This document shows positions 1 through 64,000 of a DNA stretch of 64,000 nucleotides, one piece after another (position 1 is the first letter of the stretch; each line of letters starts with the position of its first letter). Below the pieces are notes generated by a model. The model saw only the letters and a list, made by a program, of their open reading frames with translations. It was not told the DNA's origin and did not search any database. The position numbers and the translations under genes were made by a program. Location of the stretch: contig JASGME010000002.1 of the NCBI GenBank assembly GCA_030156615.1, forward strand, positions 7,085 through 71,084. The letters run 5' to 3'. This stretch comes from Candidatus Woesearchaeota archaeon (GTDB taxonomy: Archaea; Nanobdellota; Nanobdellia; Woesearchaeales; UBA119).

Positions 1-76
1 CAGGAATAGTTTAGATTTAAATATTGAAAAGTTAAACATCGAAAGTTTTAAGAACAAATTAAAAGAACGCTTAAGA

Positions 77-1108
77 ATGCCAAAAGTATCTGCAATAGTT
101 GTTTCATGGAATGGCAAACAACACCTGGAAGAGATGATTTCTTCACTTCTTAATCAATCATATAAAGATATGGAGATCATTCTTGTTATTAATGGCTCAA
201 CTGATGGTTCTCAGGATTTTGTCAAGGAGAGATTTCCGGGTGAAAGATTTAAAAATTTAAGAGTTATTGAATTAGAAAAGAATATAGGATTTGGGCCCGG
301 AGTTAATGCAGGAATAAGGAATTCTAATGCAAGGTATATTGCTTTCTTTAACGATGACATGAAGGTTGAAAAGGATTGTATAAAGAACATGGTTGAACTT
401 CTTGAAGAAAGAGAGAAAGATAATGTGGCTGCTTGTTCTGCAAAGTTGCTTTATTATGATAAACCTGATACGATAAACTATGCTGGCGGGGTTTTTAATT
501 ATATGGGCTTTGCATGGCCAAATAGAATGAACGAGAAAGACAGAGAACTTCCAGTTGAAGAGACTGATTATGGTGGGATATGTATGATAAGAAAAAATGT
601 TCTTGACGAAGTCGGACTTTTTGATGAGAATATTCCGATGTATCATTCTGATGTTGATTTGTGCTTCAGAATAAGAATCTATGGCTACAAACTTTTATTC
701 AATCCTAAAGCAGTTGCATATCACAAGTATGATTTCAAGAGGAACCCTGATAAATTCTACGACTTAGAGTTTCACAGACGCTTTATAATAAAGAAGTATT
801 ATTCAAGGAAGAACTTGATATTGATTGCCCCTGCTTCTCTTCTTATAGAAGTTGCTACATTGTATTTTGCTCTTAGCTCTGGCTGGTTCAAAAAGAAAAT
901 AAAGAGTTATTCTGAATTTAAGAGATATAAAGAAGCGATAAAAAAAGAGAGAGAAAAGATACAAAAGGAGAGGAGAATTAAAGATAAGAAATTCATGAAG
1001 AACTTTGTAGGACATCTGAGGTTTGAGATGATTAAAAGCAAAGGAATAGACTGGTTCTTAAGTCCTTTGCTCAATGCATACTGGAAGCTGATCAGGAAGG
1101 TAATTTGA
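77..1108 (+). CDS. Family-2 glycosyltransferase (GT-A fold)
   Basis: Translation shows GT2 hallmarks: N-terminal 'VVSWNG', 'DGSQDF', a DxD-like 'FFNDDM', and a C-terminal amphipathic/K-rich tail. First gene of the glycosylation cluster. Confidence 0.8.
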   Translation: MPKVSAIVVSWNGKQHLEEMISSLLNQSYKDMEIILVINGSTDGSQDFVKERFPGERFKNLRVIELEKNIGFGPGVNAGIRNSNARYIAFFNDDMKVEKDCIKNMVELLEEREKDNVAACSAKLLYYDKPDTINYAGGVFNYMGFAWPNRMNEKDRELPVEETDYGGICMIRKNVLDEVGLFDENIPMYHSDVDLCFRIRIYGYKLLFNPKAVAYHKYDFKRNPDKFYDLEFHRRFIIKKYYSRKNLILIAPASLLIEVATLYFALSSGWFKKKIKSYSEFKRYKEAIKKEREKIQKERRIKDKKFMKNFVGHLRFEMIKSKGIDWFLSPLLNAYWKLIRKVI

Positions 1109-1109
1109 G

Positions 1110-2081
1110 ATGAATCTTGTTAATGAATATATAAGAAGGGTTTTTTGCATTCAACCAAAGATACCTGAGGAAATACAGATTGAGGTTACCAATTTATGTA
1201 ATCTTGATTGCAAGATGTGTCCTAGGAAGAAACTGCCTATTAAGTATAAACAGATGGAACTGAATTTCTTCAAAGAGATAATTAAAAGGCTTGATGGAGT
1301 AAAGGAGATAATCCTTACAGGGTGGGGAGAACCAACTGTGCATAAGGATTTGGCTGAAATGGTTAGCATTGTTAAGAAAAGTGGAAAGAAAGCGAGATTA
1401 ACTACAAACGGCCTGCTCATAAATGAAAAACTTGCGAGAAAGTTAATTGATGCCGGCATAGACAGCATAACCTTCTCAGTAGATTATGTAGATGCAAAAG
1501 AGGAAAATGAATTTGGACATATAAACAAAAAGTCTTTAGAGAATATAAGACGACTTGCAAAACTTGAAGACAGGCCTTCAATAGTCATTCAAAGTATTCT
1601 TGAAAAGCCAACATCAAATATTCTTAGGATTTGCGACTTTGCCAAAGAGATTGGTGCTGAGAGATTAAATATATCCCGTGTTTTTACTTTTTTCTCCGAA
1701 GGAATGCCCCGACCATCTCATGAAGAAGAGAAGATGATGATTAAGGAGATATTTTCTTATGCAAAAAAAAATGGATTGCAAGCAGATATGATTCAGTATG
1801 GCATCGGAAAAGGATTAACTAGATTTTTTTATCCTATAGGGAAGCATGCAATGGGTCTTTTTGACAAGAATTGTTTGAGACTTTTCAACTATGCTTATAT
1901 AAATGTTGATGGCAATATTACTCCATGTTGTCTTCTTCCTTCACTCAGCGTTGGAAACATTATGGAAAAGAGCTTAGAAGAGATTTGGCAAGGAGACGAA
2001 TTAAAAAGATTCATCGCTAATCATAATAAGCATCCTGTGTGCAAGAAGTGTGACCTCTGGAGAATAAAGTATTTTGATTGA
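1110..2081 (+). CDS. Radical SAM protein with C-terminal SPASM-like Cys cluster
   Basis: CNLDCKMC (Cx3Cx2C) radical-SAM motif near the N-terminus, 'GWGEPT' SAM-binding motif, and a C-terminal 'PCCLLP...CKKCDLW' twin-Cys cluster. Start overlaps the upstream GT2 stop, so probably an operon. Confidence 0.8.
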   Translation: MNLVNEYIRRVFCIQPKIPEEIQIEVTNLCNLDCKMCPRKKLPIKYKQMELNFFKEIIKRLDGVKEIILTGWGEPTVHKDLAEMVSIVKKSGKKARLTTNGLLINEKLARKLIDAGIDSITFSVDYVDAKEENEFGHINKKSLENIRRLAKLEDRPSIVIQSILEKPTSNILRICDFAKEIGAERLNISRVFTFFSEGMPRPSHEEEKMMIKEIFSYAKKNGLQADMIQYGIGKGLTRFFYPIGKHAMGLFDKNCLRLFNYAYINVDGNITPCCLLPSLSVGNIMEKSLEEIWQGDELKRFIANHNKHPVCKKCDLWRIKYFD

Positions 2082-2088
2082 ATTTGAT

Positions 2089-2487
2089 TTAATCCTTTTC
2101 TTTATCTTTCTCTTTCTGCTCCTTCTCTTCCTGCTCTTCTTTATTTTCTTGAGGCTGATTTTCTTTATCTAAGGCCAGCTTTCTAACAAGCTTTTCTATA
2201 TTCTGTTTGTTCTTTGAAGCTATTACGAAGTTATGAAATGAAAAAAGTGCTAGGAAGGCAAAGGCTGCAACGCTCATCAGATCAAAAAGCCTTGAAAAAT
2301 TGAATGTTTCTATGACAGGATCAAGAATAGATGGAAATAGAACAATGATGATAAGCATTGCCCAAAGAAGTTCCCATAATGCAAATGAAGTCTTTGAAAG
2401 AAGTTTCCTTTTATAATTCAGATGAACCAAATATGCCATAAACAATGAAAACAAGATTGTCAAAACCTGAACGCCCATCATTTTCAT
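2089..2487 (-). CDS. Small 4-TM membrane protein, DUF2304-like (GT2-associated) with K/E-rich tail
   Basis: About 130 aa, hydrophobic helices, acidic/lysine low-complexity C-terminus. Sits immediately downstream of the Dol-P-sugar synthase-like GT2, as is typical for DUF2304. Family assignment is from memory, not searched. Confidence 0.45.
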   Translation of the reverse strand: MKMMGVQVLTILFSLFMAYLVHLNYKRKLLSKTSFALWELLWAMLIIIVLFPSILDPVIETFNFSRLFDLMSVAAFAFLALFSFHNFVIASKNKQNIEKLVRKLALDKENQPQENKEEQEEKEQKEKDKEKD

Positions 2488-2495
2488 AACCTCCT

Positions 2496-3170
2496 TTAGT
2501 CAAAGAGTCTAAATTTCAATGTGTTGAAAACTATCTTAATTCCATCTAAGGGGGTTGTGCCTTTATAAGCATTGTGGTAAATTGTTTCAATAGGTAATTG
2601 TATATATGAAAGTTTGTTCTTTATCATTCTAACTAAAAATTCAGTTTCAACTGTATAATCTGTTGAATTCCAGCGCAGCAAAGGATATGCCTTTGAGTTG
2701 AATCCTCTAAGACCACACTGACTATCTTTTATCTCCGCATGAAGAATGAGTTTTGAAAAAGCATCCAAAATAAGATTGCCTGCTCTTGATACAAAGGGCA
2801 TTTCAGATGTTCTCTTTCTATAGCCTAAAACGACATCGTATTTATCAAGCATTGATGCAAACTTTGGGATATGATGTGGGGGATGTTGGCCATCACTATC
2901 CATAACAATGATTTTCTTTGCTCTTTTAGAAGCAAAATCGCATCCTGTTTTTAGGGCAGCCCCTTTCCCAAGATTTATTTCATGCCTTATGCATTGCACA
3001 GAGAAAGATTTTGCAATCATAGAGCTATTATCTGTTGAACCATCGTCAACAACAACTACGCATTCTCTTTTAGAATATTTAAGAACATCTTTCAGTACAG
3101 ATGAAAGCATCTCCTCTTCGTTATAAACTGGCAAAACAACGAAAAAATCCTGTTCATTCTTCATTTTCAA
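2496..3170 (-). CDS. GT2 dolichyl-phosphate hexose synthase-like glycosyltransferase (DPM1/AglD-like)
   Basis: 'VVLPVYNEEE', 'VVVVDDGSTDNS' and 'VMDSDGQHPP' motifs are classic DPM1/GtrB family. Overlaps the AglB start by 17 nt (operon). Confidence 0.85.
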   Translation of the reverse strand: MKMKNEQDFFVVLPVYNEEEMLSSVLKDVLKYSKRECVVVVDDGSTDNSSMIAKSFSVQCIRHEINLGKGAALKTGCDFASKRAKKIIVMDSDGQHPPHHIPKFASMLDKYDVVLGYRKRTSEMPFVSRAGNLILDAFSKLILHAEIKDSQCGLRGFNSKAYPLLRWNSTDYTVETEFLVRMIKNKLSYIQLPIETIYHNAYKGTTPLDGIKIVFNTLKFRLFD

Positions 3171-5922
3171 TTTCAGTTATACTAATATTATCATTGATGA
3201 TCTGAAAATTTTCCTTGATTTCTTCAGGATTCCAATTAACCTTCCAGACATAGATGTCATTGCCAAACAAATCTGTTTCGTGTGAAAATAACTCAAAATG
3301 ATTTGTGCCGGCTCCTTCCAAGAAGAATAATCTTGTGAAGATACTATCTGCAAGGGCAGGATCTGACAATAAAAAGTTATATTCATCTCCTTCCTTCTTT
3401 AGAACAACTCCGATATTGAACGAAGATTCCGGATTATTTCTCACATAAACATCTTCAAGATTGCTGAAGACAAACTTCTCTACTTCAATGTAACTTGCTG
3501 AGGAAGTTTGAGCATAAGCCCGCATATTTTCTAAATCAATCATCAATATTACGCCCTGATTTCTTCCTAAATCTTTTATACATCTGAGTGTTGATTCGTT
3601 GAGTTGCTCACATCTTGAAAATGACGATGTTATATAAGTTGGCCATGGTGCTACCCAATAATCCGCATTTGAAACTGCATTTATTTCTGTAACAAGATTC
3701 ATGGCTCCTAACTCATCAAGTCCAAAGTTCTCTTGAAGATATTCCATTGCACCTGATTTGTTTCTTCTCCTAACTTCATAGAATTGTTTTGATTTTGTAA
3801 AGTTCCATGAACCGAAATGTGCCCATACCCCTGCTTTGCTTACCATATCCTCAGAAGCGATGAAATAATTTTCTGGAGGATCACAATGCGTATATTTTAT
3901 AACCTCGCTTGCATTCTGCTCATTAAACATTGATGAAAGATAAGAATATGCCTCTTCCTCGTTCATTTCTAAAATGTCGTATAAAATTGTGATTGCTTCA
4001 AGATCATCGCCAGTTATGTTTAAAATACGATTATACGCTGTATTTGCTCCACAATCCAGCATTCTCAATATTGCAATTGAAAGATTTTCATCATTTGTAA
4101 GCATAAGCTTGCCCAGCCAATGAGCCTGAGGATTATTCTGGACACCTCCATCTAAAGTAACTGGCCTATCTGCTATTGCCTTAAACCAATGACCAAAATC
4201 CCACCATGAATTTATAATTGCATCTTCTTCTGATTCTTCTCTTATTTTAGTTAGGCTTTGATACCATGCATCAGACATCTGGGGCACAGAGCCTTTTGCT
4301 ATTCCAATTGCATTCTGAAGCATTCCTGTCTGAACTCCAGAAGAGGATTGAGGAAGCATTAATATCAATAATAAAAGAGCAAATATTATTATGCCTGCTG
4401 GCAACCGAGGCACTTCAAGTGTTTTGTTTAAGAGTTTAGAACCTTTTTCAATCAAGATTGCTGCTGCAATCCCAAAAGCAATGGAAAAAGCAGGAACTAT
4501 GAGAAGGTTGAACCTTACTCCAGAATAAACTGTATAAATTGTTGCAATAGTCCAGATAACCAATAGAAAGAACTGAGCCATCTTTGGGCCTGTTAAACTG
4601 CCCTTTCTAAATAAAATTAAAGCAATGCCTAAGAATATAATCAATAATGTTAGCCAGCCTCCATTGTTTGCTACTACACTTGCAAAATTGCCGGGATTTA
4701 ACTCGGCAACAGTTGTAAATACATTTGGCCATATTGTACCTTTTGAAACCTCTTTAAGCTCCAATCCCTGGAAAGCAGCAAATGGTGAATTTATAAATGC
4801 GTTAAATCCTGAGAAAAGAGATACAAAAATGCCTGAGAATAAAAGCAAGAGAGCAAAAGAATACAACTGGGAAGTAAATTTCTTGAATACATCTTTAAAA
4901 GAAGAGCGTTTTCCCTTTGAAGCAAGAAGAACAATCAAAAGATATACCAAATAAATGGCATAAGAGCCAACGATTAAATCAAAAGAATACCACCAGCCAC
5001 CCCATGCCTTGGTATATATGCCAAGGAAGAGCCCAAATAAGGCAGAATGAATAATTTTCTTCTTTAAATCATTAGATTCAAGAAGCTTGAAGAAGAAGAA
5101 AAGGAGTATTAACGGAAAGATAACATTAAAGATATCTGTATCGGCGAATCCGCCTACGGTCCTTGTTAAAAGAAAAGGATGTATTGCAATGAATAATGCA
5201 GTGAAAAATCCACCTATTGTGCTCTTTGAGATGTCTTTGCCTATAAAGAAACCTAGAATGACTGCAAGAACTCCTAAGATTACTGGTGTAAAAAATGCAA
5301 CGGCCATTAAATCAACATTAAATCCTAAGAAGGTAAGGAATCTGTATAGATATGCTTCAATCCAGGGCAGGATATTGCTAATCCTTGATTTTGAAGGATT
5401 CCTTTCAGATAATGGCAAACCTCCAAAGACATGAGTATCTATGTATCCCTCTTCAGTTTTGATATCCTGCTCAAAACCATGCTCAATTATATTCTCTGCA
5501 TTTCTGTAGTAATAATAAGGATCTATTGCAAGAAGATACGTTGTTCCATTTTCATTCTTTAATCTTTCACGGAACATATCTGCTGTTTGCTTTTGAACCT
5601 GAGCAATTTCATCAGCTTGCTCATTTAAGATTTTCTGAGTCTCTTGATTAATTAAATCTTCTAATTCTGCCATGCCCAAGCCAGGATATGCTGCCTGAAG
5701 CTGAGAATAAACCTGAAGCATCAGAGAATTGTATATTGTTTGATAAGCCCAATCATCTGCTGCCGGGATAAAATAAGGAGTTGCTCTAAGAAGAAGTGAT
5801 ATAACTACGGGCAAGATAAAAAGAATTATATTTAAAATTACTTTTGTATCATTTTTTGTATCGCTTTTCTTTGATAGTTTTTTTATCTCGTCTCCTTGTT
5901 GGGATTTCTTCTCTTCATCCAT
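3154..5922 (-). CDS. aglB: Archaeal oligosaccharyltransferase AglB (STT3 family)
   Basis: 922-aa multi-TM N-terminal half plus soluble C-terminal half containing 'NSWWDFGHW' (the WWDYG signature of STT3/AglB/PglB). Confidence 0.9.
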   Translation of the reverse strand: MDEEKKSQQGDEIKKLSKKSDTKNDTKVILNIILFILPVVISLLLRATPYFIPAADDWAYQTIYNSLMLQVYSQLQAAYPGLGMAELEDLINQETQKILNEQADEIAQVQKQTADMFRERLKNENGTTYLLAIDPYYYYRNAENIIEHGFEQDIKTEEGYIDTHVFGGLPLSERNPSKSRISNILPWIEAYLYRFLTFLGFNVDLMAVAFFTPVILGVLAVILGFFIGKDISKSTIGGFFTALFIAIHPFLLTRTVGGFADTDIFNVIFPLILLFFFFKLLESNDLKKKIIHSALFGLFLGIYTKAWGGWWYSFDLIVGSYAIYLVYLLIVLLASKGKRSSFKDVFKKFTSQLYSFALLLLFSGIFVSLFSGFNAFINSPFAAFQGLELKEVSKGTIWPNVFTTVAELNPGNFASVVANNGGWLTLLIIFLGIALILFRKGSLTGPKMAQFFLLVIWTIATIYTVYSGVRFNLLIVPAFSIAFGIAAAILIEKGSKLLNKTLEVPRLPAGIIIFALLLLILMLPQSSSGVQTGMLQNAIGIAKGSVPQMSDAWYQSLTKIREESEEDAIINSWWDFGHWFKAIADRPVTLDGGVQNNPQAHWLGKLMLTNDENLSIAILRMLDCGANTAYNRILNITGDDLEAITILYDILEMNEEEAYSYLSSMFNEQNASEVIKYTHCDPPENYFIASEDMVSKAGVWAHFGSWNFTKSKQFYEVRRRNKSGAMEYLQENFGLDELGAMNLVTEINAVSNADYWVAPWPTYITSSFSRCEQLNESTLRCIKDLGRNQGVILMIDLENMRAYAQTSSASYIEVEKFVFSNLEDVYVRNNPESSFNIGVVLKKEGDEYNFLLSDPALADSIFTRLFFLEGAGTNHFELFSHETDLFGNDIYVWKVNWNPEEIKENFQIINDNISITEIENEE

Positions 5923-6048
5923 TTAGAGCACCTTGAAAGCAATTCTGATTCAAAGAAGATTTTGATTGAATATTTAAAAGTTTAGTTTTGTACGGCCCTG
6001 CCTTTTTTAATAGAAGAAGAAAGGAAAAATAAAGAAAAATAGAAAAGA

Positions 6049-6867
6049 TTAATCTTCTGAAGCTTCTATTGGCTTCATGCCTTTCCAAGCAAGTTCAAAA
6101 AACCTTTCAAGAGCTGTGGAAAAAAACTCAGTATTTACCCAGATTCCAACATCAAATGATGGATGAACTTTCTCATCACTCTGGAGCATAAATGTAAGCT
6201 CCGTAGAATCAATTATAATGAATCTTGCATCGATTCCTTCCAAAGCTCTTACCTCTGCAATGCCTTTCAGCTTCTTTGCAGCCTCTTTTGTTGCCTTTGT
6301 TTCTGGAGCAGCAATCCTTATCTTGACTCCACGCCTTGCAACTGCCTGCAAAACATCTCTTATGCTCTCAGAAATCCTCACTAATTCCTGAGCTGTTGAA
6401 ACTATTATAACCTGCTTCTTGGCTGATTTTAGAAGGAACTCAAAATGACTATATATATTATGTCTGCCTTTCAAACTCCCGCTTCTCTCAGCAGGCTCTA
6501 CAAGTTCAATCCCTTGCGAATGTATCAAGTTTAGTTCATCTAAAAGTTCGCCTGAAACAACTTCATCAAGTTTTTCTAACTGTTTATCTGTTTCAAGTTT
6601 AAGATTCTTCTTTACTCTTTCTATTACCTCTGCAGGTGGAATTGCATAATACTTGATTGGCTTTCCAAACTTCATTATAACAAATCCCTTTTTTTCCAGA
6701 CTCTCAAGAACATCATAGCTTCTTGATCTTGGCACATCTGCAATATCTGAAAGTTCTCCTGCAGTTGCCGTTCCCCTTGATAGGAGAGCTGTCCAAATCT
6801 TAACTTCGTACAGGTTTAAAGAAAAATAATGACGAAGTTTGTCCAAAAATTCCTCATCCATTATCAT
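6049..6867 (-). CDS. TrmB-family transcriptional regulator
   Basis: N-terminal winged HTH 'LNLYEVKIWTALLSRGTATAGELSDIADVPRSRSYDVLESLEKKGFV', typical of TrmB. About 270 aa with a C-terminal sugar-binding-like domain. Confidence 0.8.
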   Translation of the reverse strand: MIMDEEFLDKLRHYFSLNLYEVKIWTALLSRGTATAGELSDIADVPRSRSYDVLESLEKKGFVIMKFGKPIKYYAIPPAEVIERVKKNLKLETDKQLEKLDEVVSGELLDELNLIHSQGIELVEPAERSGSLKGRHNIYSHFEFLLKSAKKQVIIVSTAQELVRISESIRDVLQAVARRGVKIRIAAPETKATKEAAKKLKGIAEVRALEGIDARFIIIDSTELTFMLQSDEKVHPSFDVGIWVNTEFFSTALERFFELAWKGMKPIEASED

Positions 6868-7023
6868 ATTATACCACCTTCTTTTTTTCCCTTTAATCTA
6901 TTTTTTATGCCTCAAATAATAAAGGGATTGTTTCGTTCTTGAGTTACAGATGATTACTACTATTAAAAAATTACGCTTTTTTATGATTGAACAATGGTAA
7001 AAATAAGTAACAAAAAATGATAC

Positions 7024-7833
7024 TTAGCCTTTTAGCTTGTTTGATTGTTTGCTTTTATGTAAAAAGAAATTAAAGATTAGAGCAAAGATTATCATTGAAA
7101 TAGAAAGCCATTGTCCCATAGACAGATTGAGCCAGAGCAGGCCTAATTGCTCATCCGGAGCTCTGAGGAATTCAACAAAAAAGCGGAGAATTCCATATAG
7201 CAACACGAAGAGGATGAAAAGAGAACCTTTCCTTCTTTCAACATCATGTATATATTTCTTTTTGTAATATGCAAAGAGTATGAAAAATATCAGTAGATTT
7301 TTTCCTGCTTCATAAAACTGTGAAGGATGTCTTGGGAGCATTAAAGGATCTGTTGTAAATCTTATTGCCCAAGGCACCATTGTAACTCTGCCGTATAATT
7401 CTCCATTTAAGAAGTTGCCAACACGACCAAGTGCAAGTGCCAAAGATGCTGGTATTACAATTAAATCAGCAACCTCTAAAAAAGGAATAGATTTATGTCT
7501 GCAATATAGATATACAAAAAGAACTGCACCAACAAGTCCTCCATGAAACGATAGCCCTCCATTCCAGATGGCAAAAATTTGCATTGGATTTGAAATATAA
7601 TAAGGCAGGTTATAGAACAGGATGTAAAAGATGCGGGCAAATATCAGGCCACCTACTAAACCCCAAAATAGGAGCTCTAAAGCATCTTCTTTTTTTCCTA
7701 GACCTCTCTTTTGATAGAAATGGCTGAATATGAAATAAACTATTAAAAAACCAAGAACATAGAAAAGACCATAATATCTTATTTCAAAACCAAAGAAAGA
7801 GAATAGAACTGGCTGAGGATCATAAGTTATCAT
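7024..7833 (-). CDS. lgt: Prolipoprotein diacylglyceryl transferase (Lgt) homolog
   Basis: Block-by-block match to bacterial Lgt: 'YGLFYVLGF', 'WGLVGGLIFARIFYILFYN', Lgt signature 'WNGGLSFHGGLVGA', 'GRVGNFLNGELYGR', 'LPRHPSQFYEA', 'RFFVEFLRAPDEQ', 'LSMGQWLSISM'. Confidence 0.85.
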   Translation of the reverse strand: MITYDPQPVLFSFFGFEIRYYGLFYVLGFLIVYFIFSHFYQKRGLGKKEDALELLFWGLVGGLIFARIFYILFYNLPYYISNPMQIFAIWNGGLSFHGGLVGAVLFVYLYCRHKSIPFLEVADLIVIPASLALALGRVGNFLNGELYGRVTMVPWAIRFTTDPLMLPRHPSQFYEAGKNLLIFFILFAYYKKKYIHDVERRKGSLFILFVLLYGILRFFVEFLRAPDEQLGLLWLNLSMGQWLSISMIIFALIFNFFLHKSKQSNKLKG

Positions 7834-8051
7834 ACAGACTTGCTTTATTGTTTAATTAATAAGTTTTTCTTATTTTGATTCTGATAAAAATATTTTTAAT
7901 TGTTTTCGAGCTCATCGACTAATATGTCGCCAACCCAGGATTTAACGAAGTCGCCGAAGGCGATTTGAGAAAATTGCGAGCCACGTGATTTTTCTTTTAT
8001 CCATTGCAAGGATATGGTTGAACGAAGGGAGAAGCATAGCGTCTCCACGAG

Positions 8052-8285
8052 TTACGAGTCAGCTTTTTGTTTCCTTACTAAAGAATGTATCCCCCAACCT
8101 AAGAGAAAACCAATAATTCCGAAAAACAAGAATAAAAATATTATTGGTAAGAAATCCGTATTGAATTTAGAAAAATTTATGTGTGTATTAGGTAACCAAA
8201 ATAATGAAGATATCCCAATTAATAATCCCATCCAACTCCCCCACATTTTGAAAGGATCGTATGATTTTTTTATTTTATCCGTCAT
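8052..8285 (-). CDS. Small hypothetical membrane protein
   Basis: 77 aa with two hydrophobic helices. Preferred over the overlapping + strand ORF 8014..8298, which is low-complexity and non-hydrophobic. Confidence 0.3.
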   Translation of the reverse strand: MTDKIKKSYDPFKMWGSWMGLLIGISSLFWLPNTHINFSKFNTDFLPIIFLFLFFGIIGFLLGWGIHSLVRKQKADS

Positions 8286-8572
8286 ATTATTTTATTAAAT
8301 TAAGTTAATATAAATAACTTTTCATCTTAAAATCTGGCTCGTAATTTTGCCTAACATCGCTATTAAGAGAAGTTCTGTTTTCATCGTGAAGCGAAGCAGA
8401 ACATAGTTGAGAATGAATTTAGGTGTAGTGAGGTGTAACCGAATAAAACAATTCAAGCCATGTTAAGTTTGTTTTCCATACAAAGTGTGTTGAACTTGTG
8501 TCAGCAGGTTTGAGTTTTTATCTTCAAGCACGAAACGACATCTAAAATGAGAATACAAGTGTAACATTCTAA

Positions 8573-8854
8573 CTATTTAATTTCCCCTATCCACTTTAAG
8601 AAATATATTAGTACAATTATTAATCCTGCACCTATGATTCTTGGCAAACCAGCCAACCATTCGAATATTCCTAACCACCAAGGAATTGCGGCATCAGTAA
8701 TTAATTCAGTTGCTTTTTCAATATTTTTTTCAGGAGAATTGCTATTCATTGTAAATGACCAGAATGCCATCTTTATCAAAAGAGGAAGAACGAAAATTAT
8801 GAAAACTGCAAGAATCGCAATTTCTTCTTCATCTTTCATTTTAGAATTACTCAA
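8573..8854 (-). CDS. Small hypothetical membrane protein
   Basis: 93 aa, two TM helices. Stop overlaps the start of the upstream gene 8847..9611 (operon-like). Confidence 0.4.
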   Translation of the reverse strand: MSNSKMKDEEEIAILAVFIIFVLPLLIKMAFWSFTMNSNSPEKNIEKATELITDAAIPWWLGIFEWLAGLPRIIGAGLIIVLIYFLKWIGEIK

Positions 8855-9611
8855 AAGTATAAGGGTATACTTTTTGTTCTACAATTTCTGAAGAATCATC
8901 TAAGCAATAACACATAAAGCCATTTTCGGTGGTGCTGTATTCCATAAAATATTGTGTAGCAGAATCAACATAATAACAATAATTGCTACATTTCATTTCA
9001 ATATCTTCTGGGACATAATCAAAATTTGCGCTAATTAATATGCCATATCCGAAACTTAATAGTAAAATAACGATTCCTATAATCAGAGCAATGATAGAAA
9101 TTCCCATTCCTTTGAGTTTGTGATTTTTCGATATTCTATTTAAACTTATTATTGCGAAGATTATTCCAAATATTGGGGATAAAAAAGCGTAAATTATTGA
9201 TAGAATAGGCCATATTTGCATACCTCTTTGAGTTTCCTTTAAATTACCATAAGTCTGTTTTACTCTTTCAGATTTATTCAAATACAAAATCCAAATAATG
9301 AAGTACACTGTCCCATTAAAAAAAAGATAATAATCTAAAAAAATTACTGCATTAGCAATATTCAAAATTAAAGTAGTTATTAAAAAAATCTTTGTGAATT
9401 TGACACCAAAGGGCTTTTTAGTCCATAGGAAAATCCCTGCCAAAATAGATAAGCTCAAAAAAGCGAAACTTTCAATAATTTCAAGAATGGTATAGAATTG
9501 GCATTCAGATAAAATTATGAATAAATTGAAAATTGGATTAATAAAGACTAATGTTATTATAAAGAATAATAACCATCCACCGATGTTTTTTAGTTCGTTT
9601 TTTTCTAACAT
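8847..9611 (-). CDS. Polytopic membrane protein with Cys-rich C-terminal domain
   Basis: 254 aa, about 6 hydrophobic helices, then 'CSNYCYYVDSATQYFMEYSTTENGFMCYCLDD'. No recognisable family. Confidence 0.5.
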   Translation of the reverse strand: MLEKNELKNIGGWLLFFIITLVFINPIFNLFIILSECQFYTILEIIESFAFLSLSILAGIFLWTKKPFGVKFTKIFLITTLILNIANAVIFLDYYLFFNGTVYFIIWILYLNKSERVKQTYGNLKETQRGMQIWPILSIIYAFLSPIFGIIFAIISLNRISKNHKLKGMGISIIALIIGIVILLLSFGYGILISANFDYVPEDIEMKCSNYCYYVDSATQYFMEYSTTENGFMCYCLDDSSEIVEQKVYPYTFE

Positions 9612-9943
9612 CTGCTATGTAAATTTCAAAAGTAGTATATATTTATTTTGTTTTTTAGATTGTAGTCCTCTTCAAGATTTTAGAAAACTAAAACTCAATT
9701 GGAAATAAATCTGGCTTAAGAGAAGTTCAATTTCCTCGAAAAAATTCTCATTGTTAAACAGAGCTGAAATTGAGTTTTGATGGAGAAATCTGCAAGACTT
9801 AGTAACCTCATAATCATTGTTATGCCCCTAGAAGGGCTATTTTGGAATTTTTGGATTATTGATAAATTCGACTACAGGAAGTGTATCTGTCTGAAGGATG
9901 AGAGAGGGGCGTCAGATTTTTTTCTTCTTTTTCTAAAAAGAAT

Positions 9944-10480
9944 CTAAAATTGATTTACAATTCCATAAATAATATCATTATAATATTTACCATCTTTTGA
10001 TTTAATGGCTTCCTTTAATTCTCCTTCTTTTTCATATCCTGCTTTGCTTAATACTCTTTCAACTGCCTTATTAAGTTCATGAAAATGTGCAAATATTCTA
10101 TGATACCGCAATTCTTTGAAAATATAATTTGTCATTATTTTTATTGCTTCAGTCATATAACCTTTATTCCAATAATTCTTGGCAACCCAAAATCCTATTT
10201 CCCCGCTTTTATTTTCATCATCCAAATCAAAAAAACCAATTGTTCCGACAAGTTCATCTGTTCTTTTTTCATAAATTCCAAAAATGTAAGATTTTCTTTC
10301 TAAGATATTTTTTTTGGAATTCTTTATGTATTCTAAGGCTCTCTCTATAGATTCTGAAGCTTTATATGGCCCAGAGAATTCATTCAATTCTGGTTCTTTT
10401 GAATATTCATGAAGCTTTATTGCATCAGTTTCATTAATCTCTTTTAAATAGATTCTATCTCCAATAATCTTTATTTCCAT
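9944..10480 (-). CDS. GNAT family N-acetyltransferase (RimJ/RimL-like)
   Basis: 'VGTIGFFDLDDENKSGEIGFWVAKNYWNKGYMTEAIKIM' acetyl-CoA-binding core typical of GNAT. Confidence 0.8.
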   Translation of the reverse strand: MEIKIIGDRIYLKEINETDAIKLHEYSKEPELNEFSGPYKASESIERALEYIKNSKKNILERKSYIFGIYEKRTDELVGTIGFFDLDDENKSGEIGFWVAKNYWNKGYMTEAIKIMTNYIFKELRYHRIFAHFHELNKAVERVLSKAGYEKEGELKEAIKSKDGKYYNDIIYGIVNQF

Positions 10481-10623
10481 ATTTATTTTTAAGATAGTGC
10501 AGTTTTTATAGTTTATTATTCTGAAAATATTCGTAAAAAACTTTTATCATATTTAAATCAAAAAATATATAACCTGATGAATCTGATTTAATCATAATTA
10601 AATGCAAACTGGTTTTTTAAGAG

Positions 10624-12123
10624 GTGGAAATGATTGTATTTAAGAGGAATGCTCTGGTTTTTGTAACTTTTGTAATTGCTCTTTCCTTCATGCTAAGTGA
10701 GCTTGCCTTATCTTTTAATGTAAATCCTGAACACATAAAAGAAGGAGATCAGGATGTTCTAATAATTCAAACGGATTCTCCAGCTTCCTGCATCCTTGAA
10801 CTGGAGAGCGGAAATCTTAATCTAAGAGCCAGCGATTCGGATAATAAGACTTTCAGATATCCTCTTTCTCCTGTTAATCAAACAATAACAGGAATTTGCG
10901 AGTCTCTGGAAAATCCAAATGAAAAGGAAAGATTCAAGATAGACATTACTGTAGGAATAACTGAAAAAACTGTTTCAGATGATATTGATGAAACAAAGAA
11001 TGAAGCCCCAAAAGAATCTTTTGAAATTCTTTTTGTTGAACCTTCAGAGTATAGTAGTCTTTATGAAAACAGCAGCATAACAATAAAGACAAGTACTGAT
11101 GCTAGTTGTAGCATAAAAATTGGCAATAATAAGTATGGAATGGAAAGCCTTGATAACAGGCAATTTAGAATAAATGTTTCTTCATTTGCAAAAGAATTAA
11201 GAAATGGCAATATCAAACTTGTATTTGAATGCAATACAAAGTATGGATTAAAAACTGAGAGCATAAATTATGTTTTTGACAGCAATGGAAAAACTAGCAC
11301 AAGCATTACTTCAGGAAGCAATGATAACAGAGAGATGACATTTAAAGGATTTGAGGGAGAAGGCATTATGGATTTTTTTAACTGGCTTTTTAATTTATTG
11401 ATTGAATTTCTACCGATTGCACTTCAAGTTGCAAAGGATAATTTAATTATAGTTTTTATTGCAATTGTATTCGTTGTTGTAATTATTAGTTTGGCGATTT
11501 CAAGGAAGTTTTCTCAAAAAAATAACGAAAAGAAAAGGATGAAAATCCCTAAAGAAGATCTTGAGAAAGTTTTCTTTCCTGAGAAATCAGATAAAGAGAA
11601 CAATAAAGGCAATGATGAGAATAGCATACAAAAAAATAAAAATTCTATCAAGAAGCTAAAGCATGAAGGTATTGATATGAGAGCTTTTGCCGAATTTGAT
11701 TATAATGAAGCTAATACTGATGATAAAATGAAAAAGGACATAAAAGAAAAAGATGAAATTGATAAAGAAAAAAACAAAGGAAATAGCAACAGATGGATTA
11801 ATATATACGAATTGATTAGACCAAAGAAAAAGGGGAAACCAAAAATGAAAAATCAAGAAGATCCAATAGGGGCGCTGCAAAAAGAGATTTATCTTGAAGA
11901 GATTAAGGGGAAAACAGAGTTAAATGTAATCTTTGAGAGTCTGAAGAGCATTTATGAAGATAGCCATGATACGAAGATAATTAAATGGGCCATAAACAAG
12001 CTCTTTGAAAACAATCAGATAAAGAAAGGAGATGCTGTTGAGCTGGTTAATATGCTTAAGGAAAAAGAGATTTTAGATGATATGCAGGCTTTGGATATCT
12101 TAAGTGATCTTAATCTTATATGA
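10624..12123 (+). CDS. Type-I-like surface protein (signal peptide, ectodomain, single TM, K/E-rich cytoplasmic tail)
   Basis: N-terminal hydrophobic signal, TM 'LIIVFIAIVFVVVIISLAI' near aa 270, charged low-complexity tail, then a conserved-looking C-terminal alpha-helical segment. Confidence 0.6.
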   Translation: MEMIVFKRNALVFVTFVIALSFMLSELALSFNVNPEHIKEGDQDVLIIQTDSPASCILELESGNLNLRASDSDNKTFRYPLSPVNQTITGICESLENPNEKERFKIDITVGITEKTVSDDIDETKNEAPKESFEILFVEPSEYSSLYENSSITIKTSTDASCSIKIGNNKYGMESLDNRQFRINVSSFAKELRNGNIKLVFECNTKYGLKTESINYVFDSNGKTSTSITSGSNDNREMTFKGFEGEGIMDFFNWLFNLLIEFLPIALQVAKDNLIIVFIAIVFVVVIISLAISRKFSQKNNEKKRMKIPKEDLEKVFFPEKSDKENNKGNDENSIQKNKNSIKKLKHEGIDMRAFAEFDYNEANTDDKMKKDIKEKDEIDKEKNKGNSNRWINIYELIRPKKKGKPKMKNQEDPIGALQKEIYLEEIKGKTELNVIFESLKSIYEDSHDTKIIKWAINKLFENNQIKKGDAVELVNMLKEKEILDDMQALDILSDLNLI

Positions 12124-12160
12124 ACTTGAAGGTTATAATAAAGTATAAAGAAGTCGTTGA

Positions 12161-12820
12161 TTAATGTTTCATAATAAATCTTTCTAGCTCTTCATCTATC
12201 TTTTCATACATAGGATAATTTTTTTCATCTTCTTTAAATCGCTTTGTGTGATATTGCCTATTCAGCGAAGATCCATAACCATGCTTTTTATGAAGAAGTT
12301 CATGATACATAACATAATCTAAAAGATAGGCTGGAGCCTCTTTAAGGATAGATGAGATAATGATTTCATCTGAATCAAAGTTATATTTTCCAAGGATTGT
12401 TTTTGATGGCTTTCCAAATCTTATTCTTGTAACTGCCATTGAAGAATCAAAAAAGTTTTTGTTTACTCTGTGAAAGCTATCCTCTAAGATTTTGTTCTCT
12501 ATTTCTTCATGAATAAGCAATGGAGAATGAACCTTCTTCAGGAAAGAATCCATTAGTGTTATTGAGAGAGTTTTCTTCTTTTTATTAAACAATTTGCACA
12601 TTAAAACTTGTACGGCTCCTTTTTGAATCTCCCAGCTACAATTCTTCCATGGATCGCCGAGTCTGAATTCTATCCTCTTTTTTTCTCGATTAAAGAGTGC
12701 TTTTGACCTGTATCCCCTAATCTTTTTAGAGTATTTTAAAACAAGAATATATTCTTCTAGATTGAGCCCTAGCTCTTCTGCTGCTTCTTTCAATCTTTTG
12801 AAATCATCCGAATCTTCCAT
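12161..12820 (-). CDS. YgjP/DUF45-like HExxH metal-dependent hydrolase
   Basis: C-terminal 'LLDYVMYHELLHKKHGY' fits the DUF45 'YVvvHELaHl.e.nH' zinc-binding block. Size about 220 aa. Confidence 0.5.
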   Translation of the reverse strand: MEDSDDFKRLKEAAEELGLNLEEYILVLKYSKKIRGYRSKALFNREKKRIEFRLGDPWKNCSWEIQKGAVQVLMCKLFNKKKKTLSITLMDSFLKKVHSPLLIHEEIENKILEDSFHRVNKNFFDSSMAVTRIRFGKPSKTILGKYNFDSDEIIISSILKEAPAYLLDYVMYHELLHKKHGYGSSLNRQYHTKRFKEDEKNYPMYEKIDEELERFIMKH

Positions 12821-12863
12821 TTGACTTTAGTATCTTGTATTTTATTGATTTTAGATGTAATAA

Positions 12864-14030
12864 TCAGACTTGATCAGCATCAATATTATACCTCAGAAAA
12901 GCAGCAACCTTCCCTAAATTAACTAATTGAACACCTTCGCTAGTTTCATCAGAAATCATCTCTATGTTTGTTGAGAATTCCTGTGCTTTTTTTTCAAATT
13001 TATCAATTGTTTCATCATCAAGTTCCTCTGAAAGGAGCAACGTTTCTACGGCCCCTCGTTCCAATAAAGAATAAACCTCGTTTATCCCATAAGAAACGGC
13101 CTCCGGATGTTTTGCAAGTGCCTCAAAGAATGTTCTAAGCAATTTCTTTTCTTTCGCAACTTGTTCCTCTGAAAGAACATCTTCACTTTTCTCCAAAAGT
13201 TCTTCCAAGCCATAATCTCCTGTATATCCTACATCCTTGACTGCAATGATTTTGTTTTTTATATACTCAGGCAATATATTACCTTCAACGAATTCATTCT
13301 TTGTATGCCCAGGTCCTCCGATTATGATTCCTTTGAGAGCTGGATCGCTGAAATATTCTTTCATATGCTCGGCAACCCTTTTGAAGAACTCTTTGGTTGC
13401 CCCCTCCCTAAGCCTTTGAAATCTTAACGCAGACTGCCCGCCAGCTCTTGTCTTTCCAGGGACATTTGATGTTGTCTTTGTTAAAGGAATTATTCTTTTC
13501 CCTTTGAGCTGGGCAATATCAGCTTCTCTTTTATCTAAAACAACGAGTCCAAAAACATCATCTGTTTCAAGCATCTCTTTTAAAGGATCTAACACAAAAT
13601 CCTTGTCGCATCTATAGATTCTTACGTTTAGGGGGATTGGCGGCTCGATGCTCCAAACCTTAACATCAATCTGACCTTCCCTTTCAGCAACATTCCCTGC
13701 AAAGACCGCCAGTCCATTTGGAGGCGTAGCTTTGAAAAGCTTCAAATGCTGTATCATCCTTTCAAGTGAAGCAATGACATTCTTCTGCGTTTGTTTTGAT
13801 TTTATGTTTGTAGCAGTTCCCTGCTCATCAAGAAGATGATTGATTATCTTATTCATGTCATAGTCTTTTGGGATATAAACGCTGACTAGCTCAGTATGCC
13901 TTCCCTTATAACCTTCTAACTCTTCAATGAATTTCCTGAGCTTCCTCTTCTGCATTGCTGAAATTTCCATAATTTTTAGAGCAAGATAGAAGTTTATAAA
14001 AGTTTTCCAATGTTCAACTTTATTTAACAA
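12864..14030 (-). CDS. prf1: Archaeal peptide chain release factor aRF1
   Basis: 'TATNIKSKQT' (NIKS stop-codon recognition motif) and 'AGGQSALRFQRLR' (GGQ peptidyl-hydrolase motif). True start may lie slightly upstream. Confidence 0.9.
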   Translation of the reverse strand: MLNKVEHWKTFINFYLALKIMEISAMQKRKLRKFIEELEGYKGRHTELVSVYIPKDYDMNKIINHLLDEQGTATNIKSKQTQKNVIASLERMIQHLKLFKATPPNGLAVFAGNVAEREGQIDVKVWSIEPPIPLNVRIYRCDKDFVLDPLKEMLETDDVFGLVVLDKREADIAQLKGKRIIPLTKTTSNVPGKTRAGGQSALRFQRLREGATKEFFKRVAEHMKEYFSDPALKGIIIGGPGHTKNEFVEGNILPEYIKNKIIAVKDVGYTGDYGLEELLEKSEDVLSEEQVAKEKKLLRTFFEALAKHPEAVSYGINEVYSLLERGAVETLLLSEELDDETIDKFEKKAQEFSTNIEMISDETSEGVQLVNLGKVAAFLRYNIDADQV

Positions 14031-14042
14031 AAAGTGATAGAA

Positions 14043-16064
14043 TCATTGATTTATCTTTTTGTAGATTTCATTTAACTCAGGGAAAATCTTCTTTCTCTCT
14101 GACAATGGTAATGAGTCATATATATTAAGCATATTGATATACATCTTCTTTGCCTTTGCAATATCTGAAGCGGTAAGATGTGGTTTAGATAAAAGATTAT
14201 TGCAATCATCAACAAGACTTCTTAGATATACCATCTGCTTTGATTCCTTTACAAAAACACTCTTGAGCTTTTTCCTTCCTTGTATTTCCTTGCCAGCTAC
14301 CTTAAAAGGAACATGCCTTCTTATGTGGAGGTTTAGGCTTAATCTCTCAAATAAGCCCTGCATAAAGAATACAAGAGAAGCCAGTATCAACAAAAACAAA
14401 GTCATATATCCTAATTCAGATGAGATTGTAGAAAATGTTGATTTAAACAAAATCATATCCCGATACGTATTGTATGTTAATACAAAAGGACTGAATTCCG
14501 TTACCTTTCTTATATTTTGAGGCATAGACTCCAAAGGGATTAATGTGCCTGAGAGAAGCAAGAGAATCAATCCAACTACAAGGGCAGCCATAAGACTTGT
14601 CTCTTCGCTCCTGAATAGATTAGCAATGATAATTCCAAGAAGGATAAAGAATGATGATGAAAGAGCAGAGATTAGCAAGATGAAATGTAAATTTGAGAAT
14701 ATTGCTGTTTTGAACACCAATGCAGTGATTGAAAGAATTATCATTATTTGAATTAAAACCAACAGCAATGTAACTAGGAATGTTCCTAATGAGAATACAG
14801 TCTTATTAGATGGTATGATGAGATTGCGGAAATGTGCCTTTGAATTTCTTTCCATCTGTACAAGGGTTGAAGAAAGAAGAAGACTTACGAACATAACGAT
14901 TAAAACCAAGAGATTAGGGAATAAATATGATAGATGAGTTTCATTAACTAAAACAGGAGACACAGTGGTTTTGATTGGTTGCGATATTAATTCAGAATCT
15001 TTAATTTCAATATCAGCGATCATATCCTCTATTGCATTAATCCCTGCCTGTATCTCCATTATCTTGCTTAATTGATTTACAAGTGTCTGCTTCATTGCCT
15101 GGGTTTGTGAAATTAACTTGTTCCTTGCCTCATTCATTGATGATATCTCAGATGCTAGGGATTCCAATTGATTTTCAATACTACTAACATAAGAAGATAA
15201 CGATGCAATATTTGATTGCACTAATTCAAAAGAATCTTCATTTGATATGTTTGAGGCAAGTTCCTTCGCTGAATCTATTGCTGAGTATAAAGCGCTTTTA
15301 TACGATTCGTTAATATTCAAAGAGGATGCTTCTGATTCAATCTCTTCTAGAGATGACATTAAATCTGATACTGAATCATCTATGATCTCGCCATATTGAG
15401 AGAAAGATCTTGAAGCTGATGAGATTGCCGATGATAACTCTAAAACCTTAAAATCAGAGATGTCGAAATCCACTGTCATTCCCTGAGAAGAAGAAATAAT
15501 TGAGTTTGTTGTCGTTATTAATTCATCATTTTGGGTTGTCAAAGCAATAATAGATTTTTTTCTTATTGTTAATTCATCATTTATATCTTCAAAGACATCT
15601 AAAAGTTTCTGTGATAAGGATTGGGATAGCTCTGTTGTCCTGTTTGATATCTTCTTGAATATCGCATCCTGAATAAGACCTGCAAGATTAAGTTGAGAAT
15701 TATCTATGTAAATGTCTATGCTTGAATTAGAATCTGCCTCTACTCTTAGATCCGGAGAAAAAATAATACAGGCATGATGAGTTCCTGATCTTACTGCTTG
15801 AATACATTCTTCTTGAGAAGAAAGCTTGAAAACCCTATATGCATTATCTGATAGAGCATCTATGTAAGATTCAGTTAATTCAGAATATTCATCAGAATAA
15901 ACAGCAAGTTTTATATTATGATAACCAGATGTGTCAAAAGCAAGCCCTACCATAAACACAATCAAAAGAGGGCCTATTATAACTATTAGAGAAGAGAATC
16001 TTGAACGAATCAATGTGAGGAATTCCTTTTTTATTACTTCTCTAAGCTTTCCCAAGTTTAACAC
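14043..16064 (-). CDS. ABC-2 family permease with YhgE/Pip-type extracellular coiled-coil insert
   Basis: N-terminal TM, about 350-aa Ser/Glu/Ile-rich coiled-coil ectodomain, five C-terminal TMs, cytoplasmic C-extension. Directly downstream of the ABC ATPase. Confidence 0.75.
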   Translation of the reverse strand: MLNLGKLREVIKKEFLTLIRSRFSSLIVIIGPLLIVFMVGLAFDTSGYHNIKLAVYSDEYSELTESYIDALSDNAYRVFKLSSQEECIQAVRSGTHHACIIFSPDLRVEADSNSSIDIYIDNSQLNLAGLIQDAIFKKISNRTTELSQSLSQKLLDVFEDINDELTIRKKSIIALTTQNDELITTTNSIISSSQGMTVDFDISDFKVLELSSAISSASRSFSQYGEIIDDSVSDLMSSLEEIESEASSLNINESYKSALYSAIDSAKELASNISNEDSFELVQSNIASLSSYVSSIENQLESLASEISSMNEARNKLISQTQAMKQTLVNQLSKIMEIQAGINAIEDMIADIEIKDSELISQPIKTTVSPVLVNETHLSYLFPNLLVLIVMFVSLLLSSTLVQMERNSKAHFRNLIIPSNKTVFSLGTFLVTLLLVLIQIMIILSITALVFKTAIFSNLHFILLISALSSSFFILLGIIIANLFRSEETSLMAALVVGLILLLLSGTLIPLESMPQNIRKVTEFSPFVLTYNTYRDMILFKSTFSTISSELGYMTLFLLILASLVFFMQGLFERLSLNLHIRRHVPFKVAGKEIQGRKKLKSVFVKESKQMVYLRSLVDDCNNLLSKPHLTASDIAKAKKMYINMLNIYDSLPLSERKKIFPELNEIYKKINQ

Positions 16065-16072
16065 CTTTCCAC

Positions 16073-17038
16073 TTATTCTTTTTCGGTTATAGTTGCAAAA
16101 TAATCAGCAAGCGATGGCTTGTTCATTTCAATGCTTATTATTCTCTCATTGAGAGAGTTTGCAATTTCAACTATTTCCCTCAATGTTTGCTCTCCGTTTT
16201 GAGTAAAAAGAATCAGGCTTTGACCTTCGTTTCTTATTTGATTTAAAGTTTTCCTTTTTTTAAGAAGCCCTGCAATCTTTTGATAATTGCCGGGTGATGT
16301 CTCTAAGAGAATCCTGCTGCCCAATGCCAGATCATCCCTAATCTCTTTCGGAGTTCCTTCGCGGATTATTTTTCCTTCAGAGAGAATTACAAGCCTCTCA
16401 CAATTCTGCTCTAAATCAGAGACTACATGTGAAGCAATCAGAATCGTTGTTCCCTGCTCATGTATCTTGTTTATAATTGCCCACATCTGATCCTTTAGAA
16501 CAGGATCAAGATTTGCAGTCGGTTCATCAAGAAAAAGAATCTTTGGGTTATTTATTAGGGCACACGCCATATCAAGTCTTTTTTGCATACCTCCAGAAAG
16601 TGTCTCGGCAAGTTTATCCTTAAAGATGTATAATTCAAAGAGATCTAGAAGAATTTTGATTCTTTCTTCTGATGTGTGTTTTGGAAGTCCGTAAAAAGAT
16701 GCGAAAAACCTCAGATTTTCTTCCACGGTTAATTTTTCATAAAAAGAGGCAACCTGACTTGAAAACCCTACTTTTTGCCTAAAGTATTCCTTTAGCAGTG
16801 TAACTGATTTGAAGACTAACTTGCCATCGTTTGTTTTATGAGAAAAATATACATCACCGCTTAGAGGCTTAAAAATGCCTATCAATGAGGAAAGTAAAGT
16901 GGTTTTTCCAGAACCAGACATTCCTATTATGCCTAGCAATTCTCCTTCATAAACATCAAGATTGATTTTATCAAGAATGAGATAGCCTTCAATCTCTATG
17001 CTTAAGTCCTTTGCCTTGAGGATTATCCTGCTTTCCAT
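16073..17038 (-). CDS. ABC transporter ATP-binding protein
   Basis: Walker A 'GMSGSGKTT', signature 'LSGGMQKRLDMACAL', Walker B 'ILFLDEPTANLD', H-loop 'IASHV'. Confidence 0.9.
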   Translation of the reverse strand: MESRIILKAKDLSIEIEGYLILDKINLDVYEGELLGIIGMSGSGKTTLLSSLIGIFKPLSGDVYFSHKTNDGKLVFKSVTLLKEYFRQKVGFSSQVASFYEKLTVEENLRFFASFYGLPKHTSEERIKILLDLFELYIFKDKLAETLSGGMQKRLDMACALINNPKILFLDEPTANLDPVLKDQMWAIINKIHEQGTTILIASHVVSDLEQNCERLVILSEGKIIREGTPKEIRDDLALGSRILLETSPGNYQKIAGLLKKRKTLNQIRNEGQSLILFTQNGEQTLREIVEIANSLNERIISIEMNKPSLADYFATITEKE

Positions 17039-17092
17039 TCTGAATTAATGGATAATTGAGTTTTAAAAAAGTGTGTTATTCCAGAAGAGTAG

Positions 17093-17668
17093 TTAAAAAT
17101 CCTTTTTCTTCATAATGTACAGGATTGCAAAGATTCCTGTTATCACAATAACTTCTATTAATGCTCCAAGGATTGCGTATTTCCAAAGAGGAGGCTGACT
17201 AACGGATTCTTGGATAAGTTCTGCTGACCTAATCATAAGATCTGCTGATTCTAGTTCCACAGATGAAGCTGCCGGGGCATTTGCTAAAAAGCCATATATT
17301 GCAAGGGCAAGAGAAACAATACCAAAAGCAATAAGTATAGGAACAAGATGTTTAACAAAATCAGAGAATCCATTGTTTTTTGTCGGCACAATCAGGAATG
17401 CCTTTTTATTAAGACTATAATGTTCAATTTTCTTTCCTTTCTTTGAATAATGATAGCTGTCTGATTTGACAAGTCCGGCTTCTTTCAGTTTCGTTATGTT
17501 ATAATGAACTGTTGATAAAGGAACTTTAAGCTTATCCGCAATCTCCGATTCTGTTGCTTCCTTTCTCTTTGATAGAAAAGAGATTATTGATTTTGCACTC
17601 TTGCTATTGATTACAGGAAGCAATTCATTAAAATCTTCATCCAGAGAAAGCAAGATTATATCGCTCAT
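17093..17668 (-). CDS. Membrane-anchored winged-HTH (ArsR-like) regulator
   Basis: 'SIISFLSKRKEATESEIADKLKVPLSTVHYNITKLKEAGLV' HTH followed by two TM helices. First gene of the regulator–ABC ATPase–permease operon. Confidence 0.6.
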   Translation of the reverse strand: MSDIILLSLDEDFNELLPVINSKSAKSIISFLSKRKEATESEIADKLKVPLSTVHYNITKLKEAGLVKSDSYHYSKKGKKIEHYSLNKKAFLIVPTKNNGFSDFVKHLVPILIAFGIVSLALAIYGFLANAPAASSVELESADLMIRSAELIQESVSQPPLWKYAILGALIEVIVITGIFAILYIMKKKDF

Positions 17669-17820
17669 TTTGCGAACAAGCGATTAAAGAATATTTAAAG
17701 TTTTGGAAAATAATGCTATCGTTGATTTGAACACCTGATTTTTGACTTTAAAATTTAATATCAAAATGAATATAATATAAGCAAAACAAAAAATATAAAA
17801 AGAAGGGAATTATAATTCAT

Positions 17821-18040
17821 ATGATGATAAATTTGAGAATTGCTATAAGTTCAACTGGAAAAGATTTGGATGCAGATGTTGATTCAAGATTAAGGAGATG
17901 CCCCTTATTTTTTAATTGTTGAAATTGATGAAAACAATACCTGCCAGGAGCCAGAAAATATGAAAAGGAACATTCTTTTGTAGCATTTTTGTTAGGTGTT
18001 GGATTAGCAACAATAATTGTGGCAACTAAAATGTTAGGGT
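17821..18040 (+). pseudogene. Degraded NifX/NifB-family (dinitrogenase FeMo-cofactor-binding, DUF134-like) gene remnant
   Basis: Frame 1 reads 'MMINLRIAISSTGKDLDADVDSR...', matching the family N-terminus 'MKIAIASDDGK..VS.HFGR'. Frame 2 continues, after an in-frame TAA at 17891, with 'GDAPYFLIVEIDENNT', matching 'GRAPYFLIVD.E'. So there is a +1 frameshift near 17890, further stops at 17920 and 17981, and the body is truncated before the downstream phosphatase gene. Confidence 0.45.
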
Positions 18041-18043
18041 GAG

Positions 18044-18634
18044 ATGAAAGGGATGAAAGAATTGAAAATTTATTTGTTCAGGCATGGAAGGACATATTAT
18101 AATGAAAAAGGAATTTTTACTGGATGGAAAGATTCTAAACTAACTCCAAAGGGAATTGAAAATGCTAAAGAAATTGCTAAAAAATTAAAAGATAAAAAAT
18201 TTCAGGTTGCAATACATACTTCTCTTTCACGTTCTAAGGATACTTTAAAAGAAGTTCTTAAGTATCATCCTGAATGTAAAAAGATAATTCAGGATGACAG
18301 GATTATTGAGAGAAGTTATGGCTTTTTGGAAGGAAAAACACATAAGAAGATTATTGAGCAGTATGGAAAAGAAAAATATGACAAATGGCACAGGGCTTGG
18401 GATTATCCTCCAAAAGACGGAGAATCACTTAAGATGGTTGAAAAAAGAGTGAAAAAATTTATTTCATGGTTAAAAAAGTATATGAAAGAAAATAAGGTAA
18501 ATGTTGCTATTTCAGCTCATGGAAATTCAATAAGAGTTTTCAGAAAGATTATGGAAAATTTAACCATAGAAGAAACATGTTCATTAGAAATTCCTTATGA
18601 CAAATATTTTGAATACACTATAAAAGTTGATTAA
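18044..18634 (+). CDS. Histidine phosphatase superfamily protein (phosphoglycerate-mutase-like)
   Basis: 'LFRHGRTYYNEKGIFTGW' RHG catalytic motif and 'SAHGNSIR' second His block. Confidence 0.75.
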   Translation: MKGMKELKIYLFRHGRTYYNEKGIFTGWKDSKLTPKGIENAKEIAKKLKDKKFQVAIHTSLSRSKDTLKEVLKYHPECKKIIQDDRIIERSYGFLEGKTHKKIIEQYGKEKYDKWHRAWDYPPKDGESLKMVEKRVKKFISWLKKYMKENKVNVAISAHGNSIRVFRKIMENLTIEETCSLEIPYDKYFEYTIKVD

Positions 18635-19397
18635 GAAAATGAAAACACTAACAATACTCTCGGGAAAAGGAGGAGCAGGAAAGACAACCCTGTCTTCTAA
18701 TTTAGCAGTTCTCCTTTCAAATGAAAAGAAGATTGTTGCAGCGGATTGCGATGCTGATGCTCCAAATCTTAGTTTAGCATTAGGCATAAAGGAGAATGAT
18801 TTTTCTAAATGGGAAAGAGTTCAGACAAATGAAAAAGCTGTTCTTGATGAGGAAAAATGTGATGGATGTAAGAAATGCTTTTAGGTTTGTAATTTTGGGG
18901 CTATTTCTTGGGATGAAAAAAGGAACAGGCCAATATTTAATTCAATGTTATGTGAAGGATGTGGTGCTTGTCAGTTAGTCTGTCCTAAAAAAGCAATTAA
19001 ATTAGTTAAGGTTTACAATGGTAAGATTTGGGAAGCAGACACGAGATATGGTTTTCCCTTGTTTTCTGGTCAATTAAAGGTAGGTGCTACTGGCTCAGGG
19101 AAGATTTTCTCTTTAATAAAAGAGAAGGCTGAAGAGAGAGCTTTGAAGACTGCTGATCATTTTAGGATTCCTTACGGCATAGTCATTAACAAGTTTGATT
19201 TGAACATCGATTTTTCAAAAAAGATTGAGAGATTTGCAAAAAACAAAGGCATAGATATTCTTGGAAGGATTCCGTATAATAAGAAGATTGTAGAAGCTCT
19301 TGTTGAGCTAAAACCAGCAATTGAATACGACAAAACCCTTGAACCTATATTCAATGAAATTCTAAGCAATATTTTAAAAAAGCTTGAAGAGATATAA
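18627..19397 (+). pseudogene. MinD/Mrp-like P-loop ATPase with 2x[4Fe-4S] ferredoxin insert (MJ0578-like), interrupted by an in-frame TAG
   Basis: ORFs 18627..18884 and 18945..19397 are in the same frame and are separated only by TAG at 18882-18884. Reading through gives 'CDGCKKCF*VCNFGAISWDE...CEGCGACQLVCPKKAI', two intact CxxCxxCxxxC(P) clusters. The N-terminus is 'SGKGGAGKTT', the deviant Walker A of the family. Confidence 0.7.
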
Positions 19398-19510
19398 AGC
19401 AGGGTATGCATTTTTAAATTTTTAAATAAGAAACGAAAGATTAATAAATAATCATTATAATAATGACAATAAAACAATAAAAGAAATCTCAAAAAGAGAG
19501 GGGTTTAAGA

Positions 19511-19894
19511 ATGATAATAACTAAAAAGAGACCTTATAATGGGATAAAGAAGGAGTTATCTAAAAAAGATAAGATTGGGGTAATATCGTGCAATGCCTGT
19601 GCAAGAATGTGCAAAACAGGAGGCAGAGAAGCCCTTGAAGAGCTTGCCGGGAAACTAAAGAATGATGGATTTGAAGTCGTTGATATGGACCTCATAGGAA
19701 CACCATGCAATATTGATATGCTTCAGAAGAATCAATTGCATGGGAATGCTCAAGTGGCTCTCTGCTGTGATGCAGGCATAGAAAATCTAAAACAGATTTT
19801 TCCAAAGAACAAGATAATTCCTGCTTTGAAGACGATTGGATTAGGGGCATATAATAACAAAGGGAAAATATGGCTTATCAGAGAATTCAAATAA
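19511..19894 (+). CDS. Small Cys-containing hypothetical protein (CxxC...C...CC)
   Basis: 127 aa: 'GVISCNACARMCKTGG', 'GTPCNIDML', 'ALCCDAGIENL'. Possibly a metal/Fe-S-binding partner of the upstream module. No family recognised. Confidence 0.5.
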   Translation: MIITKKRPYNGIKKELSKKDKIGVISCNACARMCKTGGREALEELAGKLKNDGFEVVDMDLIGTPCNIDMLQKNQLHGNAQVALCCDAGIENLKQIFPKNKIIPALKTIGLGAYNNKGKIWLIREFK

Positions 19895-19986
19895 AAGAAT
19901 TGTCAATTTTTAAAATAAAGGATTGCTTCCAAAAGGTTTAAATACTAAATAAATTAGACTTGATTAATACCAAGTATCAATGATAG

Positions 19987-20259
19987 GTGAACAAGATGGT
20001 CGATGAGGATAGGAAATTTTCAAAAAAGATTCTTGGATTAACAATCATTAGCAAGACAGGTAGGAAATTTGGTGAGGTTGGGGATTTAGTATTTGAAACA
20101 AAATCAGGAGAATTAATACATCTTCAGGTGCAGAATCCAACACCTTATGCACAAAAGCTTGATTTAGAGAAGAGCAAGGAGGGAGATTTATTAATTCCTT
20201 TCAATGCTGTGCTTGCTATAGGAGATATGGTTGTTGTATCTGAAGAGGACATTATTTAA
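19987..20259 (+). CDS. PRC-barrel domain protein
   Basis: 90 aa: 'ISKTGRKFGEVGDLVFETKSGELIHLQV ... LLIPFNAVLAIGDMVVV' fits the PRC-barrel pattern. Confidence 0.55.
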   Translation: MNKMVDEDRKFSKKILGLTIISKTGRKFGEVGDLVFETKSGELIHLQVQNPTPYAQKLDLEKSKEGDLLIPFNAVLAIGDMVVVSEEDII

Positions 20260-20285
20260 TCCAATCAATTTTTCCTTTTTCTAAA

Positions 20286-21260
20286 ATGGTAGAAGAGTTT
20301 AAGAGTGAGATTTGGATTGAGAAATATAGACCTAAAAGCTTTGATGATGTTAAGGGACAAGAACACATAGTTGAAAAATTGAGAGGCTTTGTTGATAAAA
20401 AAAACATGCCACATCTTCTTTTTGCAGGACCTGCTGGTGTTGGTAAGACTACATTAGCTGTTGTTACGGCAAAAACATTGTTTAAGGAGAACTGGCGAAG
20501 CAACTTTATGGAGTTAAACGCTTCTGATGAGAGGGGCATAGATGTTATAAGAAATAAGGTAAAGGACTTTGCAAGAACAAGAGCTATAGGCGATTTGCCT
20601 TTTAAGATAATATACCTTGATGAAAGCGATGCTCTTACAAGGGATGCTCAACAGGCTTTAAGACGAATAATGGAGAATTATACAAGGACATGCAGGTTTA
20701 TTCTTGCGTGCAATTATTCCAGCATGATTATAGATCCTATACAATCAAGGTGCGCTCTTTTCAGATTCAGGCCTTTATCTAAAGAAAATATTTTTGAAAT
20801 AATTGAAAAGATAGCTAAAGCAGAATCTATTGTTGTAACAGATGATGCAAAAGAGGCACTATATAAGGTTTCTCAGGGAGATTGCAGAAAACTTGAAAAT
20901 ATAATGCAGGCATGCAATGCAATATCAAATAAGATAGGTGAGAATCTTGTTTATTCAATAAGTTCTACTGCAAGGCCAGAAGAAATCAAGAAGATAATTT
21001 CATTGGCCATGAATAACAGATTTATTGAAGCAAGAGACCTCCTTATAGATACTATGCTTCAATACGGCCTCTCAGGTATAGATATTGTGAAACAGATTCA
21101 GAGTGAGGCTGTAAATATGGATGGCATAGAAGATAAAGAAAGACTTGAAGTTATAAGATATTGTGGAGAGGTTGAATTCAGACTTGTAGAAGGCTCTGAT
21201 CCTGTAATTCAGTTAGAAGCCCTCTTAGCCAAGATAGCGACTATTAATCAAAACAAATAG
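20286..21260 (+). CDS. rfcS: Replication factor C small subunit
   Basis: 'IEKYRPKSFDDVKGQEHIV', Walker A 'GPAGVGKTT', 'IIYLDESDALT' (DEAD-like), 'SRCALFRF' sensor motif. 324 aa. Confidence 0.9.
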   Translation: MVEEFKSEIWIEKYRPKSFDDVKGQEHIVEKLRGFVDKKNMPHLLFAGPAGVGKTTLAVVTAKTLFKENWRSNFMELNASDERGIDVIRNKVKDFARTRAIGDLPFKIIYLDESDALTRDAQQALRRIMENYTRTCRFILACNYSSMIIDPIQSRCALFRFRPLSKENIFEIIEKIAKAESIVVTDDAKEALYKVSQGDCRKLENIMQACNAISNKIGENLVYSISSTARPEEIKKIISLAMNNRFIEARDLLIDTMLQYGLSGIDIVKQIQSEAVNMDGIEDKERLEVIRYCGEVEFRLVEGSDPVIQLEALLAKIATINQNK

Positions 21261-21287
21261 AAAAAAAAACATTAAAAAATTATTTCT

Positions 21288-22253
21288 TCAGTCAAAACCT
21301 GAACTTGAACGGACTTCCAGCTGAGTTGATGTAGTATCAGAGTAATCATATTCAACCGTTATTGGAAGAACTTTCACATAATCACCTGCTGCTGAATCAG
21401 CTACCTCAATATTACATCTTACTGATACTAATCCGCCAGAGATTATTCTGGTTGCAAATGATTGACCTGCAGGAACACCATTACATTCTATATTGACTGA
21501 ATCCCATCCCCAATTCACAGGATCTCCTACTGTAACTCTCACCACTCCTTTTGAAGAAAACGAAGATGAGTCACAATCTTCTCCGAGTTTATATATTCCT
21601 CCATTTCCTACATGCTTAATTTCTATTGAAAGAGAATATCTGTTATCTCCTAAAGCCTTCTGAGTTACAGACGATATTTGAACAGGAGCTCCTGAGGAAT
21701 ATACTGGCCTTGCGCCGTTTGGATTACAAACTCTTGTATCGGTAGGATTCTCTGCTATGCAAATAACAGATTCTGCATTTGTTTCATAAGGATAACAAAT
21801 GTCAGCATAGATAGGCATATTCAATCTGGTGTTTATTGATGGAACATATTTAAGTGGGCCAAAAGAGACATCCGCTATATCTCCTGACACGACTTGATTA
21901 TCTATCTTATCTTTTCCTGAGAGTCCGGTATCAATAACCTTGCGCAGATCACTCTCCATTATACCAAAATCTCTATAAGAAAAGCCCGATAAAGAAACAA
22001 CTGCTGAATTCGGAGGGATATCATATTCCCCAAGATTTTCTACCCTCAAAGAAACGAAAATCTCGTTATTTCCTTGATCATATAAAACATAGCCTTCTTC
22101 AGGGATAATCCAGTTCATCACTAAGCCAGAAGTACCACCTATAAAACCGCTCTTGCTTCCTTCCTCGCCAGTTGGTTGAGTGCCGCATCCAGTTAATAGC
22201 ACTAATAGAACAAAAAGAATCCCTAGCCTATAGTATGATTTCATTATTTCCAC
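21288..22253 (-). CDS. Secreted putative lipoprotein (paralog family 1 of 3)
   Basis: Signal peptide ending in lipobox 'LLTGC'. Shares a C-terminal region with 23105..24028 and 24080..25045 ('...GAPVQISSV' / 'GQGAPVEFREV' / 'GQGAPINVVSV'). Confidence 0.6.
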   Translation of the reverse strand: MEIMKSYYRLGILFVLLVLLTGCGTQPTGEEGSKSGFIGGTSGLVMNWIIPEEGYVLYDQGNNEIFVSLRVENLGEYDIPPNSAVVSLSGFSYRDFGIMESDLRKVIDTGLSGKDKIDNQVVSGDIADVSFGPLKYVPSINTRLNMPIYADICYPYETNAESVICIAENPTDTRVCNPNGARPVYSSGAPVQISSVTQKALGDNRYSLSIEIKHVGNGGIYKLGEDCDSSSFSSKGVVRVTVGDPVNWGWDSVNIECNGVPAGQSFATRIISGGLVSVRCNIEVADSAAGDYVKVLPITVEYDYSDTTSTQLEVRSSSGFD

Positions 22254-22362
22254 CCGTTAATTTTTGTATTATTTTTTATTTCTGATTGCTATATTCAATT
22301 TATCTAAAAAGAGTTTATATATTTTTCTGTTTATTGGGCTGTAAAATAAGTTATATCGTGCA

Positions 22363-22965
22363 TTATTTCTTTATCTTTTCATTTTTCTTCGAAGAATGTG
22401 CCAAATGTTTTAACTCCCCAATAGAAAAGTCCTTTAGTTTAAAGCTTTCATCTAAATCAAAATAGCTTATTGCACAAAAACCTGTCTTAAAATGAACATT
22501 TTCTTCTTCAGGCAAGCTTAAGAAAAGCATTATCAAATCAGAAATAAATCCTGCATGAGAAACGATTAACAAATTCTTTGCATTTTCTTTTTTTAACTTC
22601 TCACAAAATATTTTTGCTCTTTCATAAGCATCTTCTCTATTTTCCCCTCCTTCTGGTCTAAATTCATCTTTAGATAAGCCTGAATTTTCAATAGCTTCCT
22701 TAAATTCTCTATCAGATTTCCCTTCAAATATCCCTAACTCTTGTTCGTTAACATCTTGTGTATATTCTACAGAACATTCTTGATATCTTAATATTGGCTT
22801 TAATGTTTCTTTAGTCCTGTTCTTATATCCGCAAATTATTTTATCCAACTTTATTGTTTTAAAAAAATCTGCGGTTCTTCTCGCCTGCTCTTTTCCAATC
22901 TCAGTTAAACTATCCTGCTTTTCACAATGTCCTCTTTGACTATGCCTTAATAGATAAATTTTCAT
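22363..22965 (-). CDS. Histidine phosphatase superfamily protein
   Basis: 'IYLLRHSQRGH' RH(S/G) motif and 'VSHAGFI' second His block. Confidence 0.7.
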   Translation of the reverse strand: MKIYLLRHSQRGHCEKQDSLTEIGKEQARRTADFFKTIKLDKIICGYKNRTKETLKPILRYQECSVEYTQDVNEQELGIFEGKSDREFKEAIENSGLSKDEFRPEGGENREDAYERAKIFCEKLKKENAKNLLIVSHAGFISDLIMLFLSLPEEENVHFKTGFCAISYFDLDESFKLKDFSIGELKHLAHSSKKNEKIKK

Positions 22966-23104
22966 ACTTCACTAAAAGAATAGTTTATTATATAAGTCTA
23001 ATGTCTTATAAAATCATAGATAATCTCATGCCTTTTAACAAGATCAAATTCATCAAATGATAAATCAGACAGCATGATTTCTATTTTTCCTTTTATATTT
23101 CAGA

Positions 23105-24028
23105 TTAAGATTCTTTAAGGAATGTTGCTTTAATTGGGATTGATGTTGAATCAACGTAGATATAATCAACAGTCAGGGTTAACAATCCAGAATAGGGACC
23201 ATCATTTTGAACAGGTTCTCCAAAGCTGCAAAATACATATGTTCCCTGAGAATCAACCTTTGCATTTCTTGGTGAGCATTCAATGGTTTTACCTTCAAAT
23301 GTTGCTCTAACTGTTAGCCTATATGCATCTTTGTTCTCCGAATTCAAAAAAGAACATTGTTGAAGATGAGAAAATCCAAAGAACTTTTCTGGGAATGGAA
23401 TGCCCTTGCCGGCATTTCTAACAAAAACCTGAAATCCTAGTTCGTTTGGTGTTACAACAGGAAGCACTTCTCTAAATTCAACTGGAGCCCCTTGTCCTCC
23501 CGAGAAGCTTAATCTTTGCATCTTACACCCATTAGATTCACCTTGCGAGGGGTCTATGCAAACAATAGTTGATAGCTCAGTTGTATATTTATAGCAATAT
23601 TTAACGAACAGATTCATAGAATACTCAAAATCTTGATCTCGCGACAAAAAAGGAAGATTTATGCTGCCATCAACGGCAATAGAATACGAATCTGGAAGTT
23701 GGTCTGAACTTTCCCTTCCATATAAGACATCATCTCGACTATACAAAGAATTTTGTTCATTCAGATTAAATAAACTTGGATCATAGCCAGAATATGTTAT
23801 ATAAAGATCTTCTGCAGACACATCGGAACTGCCATAATTTATAATATCAAGAATCAGTTCAAAATTAATATTAGAAGAAGTTGTATAAGGATTTTGGTTC
23901 AACATCTTTCCTGTAATCTCTATGCCTTTAGTGCCTAGAGTTGCTTGTGAGGTTTGTTGTTGACAGCCACTTATCAGAAGTGAAGCTAATAATAAAAATG
24001 ATATTAGCATTTGTTTTAATTTTTCCAT
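23105..24028 (-). CDS. Secreted putative lipoprotein (paralog family 2 of 3)
   Basis: Signal peptide with lipobox 'LLISGC'. Paralogous to 21288..22253 and 24080..25045. Confidence 0.6.
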   Translation of the reverse strand: MEKLKQMLISFLLLASLLISGCQQQTSQATLGTKGIEITGKMLNQNPYTTSSNINFELILDIINYGSSDVSAEDLYITYSGYDPSLFNLNEQNSLYSRDDVLYGRESSDQLPDSYSIAVDGSINLPFLSRDQDFEYSMNLFVKYCYKYTTELSTIVCIDPSQGESNGCKMQRLSFSGGQGAPVEFREVLPVVTPNELGFQVFVRNAGKGIPFPEKFFGFSHLQQCSFLNSENKDAYRLTVRATFEGKTIECSPRNAKVDSQGTYVFCSFGEPVQNDGPYSGLLTLTVDYIYVDSTSIPIKATFLKES

Positions 24029-24079
24029 AGCAGATTATTAAATAAAGAAGTTTAAAAAGCTTTGGGAAAGAATTGAAAA

Positions 24080-25045
24080 TCAATGTTTAACTATCCTTAC
24101 CGGAATATTTGTTTGAGCGTAATAACCATAAGCAAGGGGAATTTCTAAGATTGTAGTATAAGAGGCAACATCTTCTTCAAAGACTGCTGTGCACAGGATT
24201 TTGGCTTCATTATTAACAAAAGGAATGGTTTTATAACCAAATCCAAGACCTTCACAATCAAAAGAAATTCCATGCCTAGAAGTGCCCATGAGTATATCGC
24301 CTAATTTTATATTCCCTACAATAATTCTATTCATTTTTGCATCTTCTGGCATTTGTCCTGTTTCACAATAATTGAACGGACTTGGAACAGCGGAGCCTAT
24401 TGGAATTGGTGTTCCTTGCATCATATTCCTTAGTGTAATGACGAATTCAACTTTTCTCTTGCCATTTTCTTCTAAATATGTATTCTGCTCAACTGAAACA
24501 ACATTTATTGGGGCTCCCTGCCCGATTGAAGATATAGACCTAAATGTGCAGGCCTTTTGGTTTGAAGGCAATTCTGGATGAGTATCTATGCAGATTGATG
24601 TTTTAAACACCGTTGAATATGAGTAGCAGAGCAGCATTTCAATATTTGCGATTTTAGATTCTGTTAATGGATCTAAATAAGGAACAACATTTATGCTGTA
24701 TGCTTCTTCAGGCTGGGCAGTAGATATCGCTGATCTTCCATCGAGATTAAAAGAGAATGATTTTGAGACGGATGTCCCTATTGGATCTTTAAATTCAAGA
24801 AATGATGAGGTTCCTTTAACAACAACAACGCCAGAAGCAGGATAATTCCCTGTATTTTTTATCTTAAAAGTTAGAGGAAAGATTTTGCCTCGAATGGCTG
24901 TTGATGGCAAGGTATTCCTGTCAATCTCTATTTCTATTCCCCCTTTGTATTCTTTAATTTCTGGTTCATCATTGCCATTTTGTTGACAAGAAGGGAGAAA
25001 TAATAGAGAAAGGAACACTAAGGCAACCAAAATCTTGATTTTCAT
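24080..25045 (-). CDS. Secreted putative lipoprotein (paralog family 3 of 3)
   Basis: Signal peptide with 'FLPSC' lipobox-like motif. Conserved C-terminal block shared with the two neighbours. Confidence 0.6.
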   Translation of the reverse strand: MKIKILVALVFLSLLFLPSCQQNGNDEPEIKEYKGGIEIEIDRNTLPSTAIRGKIFPLTFKIKNTGNYPASGVVVVKGTSSFLEFKDPIGTSVSKSFSFNLDGRSAISTAQPEEAYSINVVPYLDPLTESKIANIEMLLCYSYSTVFKTSICIDTHPELPSNQKACTFRSISSIGQGAPINVVSVEQNTYLEENGKRKVEFVITLRNMMQGTPIPIGSAVPSPFNYCETGQMPEDAKMNRIIVGNIKLGDILMGTSRHGISFDCEGLGFGYKTIPFVNNEAKILCTAVFEEDVASYTTILEIPLAYGYYAQTNIPVRIVKH

Positions 25046-25132
25046 ATTTCTTTTGTTAACTTTCTCATATATATTTATTTCTTTTTAAATTCAAAGCCCA
25101 ACTTAAAGAAAAAGAATTAAAAAAAGAAAAAA

Positions 25133-25609
25133 TCAAAGAAGCGAGATTAATTCCTTGCTTGATAAAAAGCCCTCTCTCTTTATATCTGAAGTAATGTAAT
25201 GAACATCCATTCTTTTAAATTCAAACTGCTCTTCTAAGTTGTCTATGAATTCTTCTGCCTCTTCAATAGATTTGAAGACTGCTTCAAAAAGGAAATCAAA
25301 TCCGTTGTTGATTTTATAGAGATTGTTAACATTCTCGTGATTTTGTAGATATTTCTTTAAGGCATCTCTTTGTGACGAAGAAACCTTTAACATAATATTT
25401 ACTCTGACTTTGTAACCAAATGCCGCGAAGTTAATTATGCTTGTATGTCTTTCAATCAGCTTGTTCTCCTCAAAATGCTTCAATCTGTCATATAGCGTTG
25501 AAACAGGGATCCTTGTTTGCTTGCTCATCTTTGTTAGCGGTTCTCTTGAGTTATTTCTAAGCTGGCATAACAAAAGCATATCCCTTTTTGGTAATTTCAT
25601 ATTTATCAC
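25133..25609 (-). CDS. Lrp/AsnC family transcriptional regulator
   Basis: HTH 'SREPLTKMSKQTRIPVSTLYDRLKHFEENKLI' plus C-terminal RAM-like domain. Probable true start at the MKLPKRD Met (25597). Confidence 0.8.
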   Translation of the reverse strand: MINMKLPKRDMLLLCQLRNNSREPLTKMSKQTRIPVSTLYDRLKHFEENKLIERHTSIINFAAFGYKVRVNIMLKVSSSQRDALKKYLQNHENVNNLYKINNGFDFLFEAVFKSIEEAEEFIDNLEEQFEFKRMDVHYITSDIKREGFLSSKELISLL

Positions 25610-25740
25610 CTCTTTCTAATAAAAGACATGTGGAGAATATATTTTTGATTGATATAAAATTAATACAAACTATAAAAATTCATAAAACATAAAAAACACA
25701 AAAAATATAAGAAGTATATATCTTGATTTAAATAGATAAA

Positions 25741-26658
25741 ATGATATTTAGAAGTGTACTCAGGCTTGGAGAGAACACCTTTGTGATTTCTCTGCCTAAA
25801 CAATGGGTTGAGGAAAACGGCATCAATAAAGGAGATCAGCTGAATGTTAGGGCAAGGGAAGGCGAGATTTCTTTCTCTTTGTTTGAAGAGAGAACAGTTG
25901 GAAGAGTAGAGATTGATTTAAGAAACAGAAGCAAGAGTGCCTGCTGGAAAGCTATATTCGCTTCTTATATAAAAGGTTATGAAGAGATTGTTTTAAAAGT
26001 CAAAGATGAGCAGGTCCCTTTGATAGAATACATCTCAAATCAATTAATCGGGATGACCATCAGCAGTAAGAAAGATGACTTGATTATATTAAGAGAACTA
26101 TCAAAAGGTAATGAGAAGGAATTAGAAGGAATCTTTAGAAAGATATACCTGCTTGAAAAGGATGTTATAAGAGTAAGAATTGAGGCTTTGCATCAGAGGG
26201 ATTTTGAGACATTAAAGAAAACACAAGAGGTTGACTGGACTGTAAACAAATTTGTTCTCTTTTGCTTGCGAATTGTGAATAAGTCAACAGAGCTTGACTC
26301 AAACGAGAAAATTTTTTATTACACTGCCCTAACAAAATTTGAACAATTAGGAGATGTTTTTGCAGATTTTTTTGTGAAGACTGGAAAGGATAGGATTGCA
26401 TTAACATCTGAAGAAGAAAGAATTCTCAAGAAAATATTTAGTTTGATTGAAGAGTTAAGTATAATTGTTTATAAGCCACAACTTGATAAGATATTGAACA
26501 CTTATGAAGAGAGAAAGAGACTGGAAGGGGAATGCGATATCCTGAATGATAATTTTGTTAAGGCATATTTTCAACGGATGTTGAAAGAAATTGGAAATCT
26601 TATTGAAGCAGTATTGCCATCTTGCATAGAACCGAAGGACATGAGACGCAAGTATTAA
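25741..26658 (+). CDS. Archaeal PhoU-like regulator with N-terminal SpoVT/AbrB domain
   Basis: 'FVISLPKQWVEENGINKGDQLNV' resembles the AbrB swapped-hairpin N-terminus of archaeal PhoU homologs. About 300 aa with a helical remainder. Confidence 0.5.
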   Translation: MIFRSVLRLGENTFVISLPKQWVEENGINKGDQLNVRAREGEISFSLFEERTVGRVEIDLRNRSKSACWKAIFASYIKGYEEIVLKVKDEQVPLIEYISNQLIGMTISSKKDDLIILRELSKGNEKELEGIFRKIYLLEKDVIRVRIEALHQRDFETLKKTQEVDWTVNKFVLFCLRIVNKSTELDSNEKIFYYTALTKFEQLGDVFADFFVKTGKDRIALTSEEERILKKIFSLIEELSIIVYKPQLDKILNTYEERKRLEGECDILNDNFVKAYFQRMLKEIGNLIEAVLPSCIEPKDMRRKY

Positions 26659-26683
26659 ATAAGTATATTCTTTCTTCATCAGA

Positions 26684-27178
26684 ATGATTATTTTGATTAG
26701 TGGAACCCCGGGAACTGGAAAAAGTGAACTGGCTAAGAAGGTTGCTGATTCAATAAATGCTTTAAACATTAATATAACTGATTTTGTTAAAGAGCACGAC
26801 TTATCTGAAGGATACGATGAAATCAGGGAATGCCTAATTGTTGATGAAGACAAACTGGCAAATTTTGTTTCAGACTGGCTTAAAAGCATTAACGAAAAAG
26901 ATATAATTATAGAAGGGCATTTAGTTCATTTCCTTAAGGGAGATTTTGTAGTAGTAATAAGATGTTCTGTTGATGAACTATACAAGAGATTAAAATCAAG
27001 AGGATATAATGAGAATAAAATAAAGGAGAACATAGAAGCTGAGATCTTCGGAATATGCGAAGAAGAAGCTATGATGAGGAATAAGGAGATTTTAATTTTA
27101 GATAGTTCAAAAGAAACTATTGATGAGATGACAAAGAAGGTTTTGTATAAGCTTGAGAAGATGAAAAATGGCAATTGA
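26684..27178 (+). CDS. Fap7/adenylate-kinase-6-like NTPase
   Basis: 'IILISGTPGTGKSELAK' P-loop, about 165 aa, 'RGYNENKIKENIEAEIFGICEEEA' C-terminal block like AK6/Fap7. Confidence 0.7.
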   Translation: MIILISGTPGTGKSELAKKVADSINALNINITDFVKEHDLSEGYDEIRECLIVDEDKLANFVSDWLKSINEKDIIIEGHLVHFLKGDFVVVIRCSVDELYKRLKSRGYNENKIKENIEAEIFGICEEEAMMRNKEILILDSSKETIDEMTKKVLYKLEKMKNGN

Positions 27179-28217
27179 AAAAAAGTTGTCCTGGATAGAG
27201 ATTATGGTTTTGATAAATGAGATAAAAGACAGGGTTGAAAATGCGAGAATTAACAAGATTTCTGCAAGAACGGATGAAAAAAGAATAATTTTGAATATAA
27301 AGGTTCATAAACCGCAAATCGATAGAAAAAATCTTTGTTTTTTAATCCCTGATTGTTTTTTCTTAAACAAAAAGAGCCCAGAGATGCCAACAAATCCCTT
27401 AAGAACAACTATGAGACTAAGGAAGCTTATTGATGGAGGATTTATAAGGGAAATAGAACAATGCGGTTCTGAGAGAGTAATTAAGATGGAGATAGATGCA
27501 AAAGAGAGGTATGTGCTTTTTATTGAATTCATTCCTCCGGGGAACATCATTCTGACTAATAAAGATGGAGAAATCTTGTTTGCCCATTCAAATCAGGAGT
27601 GGAAAGACAGAAAGATAAGCAAGGGTGAGAGATATGAACTGCCTTCTGATGATGATTTCAGAAATATAAAAATGGATGAATTTTTGAATGATATGAAAAA
27701 GCATGATTCTGAGGTTGTTATCGCTCTTGCTAAAGGTTTGAGGGTTGGAGGGGAGTATGCAGAAGAGATTTTGTATAGAGCAGGGATAAATAAGGAATTA
27801 AAACCAACAGAGCTGAATGAATCTGCGCTAATTAAGATATTCGAAGAATTCAAAAAAATGCTGACTGAAGATAGTGCAGGCTACTACTACGAAGAAGGAT
27901 TATTCCCTTTCACGATGAAAAAGTTTGGGAATGTATTAAAAAGATACGACAGCTTTAACGAAGCCCTTGACGATTTATGCTTTCCTTCTTTTGAAAAAAA
28001 ATCCAAGGAAGAAAGAGAAGTTGAGAAACTTAAGAAAATAATTGAAGAACAGGAGAAAAGAATAAAGGAACTTGATGAAGAAAGGGAAAATCTTATTGAC
28101 AAAGGAAACAAGATATATGAAAATTACTCAGAGATTTTAGAGATAATGAAAAAAGAGAAGAGTTCGGGCAAAAGAAGAATAAAGATTGATTTGGATGAGC
28201 TCAAAAAATCATCATAA
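27168..28217 (+). CDS. NFACT-N (FbpA/RqcH N-terminal) domain protein, truncated form
   Basis: 'KISARTDEKRIILNIKV', 'PTNPLRTTMRLRKLIDGGFIREIEQCGSERVIKMEI', 'LFIEFIPPGNIILTNKDGEIL' and HhH-like 'GGEYAEEILYRAGINKE' follow the NFACT-N + HhH pattern. It is followed only by a coiled coil, with no NFACT-R or -C domains. Confidence 0.5.
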   Translation: MAIEKKLSWIEIMVLINEIKDRVENARINKISARTDEKRIILNIKVHKPQIDRKNLCFLIPDCFFLNKKSPEMPTNPLRTTMRLRKLIDGGFIREIEQCGSERVIKMEIDAKERYVLFIEFIPPGNIILTNKDGEILFAHSNQEWKDRKISKGERYELPSDDDFRNIKMDEFLNDMKKHDSEVVIALAKGLRVGGEYAEEILYRAGINKELKPTELNESALIKIFEEFKKMLTEDSAGYYYEEGLFPFTMKKFGNVLKRYDSFNEALDDLCFPSFEKKSKEEREVEKLKKIIEEQEKRIKELDEERENLIDKGNKIYENYSEILEIMKKEKSSGKRRIKIDLDELKKSS

Positions 28218-28716
28218 CTACCACTCTTTGTATCTTATTAAAACGCACTTTTTCAGGGTCCCGCTCATCAAGAGCATCTCCTTCAAAATAAGCATACCAC
28301 CCCTGCTCATCATAGCCAGTCTCAACAACCCTGTGTATGATTACTGTATTTGCAATGTTTGAGTAATAAGATGCAATGTCTCCAACATGTACCTCTTCAG
28401 GAGACTCGGGAACAATCTCAATTGCATTTGCCTCCGAATCAAAGGTTGGTTTCATTGAGTCTGTATCTGTAAACCTCGCGATTACAGGAGAATCAACCGA
28501 AACAATTACTTTATCTTCATAAATCCTTATGTCTTCTTTTTGCAATCTTGAATCTGAAAAAGATGATATTTTTAATTTAGCATTAGAAGAATCCAATTCA
28601 AGAGGAGATTCTAATGAATTCATAGTTCCAAATGATTTTGTGATAGCAATCGTTGCGATAATTACACAGACAAATACAAAGATGTATTTCTTTTTCATAG
28701 CCCTTTGGAAATACAT
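28201..28716 (-). CDS. Signal peptidase I (archaeal/eukaryotic Sec11-type, S26B)
   Basis: N-terminal TM, catalytic Ser box 'TDSMKPTF', downstream His in 'VIIHRV'. About 170 aa. Confidence 0.6.
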   Translation of the reverse strand: MYFQRAMKKKYIFVFVCVIIATIAITKSFGTMNSLESPLELDSSNAKLKISSFSDSRLQKEDIRIYEDKVIVSVDSPVIARFTDTDSMKPTFDSEANAIEIVPESPEEVHVGDIASYYSNIANTVIIHRVVETGYDEQGWYAYFEGDALDERDPEKVRFNKIQRVVVMMIF

Positions 28717-28792
28717 TCAACTAAAAAGGATTGGGATTAAAAATAATGATTTTCTTCTAAAAAACATCAGAAAGATTAAATAAAAGCAATAT

Positions 28793-29191
28793 TTAGAAAT
28801 CTTTGAAGGATTTTCTCAACTCTTCTGCAAGAATCTTTAATTCTTCTGGATTGCCCTCTTTAGAATTTGCAGGATTTAGTTCTCCTGCTACATTTATAGG
28901 AACGAGATGAATATGAACATGTTCAACTTCAAGTCCTTCAATGATCAAGCCGATTCGTTTTGCTTTGAAAAATCTTCTTAGAGGATAAGATAGCTGCTTT
29001 GCTGTTTTCATCAGCTTAATATATTCATCTTCAGGTATTTCAAATACATAAGAATAATGTCTCTTCGGGATTAGTAAAAGATGCCCTTTCATTATCGGTT
29101 TTATGTCCAAAAAGGCAAGGAATTCTTCGTTTTCCCAAACCTTATATGCAGGAATTTTACCTTTTGCAATATTACAAAATACGCATTCCAT
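28793..29191 (-). CDS. HIT family hydrolase
   Basis: 'GHLLLIPKRH' and histidine triad 'HVHIHLVP'. Confidence 0.85.
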   Translation of the reverse strand: MECVFCNIAKGKIPAYKVWENEEFLAFLDIKPIMKGHLLLIPKRHYSYVFEIPEDEYIKLMKTAKQLSYPLRRFFKAKRIGLIIEGLEVEHVHIHLVPINVAGELNPANSKEGNPEELKILAEELRKSFKDF

Positions 29192-29307
29192 TTTGCCATA
29201 AAGAATAATTGAGATTTTTAAAATTTTCTAAAGGACAGCCAGCAGAACCAACCCGAAAAGACAAATCAAGAGAAAAACGAAAGGTTTATTAATAGATTAA
29301 TCCTAAA

Positions 29308-29565
29308 ATGTATAATATGGCCTCAACAAAGAAGGTAAAGGGAACAGTAGCATTGGCTTCGTTGATTTTGAACATGGCCATTCCAGGCATAGGAAGCTTA
29401 GTTGCAGAGAAGAAGAACGAAGGGACTTGGCAACTTATATTATTAATTATTGGAGCTCTCGTCAGCTTAACAGTTGCAGGAGCTGTAATAGGTATTCCCT
29501 TAGTTATAATCGCCTGGATATGGAGTGTTTTAACGGCTATCAAGCTTGTTAAACAAGCTGATTAG
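29308..29565 (+). CDS. Small hypothetical membrane protein
   Basis: 85 aa, two hydrophobic helices (GxxxG-rich). An antisense ORF 29289..29543 overlaps. Strand choice is uncertain. Confidence 0.35.
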   Translation: MYNMASTKKVKGTVALASLILNMAIPGIGSLVAEKKNEGTWQLILLIIGALVSLTVAGAVIGIPLVIIAWIWSVLTAIKLVKQAD

Positions 29566-29700
29566 AAGTCGATGCTTTATTTGGTTTTTTATTTTTTTAT
29601 TTATTTTTTCAGATATAAAAGGAGGAACTAAGAACCGAAATAAAGATGATGTTGTTGAAATAAAGAGCAATAAAAAGGGCTTTTTTTGACAAAAACAACC

Positions 29701-30948
29701 TCAAAGCCCCTTCCTCTTGGTTTTCTTTTGAATTATGAAGAATAGTATTAATCCTATCACCACGATTAGCAATGTGAATATGATAGTAATAATATCGAAA
29801 TCTGTGGTTTTCCTATCATAAGAAGATTTATTATCCACGACATTTAAAATAGAGCCCTTCTCAAATGTAATCTTATCATTATAGTAAACTCTGCCCTTTA
29901 TTTTATATTGACCCTCTTGAGTTGGAGTAAAATACATCTCCAAAGGAATGACTTCTCCTGGACCAACCTCTATTTCTTCTGAATGTAGAATTTCTACTAT
30001 TTCCTCTCCTCGTGAAATGATTCCTTTATAATACGCATTAACCGTCCTGCTACCTTTATTCTTAAACTTCGCCTGAATAGGAACTATCTCATTCACAGAG
30101 GCCCATGGTTCATTCTCAATCCTAATAAGTTCACCATCATCCTTTATCTCCCCTTGATACAATACATCAAAAGTAATTATGTCACCTAAGTTACATTCTT
30201 CAGTTCTAATCCTAGCCCAATATTGTCCCGTTTCTAGATCAACATCAAATTTGGCAGAAATAGACTCGGATGCAGTCGGCAATATATCAAAAGGAGGAGT
30301 GTACTCCAAGTGTTCTACTTTAATGTCTTGTTGTTGATTTAATATTTCTATAATGAATGTTGGTCTTACCCTTACATTGCCTTTATTAATAACATTTGCA
30401 TAGAATACAAGGGGCTCATTCACCTCTGAACTCTGAATAGAGAATCCGCCGGCATCACAACTAAAAATCTGAGTATCATTTATATTTACATTTATTGTAA
30501 TTTCAAAGGCGGCCATAACATTTGCTCCCATCCTTTCAGTTATATTCCCAAGGTTACCTGTTGAAACTAAAACTTTTCCTTTATAATTCCCTACCGCAGC
30601 ATCCAGAGGAGGTTCTACTATTACCTTTATTTCTTTAGGAGAATCTTCATTAACCAAGACTGTCTGATTTGATGGCTCAAACCTAATCCAATCAGCAATT
30701 TCTCCTCTTGCTTCATAGGAAACCGCAACAGGTTTTTCAGTGCCAATAGAAACCTTAAAGGTATTTTCCGCATAACCACCTCTTAGCACATTATTGAAAG
30801 ATATTTCAGCTCTATTAACCCCAAGAAGAGCTGCTTCTGAGAAATTGCTATTGAATGGAAGGATCAATAAAAAAAGTGTTACTAACGCAAAAAGAAACTT
30901 GTTAGATATTTTCATGAACATTACCTCCCAAAATGAATAAGTCCTCAA
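29701..30948 (-). CDS. Cell-surface protein (signal peptide, beta-rich ectodomain, C-terminal TM anchor)
   Basis: Signal 'LFLLILPFNSNFSEA|A', C-terminal 'IITIIFTLLIVVIGLILFFIIQKKTKRKGL'. First gene of duplicated cassette A. Confidence 0.6.
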   Translation of the reverse strand: MRTYSFWEVMFMKISNKFLFALVTLFLLILPFNSNFSEAALLGVNRAEISFNNVLRGGYAENTFKVSIGTEKPVAVSYEARGEIADWIRFEPSNQTVLVNEDSPKEIKVIVEPPLDAAVGNYKGKVLVSTGNLGNITERMGANVMAAFEITINVNINDTQIFSCDAGGFSIQSSEVNEPLVFYANVINKGNVRVRPTFIIEILNQQQDIKVEHLEYTPPFDILPTASESISAKFDVDLETGQYWARIRTEECNLGDIITFDVLYQGEIKDDGELIRIENEPWASVNEIVPIQAKFKNKGSRTVNAYYKGIISRGEEIVEILHSEEIEVGPGEVIPLEMYFTPTQEGQYKIKGRVYYNDKITFEKGSILNVVDNKSSYDRKTTDFDIITIIFTLLIVVIGLILFFIIQKKTKRKGL

Positions 30949-30982
30949 AATAGTTATAATATACTTAAAACTTTTTATTTAA

Positions 30983-31885
30983 TCAAGGAGCAGTTGCTGT
31001 GAACCTTATTATTCCAGTACATCCCCCAAAAGGATTTGGAGGGACATATAACTGCCAATATGTGTTTTGAGTGATAGGATTATCTTCCGATGTTGGCTTT
31101 TGGATGGTGAATCCCATATCTTGAGATGTAGAAGCTAAAGGAATTTTGCTGTCCCATGCAACAAGAGATGATGAGAAACGCTGGTTTTCAACTGATATGT
31201 TCGAGCCCTGCTCGCAGACAAGACCAATTCCATCTCCCTCAACTTCTCCATAACCAAGAACACTAACGTTTATATACATATTGCCAAGGTTTGTTAATGT
31301 TGCAGTTATATTATCGCTAATATCGGTAACACTTAGTTCTCCATAATCAATTACATCTGTAACATTTAAAGCATAGAGAGCGTTTATACTTCCGTTCTCT
31401 GCTAATGAATCTTCATAACTTAGAGTATCGTTTACAGACACATTACAAGTCCAAGTTCCATTTTTAGCAAAGTATCGAACATCAAAAGTGCAGGTATAAT
31501 TAGCAAGGTATTGTCCATCATTACTAATTTCCACACATGTTGAGTCGGTGTAATGTTCATCTTCATCATCCGGATCAGACGATTTATTTAGGTAATAGTA
31601 TAAGGTAGCATTCACATTATCAATGTCATTGAAGCCGTTCCAATCCCTAATAGTTGCATTGCATGTAACTGTTTTGTACCCTCCAGCAGAGAGAACTACG
31701 GAATCCTCTGGCCTTACCTCTAAAACCTCTGGCCCGGCATTTGTAACATTTACTTTAGAAGTAACATTTACATGCTCATAGTTGTAAGCCAAAGAGGACG
31801 GAATTTCTAAGAAAGTTAAAACAAAGCTTAAGAGGAATATACCTAACAATGTTCTTCTCGTTTCCTTTTCAATTAATAGCTCCAT
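30983..31885 (-). CDS. Secreted protein, family A (~300 aa, conserved '...IRFTATAP' C-terminus)
   Basis: Sec-type signal peptide, many N-x-S/T sequons. About 65% identical to 43256..44152 over the full length ('YVNVTSKVNVT', 'TCNATIRDWNGFNDI', 'GDGIGLVCE', 'YWQLYVPPNPFG'). Confidence 0.65.
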   Translation of the reverse strand: MELLIEKETRRTLLGIFLLSFVLTFLEIPSSLAYNYEHVNVTSKVNVTNAGPEVLEVRPEDSVVLSAGGYKTVTCNATIRDWNGFNDIDNVNATLYYYLNKSSDPDDEDEHYTDSTCVEISNDGQYLANYTCTFDVRYFAKNGTWTCNVSVNDTLSYEDSLAENGSINALYALNVTDVIDYGELSVTDISDNITATLTNLGNMYINVSVLGYGEVEGDGIGLVCEQGSNISVENQRFSSSLVAWDSKIPLASTSQDMGFTIQKPTSEDNPITQNTYWQLYVPPNPFGGCTGIIRFTATAP

Positions 31886-31957
31886 TTTAACACCCTCTAC
31901 TATTTTCCACTTGTAAATTCTACTCTTATAAAAAAATAAAAAAATGTATGTCTCGAA

Positions 31958-32689
31958 TTACTCTATCTGGACATAAAAGTAATATGGAGTCGTTGCTTCA
32001 TCTGTTCCTTTTTCTCCAACCAATAGCTCGAAATGCCAAGGCAGATTGTTGAAGCCTGATATTGCAGAATCTTCAATGATTGTTGAATAAACTGTGTTAA
32101 CGCCATCACTCAAAAGTATCTGCCAGAATTCATCCGCTCCTTGTCCACCAGATGAATCATATGCCTTTGTTGAATAGCATCCTGCGATATTGGTTGAACC
32201 AATAATAAAGCTTGGATGACTAGTCAATGTGAAGGTGTTAGATACACTGTCTGGATCTGTTGAAGTCTGACCCAAAAAAGTCTCTTCCTGACTTACATGA
32301 GTATCGTTTGAGCAGTTTATTGTTGTCCAAGTTACTCCATTGCTTCTGCTAGCAAACACCTGTCCCGAAGGAACAGTTAGATTCCAATTATAAAAGTTGT
32401 TGCCAGATGCATCCGCTAATATTATCTCTCCAGTAACATTTCCGTAGAAACCCTGCCAATATTTTGTAACAGCTGTAGCATTCAAGGAAAGCTCTGTAAC
32501 ATTTCCTGCCACTGCATCCACCTGCTTCGGCGAGATTGCTGATGTGTCGTATCTCTCAGAGTTCTTTACCGTCGCGCTATCCACACCATATGGCTCATCC
32601 GCGGCAAATGCATTCCCAAAAGAAAATACAAAAAACAGGGATAACATTATGCCCAAAGTCGTCTTTCTCATCATAAATCTAAATTCCAT
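31958..32689 (-). CDS. Secreted protein, family B (~245 aa, 'W(Q/K)GY.GNVTG...L.DASG..(Y/F).W' core, 'YYF..(E/Q)I' C-terminus)
   Basis: Signal peptide 'GNAFA|ADEP'. Paralogous to 33609..34337, 44182..44961 and 45034..45795. Confidence 0.65.
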   Translation of the reverse strand: MEFRFMMRKTTLGIMLSLFFVFSFGNAFAADEPYGVDSATVKNSERYDTSAISPKQVDAVAGNVTELSLNATAVTKYWQGFYGNVTGEIILADASGNNFYNWNLTVPSGQVFASRSNGVTWTTINCSNDTHVSQEETFLGQTSTDPDSVSNTFTLTSHPSFIIGSTNIAGCYSTKAYDSSGGQGADEFWQILLSDGVNTVYSTIIEDSAISGFNNLPWHFELLVGEKGTDEATTPYYFYVQIE

Positions 32690-32737
32690 TCTTTATACAC
32701 CCCCTACTTTAATTTAAAAAAGCCAATTCCAATTCTA

Positions 32738-33361
32738 TTAGCTTTTCTCACCCCCTCTAAACTTAAGAGGATCGTAAATTGCATATAGCGAAGAAATTTT
32801 CTTCTTTGCTTCATTTTTTTTTAGTTCGGAAAACTCTATTTTCTTCTTTATCCCATGGAATGTCTTTATGATATCCGAAGGCAGTTCCTTCAATGTTTCA
32901 TTCTTAGGCAAAACAACAATTGAGATTTCGTTAGATGAAGAATTCTTATCATAATATATGCCAGAAATATCATCCAAGAAAGGAAGAAGTGCATTCAAAG
33001 CTTCTTCCATAAAAAACTGGGTTATTTCATCGTCATAAAGCCATATTCTCAGAATAGATTTCTTTCTAGGATCTAATTCAAGCAACTTCTTTTCAGCAAA
33101 TTCTTTAGTAACAACGACAAGATAAGCAAAATCCTTCTGCAATGAATATACTACTCTGGGCTGTCCCTTATCCCTATTAGGTATTCTCTTGCTTTTAACA
33201 AGCCCAGCAATCTCAAGCAAACGAAGAGCCTGACTTATGTTGGACATTGAAGTAGAACTTTTTGATGAAAGCTCGATTGGAGACATATCGGATTGTGAAA
33301 GCTCTTTGAGTACATCCCATTTAACTGAAGTAAAAAGCACTCCTTGTTCCATCATTACCAC
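32738..33361 (-). CDS. Winged-HTH transcriptional regulator embedded in cassette A
   Basis: 'MSNISQALRLLEIAGLVKSKRIPNRDKGQPRVVYSL' HTH-wing pattern. About 200 aa. Confidence 0.55.
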   Translation of the reverse strand: MVMMEQGVLFTSVKWDVLKELSQSDMSPIELSSKSSTSMSNISQALRLLEIAGLVKSKRIPNRDKGQPRVVYSLQKDFAYLVVVTKEFAEKKLLELDPRKKSILRIWLYDDEITQFFMEEALNALLPFLDDISGIYYDKNSSSNEISIVVLPKNETLKELPSDIIKTFHGIKKKIEFSELKKNEAKKKISSLYAIYDPLKFRGGEKS

Positions 33362-33608
33362 ATTGAGGTTCTTTTGGGTTACCAGTATGGTTTATAGTAT
33401 CCCCGTTACCTTCTGAGTGCAACTCTTATTTAAATATTTCTGTTTTACAGAACCACAATAAAAAGAGAATTTTTAGACTATTGAGCTTAAAGTATCATTA
33501 TAATAACACTAAAAAAGAATTTCAGTAAATAGACAAAATCAGTAATTCAATAAATATTGAATTTGAAGAGATAGAGCATCTCGTATCAAAAAATGAAGAA
33601 AAATAGAA

Positions 33609-34337
33609 TTAAGAGATCTCTGCAAAGAAATAATATGTATTGTCTATATTAGTATCAGGGTTATCTGGCACAATCAATTGAAAATCGTAGGCTTTGTCAT
33701 CAAAGCCAGAAACAGAGGATTCTATAATTGTTGCATAAACTACATTCTGATTGTTATCTTCTAAAAGGATCTCCTGAAAGTTTGCATCTTCTGAAGATGA
33801 TTGTGCTTGGCTACTTATGTATGTAGCGATTGCCCTGCATGAACTTGGTTCTATTTTTTTAGTGCCTACAAAAAAACTCTTATGAACGGTTTCATTAAAT
33901 GTCTTGTTTATATTATCTGAGTTATCAGAGGAAATATTAAGAGCTGCCTGCTCTGCAAGAATAGTAGCATCGCTCAAACATTTTATCTCACTCCAACTGA
34001 TTGATGGGGAACGGGAAACATATACCTCTCCTGCTACTGAAACAAGATTCCAATCATAAATTGTGCTTCCTGATGCATCATCTAATGTTAATTTACCTGT
34101 TACATTTCCTACATAAGCTTTCCATCTAGGGGTTTGAAATGAACCATTCAACACCATTGTTGTGAAGCTTCCACCAGGAGTTGTGATAGAAGATGCTTCT
34201 GATTTTGGAGCTTCTTCAGTCACATTAGAAGAAAAACCTATTCCTTCAGGTTGTGCGAGGACAGAATAAGGAAATAATAAGAAAAACATTGCTAATATAC
34301 TAAACAAACCTATCAAAAAAACCTTTCCTCTTATCAC
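33609..34337 (-). CDS. Secreted protein, family B paralog
   Basis: Signal 'FPYSVLA|QPEG', 'WKAYVGNVTGKLTLDDASGSTIYDWNL', C-terminal 'YYFFAEIS'. Confidence 0.65.
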   Translation of the reverse strand: MIRGKVFLIGLFSILAMFFLLFPYSVLAQPEGIGFSSNVTEEAPKSEASSITTPGGSFTTMVLNGSFQTPRWKAYVGNVTGKLTLDDASGSTIYDWNLVSVAGEVYVSRSPSISWSEIKCLSDATILAEQAALNISSDNSDNINKTFNETVHKSFFVGTKKIEPSSCRAIATYISSQAQSSSEDANFQEILLEDNNQNVVYATIIESSVSGFDDKAYDFQLIVPDNPDTNIDNTYYFFAEIS

Positions 34338-34498
34338 TCTTTGCCTCCACCAAAAGATATAAAAATCAATTTAGAGTGAATCCGGATTCAACCCCTAAAC
34401 TTACAACCTCCCATTAATCTTAAATCAGAACAGATAAATAAATCTTTTGAATTTTTAAATAAACATAAAATAACAAGGAAAAAAGAAGAGTACTTTGA

Positions 34499-35104
34499 TT
34501 ATTTTTGAAATATGAAAAGCTGGCCAATTGAGGTCTTAGAAGCACTATATTCTGTTCCATTCCTTGCATAACTGACAGAAAACAGAAGTATCTTTTCTAC
34601 TCCCTTTTCCATTTGGCTAGGACAATTAAATACCTGAGAATTCATGACATCAAGTGAGATATTTGTTGGTTTACAGTATTCCTCACCTAATTTGACATTT
34701 ACATAATCCAAAGGAAAATCATAGCGATTTGTAAGTTCAAGAGCAACAGAATTTTCGGACATATTTGATAGAGAACAATAGAAACCAATTACGCTGCAAC
34801 TTCCATGTCTTGCATACAACTCTTCAACAGGAGTCAAAAAATAATGTATCTTTTCGTATATCAGATATGAAAAAAGACATAAAACAAAGATAGATATGAA
34901 AAGAGCAACCCATACCTGTTTCTTTAAGGAGGTAGTGAGTGATTCTCTCTGATGCAACATAGAGATTGCTAAAACAATGCCTATTGGAGGGAAAATAAAG
35001 GCAAAAAGGTACATAAGTCTTACCTTCTTATCTAATAATCTTCTTTTCTTATTATAATGTTTCTTAGATTCAGCCATCTTAGCACCATTTGTTATAATTG
35101 ACAA
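34499..35104 (-). CDS. Hypothetical membrane protein (2 TM plus extracytoplasmic Cys-containing domain)
   Basis: Basic N-terminus, two TM helices, C-terminal domain containing 4 Cys. Confidence 0.5.
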   Translation of the reverse strand: MSIITNGAKMAESKKHYNKKRRLLDKKVRLMYLFAFIFPPIGIVLAISMLHQRESLTTSLKKQVWVALFISIFVLCLFSYLIYEKIHYFLTPVEELYARHGSCSVIGFYCSLSNMSENSVALELTNRYDFPLDYVNVKLGEEYCKPTNISLDVMNSQVFNCPSQMEKGVEKILLFSVSYARNGTEYSASKTSIGQLFIFQK

Positions 35105-35149
35105 AATCCATTCCTTATATATAACTATTTTGGAAATCTATTCTCTATT

Positions 35150-36850
35150 TTAAGTCTTAGTTTGTTTCTTTTTGTTCTTAAGACTTTTGGAATCATCAAT
35201 GGACATATTTATTTCATTTTCTGATTCTTTCTTTGCTTCTTCTAATTCTTCATATAAGTCCAGTTTGGAATTGTATGCCTGAGAGATTACCTTAAGGTTT
35301 GAAAGTAACTTTGAAAGCTCTGGATATTTCTCTGCACTAATCTGAACATCTTTATTATACTCAAGTTGATTTATATCATCAAGAAGTTCCTTCTCCAAAG
35401 ACTTTTGAGTCATCTCAGATTTATAAAGAACATATAACTTCTGAAGTTTTGTATATATGTCCATCAGAGCAGGTGTTGTTCTCATAAGCTCTGCAAACTC
35501 AGGCTTTTCCTCTAACTCTTTTATAGTCTCCATAATTTCCTTCTCAGTTTTCATAAGATGATGATCAACTATGCGGATCATGTTTTCTATGGCTTTTTCA
35601 TGCGTTGATGAGAGCCCCCTAATATTCTGTTTTTTTCTCTGTTCATTATACCCAAAGAGCCAAATGAAAAATGTCATCAGGATAGGGAAAAGCATTACTG
35701 ATAAAAGCAAATACCAGATGTACCCGAAGAAGCGATCTGGACAAGAAATAAAGAAATAGAAGTAGAGATAAGTTACAAATGCGATTCCGAATGCATTTAG
35801 CAAGAAGAGTCTATTCTTTCTTTTAAGGGAAGCAATCTCCCTTAGCTTTTCAAGCTCTTCTCCTTCTTCTTGATTTCTTATTTCTAAGAAAAGTTTTCTA
35901 ATCTTTCTTTTATTAAAAAGCACAAAAGAAGCAATAAAGGTAAAGAGTATTACGAAGAATAGAATAGAAGGCAAACTAAAAATATCCATTCGCAGCTCAC
36001 AGAAATCTATTGAACTCCTAGAAAAGATTCTTCTAGGCTCCTCTTCAACAACAGTTTTATTCCCTTCTTCAGTCTCATTCACAGGAGGCTGATAAACACA
36101 ATCTTCAATCTCTGGAGGTTTTGATTTGTTTGTACCACATTCATTCAAGTCAATGCATTCTCTTTTCCTTATGCCTTCAGGCAGGCAGGGACCCCAATCA
36201 GAACAAATCCAGTTCTCAACGCATTCTTCTTCCTCCTCCTTGACAAAAGTCGGGCCTTCTAATTCACCACCTTTTGTTGAACTTCCTTCTAAAGAACCTT
36301 CGGGTCTTTCTCCTCCAGAGGGTACTTTCTCCAACCCTTCTGCTTCTCCAGGAACAAATTGACAAGGACCGCAATCCTCTGGACAATTATTACAATTCTC
36401 TACCCTAATATCACAAAATCCATCACCGCAAACAGCAGGCGGAGCAGTTAAATCTACTCGCTGAAAGGCTCCCTCAGACCAAATTACATCTACTGTCAGA
36501 TTATTTATTGAGGCAGACGCCGGATATGTTCCTATCTTGAAACGAATTTTCTCTCCTGAAGAGGGACCAGTATTGTCATTTAGTAGCATAGCACCCTTAC
36601 AGGTAAGAACACCATAATGACCTTCATTAACTATTTCAAATGTTCCGCAGATATTTCCATCAGCATCTAAAGCAGTTATTTTGGTTCCAACCTGAGCCGG
36701 TTCGTTAAAAAGAAAAGCATCACCATAAAGCTCCATAGGCAAAGGAGGATGGATTGCATAAGAAGAAAAAGAAGTCAAAGGGATTAAAAACAAAAGCCCA
36801 ACTAGGAAAAAGAACATATTCTCCTTCCTTTTGGCTATTTTTGTTTTCAT
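35150..36850 (-). CDS. Cys-rich surface protein with TM and cytoplasmic coiled-coil tail
   Basis: Signal peptide; compact Cys modules 'CGDGFCDIRVENCNNCPEDCGPC' and 'CVENWICSDWGPCLPEGIRKRECIDLNEC'; TM 'ILFFVILFTFIASFVLF', a second hydrophobic pair, then a K/E-rich coiled coil. Confidence 0.6.
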   Translation of the reverse strand: MKTKIAKRKENMFFFLVGLLFLIPLTSFSSYAIHPPLPMELYGDAFLFNEPAQVGTKITALDADGNICGTFEIVNEGHYGVLTCKGAMLLNDNTGPSSGEKIRFKIGTYPASASINNLTVDVIWSEGAFQRVDLTAPPAVCGDGFCDIRVENCNNCPEDCGPCQFVPGEAEGLEKVPSGGERPEGSLEGSSTKGGELEGPTFVKEEEEECVENWICSDWGPCLPEGIRKRECIDLNECGTNKSKPPEIEDCVYQPPVNETEEGNKTVVEEEPRRIFSRSSIDFCELRMDIFSLPSILFFVILFTFIASFVLFNKRKIRKLFLEIRNQEEGEELEKLREIASLKRKNRLFLLNAFGIAFVTYLYFYFFISCPDRFFGYIWYLLLSVMLFPILMTFFIWLFGYNEQRKKQNIRGLSSTHEKAIENMIRIVDHHLMKTEKEIMETIKELEEKPEFAELMRTTPALMDIYTKLQKLYVLYKSEMTQKSLEKELLDDINQLEYNKDVQISAEKYPELSKLLSNLKVISQAYNSKLDLYEELEEAKKESENEINMSIDDSKSLKNKKKQTKT

Positions 36851-37576
36851 TTACCAGTCCACAACAAGTTCAACATCTTTTGTAAGGTTTATCCAATAGG
36901 CTTCTCCTGGCTCCATTGTTGAAAGATTTCCTTCTTCTGTTAATGGATTATAGTACATCCAGTTTCCATTCCGATAGGTTTCGATAATTGTATAGTTTCC
37001 TTCAATAGAAGAAAGAACTTCAGATATGTTTTTTTGAATGCCAATTGGATAACTCAGAAGGTTCCAACCTTTATTGAGACTCATTCGAGTAACCTTGAAA
37101 TGATAACCTTGATTAAAGAATGTTTGATTTTCTTCCATAATAATAATGTAACCATGTTTCCTATCAATCTCACCAAGAGCCTGAATTGTCCAGTTAGGTA
37201 GAACTGGATTGTAACTATGCCAAGGATCATCTGCTTCATCAGAAACATAAGAATAAATTGCTAAATAATTCAGGGATTCATTGTTGATGTCTCTAAGAGT
37301 TGAGTTTAACTGAGATCCATCGGGGATACAATAAAAACTTACAAGATTAATACCTTCTTTAAGATTAATTGAACAATTGTATGGCTTGGTTTCGTATATG
37401 AATGCTCTGGCAGTAATAAAGCCAGTTATGGATGAATGAATTTGCTCTTTAAAGACAAAATAAAAGAATGAGAGGGTCAATACAATCAAAATTAACATAG
37501 TCAAGGTTATCTTAAGACGCATTTTAAGCACACCTACATTTCTTATTGAATAACAGAGAAGGGATAATTTAAACAT
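36851..37576 (-). CDS. Secreted/anchored hypothetical protein
   Basis: N-terminal TM/signal 'ITLTMLILIVLTLSFFYFVF', beta-rich sequon-rich body. Abuts the upstream gene with no spacer. Confidence 0.55.
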   Translation of the reverse strand: MFKLSLLCYSIRNVGVLKMRLKITLTMLILIVLTLSFFYFVFKEQIHSSITGFITARAFIYETKPYNCSINLKEGINLVSFYCIPDGSQLNSTLRDINNESLNYLAIYSYVSDEADDPWHSYNPVLPNWTIQALGEIDRKHGYIIIMEENQTFFNQGYHFKVTRMSLNKGWNLLSYPIGIQKNISEVLSSIEGNYTIIETYRNGNWMYYNPLTEEGNLSTMEPGEAYWINLTKDVELVVDW

Positions 37577-37715
37577 TTCGTTTGTTCTTGAACAAGAAAA
37601 TCATAAAAATCCTGGCTAATATCACATCAGCGTTGGTATGAATTTCAGGAAACAGGAATTTGTATAAGTAAGAATGCGCTAGATTTAAAACAAAAATTGT
37701 GAATTTGTGCCTAAG

Positions 37716-39488
37716 TTATCTCAAAGGTTGCTTGCATTTCTTGCATGTTTTTCTTAAAATCGGATTTTTATATCCACAATTCTTGCATTTTTTCTTTGGC
37801 AAGATCAATAAAAGCAGGATAACAATAAGAGCTATCAGAACATATACTGCAAAGTCAGGAGAAGAGTACTTAAATTCAAACACAGAGATAATACTCTTGA
37901 TTAAAGCAGTTTCCCTTTGACCATAGAGAACCCTGACATTTATTTTTTCATTGTTTGCTATATCTTCTTCAGCAAGTTCAACAGGAACAAATATTTCTCC
38001 AGATTTGCCTTTTTCAATGGAAATAGTCTTCTCTGAGCCATATACTCCATACTGCGTATTTACATATAAATCAAATATCTCAGCTGCAGCATACGCATCA
38101 ACTTCTCCTATATTCTTAACTTTTATATAGAAGCCCTTATCTCTTTTAGAATAAACTACTTCAAGAAGTTCAATAGATGCCTCATCCATAACATTCACTT
38201 TCTCAACAACAAGTGTCTTTTCCAGAGTTTGCTCTAAAGATTTTGCAGATTCTCCATAGATAATGCTTATATCAAGGGTAATATTATCAGAGCCCTGGAA
38301 AGGTATGTCATTTCCTTCAGCATCTTTCAAATCAAAGACTGTGGTTTTAAATGAATTACCATCAATAAAAGTCGGATCTGAGTCATCAGGGATAACATAG
38401 GATTCTTCATCAAGATTAAGCCTGATAAGGATATTCTGAAAATAGCTACCAATCTCAGCCAGATTATGATATGTAATTTCCAACTGAGCTGTGGCAGTAT
38501 TAATCGTAGCTGCGATAACATCAATATTTAAGTTATAAACAGGTAAGGGGAACCTATCTAAATCTTCTACACTTGCTACAGGACCTGTTGGAGCCCTTGC
38601 TCCCTGACCGAATTTGACAAAGACACTCAATCCAGTCTGACGCTTAACAAATGTCGCTGTTCCTATGAGTTCATTTCCAATCAAGGTCCCTACTTCAAAG
38701 GCACTTTTTTCAATATAATCTCTCACCTGTTGAGGAACATTTGAGTAACCAATAAACAGAACTGGGTCTACCCCTGTAAAAAAACTTGCTTCAATAAATT
38801 CGCCATTGGTAAGCAACACCTGTTTCCTCGGGCCACCTTTCAATTCCTCATGAAGCTCCTGATACATCTTTGTAATCTCTATATTATCGTCAAAGCGATC
38901 GCCAGTATTTATAATAATCGGATCATATTTGGCAAATCTCTCTCTTACAGTCCTATCTAATATTCCATATAAAATCATCTCTTCAACAGTTCTATCTGAA
39001 AGGGCAGCATCAACCCTTGGAAGATTGGTTTCATCAACGAACAATACATAATAATTACCAAGAACAGCAAAAGGTGCTACAGAGATTGCATTATATCCGT
39101 AAGATGGATCAATAATTATAAAACGGGTAATTTCTGGTAGTTCTTCTAATAAGTCAAGATTGAATTCGTTAGAACGAATCTCTACAACATTATCAAAACC
39201 ATCAGACATAAGAATACTTTGATAATTATTTACAAAAGGATTTCTTATAGAGCTATAAATCCTTATTTCTTCAACATCCCTCGGGATTTGATTAACCATT
39301 AATTTAGCATGACTTGTGCTTGTAAGAAAATTGGCATTATAACTTTTAAGACTACCGAATAACATTACTGAGTAGACATCTTTCCAATCAGCGGAGTTGG
39401 CTATCAGTCGAGGAGCAGCATACACACCAGGTAAAAATTGAAGGCCTAAAAGAAAGACAAAAATCAAAATCCATGCTCTTTTATTCAC
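37716..39488 (-). CDS. Surface protein with C-terminal TM followed by a cytoplasmic zinc-ribbon
   Basis: Signal 'LLGLQFLPGVYA|A', about 540-aa ectodomain, TM 'FAVYVLIALIVILLLLIL', then 'PKKKCKNCGYKNPILRKTCKKCKQPL' (CxxC...CxxC). Confidence 0.6.
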   Translation of the reverse strand: MNKRAWILIFVFLLGLQFLPGVYAAPRLIANSADWKDVYSVMLFGSLKSYNANFLTSTSHAKLMVNQIPRDVEEIRIYSSIRNPFVNNYQSILMSDGFDNVVEIRSNEFNLDLLEELPEITRFIIIDPSYGYNAISVAPFAVLGNYYVLFVDETNLPRVDAALSDRTVEEMILYGILDRTVRERFAKYDPIIINTGDRFDDNIEITKMYQELHEELKGGPRKQVLLTNGEFIEASFFTGVDPVLFIGYSNVPQQVRDYIEKSAFEVGTLIGNELIGTATFVKRQTGLSVFVKFGQGARAPTGPVASVEDLDRFPLPVYNLNIDVIAATINTATAQLEITYHNLAEIGSYFQNILIRLNLDEESYVIPDDSDPTFIDGNSFKTTVFDLKDAEGNDIPFQGSDNITLDISIIYGESAKSLEQTLEKTLVVEKVNVMDEASIELLEVVYSKRDKGFYIKVKNIGEVDAYAAAEIFDLYVNTQYGVYGSEKTISIEKGKSGEIFVPVELAEEDIANNEKINVRVLYGQRETALIKSIISVFEFKYSSPDFAVYVLIALIVILLLLILPKKKCKNCGYKNPILRKTCKKCKQPLR

Positions 39489-39658
39489 GATTTATCTCCC
39501 CCATTTTCTCTCAGAAATCATTTCTTTATTATTTAAAATTTTCGTTTTAATAAAAGGTGCTAGCAAAATAGAAAAATACTTTAATATAAAGAAATAGAAA
39601 TATTTAAATAGCAACAAAATATTGTTCTGTTAAAAGAAAGACCTCTCGTGTTACAAAG

Positions 39659-39832
39659 ATGGGAAGAAAGCAATTAAATATCAGACTTGACGAAAAGATT
39701 CACAAAAGAGCAAAGATAGCTGCAATTCTTAAAGGAGAGACTCTTAATTCTTACATAGAAAAAGCCATTCTTGATGCTCTAGAAAAAGATGATAATAAAG
39801 ATAAGATAGACAATATTGAAAATGAAAATTAG
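39659..39832 (+). CDS. Ribbon-helix-helix (CopG/antitoxin-like) small protein
   Basis: 57-aa ORF not in the supplied track: 'MGRKQLNIRLDEKIHKRAKIAAILKGETLNSYIEKAILDALEKDD...', the RHH pattern (beta-strand 'LNIRLDE', then two helices). Its stop overlaps the start of the giant gene. Confidence 0.45.
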   Translation: MGRKQLNIRLDEKIHKRAKIAAILKGETLNSYIEKAILDALEKDDNKDKIDNIENEN

Positions 39833-42800
39833 GATAAAAGAGAAGAAGGAATCAGAGAAAGGGATAGCATACAAAGAAATAACATTCTTGCCATTCTTAA
39901 TTCTCTTTTCATTAGTTTTTATTCCTTCATTAGGCTTAGGATTGGAAATAAACATCATAAATTCATCTTTAAACAGCTCAGGTAATATATTTGATATAGA
40001 ACCTACTGATTTATATTACATCATAAATGAAAGTGATATTTTGAACATAGAGTTAAATGTTTCAAATTCTAATGGAAATGTTAATTTCTCTGTCAACTCT
40101 ACAGACGCAAATATTAGTAATTCCAATACAACTGCAAATTTGAACTTTACCTTAGAAGAATTCTGCGAAATAGGCACAGATGAGAAAAACTATACAATCA
40201 AAGTTATAGCTAAAGACAGCACTAATTCACCTGCTTATAAGGATATTAACATAACAGTTTTAAGGGTGAATGAAGAGCCAATTATAAACAATACTTACAT
40301 AAACGATGATCCTTATGAGAATGATGTAGAGGTAATTTCTGACGAAATAACAATCAGGCTTTCAACCAACTCTAGTTATGAATGCAGATATGATTATTCA
40401 AATAAGAGCTTTGAGGAGATGAAATATGAATTCGAATTCCAATCAACATCAAACACAGAATACGAATACGAAGCAATATTTAAAAATCTAGAGCAGAAAT
40501 CCTATTCAATTTTTATCAGGTGTATTGACGAATGTGGCAATTATATGAAAGAACCAAAAGAGATTAAGTTTGATGTAAATCTTCCTCCAAGTGCAATGAT
40601 AAGTCTATATCCTAAACCGCCTTTAAAGGAGGGGAGAGTTAACGTAGAATTGAGCGCTTCGGAGCCCCTTGCTTCTGCACCTGAACTTACATATACTTTT
40701 GATAATGACAGAACTCCAAAGCCAGTATATCTTGAAGGTGAAGGAAAATACTGGAAAGGCTACCTAGTAATAAGAGAAGAGAATGTTGAGAAAATAGGAA
40801 GTTTCAGTTTCAAAGGCTATGATACAACTGGGATTGAAGGAACAGAAATAAAAGATGGAAAAATCTTCTTGGTTGATACAATACCGCCAGAAAGAATTGA
40901 AAGCTTGAGGATCGAAAATCAGCAAGACAGAATAAGATTGGTATGGAGCTACCACACTGATAACGACATTGAAGAATATAAGATATACAGAAGGAAGGGA
41001 AGTGGAGGCACTGATGTCATTGATTACTATGATACAACAGACGACACATATTACTATGATAAAGATGTTGAATTTAACGAGGCATATTATTATAGGATAA
41101 GTGCTGTTGATGAAGCTGGAAATGAAGGAGAACTTTCCAAGGAAATCTTTATTACATTCAGACCTGAAAAACTTGAAGAACTAGAGGAAAGCGATGAAGA
41201 TGAAAAAGAAGAAATTGCGAAGGAAGAAGAAAAACTTAAGCCAACATTGATGACAGAGTTAGAGAACATATTATCTGAGATTGATACTTTTCTATTAGAT
41301 ATAAGAGGGAAAATTGAAGAGTTTAAAAGAACAAAAGACAAAGATAAGATAACTGTTATTGAGAACCTTATGATTCTGGAAGAACTTAAAGGAACAGAAC
41401 AAAGACTTTCCACATTGAGAAACGAGATGGCGAAGCTCGAGAACCAGAGTCTAAGCGATAGTGAATTTGATAGCATTACCAAAAATTTAATTGAAGAAGC
41501 AAGAGAAGAATGGGAGAACTCTATAAAGTACATAAGTATTGAAGATTCTGAGAAATATGAAGAGGATATTGATGATGAAAAGACTACATTGGTTTTTAAA
41601 GAATACCTTGCTGAAGAGGATATTGAAGCAGATGAGAAGATAATAAAAGAGGTTGCAATAGCACAAGATAGTATAACAATTGAAACTCAGATATTTGATG
41701 TTATATTAAATACCTTTGGGAATCAATCAAAAAATTATCTATTAGTTAAGAAGGACATAAGCAGTTCACAAAAGATATCAGAAGCGATAATATTGGAATG
41801 GATTCCAGTTGAATTGAAAGGAAAGATTCAAGAGGTAGAGCTATTGGTTCAGGGAGAGGAGGTTATAAAAAATAATCTATATCGTTGGAATAAAAAAGGA
41901 CTCACAAGTTTTTCATTGGCATACATTATTAAAGGAGATATTCGGCCAGTTGATTTGAAAGACTCAAAGGCAATAATATTCAACAATGAACTACTAAAGA
42001 ACATTTCAAATGCTAATGAAAATCAGATAACTGGAGCACACTCAACAGATGTTGAAAAAAATGAAGAGCTGCATCCACTTTTCATACCAACAATTACTGC
42101 GATTATTATTGCTGCATTCTTACTTTTATATTACTTATTCGTTGTCAAAAAAGAGAATTCTATTGGGAAAATAAAAAGAGAAGAAAGAGAGGAATCAGAC
42201 AAAAGACTTAAGATAAATGATTCAAAAGAAGAGGAAATTAGAGAAGATGAAAAGATTGCAACAACGAAAGAAAAGACTTCAAAAGATGTAAAAGATATAA
42301 TATTACAAAGAGGTGATATAAAAATGAAAAAAGAAGATGAACATCCTATGATTAGTATATACTCTTACTTAGAGAATTTTAAAGAGAATCTTGAGAACAA
42401 GGACGAAATAGGATTAAACGAGAGTGAGATTATAAAAGAGAATGCAAAGAAGATACAACTGCTCTGCAAGGAAATTATTGCTATAAATACAGAAAAGCAT
42501 GCAGAGACCACTAAAAGATACATACTAAAAGCACTTAAACAGATTGAGGAAAATAAAGAATATAAACCTAAAGAAGAAAATAATGCAACAAAGCACAAGA
42601 TAGGATTAGAGAAAAGAAAGCTCCTTGTGAAAAAAGGGATTGAAAAAAAGAATAAAGAAGAAAATGCTAAAAATGGAACTAAAAAAGATAACAATTTTGA
42701 AGAAAAGAATAAAGAAAATAAAAAAGATAGGATTATGATCTCTCCTGAAGGCAAGGAGTTTAGACTAGCGAACGGAGAGCTTATCAGGAGCACAAATGAG

Positions 42801-42989
42801 TTGGTTGAAAAGCTTGAAAAGATGAAAGACGAAACATTCTCCCACCACATCCGTGAAATTAATGGAGAAACAAGAAACGACTTTGCAATATGGTTAAGAG
42901 ATGTATTTGGCTTTGAAGATGACTTCCCAAATATGAATAAAATAAAAGACAGAGTTGAATTCTTAGAAAAGATAAAGGAAATTTTATAG
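39816..42989 (+). CDS. Giant single-pass surface protein (ectodomain with FN3 domain, coiled coil, TM, K/E-rich cytoplasmic tail with conserved C-terminal module)
   Basis: Track start 39816 is TTG; ATG at 39822 is more likely. FN3-like block 'IENQQDRIRLVWSYHTDNDIEEYKIYRRKG...YYYRISAVDEAGNEGELSKEIFITF'. TM 'ITAIIIAAFLLLYYLFVV' at about aa 750. C-terminal module 'EGKEFRLANGELIRSTNELVEKLEKMKDETFSHHIREINGETRNDFAIWLRDVFG' is shared with the 52584..56531 ATPase. Confidence 0.7.
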   Translation: MKMKIRIKEKKESEKGIAYKEITFLPFLILFSLVFIPSLGLGLEINIINSSLNSSGNIFDIEPTDLYYIINESDILNIELNVSNSNGNVNFSVNSTDANISNSNTTANLNFTLEEFCEIGTDEKNYTIKVIAKDSTNSPAYKDINITVLRVNEEPIINNTYINDDPYENDVEVISDEITIRLSTNSSYECRYDYSNKSFEEMKYEFEFQSTSNTEYEYEAIFKNLEQKSYSIFIRCIDECGNYMKEPKEIKFDVNLPPSAMISLYPKPPLKEGRVNVELSASEPLASAPELTYTFDNDRTPKPVYLEGEGKYWKGYLVIREENVEKIGSFSFKGYDTTGIEGTEIKDGKIFLVDTIPPERIESLRIENQQDRIRLVWSYHTDNDIEEYKIYRRKGSGGTDVIDYYDTTDDTYYYDKDVEFNEAYYYRISAVDEAGNEGELSKEIFITFRPEKLEELEESDEDEKEEIAKEEEKLKPTLMTELENILSEIDTFLLDIRGKIEEFKRTKDKDKITVIENLMILEELKGTEQRLSTLRNEMAKLENQSLSDSEFDSITKNLIEEAREEWENSIKYISIEDSEKYEEDIDDEKTTLVFKEYLAEEDIEADEKIIKEVAIAQDSITIETQIFDVILNTFGNQSKNYLLVKKDISSSQKISEAIILEWIPVELKGKIQEVELLVQGEEVIKNNLYRWNKKGLTSFSLAYIIKGDIRPVDLKDSKAIIFNNELLKNISNANENQITGAHSTDVEKNEELHPLFIPTITAIIIAAFLLLYYLFVVKKENSIGKIKREEREESDKRLKINDSKEEEIREDEKIATTKEKTSKDVKDIILQRGDIKMKKEDEHPMISIYSYLENFKENLENKDEIGLNESEIIKENAKKIQLLCKEIIAINTEKHAETTKRYILKALKQIEENKEYKPKEENNATKHKIGLEKRKLLVKKGIEKKNKEENAKNGTKKDNNFEEKNKENKKDRIMISPEGKEFRLANGELIRSTNELVEKLEKMKDETFSHHIREINGETRNDFAIWLRDVFGFEDDFPNMNKIKDRVEFLEKIKEIL

Positions 42990-43042
42990 AACAGTTTTAT
43001 AATGTTATCTATATAGAAAGGTTGATAATGATAAATGCACAG

Positions 43043-43215
43043 TTTAACTGATTTAATAATGATTGAATTATAGAAATTATATAATCAACGGCATCATGCC
43101 TAAAATCATCATTGCTTCTGCATATCCAAACAATCCAAAGCGTCGAAGTTTTCAGCGCTCCTGCATTTGTTTCTTCCTTGTTTCTCTTGATTTAACTGAT
43201 TTAATAATGATTGAA
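43043..43215. repeat. Perfect 25-bp direct repeat pair (TTTAACTGATTTAATAATGATTGAA) separated by 123 bp
   Basis: Copies at 43043..43067 and 43191..43215 in the convergent intergenic region between 39816..42989 (+) and 43256..44152 (-). Confidence 0.8.
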
Positions 43216-43255
43216 GTACAATAATAGACATAAAAGAAATTTTAAGTTAATACAT

Positions 43256-44152
43256 TCATGGAGCAGTGGCCGTGAACCTTATTGTTCCGCTACATTCTCC
43301 AAATGGATTAGGTGGAACATATAACTGCCAATAGCTTGACCATATCACGGGATTTATTTCCTCTGTTGCCTGCGGTATTGTAATATTCATATCCTGCGCC
43401 GTTGAAGCAAGAGGAATTTTGTTGTCCCAAGGCACATCATAACCAGAGAATCTTTCGTTCTCAACACTGATATTATCGCCATGTTCACACACCAAGCCAA
43501 TACCATCTCCTTCTATCATTCCATAGCCAAGAACACTTACATTTATGTCCATATTACCAAAGTTTGTGATATTGGCTGTTATATTGTCACTTGTTTCCAT
43601 GACCGCCAGATCTCCGAAGTCAATCACATCAGTTACATTCAAAGCGTAAAGGGCATTTATAATGGTTGAATTATCGGCTGAATCTGTGAATCCGTATGTA
43701 TCCTCTGCAGTTACATTGCAACTCCAACTCCCATTATTTGCAAAATACGCTAATGTAAAAGAACAGGCATAGTTTGCTATGAATTCGCCATCATTACTAA
43801 TCTCAACGCAGCTTCCATTAGTATAATGCACATTCCTATGATCAGGATCGGATGATTCATTTAGATAGTAATAAAAAGTACCATTAACTTTGGAGATGTC
43901 ATTGAAGCCGTTCCAATCCCTGATTGTCGCGTTGCATGTTATTGTTGTATTACCTCCTGCATTCAATGTAATGTCCTGCTCAGCCTCAACAGAAAGAATC
44001 TCCGGCATTGCATCTGTTACATTGACTTTGGAAGTTACATTAACATACTCATATTTATAGGCTTCAACAAATGAAGGGAAAAGGAAAAACAGGCAAAATA
44101 ACAAAGCTAACACTCCAAGCATCCTAAATTTGTTTTTTGTATTTATTCCCAT
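43256..44152 (-). CDS. Secreted protein, family A paralog (cassette B)
   Basis: About 65% identity to 30983..31885, same C-terminal '...GTIRFTATAP'. Confidence 0.65.
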   Translation of the reverse strand: MGINTKNKFRMLGVLALLFCLFFLFPSFVEAYKYEYVNVTSKVNVTDAMPEILSVEAEQDITLNAGGNTTITCNATIRDWNGFNDISKVNGTFYYYLNESSDPDHRNVHYTNGSCVEISNDGEFIANYACSFTLAYFANNGSWSCNVTAEDTYGFTDSADNSTIINALYALNVTDVIDFGDLAVMETSDNITANITNFGNMDINVSVLGYGMIEGDGIGLVCEHGDNISVENERFSGYDVPWDNKIPLASTAQDMNITIPQATEEINPVIWSSYWQLYVPPNPFGECSGTIRFTATAP

Positions 44153-44181
44153 TTCAAATGCCTCTAGTTGAATTGTTTATT

Positions 44182-44961
44182 TTAATCAGCAATCTCCGCG
44201 AAAAAGTAATATGTTGTCGTGGCATCAACTTTATCTGGAATCATTATCTGAAAATCTACTTTTGCCCCTGTACGATACGAATCGCTTCCTTGATTTATTG
44301 GGGAAGCATATACTACATCTGTTTCAGATGCTAACAGCACAACAGGGAAATCGGCTGAGGCTTGGGCCTGAACACTATCATTTACATAGGTACTGGTACT
44401 TCTACAGCTATCTGACGGGATTGTGACTGATCCTACAATTAATTCAGGATGCTTTGTTTCGTTGAATGTTCTATTTATGCTGTATGCTGAGGCTGAGGAA
44501 AAACCCATATATGTATCTTCACTTGCAAGAACCGTTTCGTTTGAACACTCGATTGATGTCCAACTTGGCTCCATCTGTCTTGAAACATATACCTCTCCTG
44601 TTAGATCGGTGGATTCAAGTTCCCATTGATAAATAGAGTAACCAGATGCATCTTGTAAGACTAATGTTCCGGTAATGTTTCCTACATAAGCTTTCCAATA
44701 ATCATTCTGCTGTGTAAAATCCACTCCTAAAGTAGTTATGGTTCCTCCTTCATCAGAACGATTGTCTGGGGAAGCAGTTTGTTTGGATTCTGTGAAGTTT
44801 GAAACAATAGACATTCCCTCTGGTTCTGCAGTTACAAAACTAGTGATTAAAGACATTACAGAAATTACAGAGAGCATAATCAAAAATAAAGAAGATGACA
44901 CTCCGTCGTTGACAAGAGATGCTCCTTTTTTCCTCTCCGTTTCTTTTAAAGCATTATTCAT
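44182..44961 (-). CDS. Secreted protein, family B paralog (cassette B)
   Basis: 'WKAYVGNITGTLVLQDASGYSIYQWEL', C-terminal 'YYFFAEIAD'. Confidence 0.65.
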   Translation of the reverse strand: MNNALKETERKKGASLVNDGVSSSLFLIMLSVISVMSLITSFVTAEPEGMSIVSNFTESKQTASPDNRSDEGGTITTLGVDFTQQNDYWKAYVGNITGTLVLQDASGYSIYQWELESTDLTGEVYVSRQMEPSWTSIECSNETVLASEDTYMGFSSASAYSINRTFNETKHPELIVGSVTIPSDSCRSTSTYVNDSVQAQASADFPVVLLASETDVVYASPINQGSDSYRTGAKVDFQIMIPDKVDATTTYYFFAEIAD

Positions 44962-45033
44962 TTTTATACCCCGCCGACCTATTTCACTTTAAAATATTAA
45001 AATTAAATAAAAAAATAAAAAAATAAAGGAGAT

Positions 45034-45795
45034 TTATTCAATCTCCAACCAAAAGTAATATGGAGTCACTTGATTATCTGCGTTGTGACCATTCTCTGCA
45101 ACTAATATCTGGAAATCATAGTTTTTTCCATCATAACCAGTAATGCCTTGTCTTTGTCCTTCAGTTTTATCTTCCAAAATAGCTGTAAAGATTAATGTTG
45201 AGTTGGAATCGCTGGCTAGAAGTACTGCCGGAAAATCTGTGCTTTGGCTTGCGTTGTTTATGAATGTATAAGCTGTTTGGCAGTTGTTTAAGGTAGTATA
45301 CCCAACATAAAACTCTGGATGATTAGTATAATTATAGGTATCGTTTATATCATCATAATCGCTTTCTATCATTCCGTAGAAGTTATACCAATTGGCCCTA
45401 TAATTAGGATCATCGCTAATAGGAGCGCAGTTGATATCTGTCCATGTAATAGTACTGTTTACTGAAGTAAAGACCTCTCCCTGAGGCTCGGCAACAGACC
45501 AATCATAAAACCTAAATCCAGATGCATCTGCTAAGATTATCTCGCCTGTAACATTTCCGAAGTAACCTTGCCATGATTGCGTCTGAGAAACACCAGTTAT
45601 ATCAAGTTCTGTTAGGTTACCTGCAATAGCATCCACTGAATCAGGGATATATAAGCTGTTGTTTGAATGCTCACTTCTTACAACATCAGCTTTTTCTGCT
45701 CCTAATGGAACATTCTGAGCTGTTCCTAAATAAACTGAAAAAAGCCCTATCAGAACAAAAGAAATTACAAAAACCGTTCTATTATCCATTTCCAT
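45034..45795 (-). CDS. Secreted protein, family B paralog (cassette B)
   Basis: Track ORF extends to 45960. The internal Met at 45795 ('MEMDNRTVFVISFVLIGLFSVYLGTAQN') gives a family-typical size (about 253 aa) and signal peptide. 'WQGYFGNVTGEIILADASGFRFYDWSV', C-terminal 'YYFWLEIE'. Confidence 0.6.
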   Translation of the reverse strand: MEMDNRTVFVISFVLIGLFSVYLGTAQNVPLGAEKADVVRSEHSNNSLYIPDSVDAIAGNLTELDITGVSQTQSWQGYFGNVTGEIILADASGFRFYDWSVAEPQGEVFTSVNSTITWTDINCAPISDDPNYRANWYNFYGMIESDYDDINDTYNYTNHPEFYVGYTTLNNCQTAYTFINNASQSTDFPAVLLASDSNSTLIFTAILEDKTEGQRQGITGYDGKNYDFQILVAENGHNADNQVTPYYFWLEIE

Positions 45796-46022
45796 AATAT
45801 CCACCTCTTTTATCTTGTTTTTGATTTTAAAAGTCAGTTTTTGAGGAATTCCAAGGAGCACATAGGCTCTCTCGACTTTTCTCAAAACTGCTTTAATCAA
45901 CAGATATACATAAAAGCACACCAATATATAAATTTTTCTGTTTTGGAGACTCATATACAAAATCTTCTCATAAAATTAAAAAGATATACAAGAGAAACTA
46001 AGAAAATAACTTTTGAAAAGGA

Positions 46023-47708
46023 TTAATTCTTAGCGAGATAGAAGTATCGGGATTTCAAGAGCATTAAGGAGAGAACTACAAGAATCATCAATCCAGCAAT
46101 ATAAAACAACAAAGGACAAAGAGAAGGAAATATAGAAGAAATAGAATCTCCGAACAAGAGAGAGCGTCTCAACGACTCTGAACCAATAACATAGGGGTTG
46201 AAATGAGCAATCTTCTGCACAACAGGAGACAGATTTTCTAACGAAAGAACAAGATTAGAAAGGAAAAGAAATACAGAGCCCAAGGCAATTGATATCATCG
46301 TTATGCCTTCAAAAGTATTTAAGAGATTTCCCAAAAACAAACCTAGCAATGAGAAAACTGTTATACTTAAAAATAGTATCAACAGAGTTGACCCTATGTT
46401 AGCTATAAGAGGGATATCAAAGCAAAAATAGGCAACAAGAAACACTATAAACATCTGTATAGATATAAGTATTATAGAAGTAACATAAATCATAAAGGAA
46501 AAGAAAGATAATCTTACTGGCGTAACGAAGTTTCTAAAGAAGGCTTTTGATTTCTTTTCCATAAGCATCATCGTGCTAGGTAGCATCATTCCTACAAAAA
46601 GTACGATTAGCATCAGAAGGTATGGAAAGGTATAAACAAGCTTCCTTCTGTCTGCATTAACAGGTTTAATATTGGTTTCAACAGGAGAAGCAATAAGCTC
46701 TGGATTAGTTAATTCAAAAGAAGCAATCTCGCCAGAGATTTTATATAGATTCTCATCTAAAGTTGATAAAACAGGTTCCTGCTCGTCTAAACCTGACTTA
46801 ATATCCCGAGCAATTATTTGAAGTTTGGCTTTATCTTCTTCAAGTCCCTCAATTCTATTTCCAATTGAATCAATCTTTATTTGGGTTGAATTAATGCCCT
46901 CATTAAGAGATGAAACATAAACGAAGTAAGAGATGCTATTTTTCCATTCTTCTTCTAACTTAGATATGTCTGATTTTAGTTCGTCAAATTCGCTCTCATT
47001 CATATCAGAAAGAACTTCCTCTGCACTATCTATAACATCCTTGCTGGCATGTCTAACTGAGTAGAGATAATCATTAAGTTTTTCTACATCATATTTCATG
47101 TCTGAAACATCAATGTCAATAGTTGGAAGATTAAATGAACTTAACTCTTTTTCAAGCTCCTGCTGTAGTTGCTTATTCTGTTGCTGTTTTTCTTCTAGCT
47201 CATTCAGTTGTGAGATGCTTTCATCAACCATTTGCTGAGACATTTGTAATATAGAAATAAGCTTAGATCCAATCTCCTCAGTTATTTCTTTACTCTCTGA
47301 CTGAACATCTGTCTGAATTGAATTAATTACCTCGTATACAAGATTCATACGAGATTCATCTACATAAAAGTCCAATACATTTCTTGCGTTATGATCTAAA
47401 GAAAGATTCTGAGGGATATTAACACAAGCACTAACCACGCCAAGTTCTATGGCTCTTTTACAAGAAAAGATTTCAGGGAAATAAATTAAATCATTATCAG
47501 AGGAGTTTAAACTATCAAGAATCCTTTGACTAAGTTCTCCTGTGGAATTTCCAGAGAAACCAATATTTAATTTTGTAGTTTCAGAAGAAGATAGACTTGC
47601 TCCAATAATCAATACAATGAGCAGAGGAGCAATCAAAACTATCAAGGCCGAGCCCCATGACCTAAAAAGAATTTTTAGGTTCTTGAAAAATATTGTAAAA
47701 AATATCAT
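46023..47708 (-). CDS. ABC-2 family permease with YhgE/Pip-type coiled-coil ectodomain (second copy)
   Basis: Same architecture as 14043..16064: N-terminal TM, about 330-aa coiled-coil loop, C-terminal TM bundle. Confidence 0.75.
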   Translation of the reverse strand: MIFFTIFFKNLKILFRSWGSALIVLIAPLLIVLIIGASLSSSETTKLNIGFSGNSTGELSQRILDSLNSSDNDLIYFPEIFSCKRAIELGVVSACVNIPQNLSLDHNARNVLDFYVDESRMNLVYEVINSIQTDVQSESKEITEEIGSKLISILQMSQQMVDESISQLNELEEKQQQNKQLQQELEKELSSFNLPTIDIDVSDMKYDVEKLNDYLYSVRHASKDVIDSAEEVLSDMNESEFDELKSDISKLEEEWKNSISYFVYVSSLNEGINSTQIKIDSIGNRIEGLEEDKAKLQIIARDIKSGLDEQEPVLSTLDENLYKISGEIASFELTNPELIASPVETNIKPVNADRRKLVYTFPYLLMLIVLFVGMMLPSTMMLMEKKSKAFFRNFVTPVRLSFFSFMIYVTSIILISIQMFIVFLVAYFCFDIPLIANIGSTLLILFLSITVFSLLGLFLGNLLNTFEGITMISIALGSVFLFLSNLVLSLENLSPVVQKIAHFNPYVIGSESLRRSLLFGDSISSIFPSLCPLLFYIAGLMILVVLSLMLLKSRYFYLAKN

Positions 47709-47749
47709 TCAAATCATCTTCTCATATTATATTTTTGTTAATTTTTGCA

Positions 47750-48733
47750 TTAATCATGAAGGAATGCCTGATCCAAAGAAGGATTCTTTAATCCTAACTC
47801 AATTATCTCATCTCCCTGAGATTCAACCATTTCTTCTATATAATTCATAAGTTCTAAAGGATTATTACATATAAAAACGACCTCAACAAGGTCATCATGC
47901 CCTTCTACTACTTTGCTCGCAAGAATGCTTTGCTTAAATTTCCTTTCCACTTTATTTATCAAAGAATCGTAATTCCCTTCTCGTGTTCTTAGAATTATTT
48001 TATGGCCACGCGAGAATCGTTCTCGTAACTCAACCGGCGAACCTATTTCCTTAATCATACCATCTTCAAGGAGGGCTACCCTAGAGCATACTCTCTCTAA
48101 ATCATTTACCAAATGACTTGAGAGAAGTATGGTTGTGCCAGTCTTATTTATCCGACGAATAAGATCCCATATCTTCTCAATAAGTAGAGGATCTAAATCA
48201 GATGTTGGTTCATCTAAAATAAGAAGTTTTGGATTATGGATAAGAGCACACGCAATATCAAGTCTTCTTTTCATTCCCCCGGAGAGATTACGAGCAAGCA
48301 TCTGCTTTGAATCTGAAAGAGACATTAAATCCAATAAAAGGGTGATATTTGATTTAAGCGTATCGCTAGAAAGTCCGTATAACTTTCCAAAGTATCTAAG
48401 ATTCTCCAAAACATTCATATTGTCATAAAAGCTCGGGGTTTGAGCTGCAAAGCCAAAGAACTCTTTAAATTCCCTGCCATGCTTTAATATAGAACGAAAC
48501 TCAGAGGCATAAGAACCATTTTGAGTTTTCTTCTGCACAAGATACTTAACATCGCCTTTATCAGGCTTGAGAAAACCAATTATACAACTCAAAAGGGTAG
48601 TTTTTCCTGCTCCACTTGCTCCCATAATACCTAAAATTTCACCTTCATCAAGAGAAAAAGAGACCCCCTTTAAAACAGGAAGCTTGCCAAAAGTCTTGCT
48701 CATCCCTTCCACCGTTAATAAAGGATTCCCCAT
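47750..48733 (-). CDS. ABC transporter ATP-binding protein (second copy)
   Basis: Walker A 'GASGAGKTT', signature 'LSGGMKRRLDIACAL', Walker B 'LLILDEPTSDLD'. Confidence 0.9.
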   Translation of the reverse strand: MGNPLLTVEGMSKTFGKLPVLKGVSFSLDEGEILGIMGASGAGKTTLLSCIIGFLKPDKGDVKYLVQKKTQNGSYASEFRSILKHGREFKEFFGFAAQTPSFYDNMNVLENLRYFGKLYGLSSDTLKSNITLLLDLMSLSDSKQMLARNLSGGMKRRLDIACALIHNPKLLILDEPTSDLDPLLIEKIWDLIRRINKTGTTILLSSHLVNDLERVCSRVALLEDGMIKEIGSPVELRERFSRGHKIILRTREGNYDSLINKVERKFKQSILASKVVEGHDDLVEVVFICNNPLELMNYIEEMVESQGDEIIELGLKNPSLDQAFLHD

Positions 48734-48821
48734 TATTTGATTAATGTAAATACTCAGTTTTTAAATTTTGTTGTTAGACTTACGATGTCTGTTTTGATAT
48801 ATAAAACAGGTTATTTCTTTT

Positions 48822-48929
48822 AAACAAACAAAAGTTTTAAATAGTGAAACAAACAAGGAAGAACAAAACGCATACATAACAATTACAAATAGGCAGTTTA
48901 AGACTACAAGAACATACAAAAACAAACAA
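48822..48929. promoter_or_regulatory. Divergent intergenic region with three AAACAAACAA motifs (48822, 48847, 48920) in an ACA-rich, strand-skewed tract
   Basis: Seen directly. It lies between the ABC ATPase (-) and the tandem RHH genes (+), a candidate operator/promoter region. Confidence 0.3.
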
Positions 48930-48987
48930 ATAAAACGCTTTTTGAATACATAAAGCATACAAAAAGATTACAAAAACATAAGAATAA

Positions 48988-49182
48988 TTGATTAGAATGG
49001 CTAAGATAGAAACTGTAAATGTAAGAATCCCAAGGAAGGTGGTGGATTGGTTAGATAGTTTAATCAGGGAAGGGCTCTACAAATCTCGTTCTGAAGCAAT
49101 ACGAGCCATTCTAAGAGAATATGTTTTAAGCGAAGAGAAAGCTGAAAAATCTGTTTCTTTGGAGGATGAGAGAAATGAATGA
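48988..49182 (+). CDS. Ribbon-helix-helix (CopG/NikR-N-like) DNA-binding protein
   Basis: 'KIETVNVRIPRKVVDWLDSLIREGLYKSRSEAIRAILREYV' is the canonical RHH strand-helix-helix. Confidence 0.55.
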   Translation: MIRMAKIETVNVRIPRKVVDWLDSLIREGLYKSRSEAIRAILREYVLSEEKAEKSVSLEDERNE

Positions 49183-49429
49183 TGTATTAGTTACGATTAG
49201 GATGCCCTCTCCTCTAGTTAAAAGACTTAATTCTTTATGTGAAAAAAACTTTTATATGGACCTTTCTGAGCAGATAAGAGATGTGCTAAACAAGAAGTTT
49301 CTGGAGCATGAAAATCAGAAATCTAATGCCACTAAGAAGAGCTCAAATAAAAAAGAACTAGCATACATGCTTGAAAGGAACGAACAATTACTGAGAGAAT
49401 TAAAAGAATCTTTGAGGAATTTAAAATGA
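49166..49429 (+). CDS. Second small RHH-like protein
   Basis: 'VLVTIRMPSPLVKRLNSLCEKNFYMDLSEQIRDVLNKKFLEH' has the same beta-alpha-alpha pattern. Overlaps both the upstream RHH gene and the downstream giant gene. Confidence 0.4.
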   Translation: MREMNDVLVTIRMPSPLVKRLNSLCEKNFYMDLSEQIRDVLNKKFLEHENQKSNATKKSSNKKELAYMLERNEQLLRELKESLRNLK

Positions 49430-52400
49430 GGAGAAAAATAAAGGGTTTTGGAAAGAGGAATCGTTTTGAAAGAAGGGCCCTTTTTGTTTTCCTTGCATTA
49501 ATTATCGGAATTAACATTTTTTCTGAGATTGATTTGGTTTATTGTGAAGAACCCCAACAAAATCAACAAAGTGAAACCACTCTTGAGCAAGAATCAACGG
49601 ATACAGAGATAAAGTGGACTGGAGAGTATGGCCCTTTGAACAATACAAATATAATCTATTCTCCTGAAGAAGAGATTGTCTTATGGAGCATATGGAACAT
49701 TTCGTCTGAAGGAGATATCGACATTCCAATTAGTCCTGATGGAAATATTTCAGATATAGAAGGGTTAACATGGAATTGTAGGAATGAAATCAATACTGAC
49801 AGCCAATACAACATTTCTTGTAATGCTACAGGAATACCCGCAGGGAACTATACTTGGAGTATATCATTAAACTATGAAAGCGAAGTATATTCTACTCCTT
49901 TATTTAACTTGGGGATTGAGAGAGCTGAGCCAAACATAACATTGAATGTCTCGAAGGAAACTATATATCAAAATGAAACCATAGAGATCTTTGCTAAGAA
50001 TTTTGAAGATGAAGGAACACTCTACCTTTTCAGAAACGGTTCTGAAATTAAGAATTCAACATATAAAATATCAATCAACCAAACATTTGAAGAGCCAGTA
50101 GAATACGAGATAAAATTAGTTTATAATGGCTCCGAGAACTATTTAGAAAAAACTAAAACTGAAACGATTAAGGTGCTACCCCTTGTATTCTCTCTCAATC
50201 TGACAAAAGGAAACTATTATAATTTGGGAGATGAAGTCGAATTTATTTTAGTAGCACCGAATGGATCTAATTCAAAGATAACTATTTACAGACATCTTGA
50301 ACAAAATATTGGATGGTTAAAAACCGAAATGTACATCAATATTGAGAATGAAACATATCCGAAAATAATATCCTTGGGATGCACGAATAAGACTGGTAAT
50401 TATTCAATAGATGCAGAAATAGAATATCTAAACATAACAAAAGAAATTACAAAAGAATACTTTGTATCAAATAGTATTGAAATTGAGATAGATGTTGAGG
50501 TAGAGGGGGATGAAATTGAAATAGATGAGGGAGAAGAGGTATTAATAGGAGAAGAAATAGAATTGGATGCTCTGGTTTCTGGAGGAATTCCTGGTTATAA
50601 TTATACATGGAGATTAGATAACGGGACCTCTCTGACAGGAAGGAGAATTGAACTGGTTTACAATGAGAAAGGAATACATGAAATCAACCTTACTGTAGAA
50701 GACGCAGAAAAAAACAGCAAAAGTAAGTCTATTACGATTGATGTAGATGAAGGGAAAGAGATAACTGTTAGGGTAAAAGATCCTGCTGGGAGGGCTATTG
50801 AATCAGCTTACGTTTCAATTGGAAATAGAAGGGATTATACAAACGAAAATGGAGAAGTAAAGATAAAAGCTCCACTAGGAGAACAAACACTAAGAGTAGA
50901 TAAGGGAAATTATGAAATGTATAGAAGGGTAATTAAAGTTGAAAATGAAGATACAATTGATGTTGTTCTCAAATTAGAAAAACATATTGCAAATAAAATC
51001 AACAGAATAATCCTATTTAATCCAAAAGACAATGTTACTCTGGACTCTAATGAAGTTACATTTTTAGCAGGTGTTAGCAGTTCTGAACCTGCCAAGTGCA
51101 GCGTTTTAATTAAATCAACGGAATCAGACTGGTTTGAAGAGATAAAAAAGTTTGAGGTTGAAGAAAGCTATGCTTTAGAGCTTAATAAGGAATTAGCAAA
51201 AGGAAAGTATCAATGGAAAATAGAATGCCGTATCAACAATCAATATTTTTCATCAGATATTGCGAGTTTTGAAGTTATAACCAGCAAAGAAACTAAAAAT
51301 CAGGAAACAACCATAAAAAGTGAAAAAATTGATGAGAATATTGACATCGGTTCCTTGAGAACTAAGATAGAGGCAGGATTTGAAAATCTTGATAACCTCA
51401 ACATGGAATCAAAAGAAGTAGCAGAAGTGCTTTCTGTTAAAAAAGAGCTTGAGAAGGCACTTCAAACATTTGAAAGAAAGATGCGGGACTTGAACAATCT
51501 ACAATATAGAGATGACTTAAGCAGCGATGAAAAGAAAGAAAAAGCAGAGGGATACCAAGAAGAGTTGAAGGAATTAGAGAAGAAAACAATATCTTTCGTT
51601 GAAGTAATAGACTCAGAAAACTATGTAAATTATCCAAAGAATGAGAAGCTTATCCAGATTGCCTCAACCTATCAAAATGAGAAAAGCATTTTAGGCAAAA
51701 TAGACGAAGATAAACTAAAAGAACTACAGAATAAGCTGTCTGTTGAAACTAAAGTAAGCCATGTTATGCTAAGCTTTCTCGACAATCAAACAAAGAATAT
51801 TACGCTTGTAGAAAAGACTATAACCTATTCGGGAGAAGAAGACAGTAGAATATTCATCTTAGAAGAGATATCAAAAGATTTTGCAGAATCTACAAATGCA
51901 ATTACATTCCTTGAAGAACAAGAAACAATTAAAAAAGATCCTTTAGTAAAATTTGAATTAGAAGAAAAAATAATCTATTACGCTGAGGGATTCAAGGATT
52001 TTGAGAGTATTAAAGAAAGCAACACAATCCTATTCTCAAACAATCTTATCTCTAATGATAAAAACAGAAATCTTATTACTGGAGCCTTCACCATGCAGGA
52101 AGTTGATTTTACCTCACCTATTTTTGGAATAGTATTTATTTCCATTGTAATTGTCATATACATACTCTTTTCAACAGAAGCAGGAGAAAAGATTATCAGT
52201 TTTGCAAGGATCTCCAAGAAGAGAAAGATGAATAAAATAAATTCTTTGATAAATGATTCCTTAAATTATATTGAAGAAGGCGATCTGAACAACGCCAATC
52301 TCGTTTTCAAAGAGATAAAACTCCTATATGAAAAGATGCCTCAACGGATTAAAAAGGAAGCATATGAAAGTGCAATAGGAGTATATGATAAGATAAACAA

Positions 52401-52575
52401 AGCTTACCTCTCAAAACTAATAGATCAGACAATTGATAAAATTAGGAAAGGTGAAAAGTTGAACAAAATAGAAATAATTGAAAGATTAGACCAAGCGTAC
52501 GATATACTTAATGAAGAAGATAAAAAAGAAATGCAAGATGAAGTTGAAAATCTGCTTAAGATAATCAACAAATAA
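49426..52575 (+). CDS. Giant single-pass surface protein (PKD-like and CarbopepD-reg-like domains, coiled coil, TM, cytoplasmic tail)
   Basis: N-terminal TM/signal 'ALFVFLALIIGINIF'. PKD-like 'GYNYTWRLDNGTSLTGRRIELVYNEKGIHEINLTVEDAEKN'. Cna-B/CarbopepD-like 'ITVRVKDPAGRAIESAYVSIGNRRDYTNENGEVKIKAPLGEQTLRV'. TM 'IFGIVFISIVIVIYILF' at about aa 890. About 140-aa helical tail. Confidence 0.7.
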   Translation: MRRKIKGFGKRNRFERRALFVFLALIIGINIFSEIDLVYCEEPQQNQQSETTLEQESTDTEIKWTGEYGPLNNTNIIYSPEEEIVLWSIWNISSEGDIDIPISPDGNISDIEGLTWNCRNEINTDSQYNISCNATGIPAGNYTWSISLNYESEVYSTPLFNLGIERAEPNITLNVSKETIYQNETIEIFAKNFEDEGTLYLFRNGSEIKNSTYKISINQTFEEPVEYEIKLVYNGSENYLEKTKTETIKVLPLVFSLNLTKGNYYNLGDEVEFILVAPNGSNSKITIYRHLEQNIGWLKTEMYINIENETYPKIISLGCTNKTGNYSIDAEIEYLNITKEITKEYFVSNSIEIEIDVEVEGDEIEIDEGEEVLIGEEIELDALVSGGIPGYNYTWRLDNGTSLTGRRIELVYNEKGIHEINLTVEDAEKNSKSKSITIDVDEGKEITVRVKDPAGRAIESAYVSIGNRRDYTNENGEVKIKAPLGEQTLRVDKGNYEMYRRVIKVENEDTIDVVLKLEKHIANKINRIILFNPKDNVTLDSNEVTFLAGVSSSEPAKCSVLIKSTESDWFEEIKKFEVEESYALELNKELAKGKYQWKIECRINNQYFSSDIASFEVITSKETKNQETTIKSEKIDENIDIGSLRTKIEAGFENLDNLNMESKEVAEVLSVKKELEKALQTFERKMRDLNNLQYRDDLSSDEKKEKAEGYQEELKELEKKTISFVEVIDSENYVNYPKNEKLIQIASTYQNEKSILGKIDEDKLKELQNKLSVETKVSHVMLSFLDNQTKNITLVEKTITYSGEEDSRIFILEEISKDFAESTNAITFLEEQETIKKDPLVKFELEEKIIYYAEGFKDFESIKESNTILFSNNLISNDKNRNLITGAFTMQEVDFTSPIFGIVFISIVIVIYILFSTEAGEKIISFARISKKRKMNKINSLINDSLNYIEEGDLNNANLVFKEIKLLYEKMPQRIKKEAYESAIGVYDKINKAYLSKLIDQTIDKIRKGEKLNKIEIIERLDQAYDILNEEDKKEMQDEVENLLKIINK

Positions 52576-52583
52576 AAAGGAAG

Positions 52584-55500
52584 ATGGAAAAAAGAAAGAG
52601 AAAGGATGTTTTAAACAAGGACATTGAACATATTATAGAAAGAGAACCTGCCTTAGAGAAATTTTTAGATGAAAGAAACAAAAGAAGAATTGAGAGTAAA
52701 AACAACTGGACAATTATTATCTTTCTTATAGTATTCGCAATAATTCTAATAACTGCCTCAATCCTGAAATATGAAGGGATTACCGGATTATTTGTATATC
52801 ATGAGGGCAAAGGCGGATATATATATAATATGAATTTAGAATATAGAAGACCAACCTTTAATTGGGTAGCTCTCTATGGAGCTGCATTCGGAGTCGGATT
52901 TTCACAGCCTTGGGAATTTACCTTTGAACCAGGAGAAACAGAAGAAGCCAATATGTTCTTTGAGTGTGTAGAACAAGGAAAGGATAACCTCTTGTTTGCA
53001 TCTACTGTGCCGCCTGAAGAGATAAATGTGCAGGAACTTGCTCCAATGTCAACATACGATATTGATGCATTTATAAACACAGACCCAAACAATTATGATT
53101 CTGCTTCAAACACATTTACCGAAACAATGAGTATAGAGATTGGCTCTACTGTTATAAACAACATTCCGACCGCTACAACTAAGGTTGGTGATGATACAGA
53201 AGAAGGAACATTTAAAACAGGTCTTTTGAAGGACACAAATGGGAATCCTGTTATAGTAACCATCCTTAATGATAAACTAGTCAAAGGATTCAACAACCGT
53301 TACTATAACTACCAATTTCTACTTCCAGTACATAACAATGAAACCACCAAATATTACATTTTCATTGATCCAACGAATGTTTGTATGTCAGGAACAGAAG
53401 AGCCTTATATAGAAGGAACAGTATATGGAACAGTTAATGACATAAGTGGGAATCCATTAGAGGATGTGCTAATTACCTCAGGCCCAAAATCAACGGTCAC
53501 TGATGAAAAAGGATTTTATAATCTGACAACAGCGGCGGGGGAGACTCTGATTATTGCGATAAAAGAGAGGTATCAGGTTTATGAGAGCAATATTACCATC
53601 CCAGAACTAAATTCTACAGAGCATAACATCATTATGGAACTTGAGACTGAAAAGCAGAAAGAGTATGAAACCCCGCCGATGGAACAAAATGTTGGACCTG
53701 ATTTTGGGCCTGGGGTTGGTCCTGGCGAGATCCCTTATGTAGAAGAGAGACCTTCAGAGATTGAGGGAAAGGAATTTTGGGTTTCTGTCAAAGAGATAAT
53801 CAAGAAGATTAGAGAAGATGAGTTTGCTCAGGAGGTCATTCACATACAGAATTTTAAGAATACTGGGATGCTACTTCAATTCAACATAACCGGTGACGTA
53901 AGAAAACTTGCAATGCTGGATAAAAAGGATATGTTTATCGGTGCAAAAGATTTAGACGATTTAACCATTACTTTCTTTGGCAATAGTTCTCCCGGGATAT
54001 ATAATGGAAGCCTAGATATTAGTGGCGAGATTAATCATAGTATACCAATAAAGATTGAGATTCTAGATAAAGATAAAACTCAAGTCCAAGCATTGCTGAT
54101 GGAAGTCCGTGTGCCTGATAAGAGTTATTATCCGAGTTCGCTTGTTAGATTTGAGACTGCACTTACGAATATGCTTACTGACCAGCAGTATCCAGTTGGA
54201 CTTACATATACTATACAGAATATTGATGGAAATGAAACATTATGGACTCATCAGACAAATGTATTCCTTAGAACCTCTATGTCTATCCTAAAGAACTACG
54301 AATTGCCTCCGAATGTATCCCCTGGAGAATACATCATACGGGTTAGCGCAAGTTATCTTGATTTAACGAGCAGTTCTACTGCTCTGTTCACAGTTACAGA
54401 ACCATTCTTACAACATCTTCTGTTTGGAAAGATAAGGGTTTGGCAGGCGTTAGTTGGTGGGATTGGCTTGGCTCTCTTGATATTTGGTATATTATTGATT
54501 AAGAAGGAGAGAGAATCTAAGAAGAAGTACAATCTCAAAGTTGAATATTCACAACTCCCAAAGCCCGGGACTGGCACGATTTTTGTTGGAAAGATTGCTG
54601 AGACTAACAACAAAGCCTATTTTGAGGTTGATAATTTTAAGACTCACACGATTGTTGCTGGTAGTACTGGTAGTGGTAAGAGCTTTGCAGCTCAAGGGCT
54701 TGTCGAAGAATTGCTGGAGAAGGGGGTATCAGTTATTGTCTTTGATCCAACTGCCCAATGGACTGGTTTCTTGAGGAAGCTTGAGGACAAGGGACTTCTC
54801 AACCTTTATCCAGGGTTTGGAATGAAACCTAATGAAGCGAAGTCTTTTAAGGGCAATATTAGAGAGATTACTGATCCAAGGGAAATTATAAACATCAAAG
54901 AGTACATGAAACCGGGGGAAATTCAGGTTTTCGCACTCCATAAGCTTGATCCAAAAGATATGGATATTTTTGTAGCAAACACGGTTAGAGAGGTTTTCCA
55001 CGAGAATTTTGATGAATCGCGGGAGCTAAGGCTTTGCCTTGTTTACGATGAGGTCCATAGATTGCTTTCAAAGTTTGGCGGTAGCGGTGAGGGCTTCATA
55101 CAGATTGAAAGGGCTTGCAGAGAGTTTAGGAAGTGGGGCATAGGTGTAATCCTTATCAGTCAGGTTTTGGCGGACTTTGTTGGACAGATTAAAGCTAATA
55201 TCAATACAGAAGTGCAAATGAGAACTAGGGATGAAGGAGATCTTGAAAGGATTAAAACAAAGTATGGAGATGATGTATTGAAGAGTTTGGTTAAAGCGAG
55301 TGTAGGAACTGGAATGGTTGAGAATGCTGCATACAACAGGGGCCGCCCTTACTTCATTACATTCAAGCCAATCAGACATTCGGTAGAGAGGCTATCCGAT
55401 GAGGAGATTGAAAAATATAATGAGTATAATGACATTATAGATCAGATGCAGTATGAACTGGAACAGCTTGAAAAACTTGGCCAAGATGTATTTGACTTGA

Positions 55501-56531
55501 AATTGGAGTTAAAGCTTGCTCTTGATAAAGTAAAGGCAGGCGGATTCAACATGGCACAGATTTACATCGATGGCTTGAAGCCGAGGATTGAGAAGCTCTG
55601 GAAGAAGCTTGGAAAGGAGCCAAAGAAGTTGGAGAGGAAGAAGGTTTCTGAAGAAGAGATGAAGGAAGAGTTAGAGAAGGCTAAGAAAGAAAGAGAAGAA
55701 GCTATGGCCAAAGAAAAGAATAAAGGAGACAAAGATGAGAAGAAGGAGGAATCTCCAATTGAACGGTTTAACGAAGATGTTCCACCGGATAAAATGCTGA
55801 AGCTCAATAATGGAATGCTTGTAGTTAACCCAAGAAACTTGTATGCAGAGATTGAAGCGATGAAAGAATCTGTATTCAAATCTCATGTGAATGAGAATAA
55901 GAACGACTTCGCCGAATGGTTTAGAGATGCGGTAGGAGATTATGAGCTCGCAGAACTCCTTGAATCAACCAGAGACAAGAAGAAGATTTTGGAATTGTTG
56001 GACAGGAGAAGCAAAGGAGAGAAACTGTCTGAAGTGGAAATGAAGAAAGAAGATGAGAAGGAAGCGGATATTGAGCAATCAGGTGATAAGACAAAAGAGA
56101 AAGTGGAGAAAGAGAGAGATGAAGAAGGAGATAAAGAGAAAAAAGACGATGAAGAAAACAAAGAAAGAAAGGAAGATAATGAAAGAAATATAAGCAAAGA
56201 TGATGAGAAAAAAGATAATGAAAAGGATGCCTCTTCCAACTCAAAAGGTGACATAGAACTTGATGAGATACTTAAAAAGAGGGCTCCAAAAGGCAAGGAA
56301 TTCAAGTTCTCAAACGGCAAAGAGGCATCTAATCTTGAGGAGTTAGTTGAAACTCTGAAGGATATGCCCGAAGAGGAATTCATTAGTTATGTTAATAAAG
56401 ATAAGCACGATTTCTCAAACTGGGTAAGATATTCTTTAGAGAATGATGAGCTCGCTGATAAGCTATCAAAGATTATGAGCAAGGACAAGCTCATAGAGGC
56501 GTTGTCAAATGGTAGAAGAAAAGAAGAGTGA
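52584..56531 (+). CDS. Bitopic membrane protein: N-terminal TM, about 560-aa ectodomain, second TM, cytoplasmic HerA/FtsK-superfamily (DUF87-like) P-loop ATPase, and 2x repeated C-terminal module
   Basis: TM1 'IIIFLIVFAIILITASIL'. Ectodomain with CarbopepD-reg-like 'YGTVNDISGNPLEDVLITSG...TDEKGFYNL'. TM2 'ALVGGIGLALLIFGILLI' (about nt 54438-54503). Walker A 'TIVAGSTGSGKSFAAQGLVEELLEKGVSVIVFDPTAQW' (HerA 'GxTGSGKS...DPhGEY' pattern). Walker B 'CLVYDEVHRLL'. Two tail modules ('LKLNNGMLVVNP...KNDFAEWFRDAVGDYELAELL' and 'FKFSNGKEASNLEEL...KHDFSNWVRYSLENDELADKL') separated by K/E/D-rich linkers. Confidence 0.75.
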   Translation: MEKRKRKDVLNKDIEHIIEREPALEKFLDERNKRRIESKNNWTIIIFLIVFAIILITASILKYEGITGLFVYHEGKGGYIYNMNLEYRRPTFNWVALYGAAFGVGFSQPWEFTFEPGETEEANMFFECVEQGKDNLLFASTVPPEEINVQELAPMSTYDIDAFINTDPNNYDSASNTFTETMSIEIGSTVINNIPTATTKVGDDTEEGTFKTGLLKDTNGNPVIVTILNDKLVKGFNNRYYNYQFLLPVHNNETTKYYIFIDPTNVCMSGTEEPYIEGTVYGTVNDISGNPLEDVLITSGPKSTVTDEKGFYNLTTAAGETLIIAIKERYQVYESNITIPELNSTEHNIIMELETEKQKEYETPPMEQNVGPDFGPGVGPGEIPYVEERPSEIEGKEFWVSVKEIIKKIREDEFAQEVIHIQNFKNTGMLLQFNITGDVRKLAMLDKKDMFIGAKDLDDLTITFFGNSSPGIYNGSLDISGEINHSIPIKIEILDKDKTQVQALLMEVRVPDKSYYPSSLVRFETALTNMLTDQQYPVGLTYTIQNIDGNETLWTHQTNVFLRTSMSILKNYELPPNVSPGEYIIRVSASYLDLTSSSTALFTVTEPFLQHLLFGKIRVWQALVGGIGLALLIFGILLIKKERESKKKYNLKVEYSQLPKPGTGTIFVGKIAETNNKAYFEVDNFKTHTIVAGSTGSGKSFAAQGLVEELLEKGVSVIVFDPTAQWTGFLRKLEDKGLLNLYPGFGMKPNEAKSFKGNIREITDPREIINIKEYMKPGEIQVFALHKLDPKDMDIFVANTVREVFHENFDESRELRLCLVYDEVHRLLSKFGGSGEGFIQIERACREFRKWGIGVILISQVLADFVGQIKANINTEVQMRTRDEGDLERIKTKYGDDVLKSLVKASVGTGMVENAAYNRGRPYFITFKPIRHSVERLSDEEIEKYNEYNDIIDQMQYELEQLEKLGQDVFDLKLELKLALDKVKAGGFNMAQIYIDGLKPRIEKLWKKLGKEPKKLERKKVSEEEMKEELEKAKKEREEAMAKEKNKGDKDEKKEESPIERFNEDVPPDKMLKLNNGMLVVNPRNLYAEIEAMKESVFKSHVNENKNDFAEWFRDAVGDYELAELLESTRDKKKILELLDRRSKGEKLSEVEMKKEDEKEADIEQSGDKTKEKVEKERDEEGDKEKKDDEENKERKEDNERNISKDDEKKDNEKDASSNSKGDIELDEILKKRAPKGKEFKFSNGKEASNLEELVETLKDMPEEEFISYVNKDKHDFSNWVRYSLENDELADKLSKIMSKDKLIEALSNGRRKEE

Positions 56532-57012
56532 GGAGGTTCAAAACTCGGAAGAGAATAAAGAAGATGATGGAGACAAGAAAGAAAAAAGAGATCTAGGAAA
56601 AATGGAGCTTGACAGAGTAATGAACATTTCGGAGAAATACTTAGAGAAAGTCAATAGAATGAAGATGCTTGCTGGAAAGGATTTACGAGAGAACATCGAA
56701 AAGGTAGAAGAGCTAAAGGAAAAACTTAGAGAGTTTGAAGGAGAGATTTCAGCAGCCAGAAAAACAGGAAAGAATATGTTCCATTCTTCATCCTTTTTAA
56801 AACTGGCTAAAGGAAAGATTGGAATACTTGAGATTGAATATAATGAAGAAGAGATAGATAAAATGATTGAGCTTATAAATGAGATTGGGGAGCAAATCAA
56901 GGAGGATAAAGATAGGAAGGTGTTTGATTTGAGGAGCGAAATAATGATGAAGGCAAAGGATAATATAAGCAAAGAGTCAAAAGAAGAATCACAAGAAAAG
57001 ACAGATGAATAA
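56509..57012 (+). CDS. Acidic coiled-coil protein (possible start at internal Met 56602)
   Basis: K/E-rich helical sequence with heptad character. 5' end overlaps the ATPase gene in another frame. No family recognised. Confidence 0.45.
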   Translation: MVEEKKSEEVQNSEENKEDDGDKKEKRDLGKMELDRVMNISEKYLEKVNRMKMLAGKDLRENIEKVEELKEKLREFEGEISAARKTGKNMFHSSSFLKLAKGKIGILEIEYNEEEIDKMIELINEIGEQIKEDKDRKVFDLRSEIMMKAKDNISKESKEESQEKTDE

Positions 57013-57065
57013 AGATAGATAAAAAAGGTTATAATAAAAGATGATATGAGAAAGGGGGTGAGATT

Positions 57066-57953
57066 ATGTGGCCATTTAAAAGGAAACCGAGCGATGAGGA
57101 ACTGATTCAGCAGAATCTGGAAAATGAAAAAAAAAGAGTGGAGGTTGGAAATAGCTCTGAAGAGAACAACTTTGATGAGTCAAAGTTGGGTATAGAACTG
57201 ATAAAACTCAGTGCTAAGGTTGAAGGATTGAGTGAAGAAAGAAAAGCCATTAATGAAAGGTTTTCCAAGATAAATGAAGAGATTGGAGAGCTGAGAGGCA
57301 TTCTGACAGATACATCAAAAACTATTGCAAATCTTGAAACTGCTGCCACTAAGGCAATTGATCTTGTTGAATCAGTCAAACCCGAGACCCTGATGGTTGA
57401 AGTCAGAAAGGTTGATTCAAAGACAGAGGCTCTAAAGGCAAATATTGAAAGCAATGAGTCTCTTGCCAAGAATGTATTGGAGCAACTGAAACAGATGCAG
57501 AACAAGATAAATTTCTATAAGGGGGTTGAACAGGTAACTAAGCTTAATGATGAAATTAAGGATGAGTTGATTGAGATAAAGAAAAGAGAAGCCACAGTAG
57601 AGAGGCATTCTAATAAGGTTGAGTCTATGTTTGTTGAGGTTGAGAAGAGATTCTCTGAATTTGATAAGTTCAATGATGTTACTAAGAATCTTCAAAGGAG
57701 TTTTGACAAGCTTCAGGGTGATTTTGATAAGCTAAAGGTTGAGATAGACAAGAAAGCTGACAAGAATGAGATGGTTACATTCATCAAGAAATTCAACAAG
57801 TTTGAGAAGCACACTACTAATCTAATAAACATGCTTGACGACAAGACAAAATCAACGATGGAAGAATTAAAGAATAAGTTTTCAAAACTCTCCAAAGAGA
57901 TTAAAGAGGAGGTTGAAGATTCCCTTAAGAAGATAAAGGAAAATAGCAAATAG
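57066..57953 (+). CDS. Coiled-coil protein (295 aa)
   Basis: Continuous heptad-rich helical sequence ('...KTIANLETAATKAIDLVESV...'), cytoplasmic in character. Encoded between the ATPase and the giant adhesin. Confidence 0.5.
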   Translation: MWPFKRKPSDEELIQQNLENEKKRVEVGNSSEENNFDESKLGIELIKLSAKVEGLSEERKAINERFSKINEEIGELRGILTDTSKTIANLETAATKAIDLVESVKPETLMVEVRKVDSKTEALKANIESNESLAKNVLEQLKQMQNKINFYKGVEQVTKLNDEIKDELIEIKKREATVERHSNKVESMFVEVEKRFSEFDKFNDVTKNLQRSFDKLQGDFDKLKVEIDKKADKNEMVTFIKKFNKFEKHTTNLINMLDDKTKSTMEELKNKFSKLSKEIKEEVEDSLKKIKENSK

Positions 57954-57968
57954 AAATAAGGATTTCAG

Positions 57969-60900
57969 ATGCAAAAAAGAAAAATTATTGGAGGTTTGTT
58001 AGTTTTAATCATATTCCTGATTTTAGGTAATCAGGGCTCTTTTTCTGAGATTCAGGATTCTGCTGTTTCTTTTGCCCCTCTTGAAAAGGAGGCATATGGA
58101 ATTAATGAAAGTATAGAGATTGAGCTACTTCCTAAAGAGATTAATGGAATTGATGTTTCCAACGAATATGATTTGGTGATGGTTAAAGAAGATCTGAGAA
58201 GCAAGTATTTTGGTGAGCTGTTTTTTCCTCTTGTGCTAAGTTTTTCTGAGCCGGGAGAATATATAATGTTTTTAATTAATAATCAAGGGGAAGAGATTAG
58301 TCGTCTGAAATTTGTTGTTTCTGATGATAAAGATAGCAATGTGACGAAAAAAGAGGCAGATAATGATAGGTATCCTGTGCTTAAGATAAGCTCAAACATG
58401 CTTGCTAAGGGAGAAGAATTGATAATTTCGCTTTTGGAAGGCGATATTACCGATTCCTCATTGGATCTATATATCACCCATGAAAATAAGAATTTCAAGT
58501 TGTTAGAGCTTTCCAGAGAGGTTAGATTTACTCCTTCTAAAGAGGGAGAATATCGAGTTCAGCTCAGGGATGATGAAAAGGTTGTTGATGAGATGATTTT
58601 TTATGTTGAAGAAAAAAGCAATAACGAAAAAAGCGAGAATAAAGAGATGTTGCCTAAAAGAGAAACTGGAGGAGAATTTAACCTTTCTTCTTTGAATCAA
58701 GAAAAAAGGCTTGCAACTATTCCAGTTAGGGCAAAGAATCACAAAGGGCAAACGAAAGAGCTTATTGGAGTCCTAGGGAGCTCTTTTCGAGGAGAATTTG
58801 TTGAAGTTGTTAATGCAACAAACAATATAAAAAGAATCAGAGTCTATGATCTGAAGCTGAACAACATTAATGAACTGAAGATAGAGGATATTGATAATAA
58901 AGAGGTTTGGGTAAACCGGGAGAAGAGCGTACAATCCTTTGCAATTGATCCACGGGCTTTGAATTTCTCATTTGCTCAGATTGAACTTGAGGCAAAAGGA
59001 ACTGCATTGTATAAATGCGAGGAGTATGATTTCGATACACAAGAATGTTTTGGTGGCTGGAAGAAAGAAAGGAACATTGTTCCTGGAGAGAATTATACTA
59101 TTGTGCTTACCCCTGAGGATCCTTTGTACAGCGAAATAAACACTTCTGTCGGATGCAGCTGCTCTGATTCGGCAAATCGGCAGACTAGCGGAACACTCTC
59201 CTGTTCTACTTTCTGCCCTTTTAACATAGACATCCCTGAAGATGCAATGAGTTTTTTCCTTCAAGAGATTTATTATGACATTACTGTTACTGTGAATAAC
59301 GATAGATGTACAATGACAAATGCTCAGCAGAGAGGATATTTTGACCATGATCAAAATCAAGGGGATGGTGATGAAGCTATTATAGGGAGCAGTTCTTATA
59401 CTTCAACCACATCAACAACATGGACAAATTCAAGCATTGCACAATCAGGTTCTTATTCTTTCACTAACCTTGATTGCAGCAATTGGCCTAATTATTGCAC
59501 TTATTATGTATACATTAATTCAAGCATGGATTTTACTTCGCCATTTGGGTTACTTAGGAGAAGTCCTAGTATGACTATTTCTGTTGATGCTATAAATTAT
59601 ACTATCAACTATACAGAAGCAGGCTCCTTCTCAGTATCCCTTGATTCGCCATTTCACCTATACAGGACGAATGCAACTATACAAGAATTTACATATACCC
59701 CAAGCAATGAAGATTATTCTATCAGCAACTGTTCTATATATACTAATGAAACAAGCTGGAGCGTGAAGAATACTACTTATTCTATCACAAACGGAAGTCA
59801 GAACACAATAACAGCAGAGTTCAATAATGAAGGACATTATGCCTGGAATGTGAGGTGCTGGGATTCTAATGGGAATAACGCTACTTCTGCAACAAACAGA
59901 ACTATTATTATCGATAGGACTGGTCCTGAGATTGCTCTTGTTTCTCCAGCAAACGAAGAAACATATACAGATTCAAATGTTGTTTCCTTTACCTATAATG
60001 TGAGCGATGATTCAGATATTGATAATTGCACTTTATACATAAATGGAATTGCTAAGAAAACAGACAGTTCTATATCAAAGGGCCAAAACCAGATTATATA
60101 TTATAACCTTAACAATGGAGATTATACTTGGTCCATTGGCTGCATTGATGAAGCAGGGAATTTTAATCAAAGCAGCTCACGAGATCTCACTGTAGCAGCG
60201 ATCAAGCCAATTTATTATGGAAGCTGGTATGAATCTTCTTCCAATGATTGCACAATATTCCCTTGTGAAATTTCTTTACAGCAGCAGAACGATGGAACCC
60301 AGAATTCTATTTCTGGAACAATACCTGCTTCTGCTTCTGAGCTGATAATCAAAGCAGAATCTCCTTTTATGGGAGCGAACGGTGCAGAAATATCTACTTC
60401 AAATGTACTTTTCAGCACTTATTTTCAAACATCTAATAGCAGAGTAGAAGTAAGCTGGTGGTTATATATCCTGAACAGCTCTGATGGAAAAGAGTTGATA
60501 TGCTCAAATACATTAGGAACAGCAAGTTCTTCTGGAGCAGCTACAACAGGGAGTTGTACACCTTCTAGCGACAAGAGACTTCTTAGCACTGACAGGTTAT
60601 ACTATGAAATAGAACTTACAAACACATTTCCCATATTTTCAAGGAATTTCAATCATCTTATTGATCATGTCTCAAGCTTTGTAAATATTACTGGTTTTAC
60701 CCAGTTGGGAAATCTTGAAGCAACAAAAACCTCTCCATCTTCTACATTATACATTAATCAAGGTGAATCTTTTATATTATCATGTGATGTGAATTGCAGT
60801 GCTGGAAGTTGTCTTAATACAAATGTAACAGCAGAGACCAATGAATCGGGAAGCTGGAACGTCATATCTTCTTCAGGGATTGTATCGCTTAATGGAAGCG

Positions 60901-63900
60901 AGAACAATCCTCATGTCATGGGCAATATCTTCAACACTTCCAATTCAACCTCTTTCAGCTTGAATGGCTCTTCTCCGGGCTCTACTTATGTTAGGTGTGC
61001 TGCTCAAAGTAAGTATTCTACTTCTTATACAGAACCTGTTAAGATAAATGTAATAAGTACTGAAGCACCAGAGGTAAATCTTATTTCTCCTGAGAATGAA
61101 AGCTGGATAAACAGTTCAAGCGTTATCCTTAAATATATCCCATCATCATATAACGAGATTGCCAACTGCAGTCTATATATTGATGGAATTTTTAATCAGA
61201 CCAATTCCAGCCAGATAAACAATGGAGGAACTAATACTTTCACCATCTCATCACTTGAGCAAAAAGAATACAATTGGAGCGTCTCCTGTACTGATACTTA
61301 TTCAAGAACAGGGAATTCTTCTACATGGAAGTTCAATGTAGATTATAATAAGCCTTATATGATTGAGCTTAACGAACCTATTGATGAGTTTAGCACTACC
61401 TCTCCAGATATTGAATTTAACTGGACCGCATATGATAATATTGCTTCTAACATGAGCTGTGATTTAAGAATTAACGGATCTGTCAACAAATCCATTATTG
61501 CATATAATGGAAGCCCTGCAAATACCACAATTTATGATTTAGATATTGGTCATTATGTCTGGGATGTTGTATGCATGGATTGGGCAAATAATTCAAATAC
61601 CTCAGAAACAAGAAGCTTTAATATCTCTGATGAACCTCCTTATGTCTCTTTATATTCCCCTGAGAATGAAAGCGGGACAAACGAGACAACTGTTGAATTT
61701 ACATATAATGCTTATGATAATTTTGCTCTGGCGGAATGTAAATTGTATATCAATGGGGAATATAATCAAAGCAATCAAACTGAGCTGATAAATGGATTGA
61801 ACAATTTTAGTGTTAGTTTTGAGGAAGGAATATATAATTGGAGCGTTAGTTGTTACGATAACAAAGACAATAGTGCTTCAACAGGAAATGCAACCCTTTA
61901 TGTTGATTTCACTAAACCAGAGATTGGCCTTCAGGCTCCTGCTCCTGAAGCCTATTTCACTGATTCGAAGATTAGTTTTTCTTATACACCAACTGACAAC
62001 TATCAAGAGTTAAATTGCACTTTGTATGTTGACGGAATTGAGAATGATCATTCGGAAGTAATCAGCGGAAGCCAGTACGATGTTACCTTGACTGGATATA
62101 AAGACGGAGTTCATTATTGGAATGTGAGCTGCACGGATATTGGAGGAAATATCAATTATTCTGAGACAAGGAATTTTACTATAAACCAAACCCCTATTGT
62201 TGAGCCCATATCTCCATTAAATAATACACATACGAATCAGGACAATGTAATCATAGAATATAATGTAAGCGATAATGATGAGATTGGGAGTTGCAGCTTG
62301 TTCATTAATGGAAGTTTTAATCAGACTAATTCTACAGCGATATCAAAGGATCAGGTAAACAACTTTACACTTTCTTTCCCTTCAGAAGGAGAATATAACT
62401 GGTCAGTGGAATGCAACGATAGTGGGACATATAGCAATTCTAATGAATCTTATGTTTGGAATTTTATCGTAGATAGGACGGGTCCAAAAGTCTCATTAAA
62501 CCATCCTGAGAATGACTATACAATTAACACTCCGCTCTACACATTTAATTGGACAGTTGAGGATAATTTCGCTACTGGGCTTCTCTGTAACATTACTATA
62601 AACGATAGCGTTAATGGGAGCAATATTGAAAGCAATAATGGAGCTCCTACCTTGTTTAATGTGACTGGACTAAGGAACGGAGATTTTAATTGGAGTGTTA
62701 CCTGCGCAGACAATGCAACTAATACTAATACCTCTGAGACTTGGAATTTTACAGTACTTCTTATTCCTAGGGTTGACCTTACAAGCCCAGAAGACGGAGA
62801 CGGTGATTTATTTCATGATGTAACATTTAAGTATATACCAAGTTTGGGGAGCGAGAATTTTATCAATTGCAGCCTTTGGTTAAATGGAGAGGAAAACGAA
62901 ACAAGTTATGATATAACTGCTAATGCAGAGAATAACTTTACTGTTAATCTGCCTGATGGAAAATATGAATGGAATGTAAAATGTTATGACAGCAACAATC
63001 TTGATGGAATGGCTAAAGAGAACTGGACTTATTATGTGGATTCAGAAGTGCCTTATGATATAGAATTGTTATATCCTGAAAATGATTCTATTGTTGAAAG
63101 AAACAATGTATCCTTCAAGTTTATACCAAAGGATAAGGTTTCAGATGAGTTAAGCTGTGATATTTATCTAACTGATGAGGAATTCACTTATAAAATAGGG
63201 TCTGATTTGAATGCAACCAATGGAAGTGAATATGTCTATTATTCTGTTTTAGAAGATGGAAGTTATAATTGGAGCGTGGACTGCACTGATAAGGCAGGAA
63301 ACTTTAATGTATCTGATACCTTTTACTTTGATGTTTTGGCGCCACCAAATGTTACTTTAGTTGCACCTGATAATGAAACCTGGTTCAATGAAACAGATGT
63401 GAATCTTACTTATTTTCCTTCAGATGACATACTAATAACTGGCTGTGCTCTATACATAAATGGGAGCTATGAGAAGTCGGCATCTTTTGTATTGAACAAC
63501 CAGAACAATACCTTTGAGCTAAACGATATTTCACAGGGGGAATATCTATGGAGTGTAAAATGTTATGACAGCGATGGAAACAGTTTTATGCCTGTGAATA
63601 AGACTTTCTATGTGGATAATCAGACTCCTAAGATTTTCCTAAATCATCCAACTAATTCAGAAGAGCTGGACTCAAGCTCTGTAACGTTTAATTGGACTGT
63701 AAATGATAATCTTGCAAAAAAGCTTAGTTGCGACCTCTTGATTAATAATAGTCCCAAAGAAACGAATATAATGAGCAACAATGGAGAGCCGACTAACTTT
63801 ACCATTGAAGGAATGGATGACGGAGATTATAACTGGAGCATTGTATGTAGGGACAATGCTCAGAATTCAAATCAAAGCAGCACTGAGGACTTTTCAGTGC

Positions 63901-64000
63901 AGGAGCCACCAAAGATAAGCTTAGGAGATCCTGTTGAAAATAATAGAAACAATTCTGTTAATATGACTCTGTATTTTACGGCAACAGACAACTCCGGTGA
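57969..64000 (+). CDS. Giant repeat adhesin-like surface protein, 3' partial (>2010 aa, continues beyond window)
   Basis: ATG at 57969, preceded by in-frame TAA at 57957. N-terminal signal 'IIGGLLVLIIFLILG'. Traced codon by codon with no in-frame stop to the window end. Not in the supplied track because it has no stop codon. Confidence 0.75.
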   Translation, partial: MQKRKIIGGLLVLIIFLILGNQGSFSEIQDSAVSFAPLEKEAYGINESIEIELLPKEINGIDVSNEYDLVMVKEDLRSKYFGELFFPLVLSFSEPGEYIMFLINNQGEEISRLKFVVSDDKDSNVTKKEADNDRYPVLKISSNMLAKGEELIISLLEGDITDSSLDLYITHENKNFKLLELSREVRFTPSKEGEYRVQLRDDEKVVDEMIFYVEEKSNNEKSENKEMLPKRETGGEFNLSSLNQEKRLATIPVRAKNHKGQTKELIGVLGSSFRGEFVEVVNATNNIKRIRVYDLKLNNINELKIEDIDNKEVWVNREKSVQSFAIDPRALNFSFAQIELEAKGTALYKCEEYDFDTQECFGGWKKERNIVPGENYTIVLTPEDPLYSEINTSVGCSCSDSANRQTSGTLSCSTFCPFNIDIPEDAMSFFLQEIYYDITVTVNNDRCTMTNAQQRGYFDHDQNQGDGDEAIIGSSSYTSTTSTTWTNSSIAQSGSYSFTNLDCSNWPNYCTYYVYINSSMDFTSPFGLLRRSPSMTISVDAINYTINYTEAGSFSVSLDSPFHLYRTNATIQEFTYTPSNEDYSISNCSIYTNETSWSVKNTTYSITNGSQNTITAEFNNEGHYAWNVRCWDSNGNNATSATNRTIIIDRTGPEIALVSPANEETYTDSNVVSFTYNVSDDSDIDNCTLYINGIAKKTDSSISKGQNQIIYYNLNNGDYTWSIGCIDEAGNFNQSSSRDLTVAAIKPIYYGSWYESSSNDCTIFPCEISLQQQNDGTQNSISGTIPASASELIIKAESPFMGANGAEISTSNVLFSTYFQTSNSRVEVSWWLYILNSSDGKELICSNTLGTASSSGAATTGSCTPSSDKRLLSTDRLYYEIELTNTFPIFSRNFNHLIDHVSSFVNITGFTQLGNLEATKTSPSSTLYINQGESFILSCDVNCSAGSCLNTNVTAETNESGSWNVISSSGIVSLNGSENNPHVMGNIFNTSNSTSFSLNGSSPGSTYVRCAAQSKYSTSYTEPVKINVISTEAPEVNLISPENESWINSSSVILKYIPSSYNEIANCSLYIDGIFNQTNSSQINNGGTNTFTISSLEQKEYNWSVSCTDTYSRTGNSSTWKFNVDYNKPYMIELNEPIDEFSTTSPDIEFNWTAYDNIASNMSCDLRINGSVNKSIIAYNGSPANTTIYDLDIGHYVWDVVCMDWANNSNTSETRSFNISDEPPYVSLYSPENESGTNETTVEFTYNAYDNFALAECKLYINGEYNQSNQTELINGLNNFSVSFEEGIYNWSVSCYDNKDNSASTGNATLYVDFTKPEIGLQAPAPEAYFTDSKISFSYTPTDNYQELNCTLYVDGIENDHSEVISGSQYDVTLTGYKDGVHYWNVSCTDIGGNINYSETRNFTINQTPIVEPISPLNNTHTNQDNVIIEYNVSDNDEIGSCSLFINGSFNQTNSTAISKDQVNNFTLSFPSEGEYNWSVECNDSGTYSNSNESYVWNFIVDRTGPKVSLNHPENDYTINTPLYTFNWTVEDNFATGLLCNITINDSVNGSNIESNNGAPTLFNVTGLRNGDFNWSVTCADNATNTNTSETWNFTVLLIPRVDLTSPEDGDGDLFHDVTFKYIPSLGSENFINCSLWLNGEENETSYDITANAENNFTVNLPDGKYEWNVKCYDSNNLDGMAKENWTYYVDSEVPYDIELLYPENDSIVERNNVSFKFIPKDKVSDELSCDIYLTDEEFTYKIGSDLNATNGSEYVYYSVLEDGSYNWSVDCTDKAGNFNVSDTFYFDVLAPPNVTLVAPDNETWFNETDVNLTYFPSDDILITGCALYINGSYEKSASFVLNNQNNTFELNDISQGEYLWSVKCYDSDGNSFMPVNKTFYVDNQTPKIFLNHPTNSEELDSSSVTFNWTVNDNLAKKLSCDLLINNSPKETNIMSNNGEPTNFTIEGMDDGDYNWSIVCRDNAQNSNQSSTEDFSVQEPPKISLGDPVENNRNNSVNMTLYFTATDNSG
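61065..64000 (+). repeat. At least 11 tandem ~285-290-nt (~95-aa) protein-coding repeats inside the giant adhesin gene
   Basis: Repeat units begin near 61065, 61350, 61630, 61915, 62190, 62480, 62770, 63050, 63340, 63620 and 63905. Each has 'P(E/D)N..(T/S)...', 'NC(S/T)L(Y/W)ING..N(Q/E)(T/S)' and '(Y/F)NWSV.C.D..(G/N)N'. Two earlier, more divergent copies lie near 59,900-60,190. Confidence 0.75.

What the first reader, a model, noticed from the sequence alone, without database searches (positions are those of the whole stretch)
57969..64000. Giant (>2000 aa, open-ended) adhesin with at least 11 tandem ~95-aa repeats carrying a conserved Cys pair and invariant N-glycosylation sequons
Each repeat has one Cys in 'NC(S/T)LYING' and a second in 'YNWSV(S/T)C.D', consistent with an Ig-like beta-sandwich stabilised by one disulfide. 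'N-W-S', 'N-Q-T', 'N-C-S/T' and 'N-E-T' sequons recur at fixed positions in almost every unit. The conserved 'YNWS' motif is itself a sequon, implying the glycan is part of the repeat design. This fits the AglB cluster at the other end of the window. The gene is absent from the supplied ORF track because it lacks a stop.
Basis: seen in the sequence. Interest (0 to 1): 0.72.

Follow-up and report, generated by a model that had tools for sequence, protein, structure and literature searches.

The report
Giant glycosylated surface fibre, Woesearchaeota
The open reading frame is the first two-thirds of a roughly 3,100-residue secreted, probably sugar-coated rod protein of a tiny DPANN archaeon; it matters because it ends in an undescribed C-terminal domain and always sits behind a membrane ATPase gene cassette.

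Summary
Window 57969-64000(+) is an uninterrupted 2010-codon ORF running off the contig. It holds 12 complete units of ~97 aa plus one partial unit, ~31% identical to each other, each with a co-varying Cys pair. Pfam calls them Big_13/Big_7, and AlphaFold2 gives Ig/Fn3-like sandwiches (pLDDT 97.5) resembling the BIg domains of the adhesin SiiE. Sequons are 2.2-fold enriched (z=9.4) and better conserved between orthologs than other Asn. None is invariant across repeats (at most 50% occupancy).

Independent assemblies supply the rest of the gene. It is a 3137-aa protein with a fixed layout kept down to 34% identity:
- Sec signal and N-terminal region
- 2 units, a 283-aa Cys-rich insert, then 12 alternating A/B units
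- CARDB, 6 units, CARDB
- a 188-aa C-terminal "cap", with no membrane anchor

The cap is strictly C-terminal in 105 of 105 carriers and has 851 representative clusters, nearly all from Woesearchaeota. It has no Pfam, NCBIfam or PDB match, although its predicted structure is confident.

The gene ends a conserved cassette: two RHH proteins, a PKD membrane protein, a two-TM HerA/FtsK ATPase and two coiled-coil proteins. This is a split counterpart of nanohaloarchaeal SPEARE giants. The most likely function is a long glycosylated contact fibre.

The parts
57969..64000 (+). 5' two-thirds (2010 codons) of the giant fibre gene. The full-length ortholog is 3137 aa.
   Evidence: Open frame with no stop. 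P0001 is 94% identical and 3137 aa. The same gene lies complete in L001 and L002.
57969..58046 (+). Sec-type signal peptide (aa 1-26, MQKRKIIGGLLVLIIFLILGNQGSFS|E).
   Evidence: It is the only hydrophobic segment in the full-length protein. Orthologs have equivalent n/h/c regions with small residues at -3/-1. Cleavage is inferred.
58047..59618 (+). N-terminal non-repeat region (aa 27-550). The first ~300 aa are the least conserved part. Aa ~280-395 form a module shared with other Woesearchaeal surface proteins, and aa 350-550 are Cys-rich.
   Evidence: No Pfam hit. Conservation profile. Module sharing with P0012, P0014-P0016, the L008 7158-aa giant and the L004 2032-aa giant.
59619..60209 (+). 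Ig-like units u1-u2 (aa 551-747).
   Evidence: Unit HMM scores of 89 and 101 bits. Cys pairs 588/630 and 687/725.
60210..61058 (+). 283-aa insert splitting the array (aa 748-1030). It has 6 invariant Cys. Its C-terminal ~110 aa carry a classical Ig-like C...W...C signature.
   Evidence: Alignment A1. No Pfam or PDB sequence match. Present at the same place in all orthologs and in P0008 and L009.
61059..63914 (+). Ig-like units u3-u12 (aa 1031-1982), alternating A (odd) and B (even) subtypes.
   Evidence: Odd-odd and even-even identity is 0.31-0.36 against 0.23-0.28 for odd-even. AF2 model of u11-u12 has pLDDT 97.5.
63915..64000 (+). Start of unit u13, cut by the window end.
   Evidence: Continues as unit 13 of 20 in P0001.
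57066..57953 (+). Cassette gene 6: 295-aa cytoplasmic coiled-coil protein.
   Evidence: No TM segment. Only coiled-coil-type weak hits. Conserved position in all related loci.
56509..57012 (+). Cassette gene 5: 167-aa acidic cytoplasmic protein. It overlaps the ATPase gene by 23 nt.
   Evidence: Conserved position in related loci.
52584..56531 (+). Cassette gene 4: 1315-aa membrane ATPase. It has two TM helices (aa 43-61 and 621-639), a ~560-aa extracellular part with a CarboxypepD_reg-like sandwich, and a cytoplasmic HerA/FtsK-superfamily ATPase with a DUF5752-like tail.
   Evidence: Pfam DUF87 at 1.1e-11, plus TrwB_AAD_bind and FtsK_SpoIIIE. PDB HerA 4d2i at 1.8e-9. TM segments. Orthologs are 53-58% identical across Woesearchaeota.
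49426..52575 (+). Cassette gene 3: 1049-aa bitopic membrane protein with an extracellular PKD + CarboxypepD_reg region and a cytoplasmic coiled-coil tail.
   Evidence: Pfam PKD at 8e-9. TM segments 14-32 and 899-917. Sequons 26 against 11.4 expected. Conserved position in related loci.
49166..49429 (+). Cassette gene 2: 87-aa protein, RHH-like by eye.
   Evidence: ORF. Equivalent 82-88-aa gene in L004, L007, L008 and L009.
48988..49182 (+). Cassette gene 1: 64-aa ribbon-helix-helix (CopG-like) protein.
   Evidence: ORF. Orthologous genes carry Pfam RHH_1 in L004, L007, L008 and L009.
2089..5922 (-). AglB operon: AglB/STT3 (3154-5922, WWDFG at aa 573), GT2 (2496-3170) and DUF2304 (2089-2487). 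It is the glycosylation machinery presumed to act on the fibre, not part of the cassette.
   Evidence: Pfam STT3 at 4.2e-41. GT2 and DUF2304. Motif.

Best explanation
The ORF is the N-terminal 2010 residues of a ~3137-residue secreted surface fibre of a Woesearchaeota (DPANN) archaeon.

Shown:
- The protein starts with a Sec-type signal and has no other hydrophobic segment.
- Most of its length is a rod of Ig/Fn3-like beta-sandwiches. There are 20 units in a fixed, position-by-position conserved order, plus two CARDB domains.
- 17 of the 20 units carry a co-varying buried Cys pair.
- Sequons sit on outward-facing strand positions at 5-7 per 100 residues. They are enriched beyond composition and conserved between orthologs. 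A complete AglB is encoded on the same contig.
- The protein ends in a strictly C-terminal CARDB + 188-aa 'cap' module. Hundreds of Woesearchaeal secreted proteins of 320 to over 7000 aa share this module.
- The gene is the last member of a conserved cassette encoding a two-TM HerA/FtsK-type ATPase, a bitopic PKD protein, two cytoplasmic coiled-coil proteins and two RHH proteins.

Inferred:
- After Sec export and AglB glycosylation the protein forms a stiff, glycan-shielded, disulfide-stapled rod of roughly 100 nm.
- The Ig array is a spacer. The conserved ends do the work.
- The cap, whose position at the very C-terminus is obligatory, most likely docks or sorts the fibre non-covalently onto the cell's own envelope. 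The extracellular domains of the cassette's two membrane proteins are the obvious candidates for the docking site.
- The more variable N-terminal region and the Cys-rich insert are held outward to contact a partner cell or surface.
- Functionally it is the split-gene counterpart of nanohaloarchaeal SPEARE giants, in which Ig array, TM helix, ATPase and coiled coil are fused in one protein.
For: ORF and repeats.

Fold:
- Pfam Big_13 at 1e-28 and Big_7 at 1.4e-12.
- AF2 pLDDT 97.5 and pTM 0.84.
- Foldseek hits to CbhA Fn3 at 6.8e-11 and SiiE BIg at 4e-9, TM 0.60-0.65.

Cys pairing: 130 units with both, 21 with neither, 1 alignment-gap artefact.

Fixed architecture:
- 20 units in each of 7 orthologs of 94-34% identity.
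- Positional orthology in 17, 13 and 11 of 20 units.

Secretion without anchor.

Sequons:
- Enrichment z = 9.4 overall and 10.8 in the array, with the reversed control at expectation. Cytoplasmic proteins of the window are not enriched.
- Sequon Asn are conserved more than other Asn, OR 1.7-2.4, p from 6e-5 to 0.01. 47 of 172 sequons are kept in all 7 orthologs.
- AglB with WWDFG.

Cap:
- Terminal in 105 of 105 carriers, ending 0-1 residue before the stop in 100.
- 216 genomic stretches, nearly all Woesearchaeota/Nanoarchaeia.
- 851 representative clusters, C-terminal in all 150 listed, including the 7158-aa L008 giant.
- Minimal carriers are signal + CARDB + cap.

Shared ends with variable middle.

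Cassette synteny.

Against: - No experiment or expression data exist for this lineage. Glycosylation, disulfide formation, surface retention and adhesion are all inferred.
- Orientation (which end is cell-proximal) is not established. The cap could equally be a distal binding knob.
- Woesearchaeota are mostly anaerobes, where extracellular disulfides are less secure.
- Homology of the cassette ATPase to the SPEARE ATPase was not tested directly, because no SPEARE sequence was available. It rests on shared superfamily hits (HerA/VirB4/TraG/ResIII-like) and on a statement in PMC6642349.
- In L005 unrelated genes lie between the cassette and the giant, so linkage is strong but not absolute.
Confidence: 0.7

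Rival explanations
1. The fibre is a working part of a SPEARE/type-IV-secretion-like transfer machine. The ATPase hexamer and the PKD protein form a membrane channel, and the cap-bearing fibre tethers a host cell or forms a conduit. DNA, nucleotides or effector proteins are moved between cells, so adhesion is only the first step. This extends the best explanation rather than excluding it.
For: - The ATPase is a two-TM HerA/FtsK-superfamily pump with weak hits to TrwB/VirD4, FtsK, CedD, TraC and TraD.
- The cassette is conserved with the fibre.
- The fused equivalent in nanohaloarchaea has been proposed as a secretion 'straw' or uptake device (PMC10266531, PMC6642349).
- The ATPase is more conserved than the fibre, 53-58% against 34-45%.
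Against: - All matches to T4SS, Ced or conjugation families cover only the P-loop core and fall far below family cut-offs, for example CedD at 33 bits against 600.
- No VirB2/VirB6-like, pilin or channel component was found in the cassette.
- The fibre has its own Sec signal, so it does not need the ATPase for export.
- An Ig rod has no lumen.
Confidence: 0.2
2. The protein is a structural envelope component, such as an S-layer-associated canopy, matrix or protective glycocalyx protein, rather than a specific adhesin. The cap would be an S-layer or lattice anchoring and oligomerisation domain.
For: - Several cap carriers occur per genome, ranging from 320 aa (signal + CARDB + cap only) to giants.
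- Sequon density is very high, as in archaeal S-layer glycoproteins.
- The fixed length of 20 units suggests a ruler or spacer role.
- CARDB is named for cell adhesion-related domains but is common in archaeal envelope proteins (own knowledge).
Against: - S-layer proteins are normally among the most conserved and abundant proteins and are not usually 3000-7000 aa.
- Giants in the same cassette position carry Laminin_G, FG-GAP and pentaxin-type binding domains.
- Allelic mosaicism within the gene is more typical of interaction proteins.
Confidence: 0.15
3. The cassette is a mobile element, provirus or defence island. That would mean a HerA/FtsK packaging or defence ATPase with a tail-fibre-like Ig protein.
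For: - The ATPase core hits a PHROG terminase family at 9e-10 and PADLOC HerA/mad8 models at up to 2.6e-18.
- The fibre has a faint Pfam Ig_J (tip attachment protein J) hit and matches a PHROG of unknown function.
Against: - Only the generic ATPase core matches. No other cassette protein hits phage or defence libraries.
- The ATPase has two TM helices and a 560-aa extracellular domain.
- The cassette sits in the same chromosomal neighbourhood, next to a divergent ABC-transporter pair, in the window, L007 and L008.
- No tRNA gene was detected anywhere in the window, and no integrase or capsid gene turned up among the window proteins scanned against Pfam, which were not all of them.
Confidence: 0.03
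4. The long ORF or its repeats are an assembly artefact or a decaying pseudogene.
For: The window ends inside the gene, and repeats can mislead assemblers.
Against: - No DNA-level tandem repeat. DNA repeats are 60 nt or shorter at 60-90% identity.
- The same ORF is complete, at 3137 aa, in two JGI samples, with orthologs in ENA, NCBI and Logan assemblies.
- Changes against the L001 allele are 177 synonymous against 114 nonsynonymous codons, with no frameshift.
Confidence: 0.01

Closest known systems
SPEARE giant surface proteins of Nanohaloarchaeota (Ca. Nanohaloarchaeum antarcticus NAR1_1133; Ca. Nanohalococcus occultus SVXNc_0300)
   Same: - A DPANN archaeon with a small genome invests about 1% or more of it in one giant gene.
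- Sec signal and long arrays of Ig-like domains.
- Association with a membrane-anchored HerA/VirB4/TraG-type ATPase and a coiled-coil region.
- Relatives of the intracellular part have been reported in Woesearchaeota (PMC10266531, PMC6642349).
   Different: - Here the parts are separate genes. The Ig fibre is a TM-less secreted protein. The ATPase has its own 560-aa ectodomain. The coiled coils are two small proteins.
- The fibre ends in a CARDB + cap module not described for SPEARE.
- There is no WD40, protease-like or toxin-like region.
- Direct sequence homology was not tested.
SiiE (Salmonella) and other giant BIg/RTX adhesins (MpIBP, LapA)
   Same: Tandem ~95-100-aa bacterial-Ig-like sandwiches form an extended rod. 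The di-domain model superposes on SiiE BIg50-52 with TM 0.60-0.65. Binding domains are inserted or terminal, with the repeats acting as an extender.
   Different: - SiiE-type adhesins are exported by type I secretion through a C-terminal signal and are rigidified by Ca2+. They have near-identical repeats in some cases and no N-glycans or disulfides.
- This protein is archaeal and Sec-exported. No RTX/HemolysinCabind match is reported.
- Its repeats are ~31% identical and individually orthologous across species.
- Stabilisation is presumably by disulfides and glycans.
Pfam Big_13 (PF19077) / Big_7 (PF17957) bacterial Ig-like domains and CARDB (PF07705)
   Same: The units score above the curated cut-offs (Big_13 100.3 bits against 27; Big_7 48.5 against 24.1). 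The full-length orthologs carry CARDB.
   Different: These are generic fold families that say nothing about function. The conserved Cys pair and the A/B alternation are specific to this lineage.
C-terminal sorting or anchoring domains (T9SS CTD of Bacteroidota; archaeal PGF-CTERM/archaeosortase signals)
   Same: An obligatorily C-terminal module is shared by many otherwise unrelated secreted proteins of one lineage. That is the hallmark of a sorting or attachment signal.
   Different: - The cap is 188 aa, about twice the size of a T9SS CTD, with a predicted fold that matches nothing in the PDB.
- It has no TM helix, unlike PGF-CTERM.
- No archaeosortase or T9SS components were looked for or seen.
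- The resemblance is functional analogy only.

Membership tests
Pfam Big_13 / Big_7 Ig-like repeat proteins | Sequence match above the curated gathering score | tested here: met
   Big_13 at E = 1e-28, 100.3 bits (cut-off 27), 7 stretches. Big_7 at 1.4e-12, 48.5 bits (cut-off 24.1).
Pfam Big_13 / Big_7 Ig-like repeat proteins | Ig/Fn3-like beta-sandwich fold | tested here: met
   AF2 di-domain with pLDDT 97.5, all-beta, 8 strands per unit. 288 PDB Foldseek hits at E <= 1e-3, all Ig/Fn3-like.
Classical immunoglobulin domain with canonical disulfide | Inter-sheet disulfide between strands B and F | tested here: inconclusive
   The Cys pair co-varies perfectly. By strand order in the model the Cys are on strands 4 (C) and 7 (F), not B and F.
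RTX / type I-secreted giant adhesins (SiiE, LapA, MpIBP) | C-terminal RTX repeats or T1SS signal, and no N-terminal Sec signal | tested here: not met
   No RTX/HemolysinCabind family is reported for the window fragment or for P0001's precomputed Pfam list. An N-terminal Sec-type signal is present. The C-terminus is the cap.
RTX / type I-secreted giant adhesins (SiiE, LapA, MpIBP) | Adjacent ABC exporter, MFP and outer-membrane factor genes | tested here: not met
   The neighbouring ABC genes are ABC-2 type permease + ATPase on the opposite strand. The organism is an archaeon with no outer membrane.
SPEARE proteins (Nanohaloarchaeota) | Giant Sec-exported protein dominated by adhesion or Ig-like domains | tested here: met
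   Definition from PMC6642349 and PMC10266531.
SPEARE proteins (Nanohaloarchaeota) | TM helix followed by a cytoplasmic VirB4/TraG/HerA-like ATPase and coiled coil in the same polypeptide | tested here: not met
   Full-length orthologs have no TM helix beyond the signal and no ATPase. These parts are encoded by separate upstream genes.
SPEARE proteins (Nanohaloarchaeota) | Sequence homology of the ATPase portion to SPEARE intracellular regions | not tested
There is only shared superfamily membership and the statement in PMC6642349 that Woesearchaeota have similar sequences.
Archaeal AglB-dependent N-glycoproteins | Sec export, N-X-S/T sequons, and AglB with the WWDxG motif in the genome | tested here: met
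   Signal. 101 sequons, z = 9.4. Sequon Asn preferentially conserved. AglB STT3 at 4.2e-41 with WWDFG.
Archaeal AglB-dependent N-glycoproteins | Glycan actually attached | not testable with these tools
   Needs glycoproteomics of an enrichment or culture.
PGF-CTERM / archaeosortase substrates | C-terminal motif + TM helix + basic tail | tested here: not met
   No C-terminal hydrophobic segment in P0001-P0007. Only 3 of 57 complete genomic carriers and 1 of 51 large carriers have any TM-like segment beyond the signal.
HerA/FtsK superfamily ATPases (cassette gene 4) | P-loop ATPase core matching HerA/FtsK/VirB4-type models | tested here: met
   Pfam DUF87 at 46 bits (cut-off 23.2), TrwB_AAD_bind at 26.3 (cut-off 20.5). 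PDB HerA 4d2i at 1.8e-9.
Named subfamilies CedD / TraC(VirB4) / TraD / HerA repair helicase | Score above the NCBIfam equivalog cut-off | tested here: not met
   Best is CedD at 33.1 bits against cut-off 600. TraC scores 32.3 against 567, and HerA 29.6 against 800.

The most novel reading that the evidence does not exclude
The CARDB + cap module may be a new class of archaeal C-terminal docking or sorting domain with a fold not yet seen experimentally. The conserved seven-gene cassette would then be a Woesearchaeota-wide envelope machine, ancestral to or derived from SPEARE. In this reading, cap-bearing fibres of interchangeable length and binding content are mounted on an ATP-driven membrane complex and used to capture host cells, and possibly to move DNA or proteins between cells.
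Probability: 0.25. Interest if true: 0.8.

Novelty: new variant of a known kind. Interest (0 to 1): 0.55.

Why it matters
Woesearchaeota are among the most widespread uncultured archaea. They are assumed to depend on partner cells, but no attachment apparatus has been defined for them.

This locus offers a concrete candidate. It is a family of hundreds of secreted proteins recognisable by one strictly C-terminal domain. The largest of these proteins take about 1-2% of a ~1-Mb genome. They are genetically tied to a membrane HerA/FtsK ATPase, in an arrangement that mirrors in split form the SPEARE giants implicated in nanohaloarchaeal host interaction.

What this provides:
- A sequence marker (the cap profile) for finding such fibres in metagenomes.
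- A testable docking hypothesis: cap against the cassette ectodomains.
- A domain with a confident predicted structure and no solved relative.
- A clean statistical case that N-glycosylation sites are under selection in a DPANN surface protein.

Tried and rejected
- TRF and direct-repeat search on the DNA found nothing that could cause repeat collapse.
- Pfam, NCBIfam and PDB sequence searches found nothing for the N-terminal region, the insert or the cap.
It was replaced by an alignment of permitted database hits.
- PHROGs and PADLOC scans of the cassette gave only generic ATPase-core hits, so the prophage and defence readings were rejected.
- Literature searches found no description of the cap or the Woesearchaeal cassette. 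The terms were DUF5752, Woesearchaeota plus adhesin/giant/CARDB, and HerA plus DPANN.
- An ungapped nucleotide comparison with L001 was misleading because of a one-codon indel. It was redone with a codon-aware alignment.
- Searching the 75 cap loci for the cassette ATPase was limited by the 10-kb flank, because the giant gene alone is 9.4 kb. Only L048 and L049 reached a full-strength ATPase.

Full report
**1. The observation**

Translation of window 57969-64000(+) gives 2010 codons without a stop. The ORF tool omits it only because it runs off the window.

I seeded units on the Cys spacing, aligned them and built an HMM. This gave 12 complete units of ~97 aa at aa 551-747 and 1031-1982, plus the start of a 13th. 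Mean pairwise identity is 31%, range 21-48%. It did not note that a 283-aa non-repeat insert (aa 748-1030) splits the array.

TRF finds no DNA tandem repeat. The longest direct DNA repeats are 60 nt or shorter at 60-90% identity. The repeats are therefore old and diverged and cannot be an assembly collapse.

**2. What the units are**

Pfam assigns them to Big_13 (E = 1e-28) and Big_7 (1.4e-12), both above curated cut-offs.

I modelled an A-B unit pair (u11-u12) with a 41-row alignment of unit pairs from the window and its orthologs. The AlphaFold2 model has mean pLDDT 97.5 and pTM 0.84 and is all-beta, with eight strands per unit.

Foldseek against the PDB returns only Ig/Fn3-like tandems. The top hits are CbhA Fn3-like modules (6.8e-11) and BIg50-52 of the giant adhesin SiiE (4e-9, TM 0.60-0.65 over the di-domain).

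The two Cys (HMM columns 37 and 76) are both present in 130 of 152 units from eight proteins. Both are absent in 21 units, always units 15, 16 and 19, where they are replaced by Tyr/Phe/Trp plus Ala/Gly. The single mixed case is an alignment gap. Joint loss with a large-small replacement is what a contacting, probably disulfide-bonded, pair predicts.

By strand order the Cys lie on strands C and F, not the canonical Ig B-F pair.

**3. Sequons**

The fragment has 101 N-X-S/T sequons against 45.2 +/- 6.0 after shuffling (z = 9.4). The main array has 71 against 25.3 (z = 10.8). The reversed tripeptide control is at expectation.

Cytoplasmic proteins of the window show no enrichment. Other proteins with signal or TM features do, for example 43256-44152 with 16 against 4.6. 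Sequon selection is therefore a property of this organism's secretome rather than of this gene alone.

No sequon is invariant across 152 units. The hot columns are 12, 17, 24, 36, 42, 46, 59, 71, 84 and 90. They are occupied in 28-49% of units. They fall on outward-facing strand positions or in loops, and the middle residue of the sequon is often the inward-facing hydrophobic one (N-F-T, N-W-S, N-C-T).

Between orthologs, individual sites are conserved. Sequon Asn are retained more often than non-sequon Asn (OR 1.7-2.4, p from 6e-5 to 0.01). At 34-45% overall identity, 44-68% of sequons sit at the same column. 47 of 172 are kept in all seven orthologs.

AglB (STT3 at 4.2e-41, WWDFG motif) with two GT2 enzymes, DUF2304 and a radical-SAM/SPASM enzyme lies at the other end of the window. 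The 'glycoprotein' reading is well supported statistically. 'Invariant sequons' is not.

**4. The whole protein**

A homology search returned full-length relatives: P0001 (3137 aa, 94% identical), P0002 (74%) and P0003-P0007 (45-34%). All are 3099-3171 aa, and one is named as Candidatus Woesearchaeota.

Looking up the upstream 295-aa protein by identity found two JGI contigs carrying the complete gene.

The unit HMM finds exactly 20 units in every one of the seven orthologs, at equivalent positions. Units are best matched by the unit at the same position in another species in 17, 13 and 11 of 20 cases. Units 3-14 alternate between two subtypes. Odd-odd and even-even identity is 0.31-0.36, against 0.23-0.28 for odd-even.

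The layout is:
- signal peptide, then N-terminal region (aa 27-550)
- u1-u2, then the insert, then u3-u14
- CARDB, then u15-u20, then CARDB
- a 188-aa C-terminal domain ending ...FY[TA]E[IL]K

The only hydrophobic segment is the N-terminal Sec-type signal, which has plausible signal-peptidase sites in all orthologs. There is no C-terminal anchor.

This is a fixed, ancient architecture and not a fluid repeat array. With about 30 beta-sandwich domains I estimate a rod of roughly 100 nm. That estimate comes from typical Ig-domain dimensions and is my own knowledge, not a measurement.

**5. The C-terminal cap**

The 188-aa domain has no Pfam, NCBIfam or PDB sequence match.

A scan of one genome per species found 216 confirmed stretches. 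Nearly all are in MAGs labelled Woesearchaeota, Nanoarchaeota or Nanoarchaeia, and the best (91%) is Ca. Woesearchaeota UBA119.

In 75 fetched loci I found 105 carrier ORFs. In all of them the domain is terminal. It ends 0-1 residue before the stop in 100 and within 6 in the rest. The terminal motif is [VIL]x[FLIVM][YF]xE[ILV]x.

Carriers range from 513 aa to over 3500 aa, with 0 to 24 or more Ig units, and often two lie side by side.

An exhaustive profile search of 1.84 billion representatives found 851 clusters (688 at E <= 1e-30). The cap is C-terminal in all 150 listed, and carriers reach 7158 aa.

Most carriers have an N-terminal signal and almost none has another TM segment. The smallest complete carriers are just signal + CARDB + cap.

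Profiles of the other modules show that the N-terminal region is also shared with cassette-linked giants of different composition. The middle of the protein varies.

**6. The cassette**

Immediately upstream, on the same strand and with gaps of 8, -23, 53 and 15 nt, lie four genes:
- A 1049-aa bitopic protein with PKD and CarboxypepD_reg ectodomains and a cytoplasmic coiled-coil tail.
- A 1315-aa protein with two TM helices, a ~560-aa ectodomain and a cytoplasmic HerA/FtsK-superfamily ATPase. It hits DUF87, TrwB_AAD_bind and FtsK_SpoIIIE, and PDB HerA at 1.8e-9.
- A 167-aa acidic cytoplasmic protein.
- A 295-aa cytoplasmic coiled-coil protein.

Two small RHH-type ORFs precede these four genes.

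The same order recurs around orthologs of the giant and around ATPase orthologs from other Woesearchaeota. The order is RHH, ~85 aa, ~1000-aa PKD protein, ~1300-aa ATPase, two small proteins, then the giant. A divergent ABC-2 transporter pair is retained upstream in three cases.

The terminal giant varies. It is 3125 aa of Big_13/CARDB in L009. In L008 it is 7158 aa with Laminin_G_3, FG-GAP and pentaxin-like domains, and it too ends in the cap. In L004 a second 2032-aa cap carrier follows the first.

The ATPase is better conserved (53-58%) than the fibre. It falls far below the cut-offs of CedD, TraC, TraD or repair HerA families.

Phage and defence libraries match only the ATPase core.

**7. 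Comparison with what is known**

Nanohaloarchaeal SPEARE giants are described as one polypeptide. It runs from a Sec signal through adhesion domains (about 75 tandem Ig-like domains in SVXNc_0300) to a TM helix, then a cytoplasmic VirB4/TraG-like ATPase and a coiled coil. Proposed roles are host attachment and transfer (PMC10266531).

Hamm et al. noted that the conserved intracellular part has similar sequences in Woesearchaeota (PMC6642349). That part was then annotated as a type III restriction enzyme. The ATPase here also gives a weak ResIII hit.

The Woesearchaeal cassette contains the same parts as separate genes. This gene-fusion relationship argues that fibre, ATPase and coiled-coil proteins act together.

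I found no paper describing the cap, the fixed 20-unit fibre or the cassette.

**8. Mechanism, and what is inferred**

Shown:
- Secretion signal and Ig-rod fold.
- A co-varying Cys pair.
- Selected sequons, with AglB on the same contig.
- A strict C-terminal cap shared by a large family.
- Conserved linkage to the ATPase cassette.

Inferred:
- The rod is a glycan-shielded, disulfide-stapled spacer.
- The cap is a sorting or docking module. The reasons are its obligatory position at the very end, its high conservation, and its presence on every paralog including minimal ones.
- The cap probably binds the ectodomains of the cassette membrane proteins or the envelope.
- The less conserved N-terminal region and the Cys-rich insert face outward as binding parts.

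The opposite orientation, with the cap as a distal knob, is not excluded. Whether the ATPase moves cargo, powers assembly or does something else is unknown.

**9. Verdict**

The finding is real and its core reading is right: a giant Ig-repeat, probably N-glycosylated surface protein. It needs corrections on repeat count, continuity, 'invariant' sequons and the anchor.

By itself it is a new variant of a known kind, the giant DPANN surface proteins. The added value lies in three things:
- the undescribed cap domain
- the fixed architecture
- the split-SPEARE cassette

Interest is 0.55.

Noticed in passing
window 57969-64000 vs L001:6969-13000: The window's allele and the L001/L002 allele form a recombination mosaic. 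Codons 1-450, 651-750 and 1151-1750 are essentially identical at nucleotide level. Codons 451-650, 751-1150 and 1751-2010 carry about 10-13 synonymous and 5-10 nonsynonymous codon changes per 50 codons. The totals are 177 synonymous, 114 nonsynonymous and one single-codon indel. The upstream genes are 99.7% identical.
   Followed up: partly
window 7024-7833 (-): A full-length, strong match to bacterial-type prolipoprotein diacylglyceryl transferase (Pfam LGT, E = 1.9e-75) on an archaeal contig. This is unusual for archaea.
   Followed up: no
window 39816-42989 (+): A 1057-aa bitopic membrane protein (TM 25-43 and 759-777) with no Pfam match and sequon enrichment (21 against 9.5). Its cytoplasmic tail ('NDFAIWLRD') resembles the DUF5752-like tail of the cassette ATPase ('HDFSNWVRY'). 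It may be a paralogous partner of the cassette.
   Followed up: no
window 43256-44152 (-), 30983-31885 (-), 36851-37576 (-), 45034-45960 (-): Small proteins with strong sequon enrichment (for example 16 against 4.6, and 14 against 4.7 expected), while cytoplasmic proteins show none. This suggests selection for N-glycosylation sites across the secretome.
   Followed up: no
L028:13079-14386, L035:12969-14192, L038:4439-5641, L061:3451-4731: In four loci a giant cap carrier is followed by a small (730-900 aa) cap carrier and then by a ~400-430-aa ORF. That ORF weakly matches the cassette ATPase profile (E = 1e-24 to 1e-29). This may be a second, smaller ATPase-linked arrangement.
   Followed up: no
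L005:7346-9953 and L005:19572-22100: In this ortholog's locus several unrelated genes are inserted between the cassette and the giant: a SemiSWEET-like gene, a methyltransferase, HypA and a 197-aa ORF. An 842-aa Ser/Thr protein kinase follows the giant.
   Followed up: no
L011, L014, L032, L033 and others; L062; P0047; P0046: Many MAGs carrying this Woesearchaeal cap are labelled 'uncultured Methanosarcinales'. One contig is labelled Patescibacteria and one protein Bacteroidota. One cap fragment is named 'ribosome recycling factor'. These are probably placeholder taxonomy, mis-binning or mis-annotation.
   Followed up: no
window 60720-61058 (aa ~918-1030 of the giant): The C-terminal third of the insert carries the classical Ig signature that the repeat units lack. 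It has a Cys in '...ILSCDV', a Trp in 'SWNVIS' and a Cys in 'YVRCAAQS'. This suggests a canonical B-F disulfide Ig domain next to a ~170-aa domain of unknown fold. It was seen by eye only.
   Followed up: no
window 1110-2081 (+): A radical-SAM/SPASM enzyme sits directly after a GT2 glycosyltransferase and beside the AglB operon. It may be involved in glycan or peptide modification.
   Followed up: no
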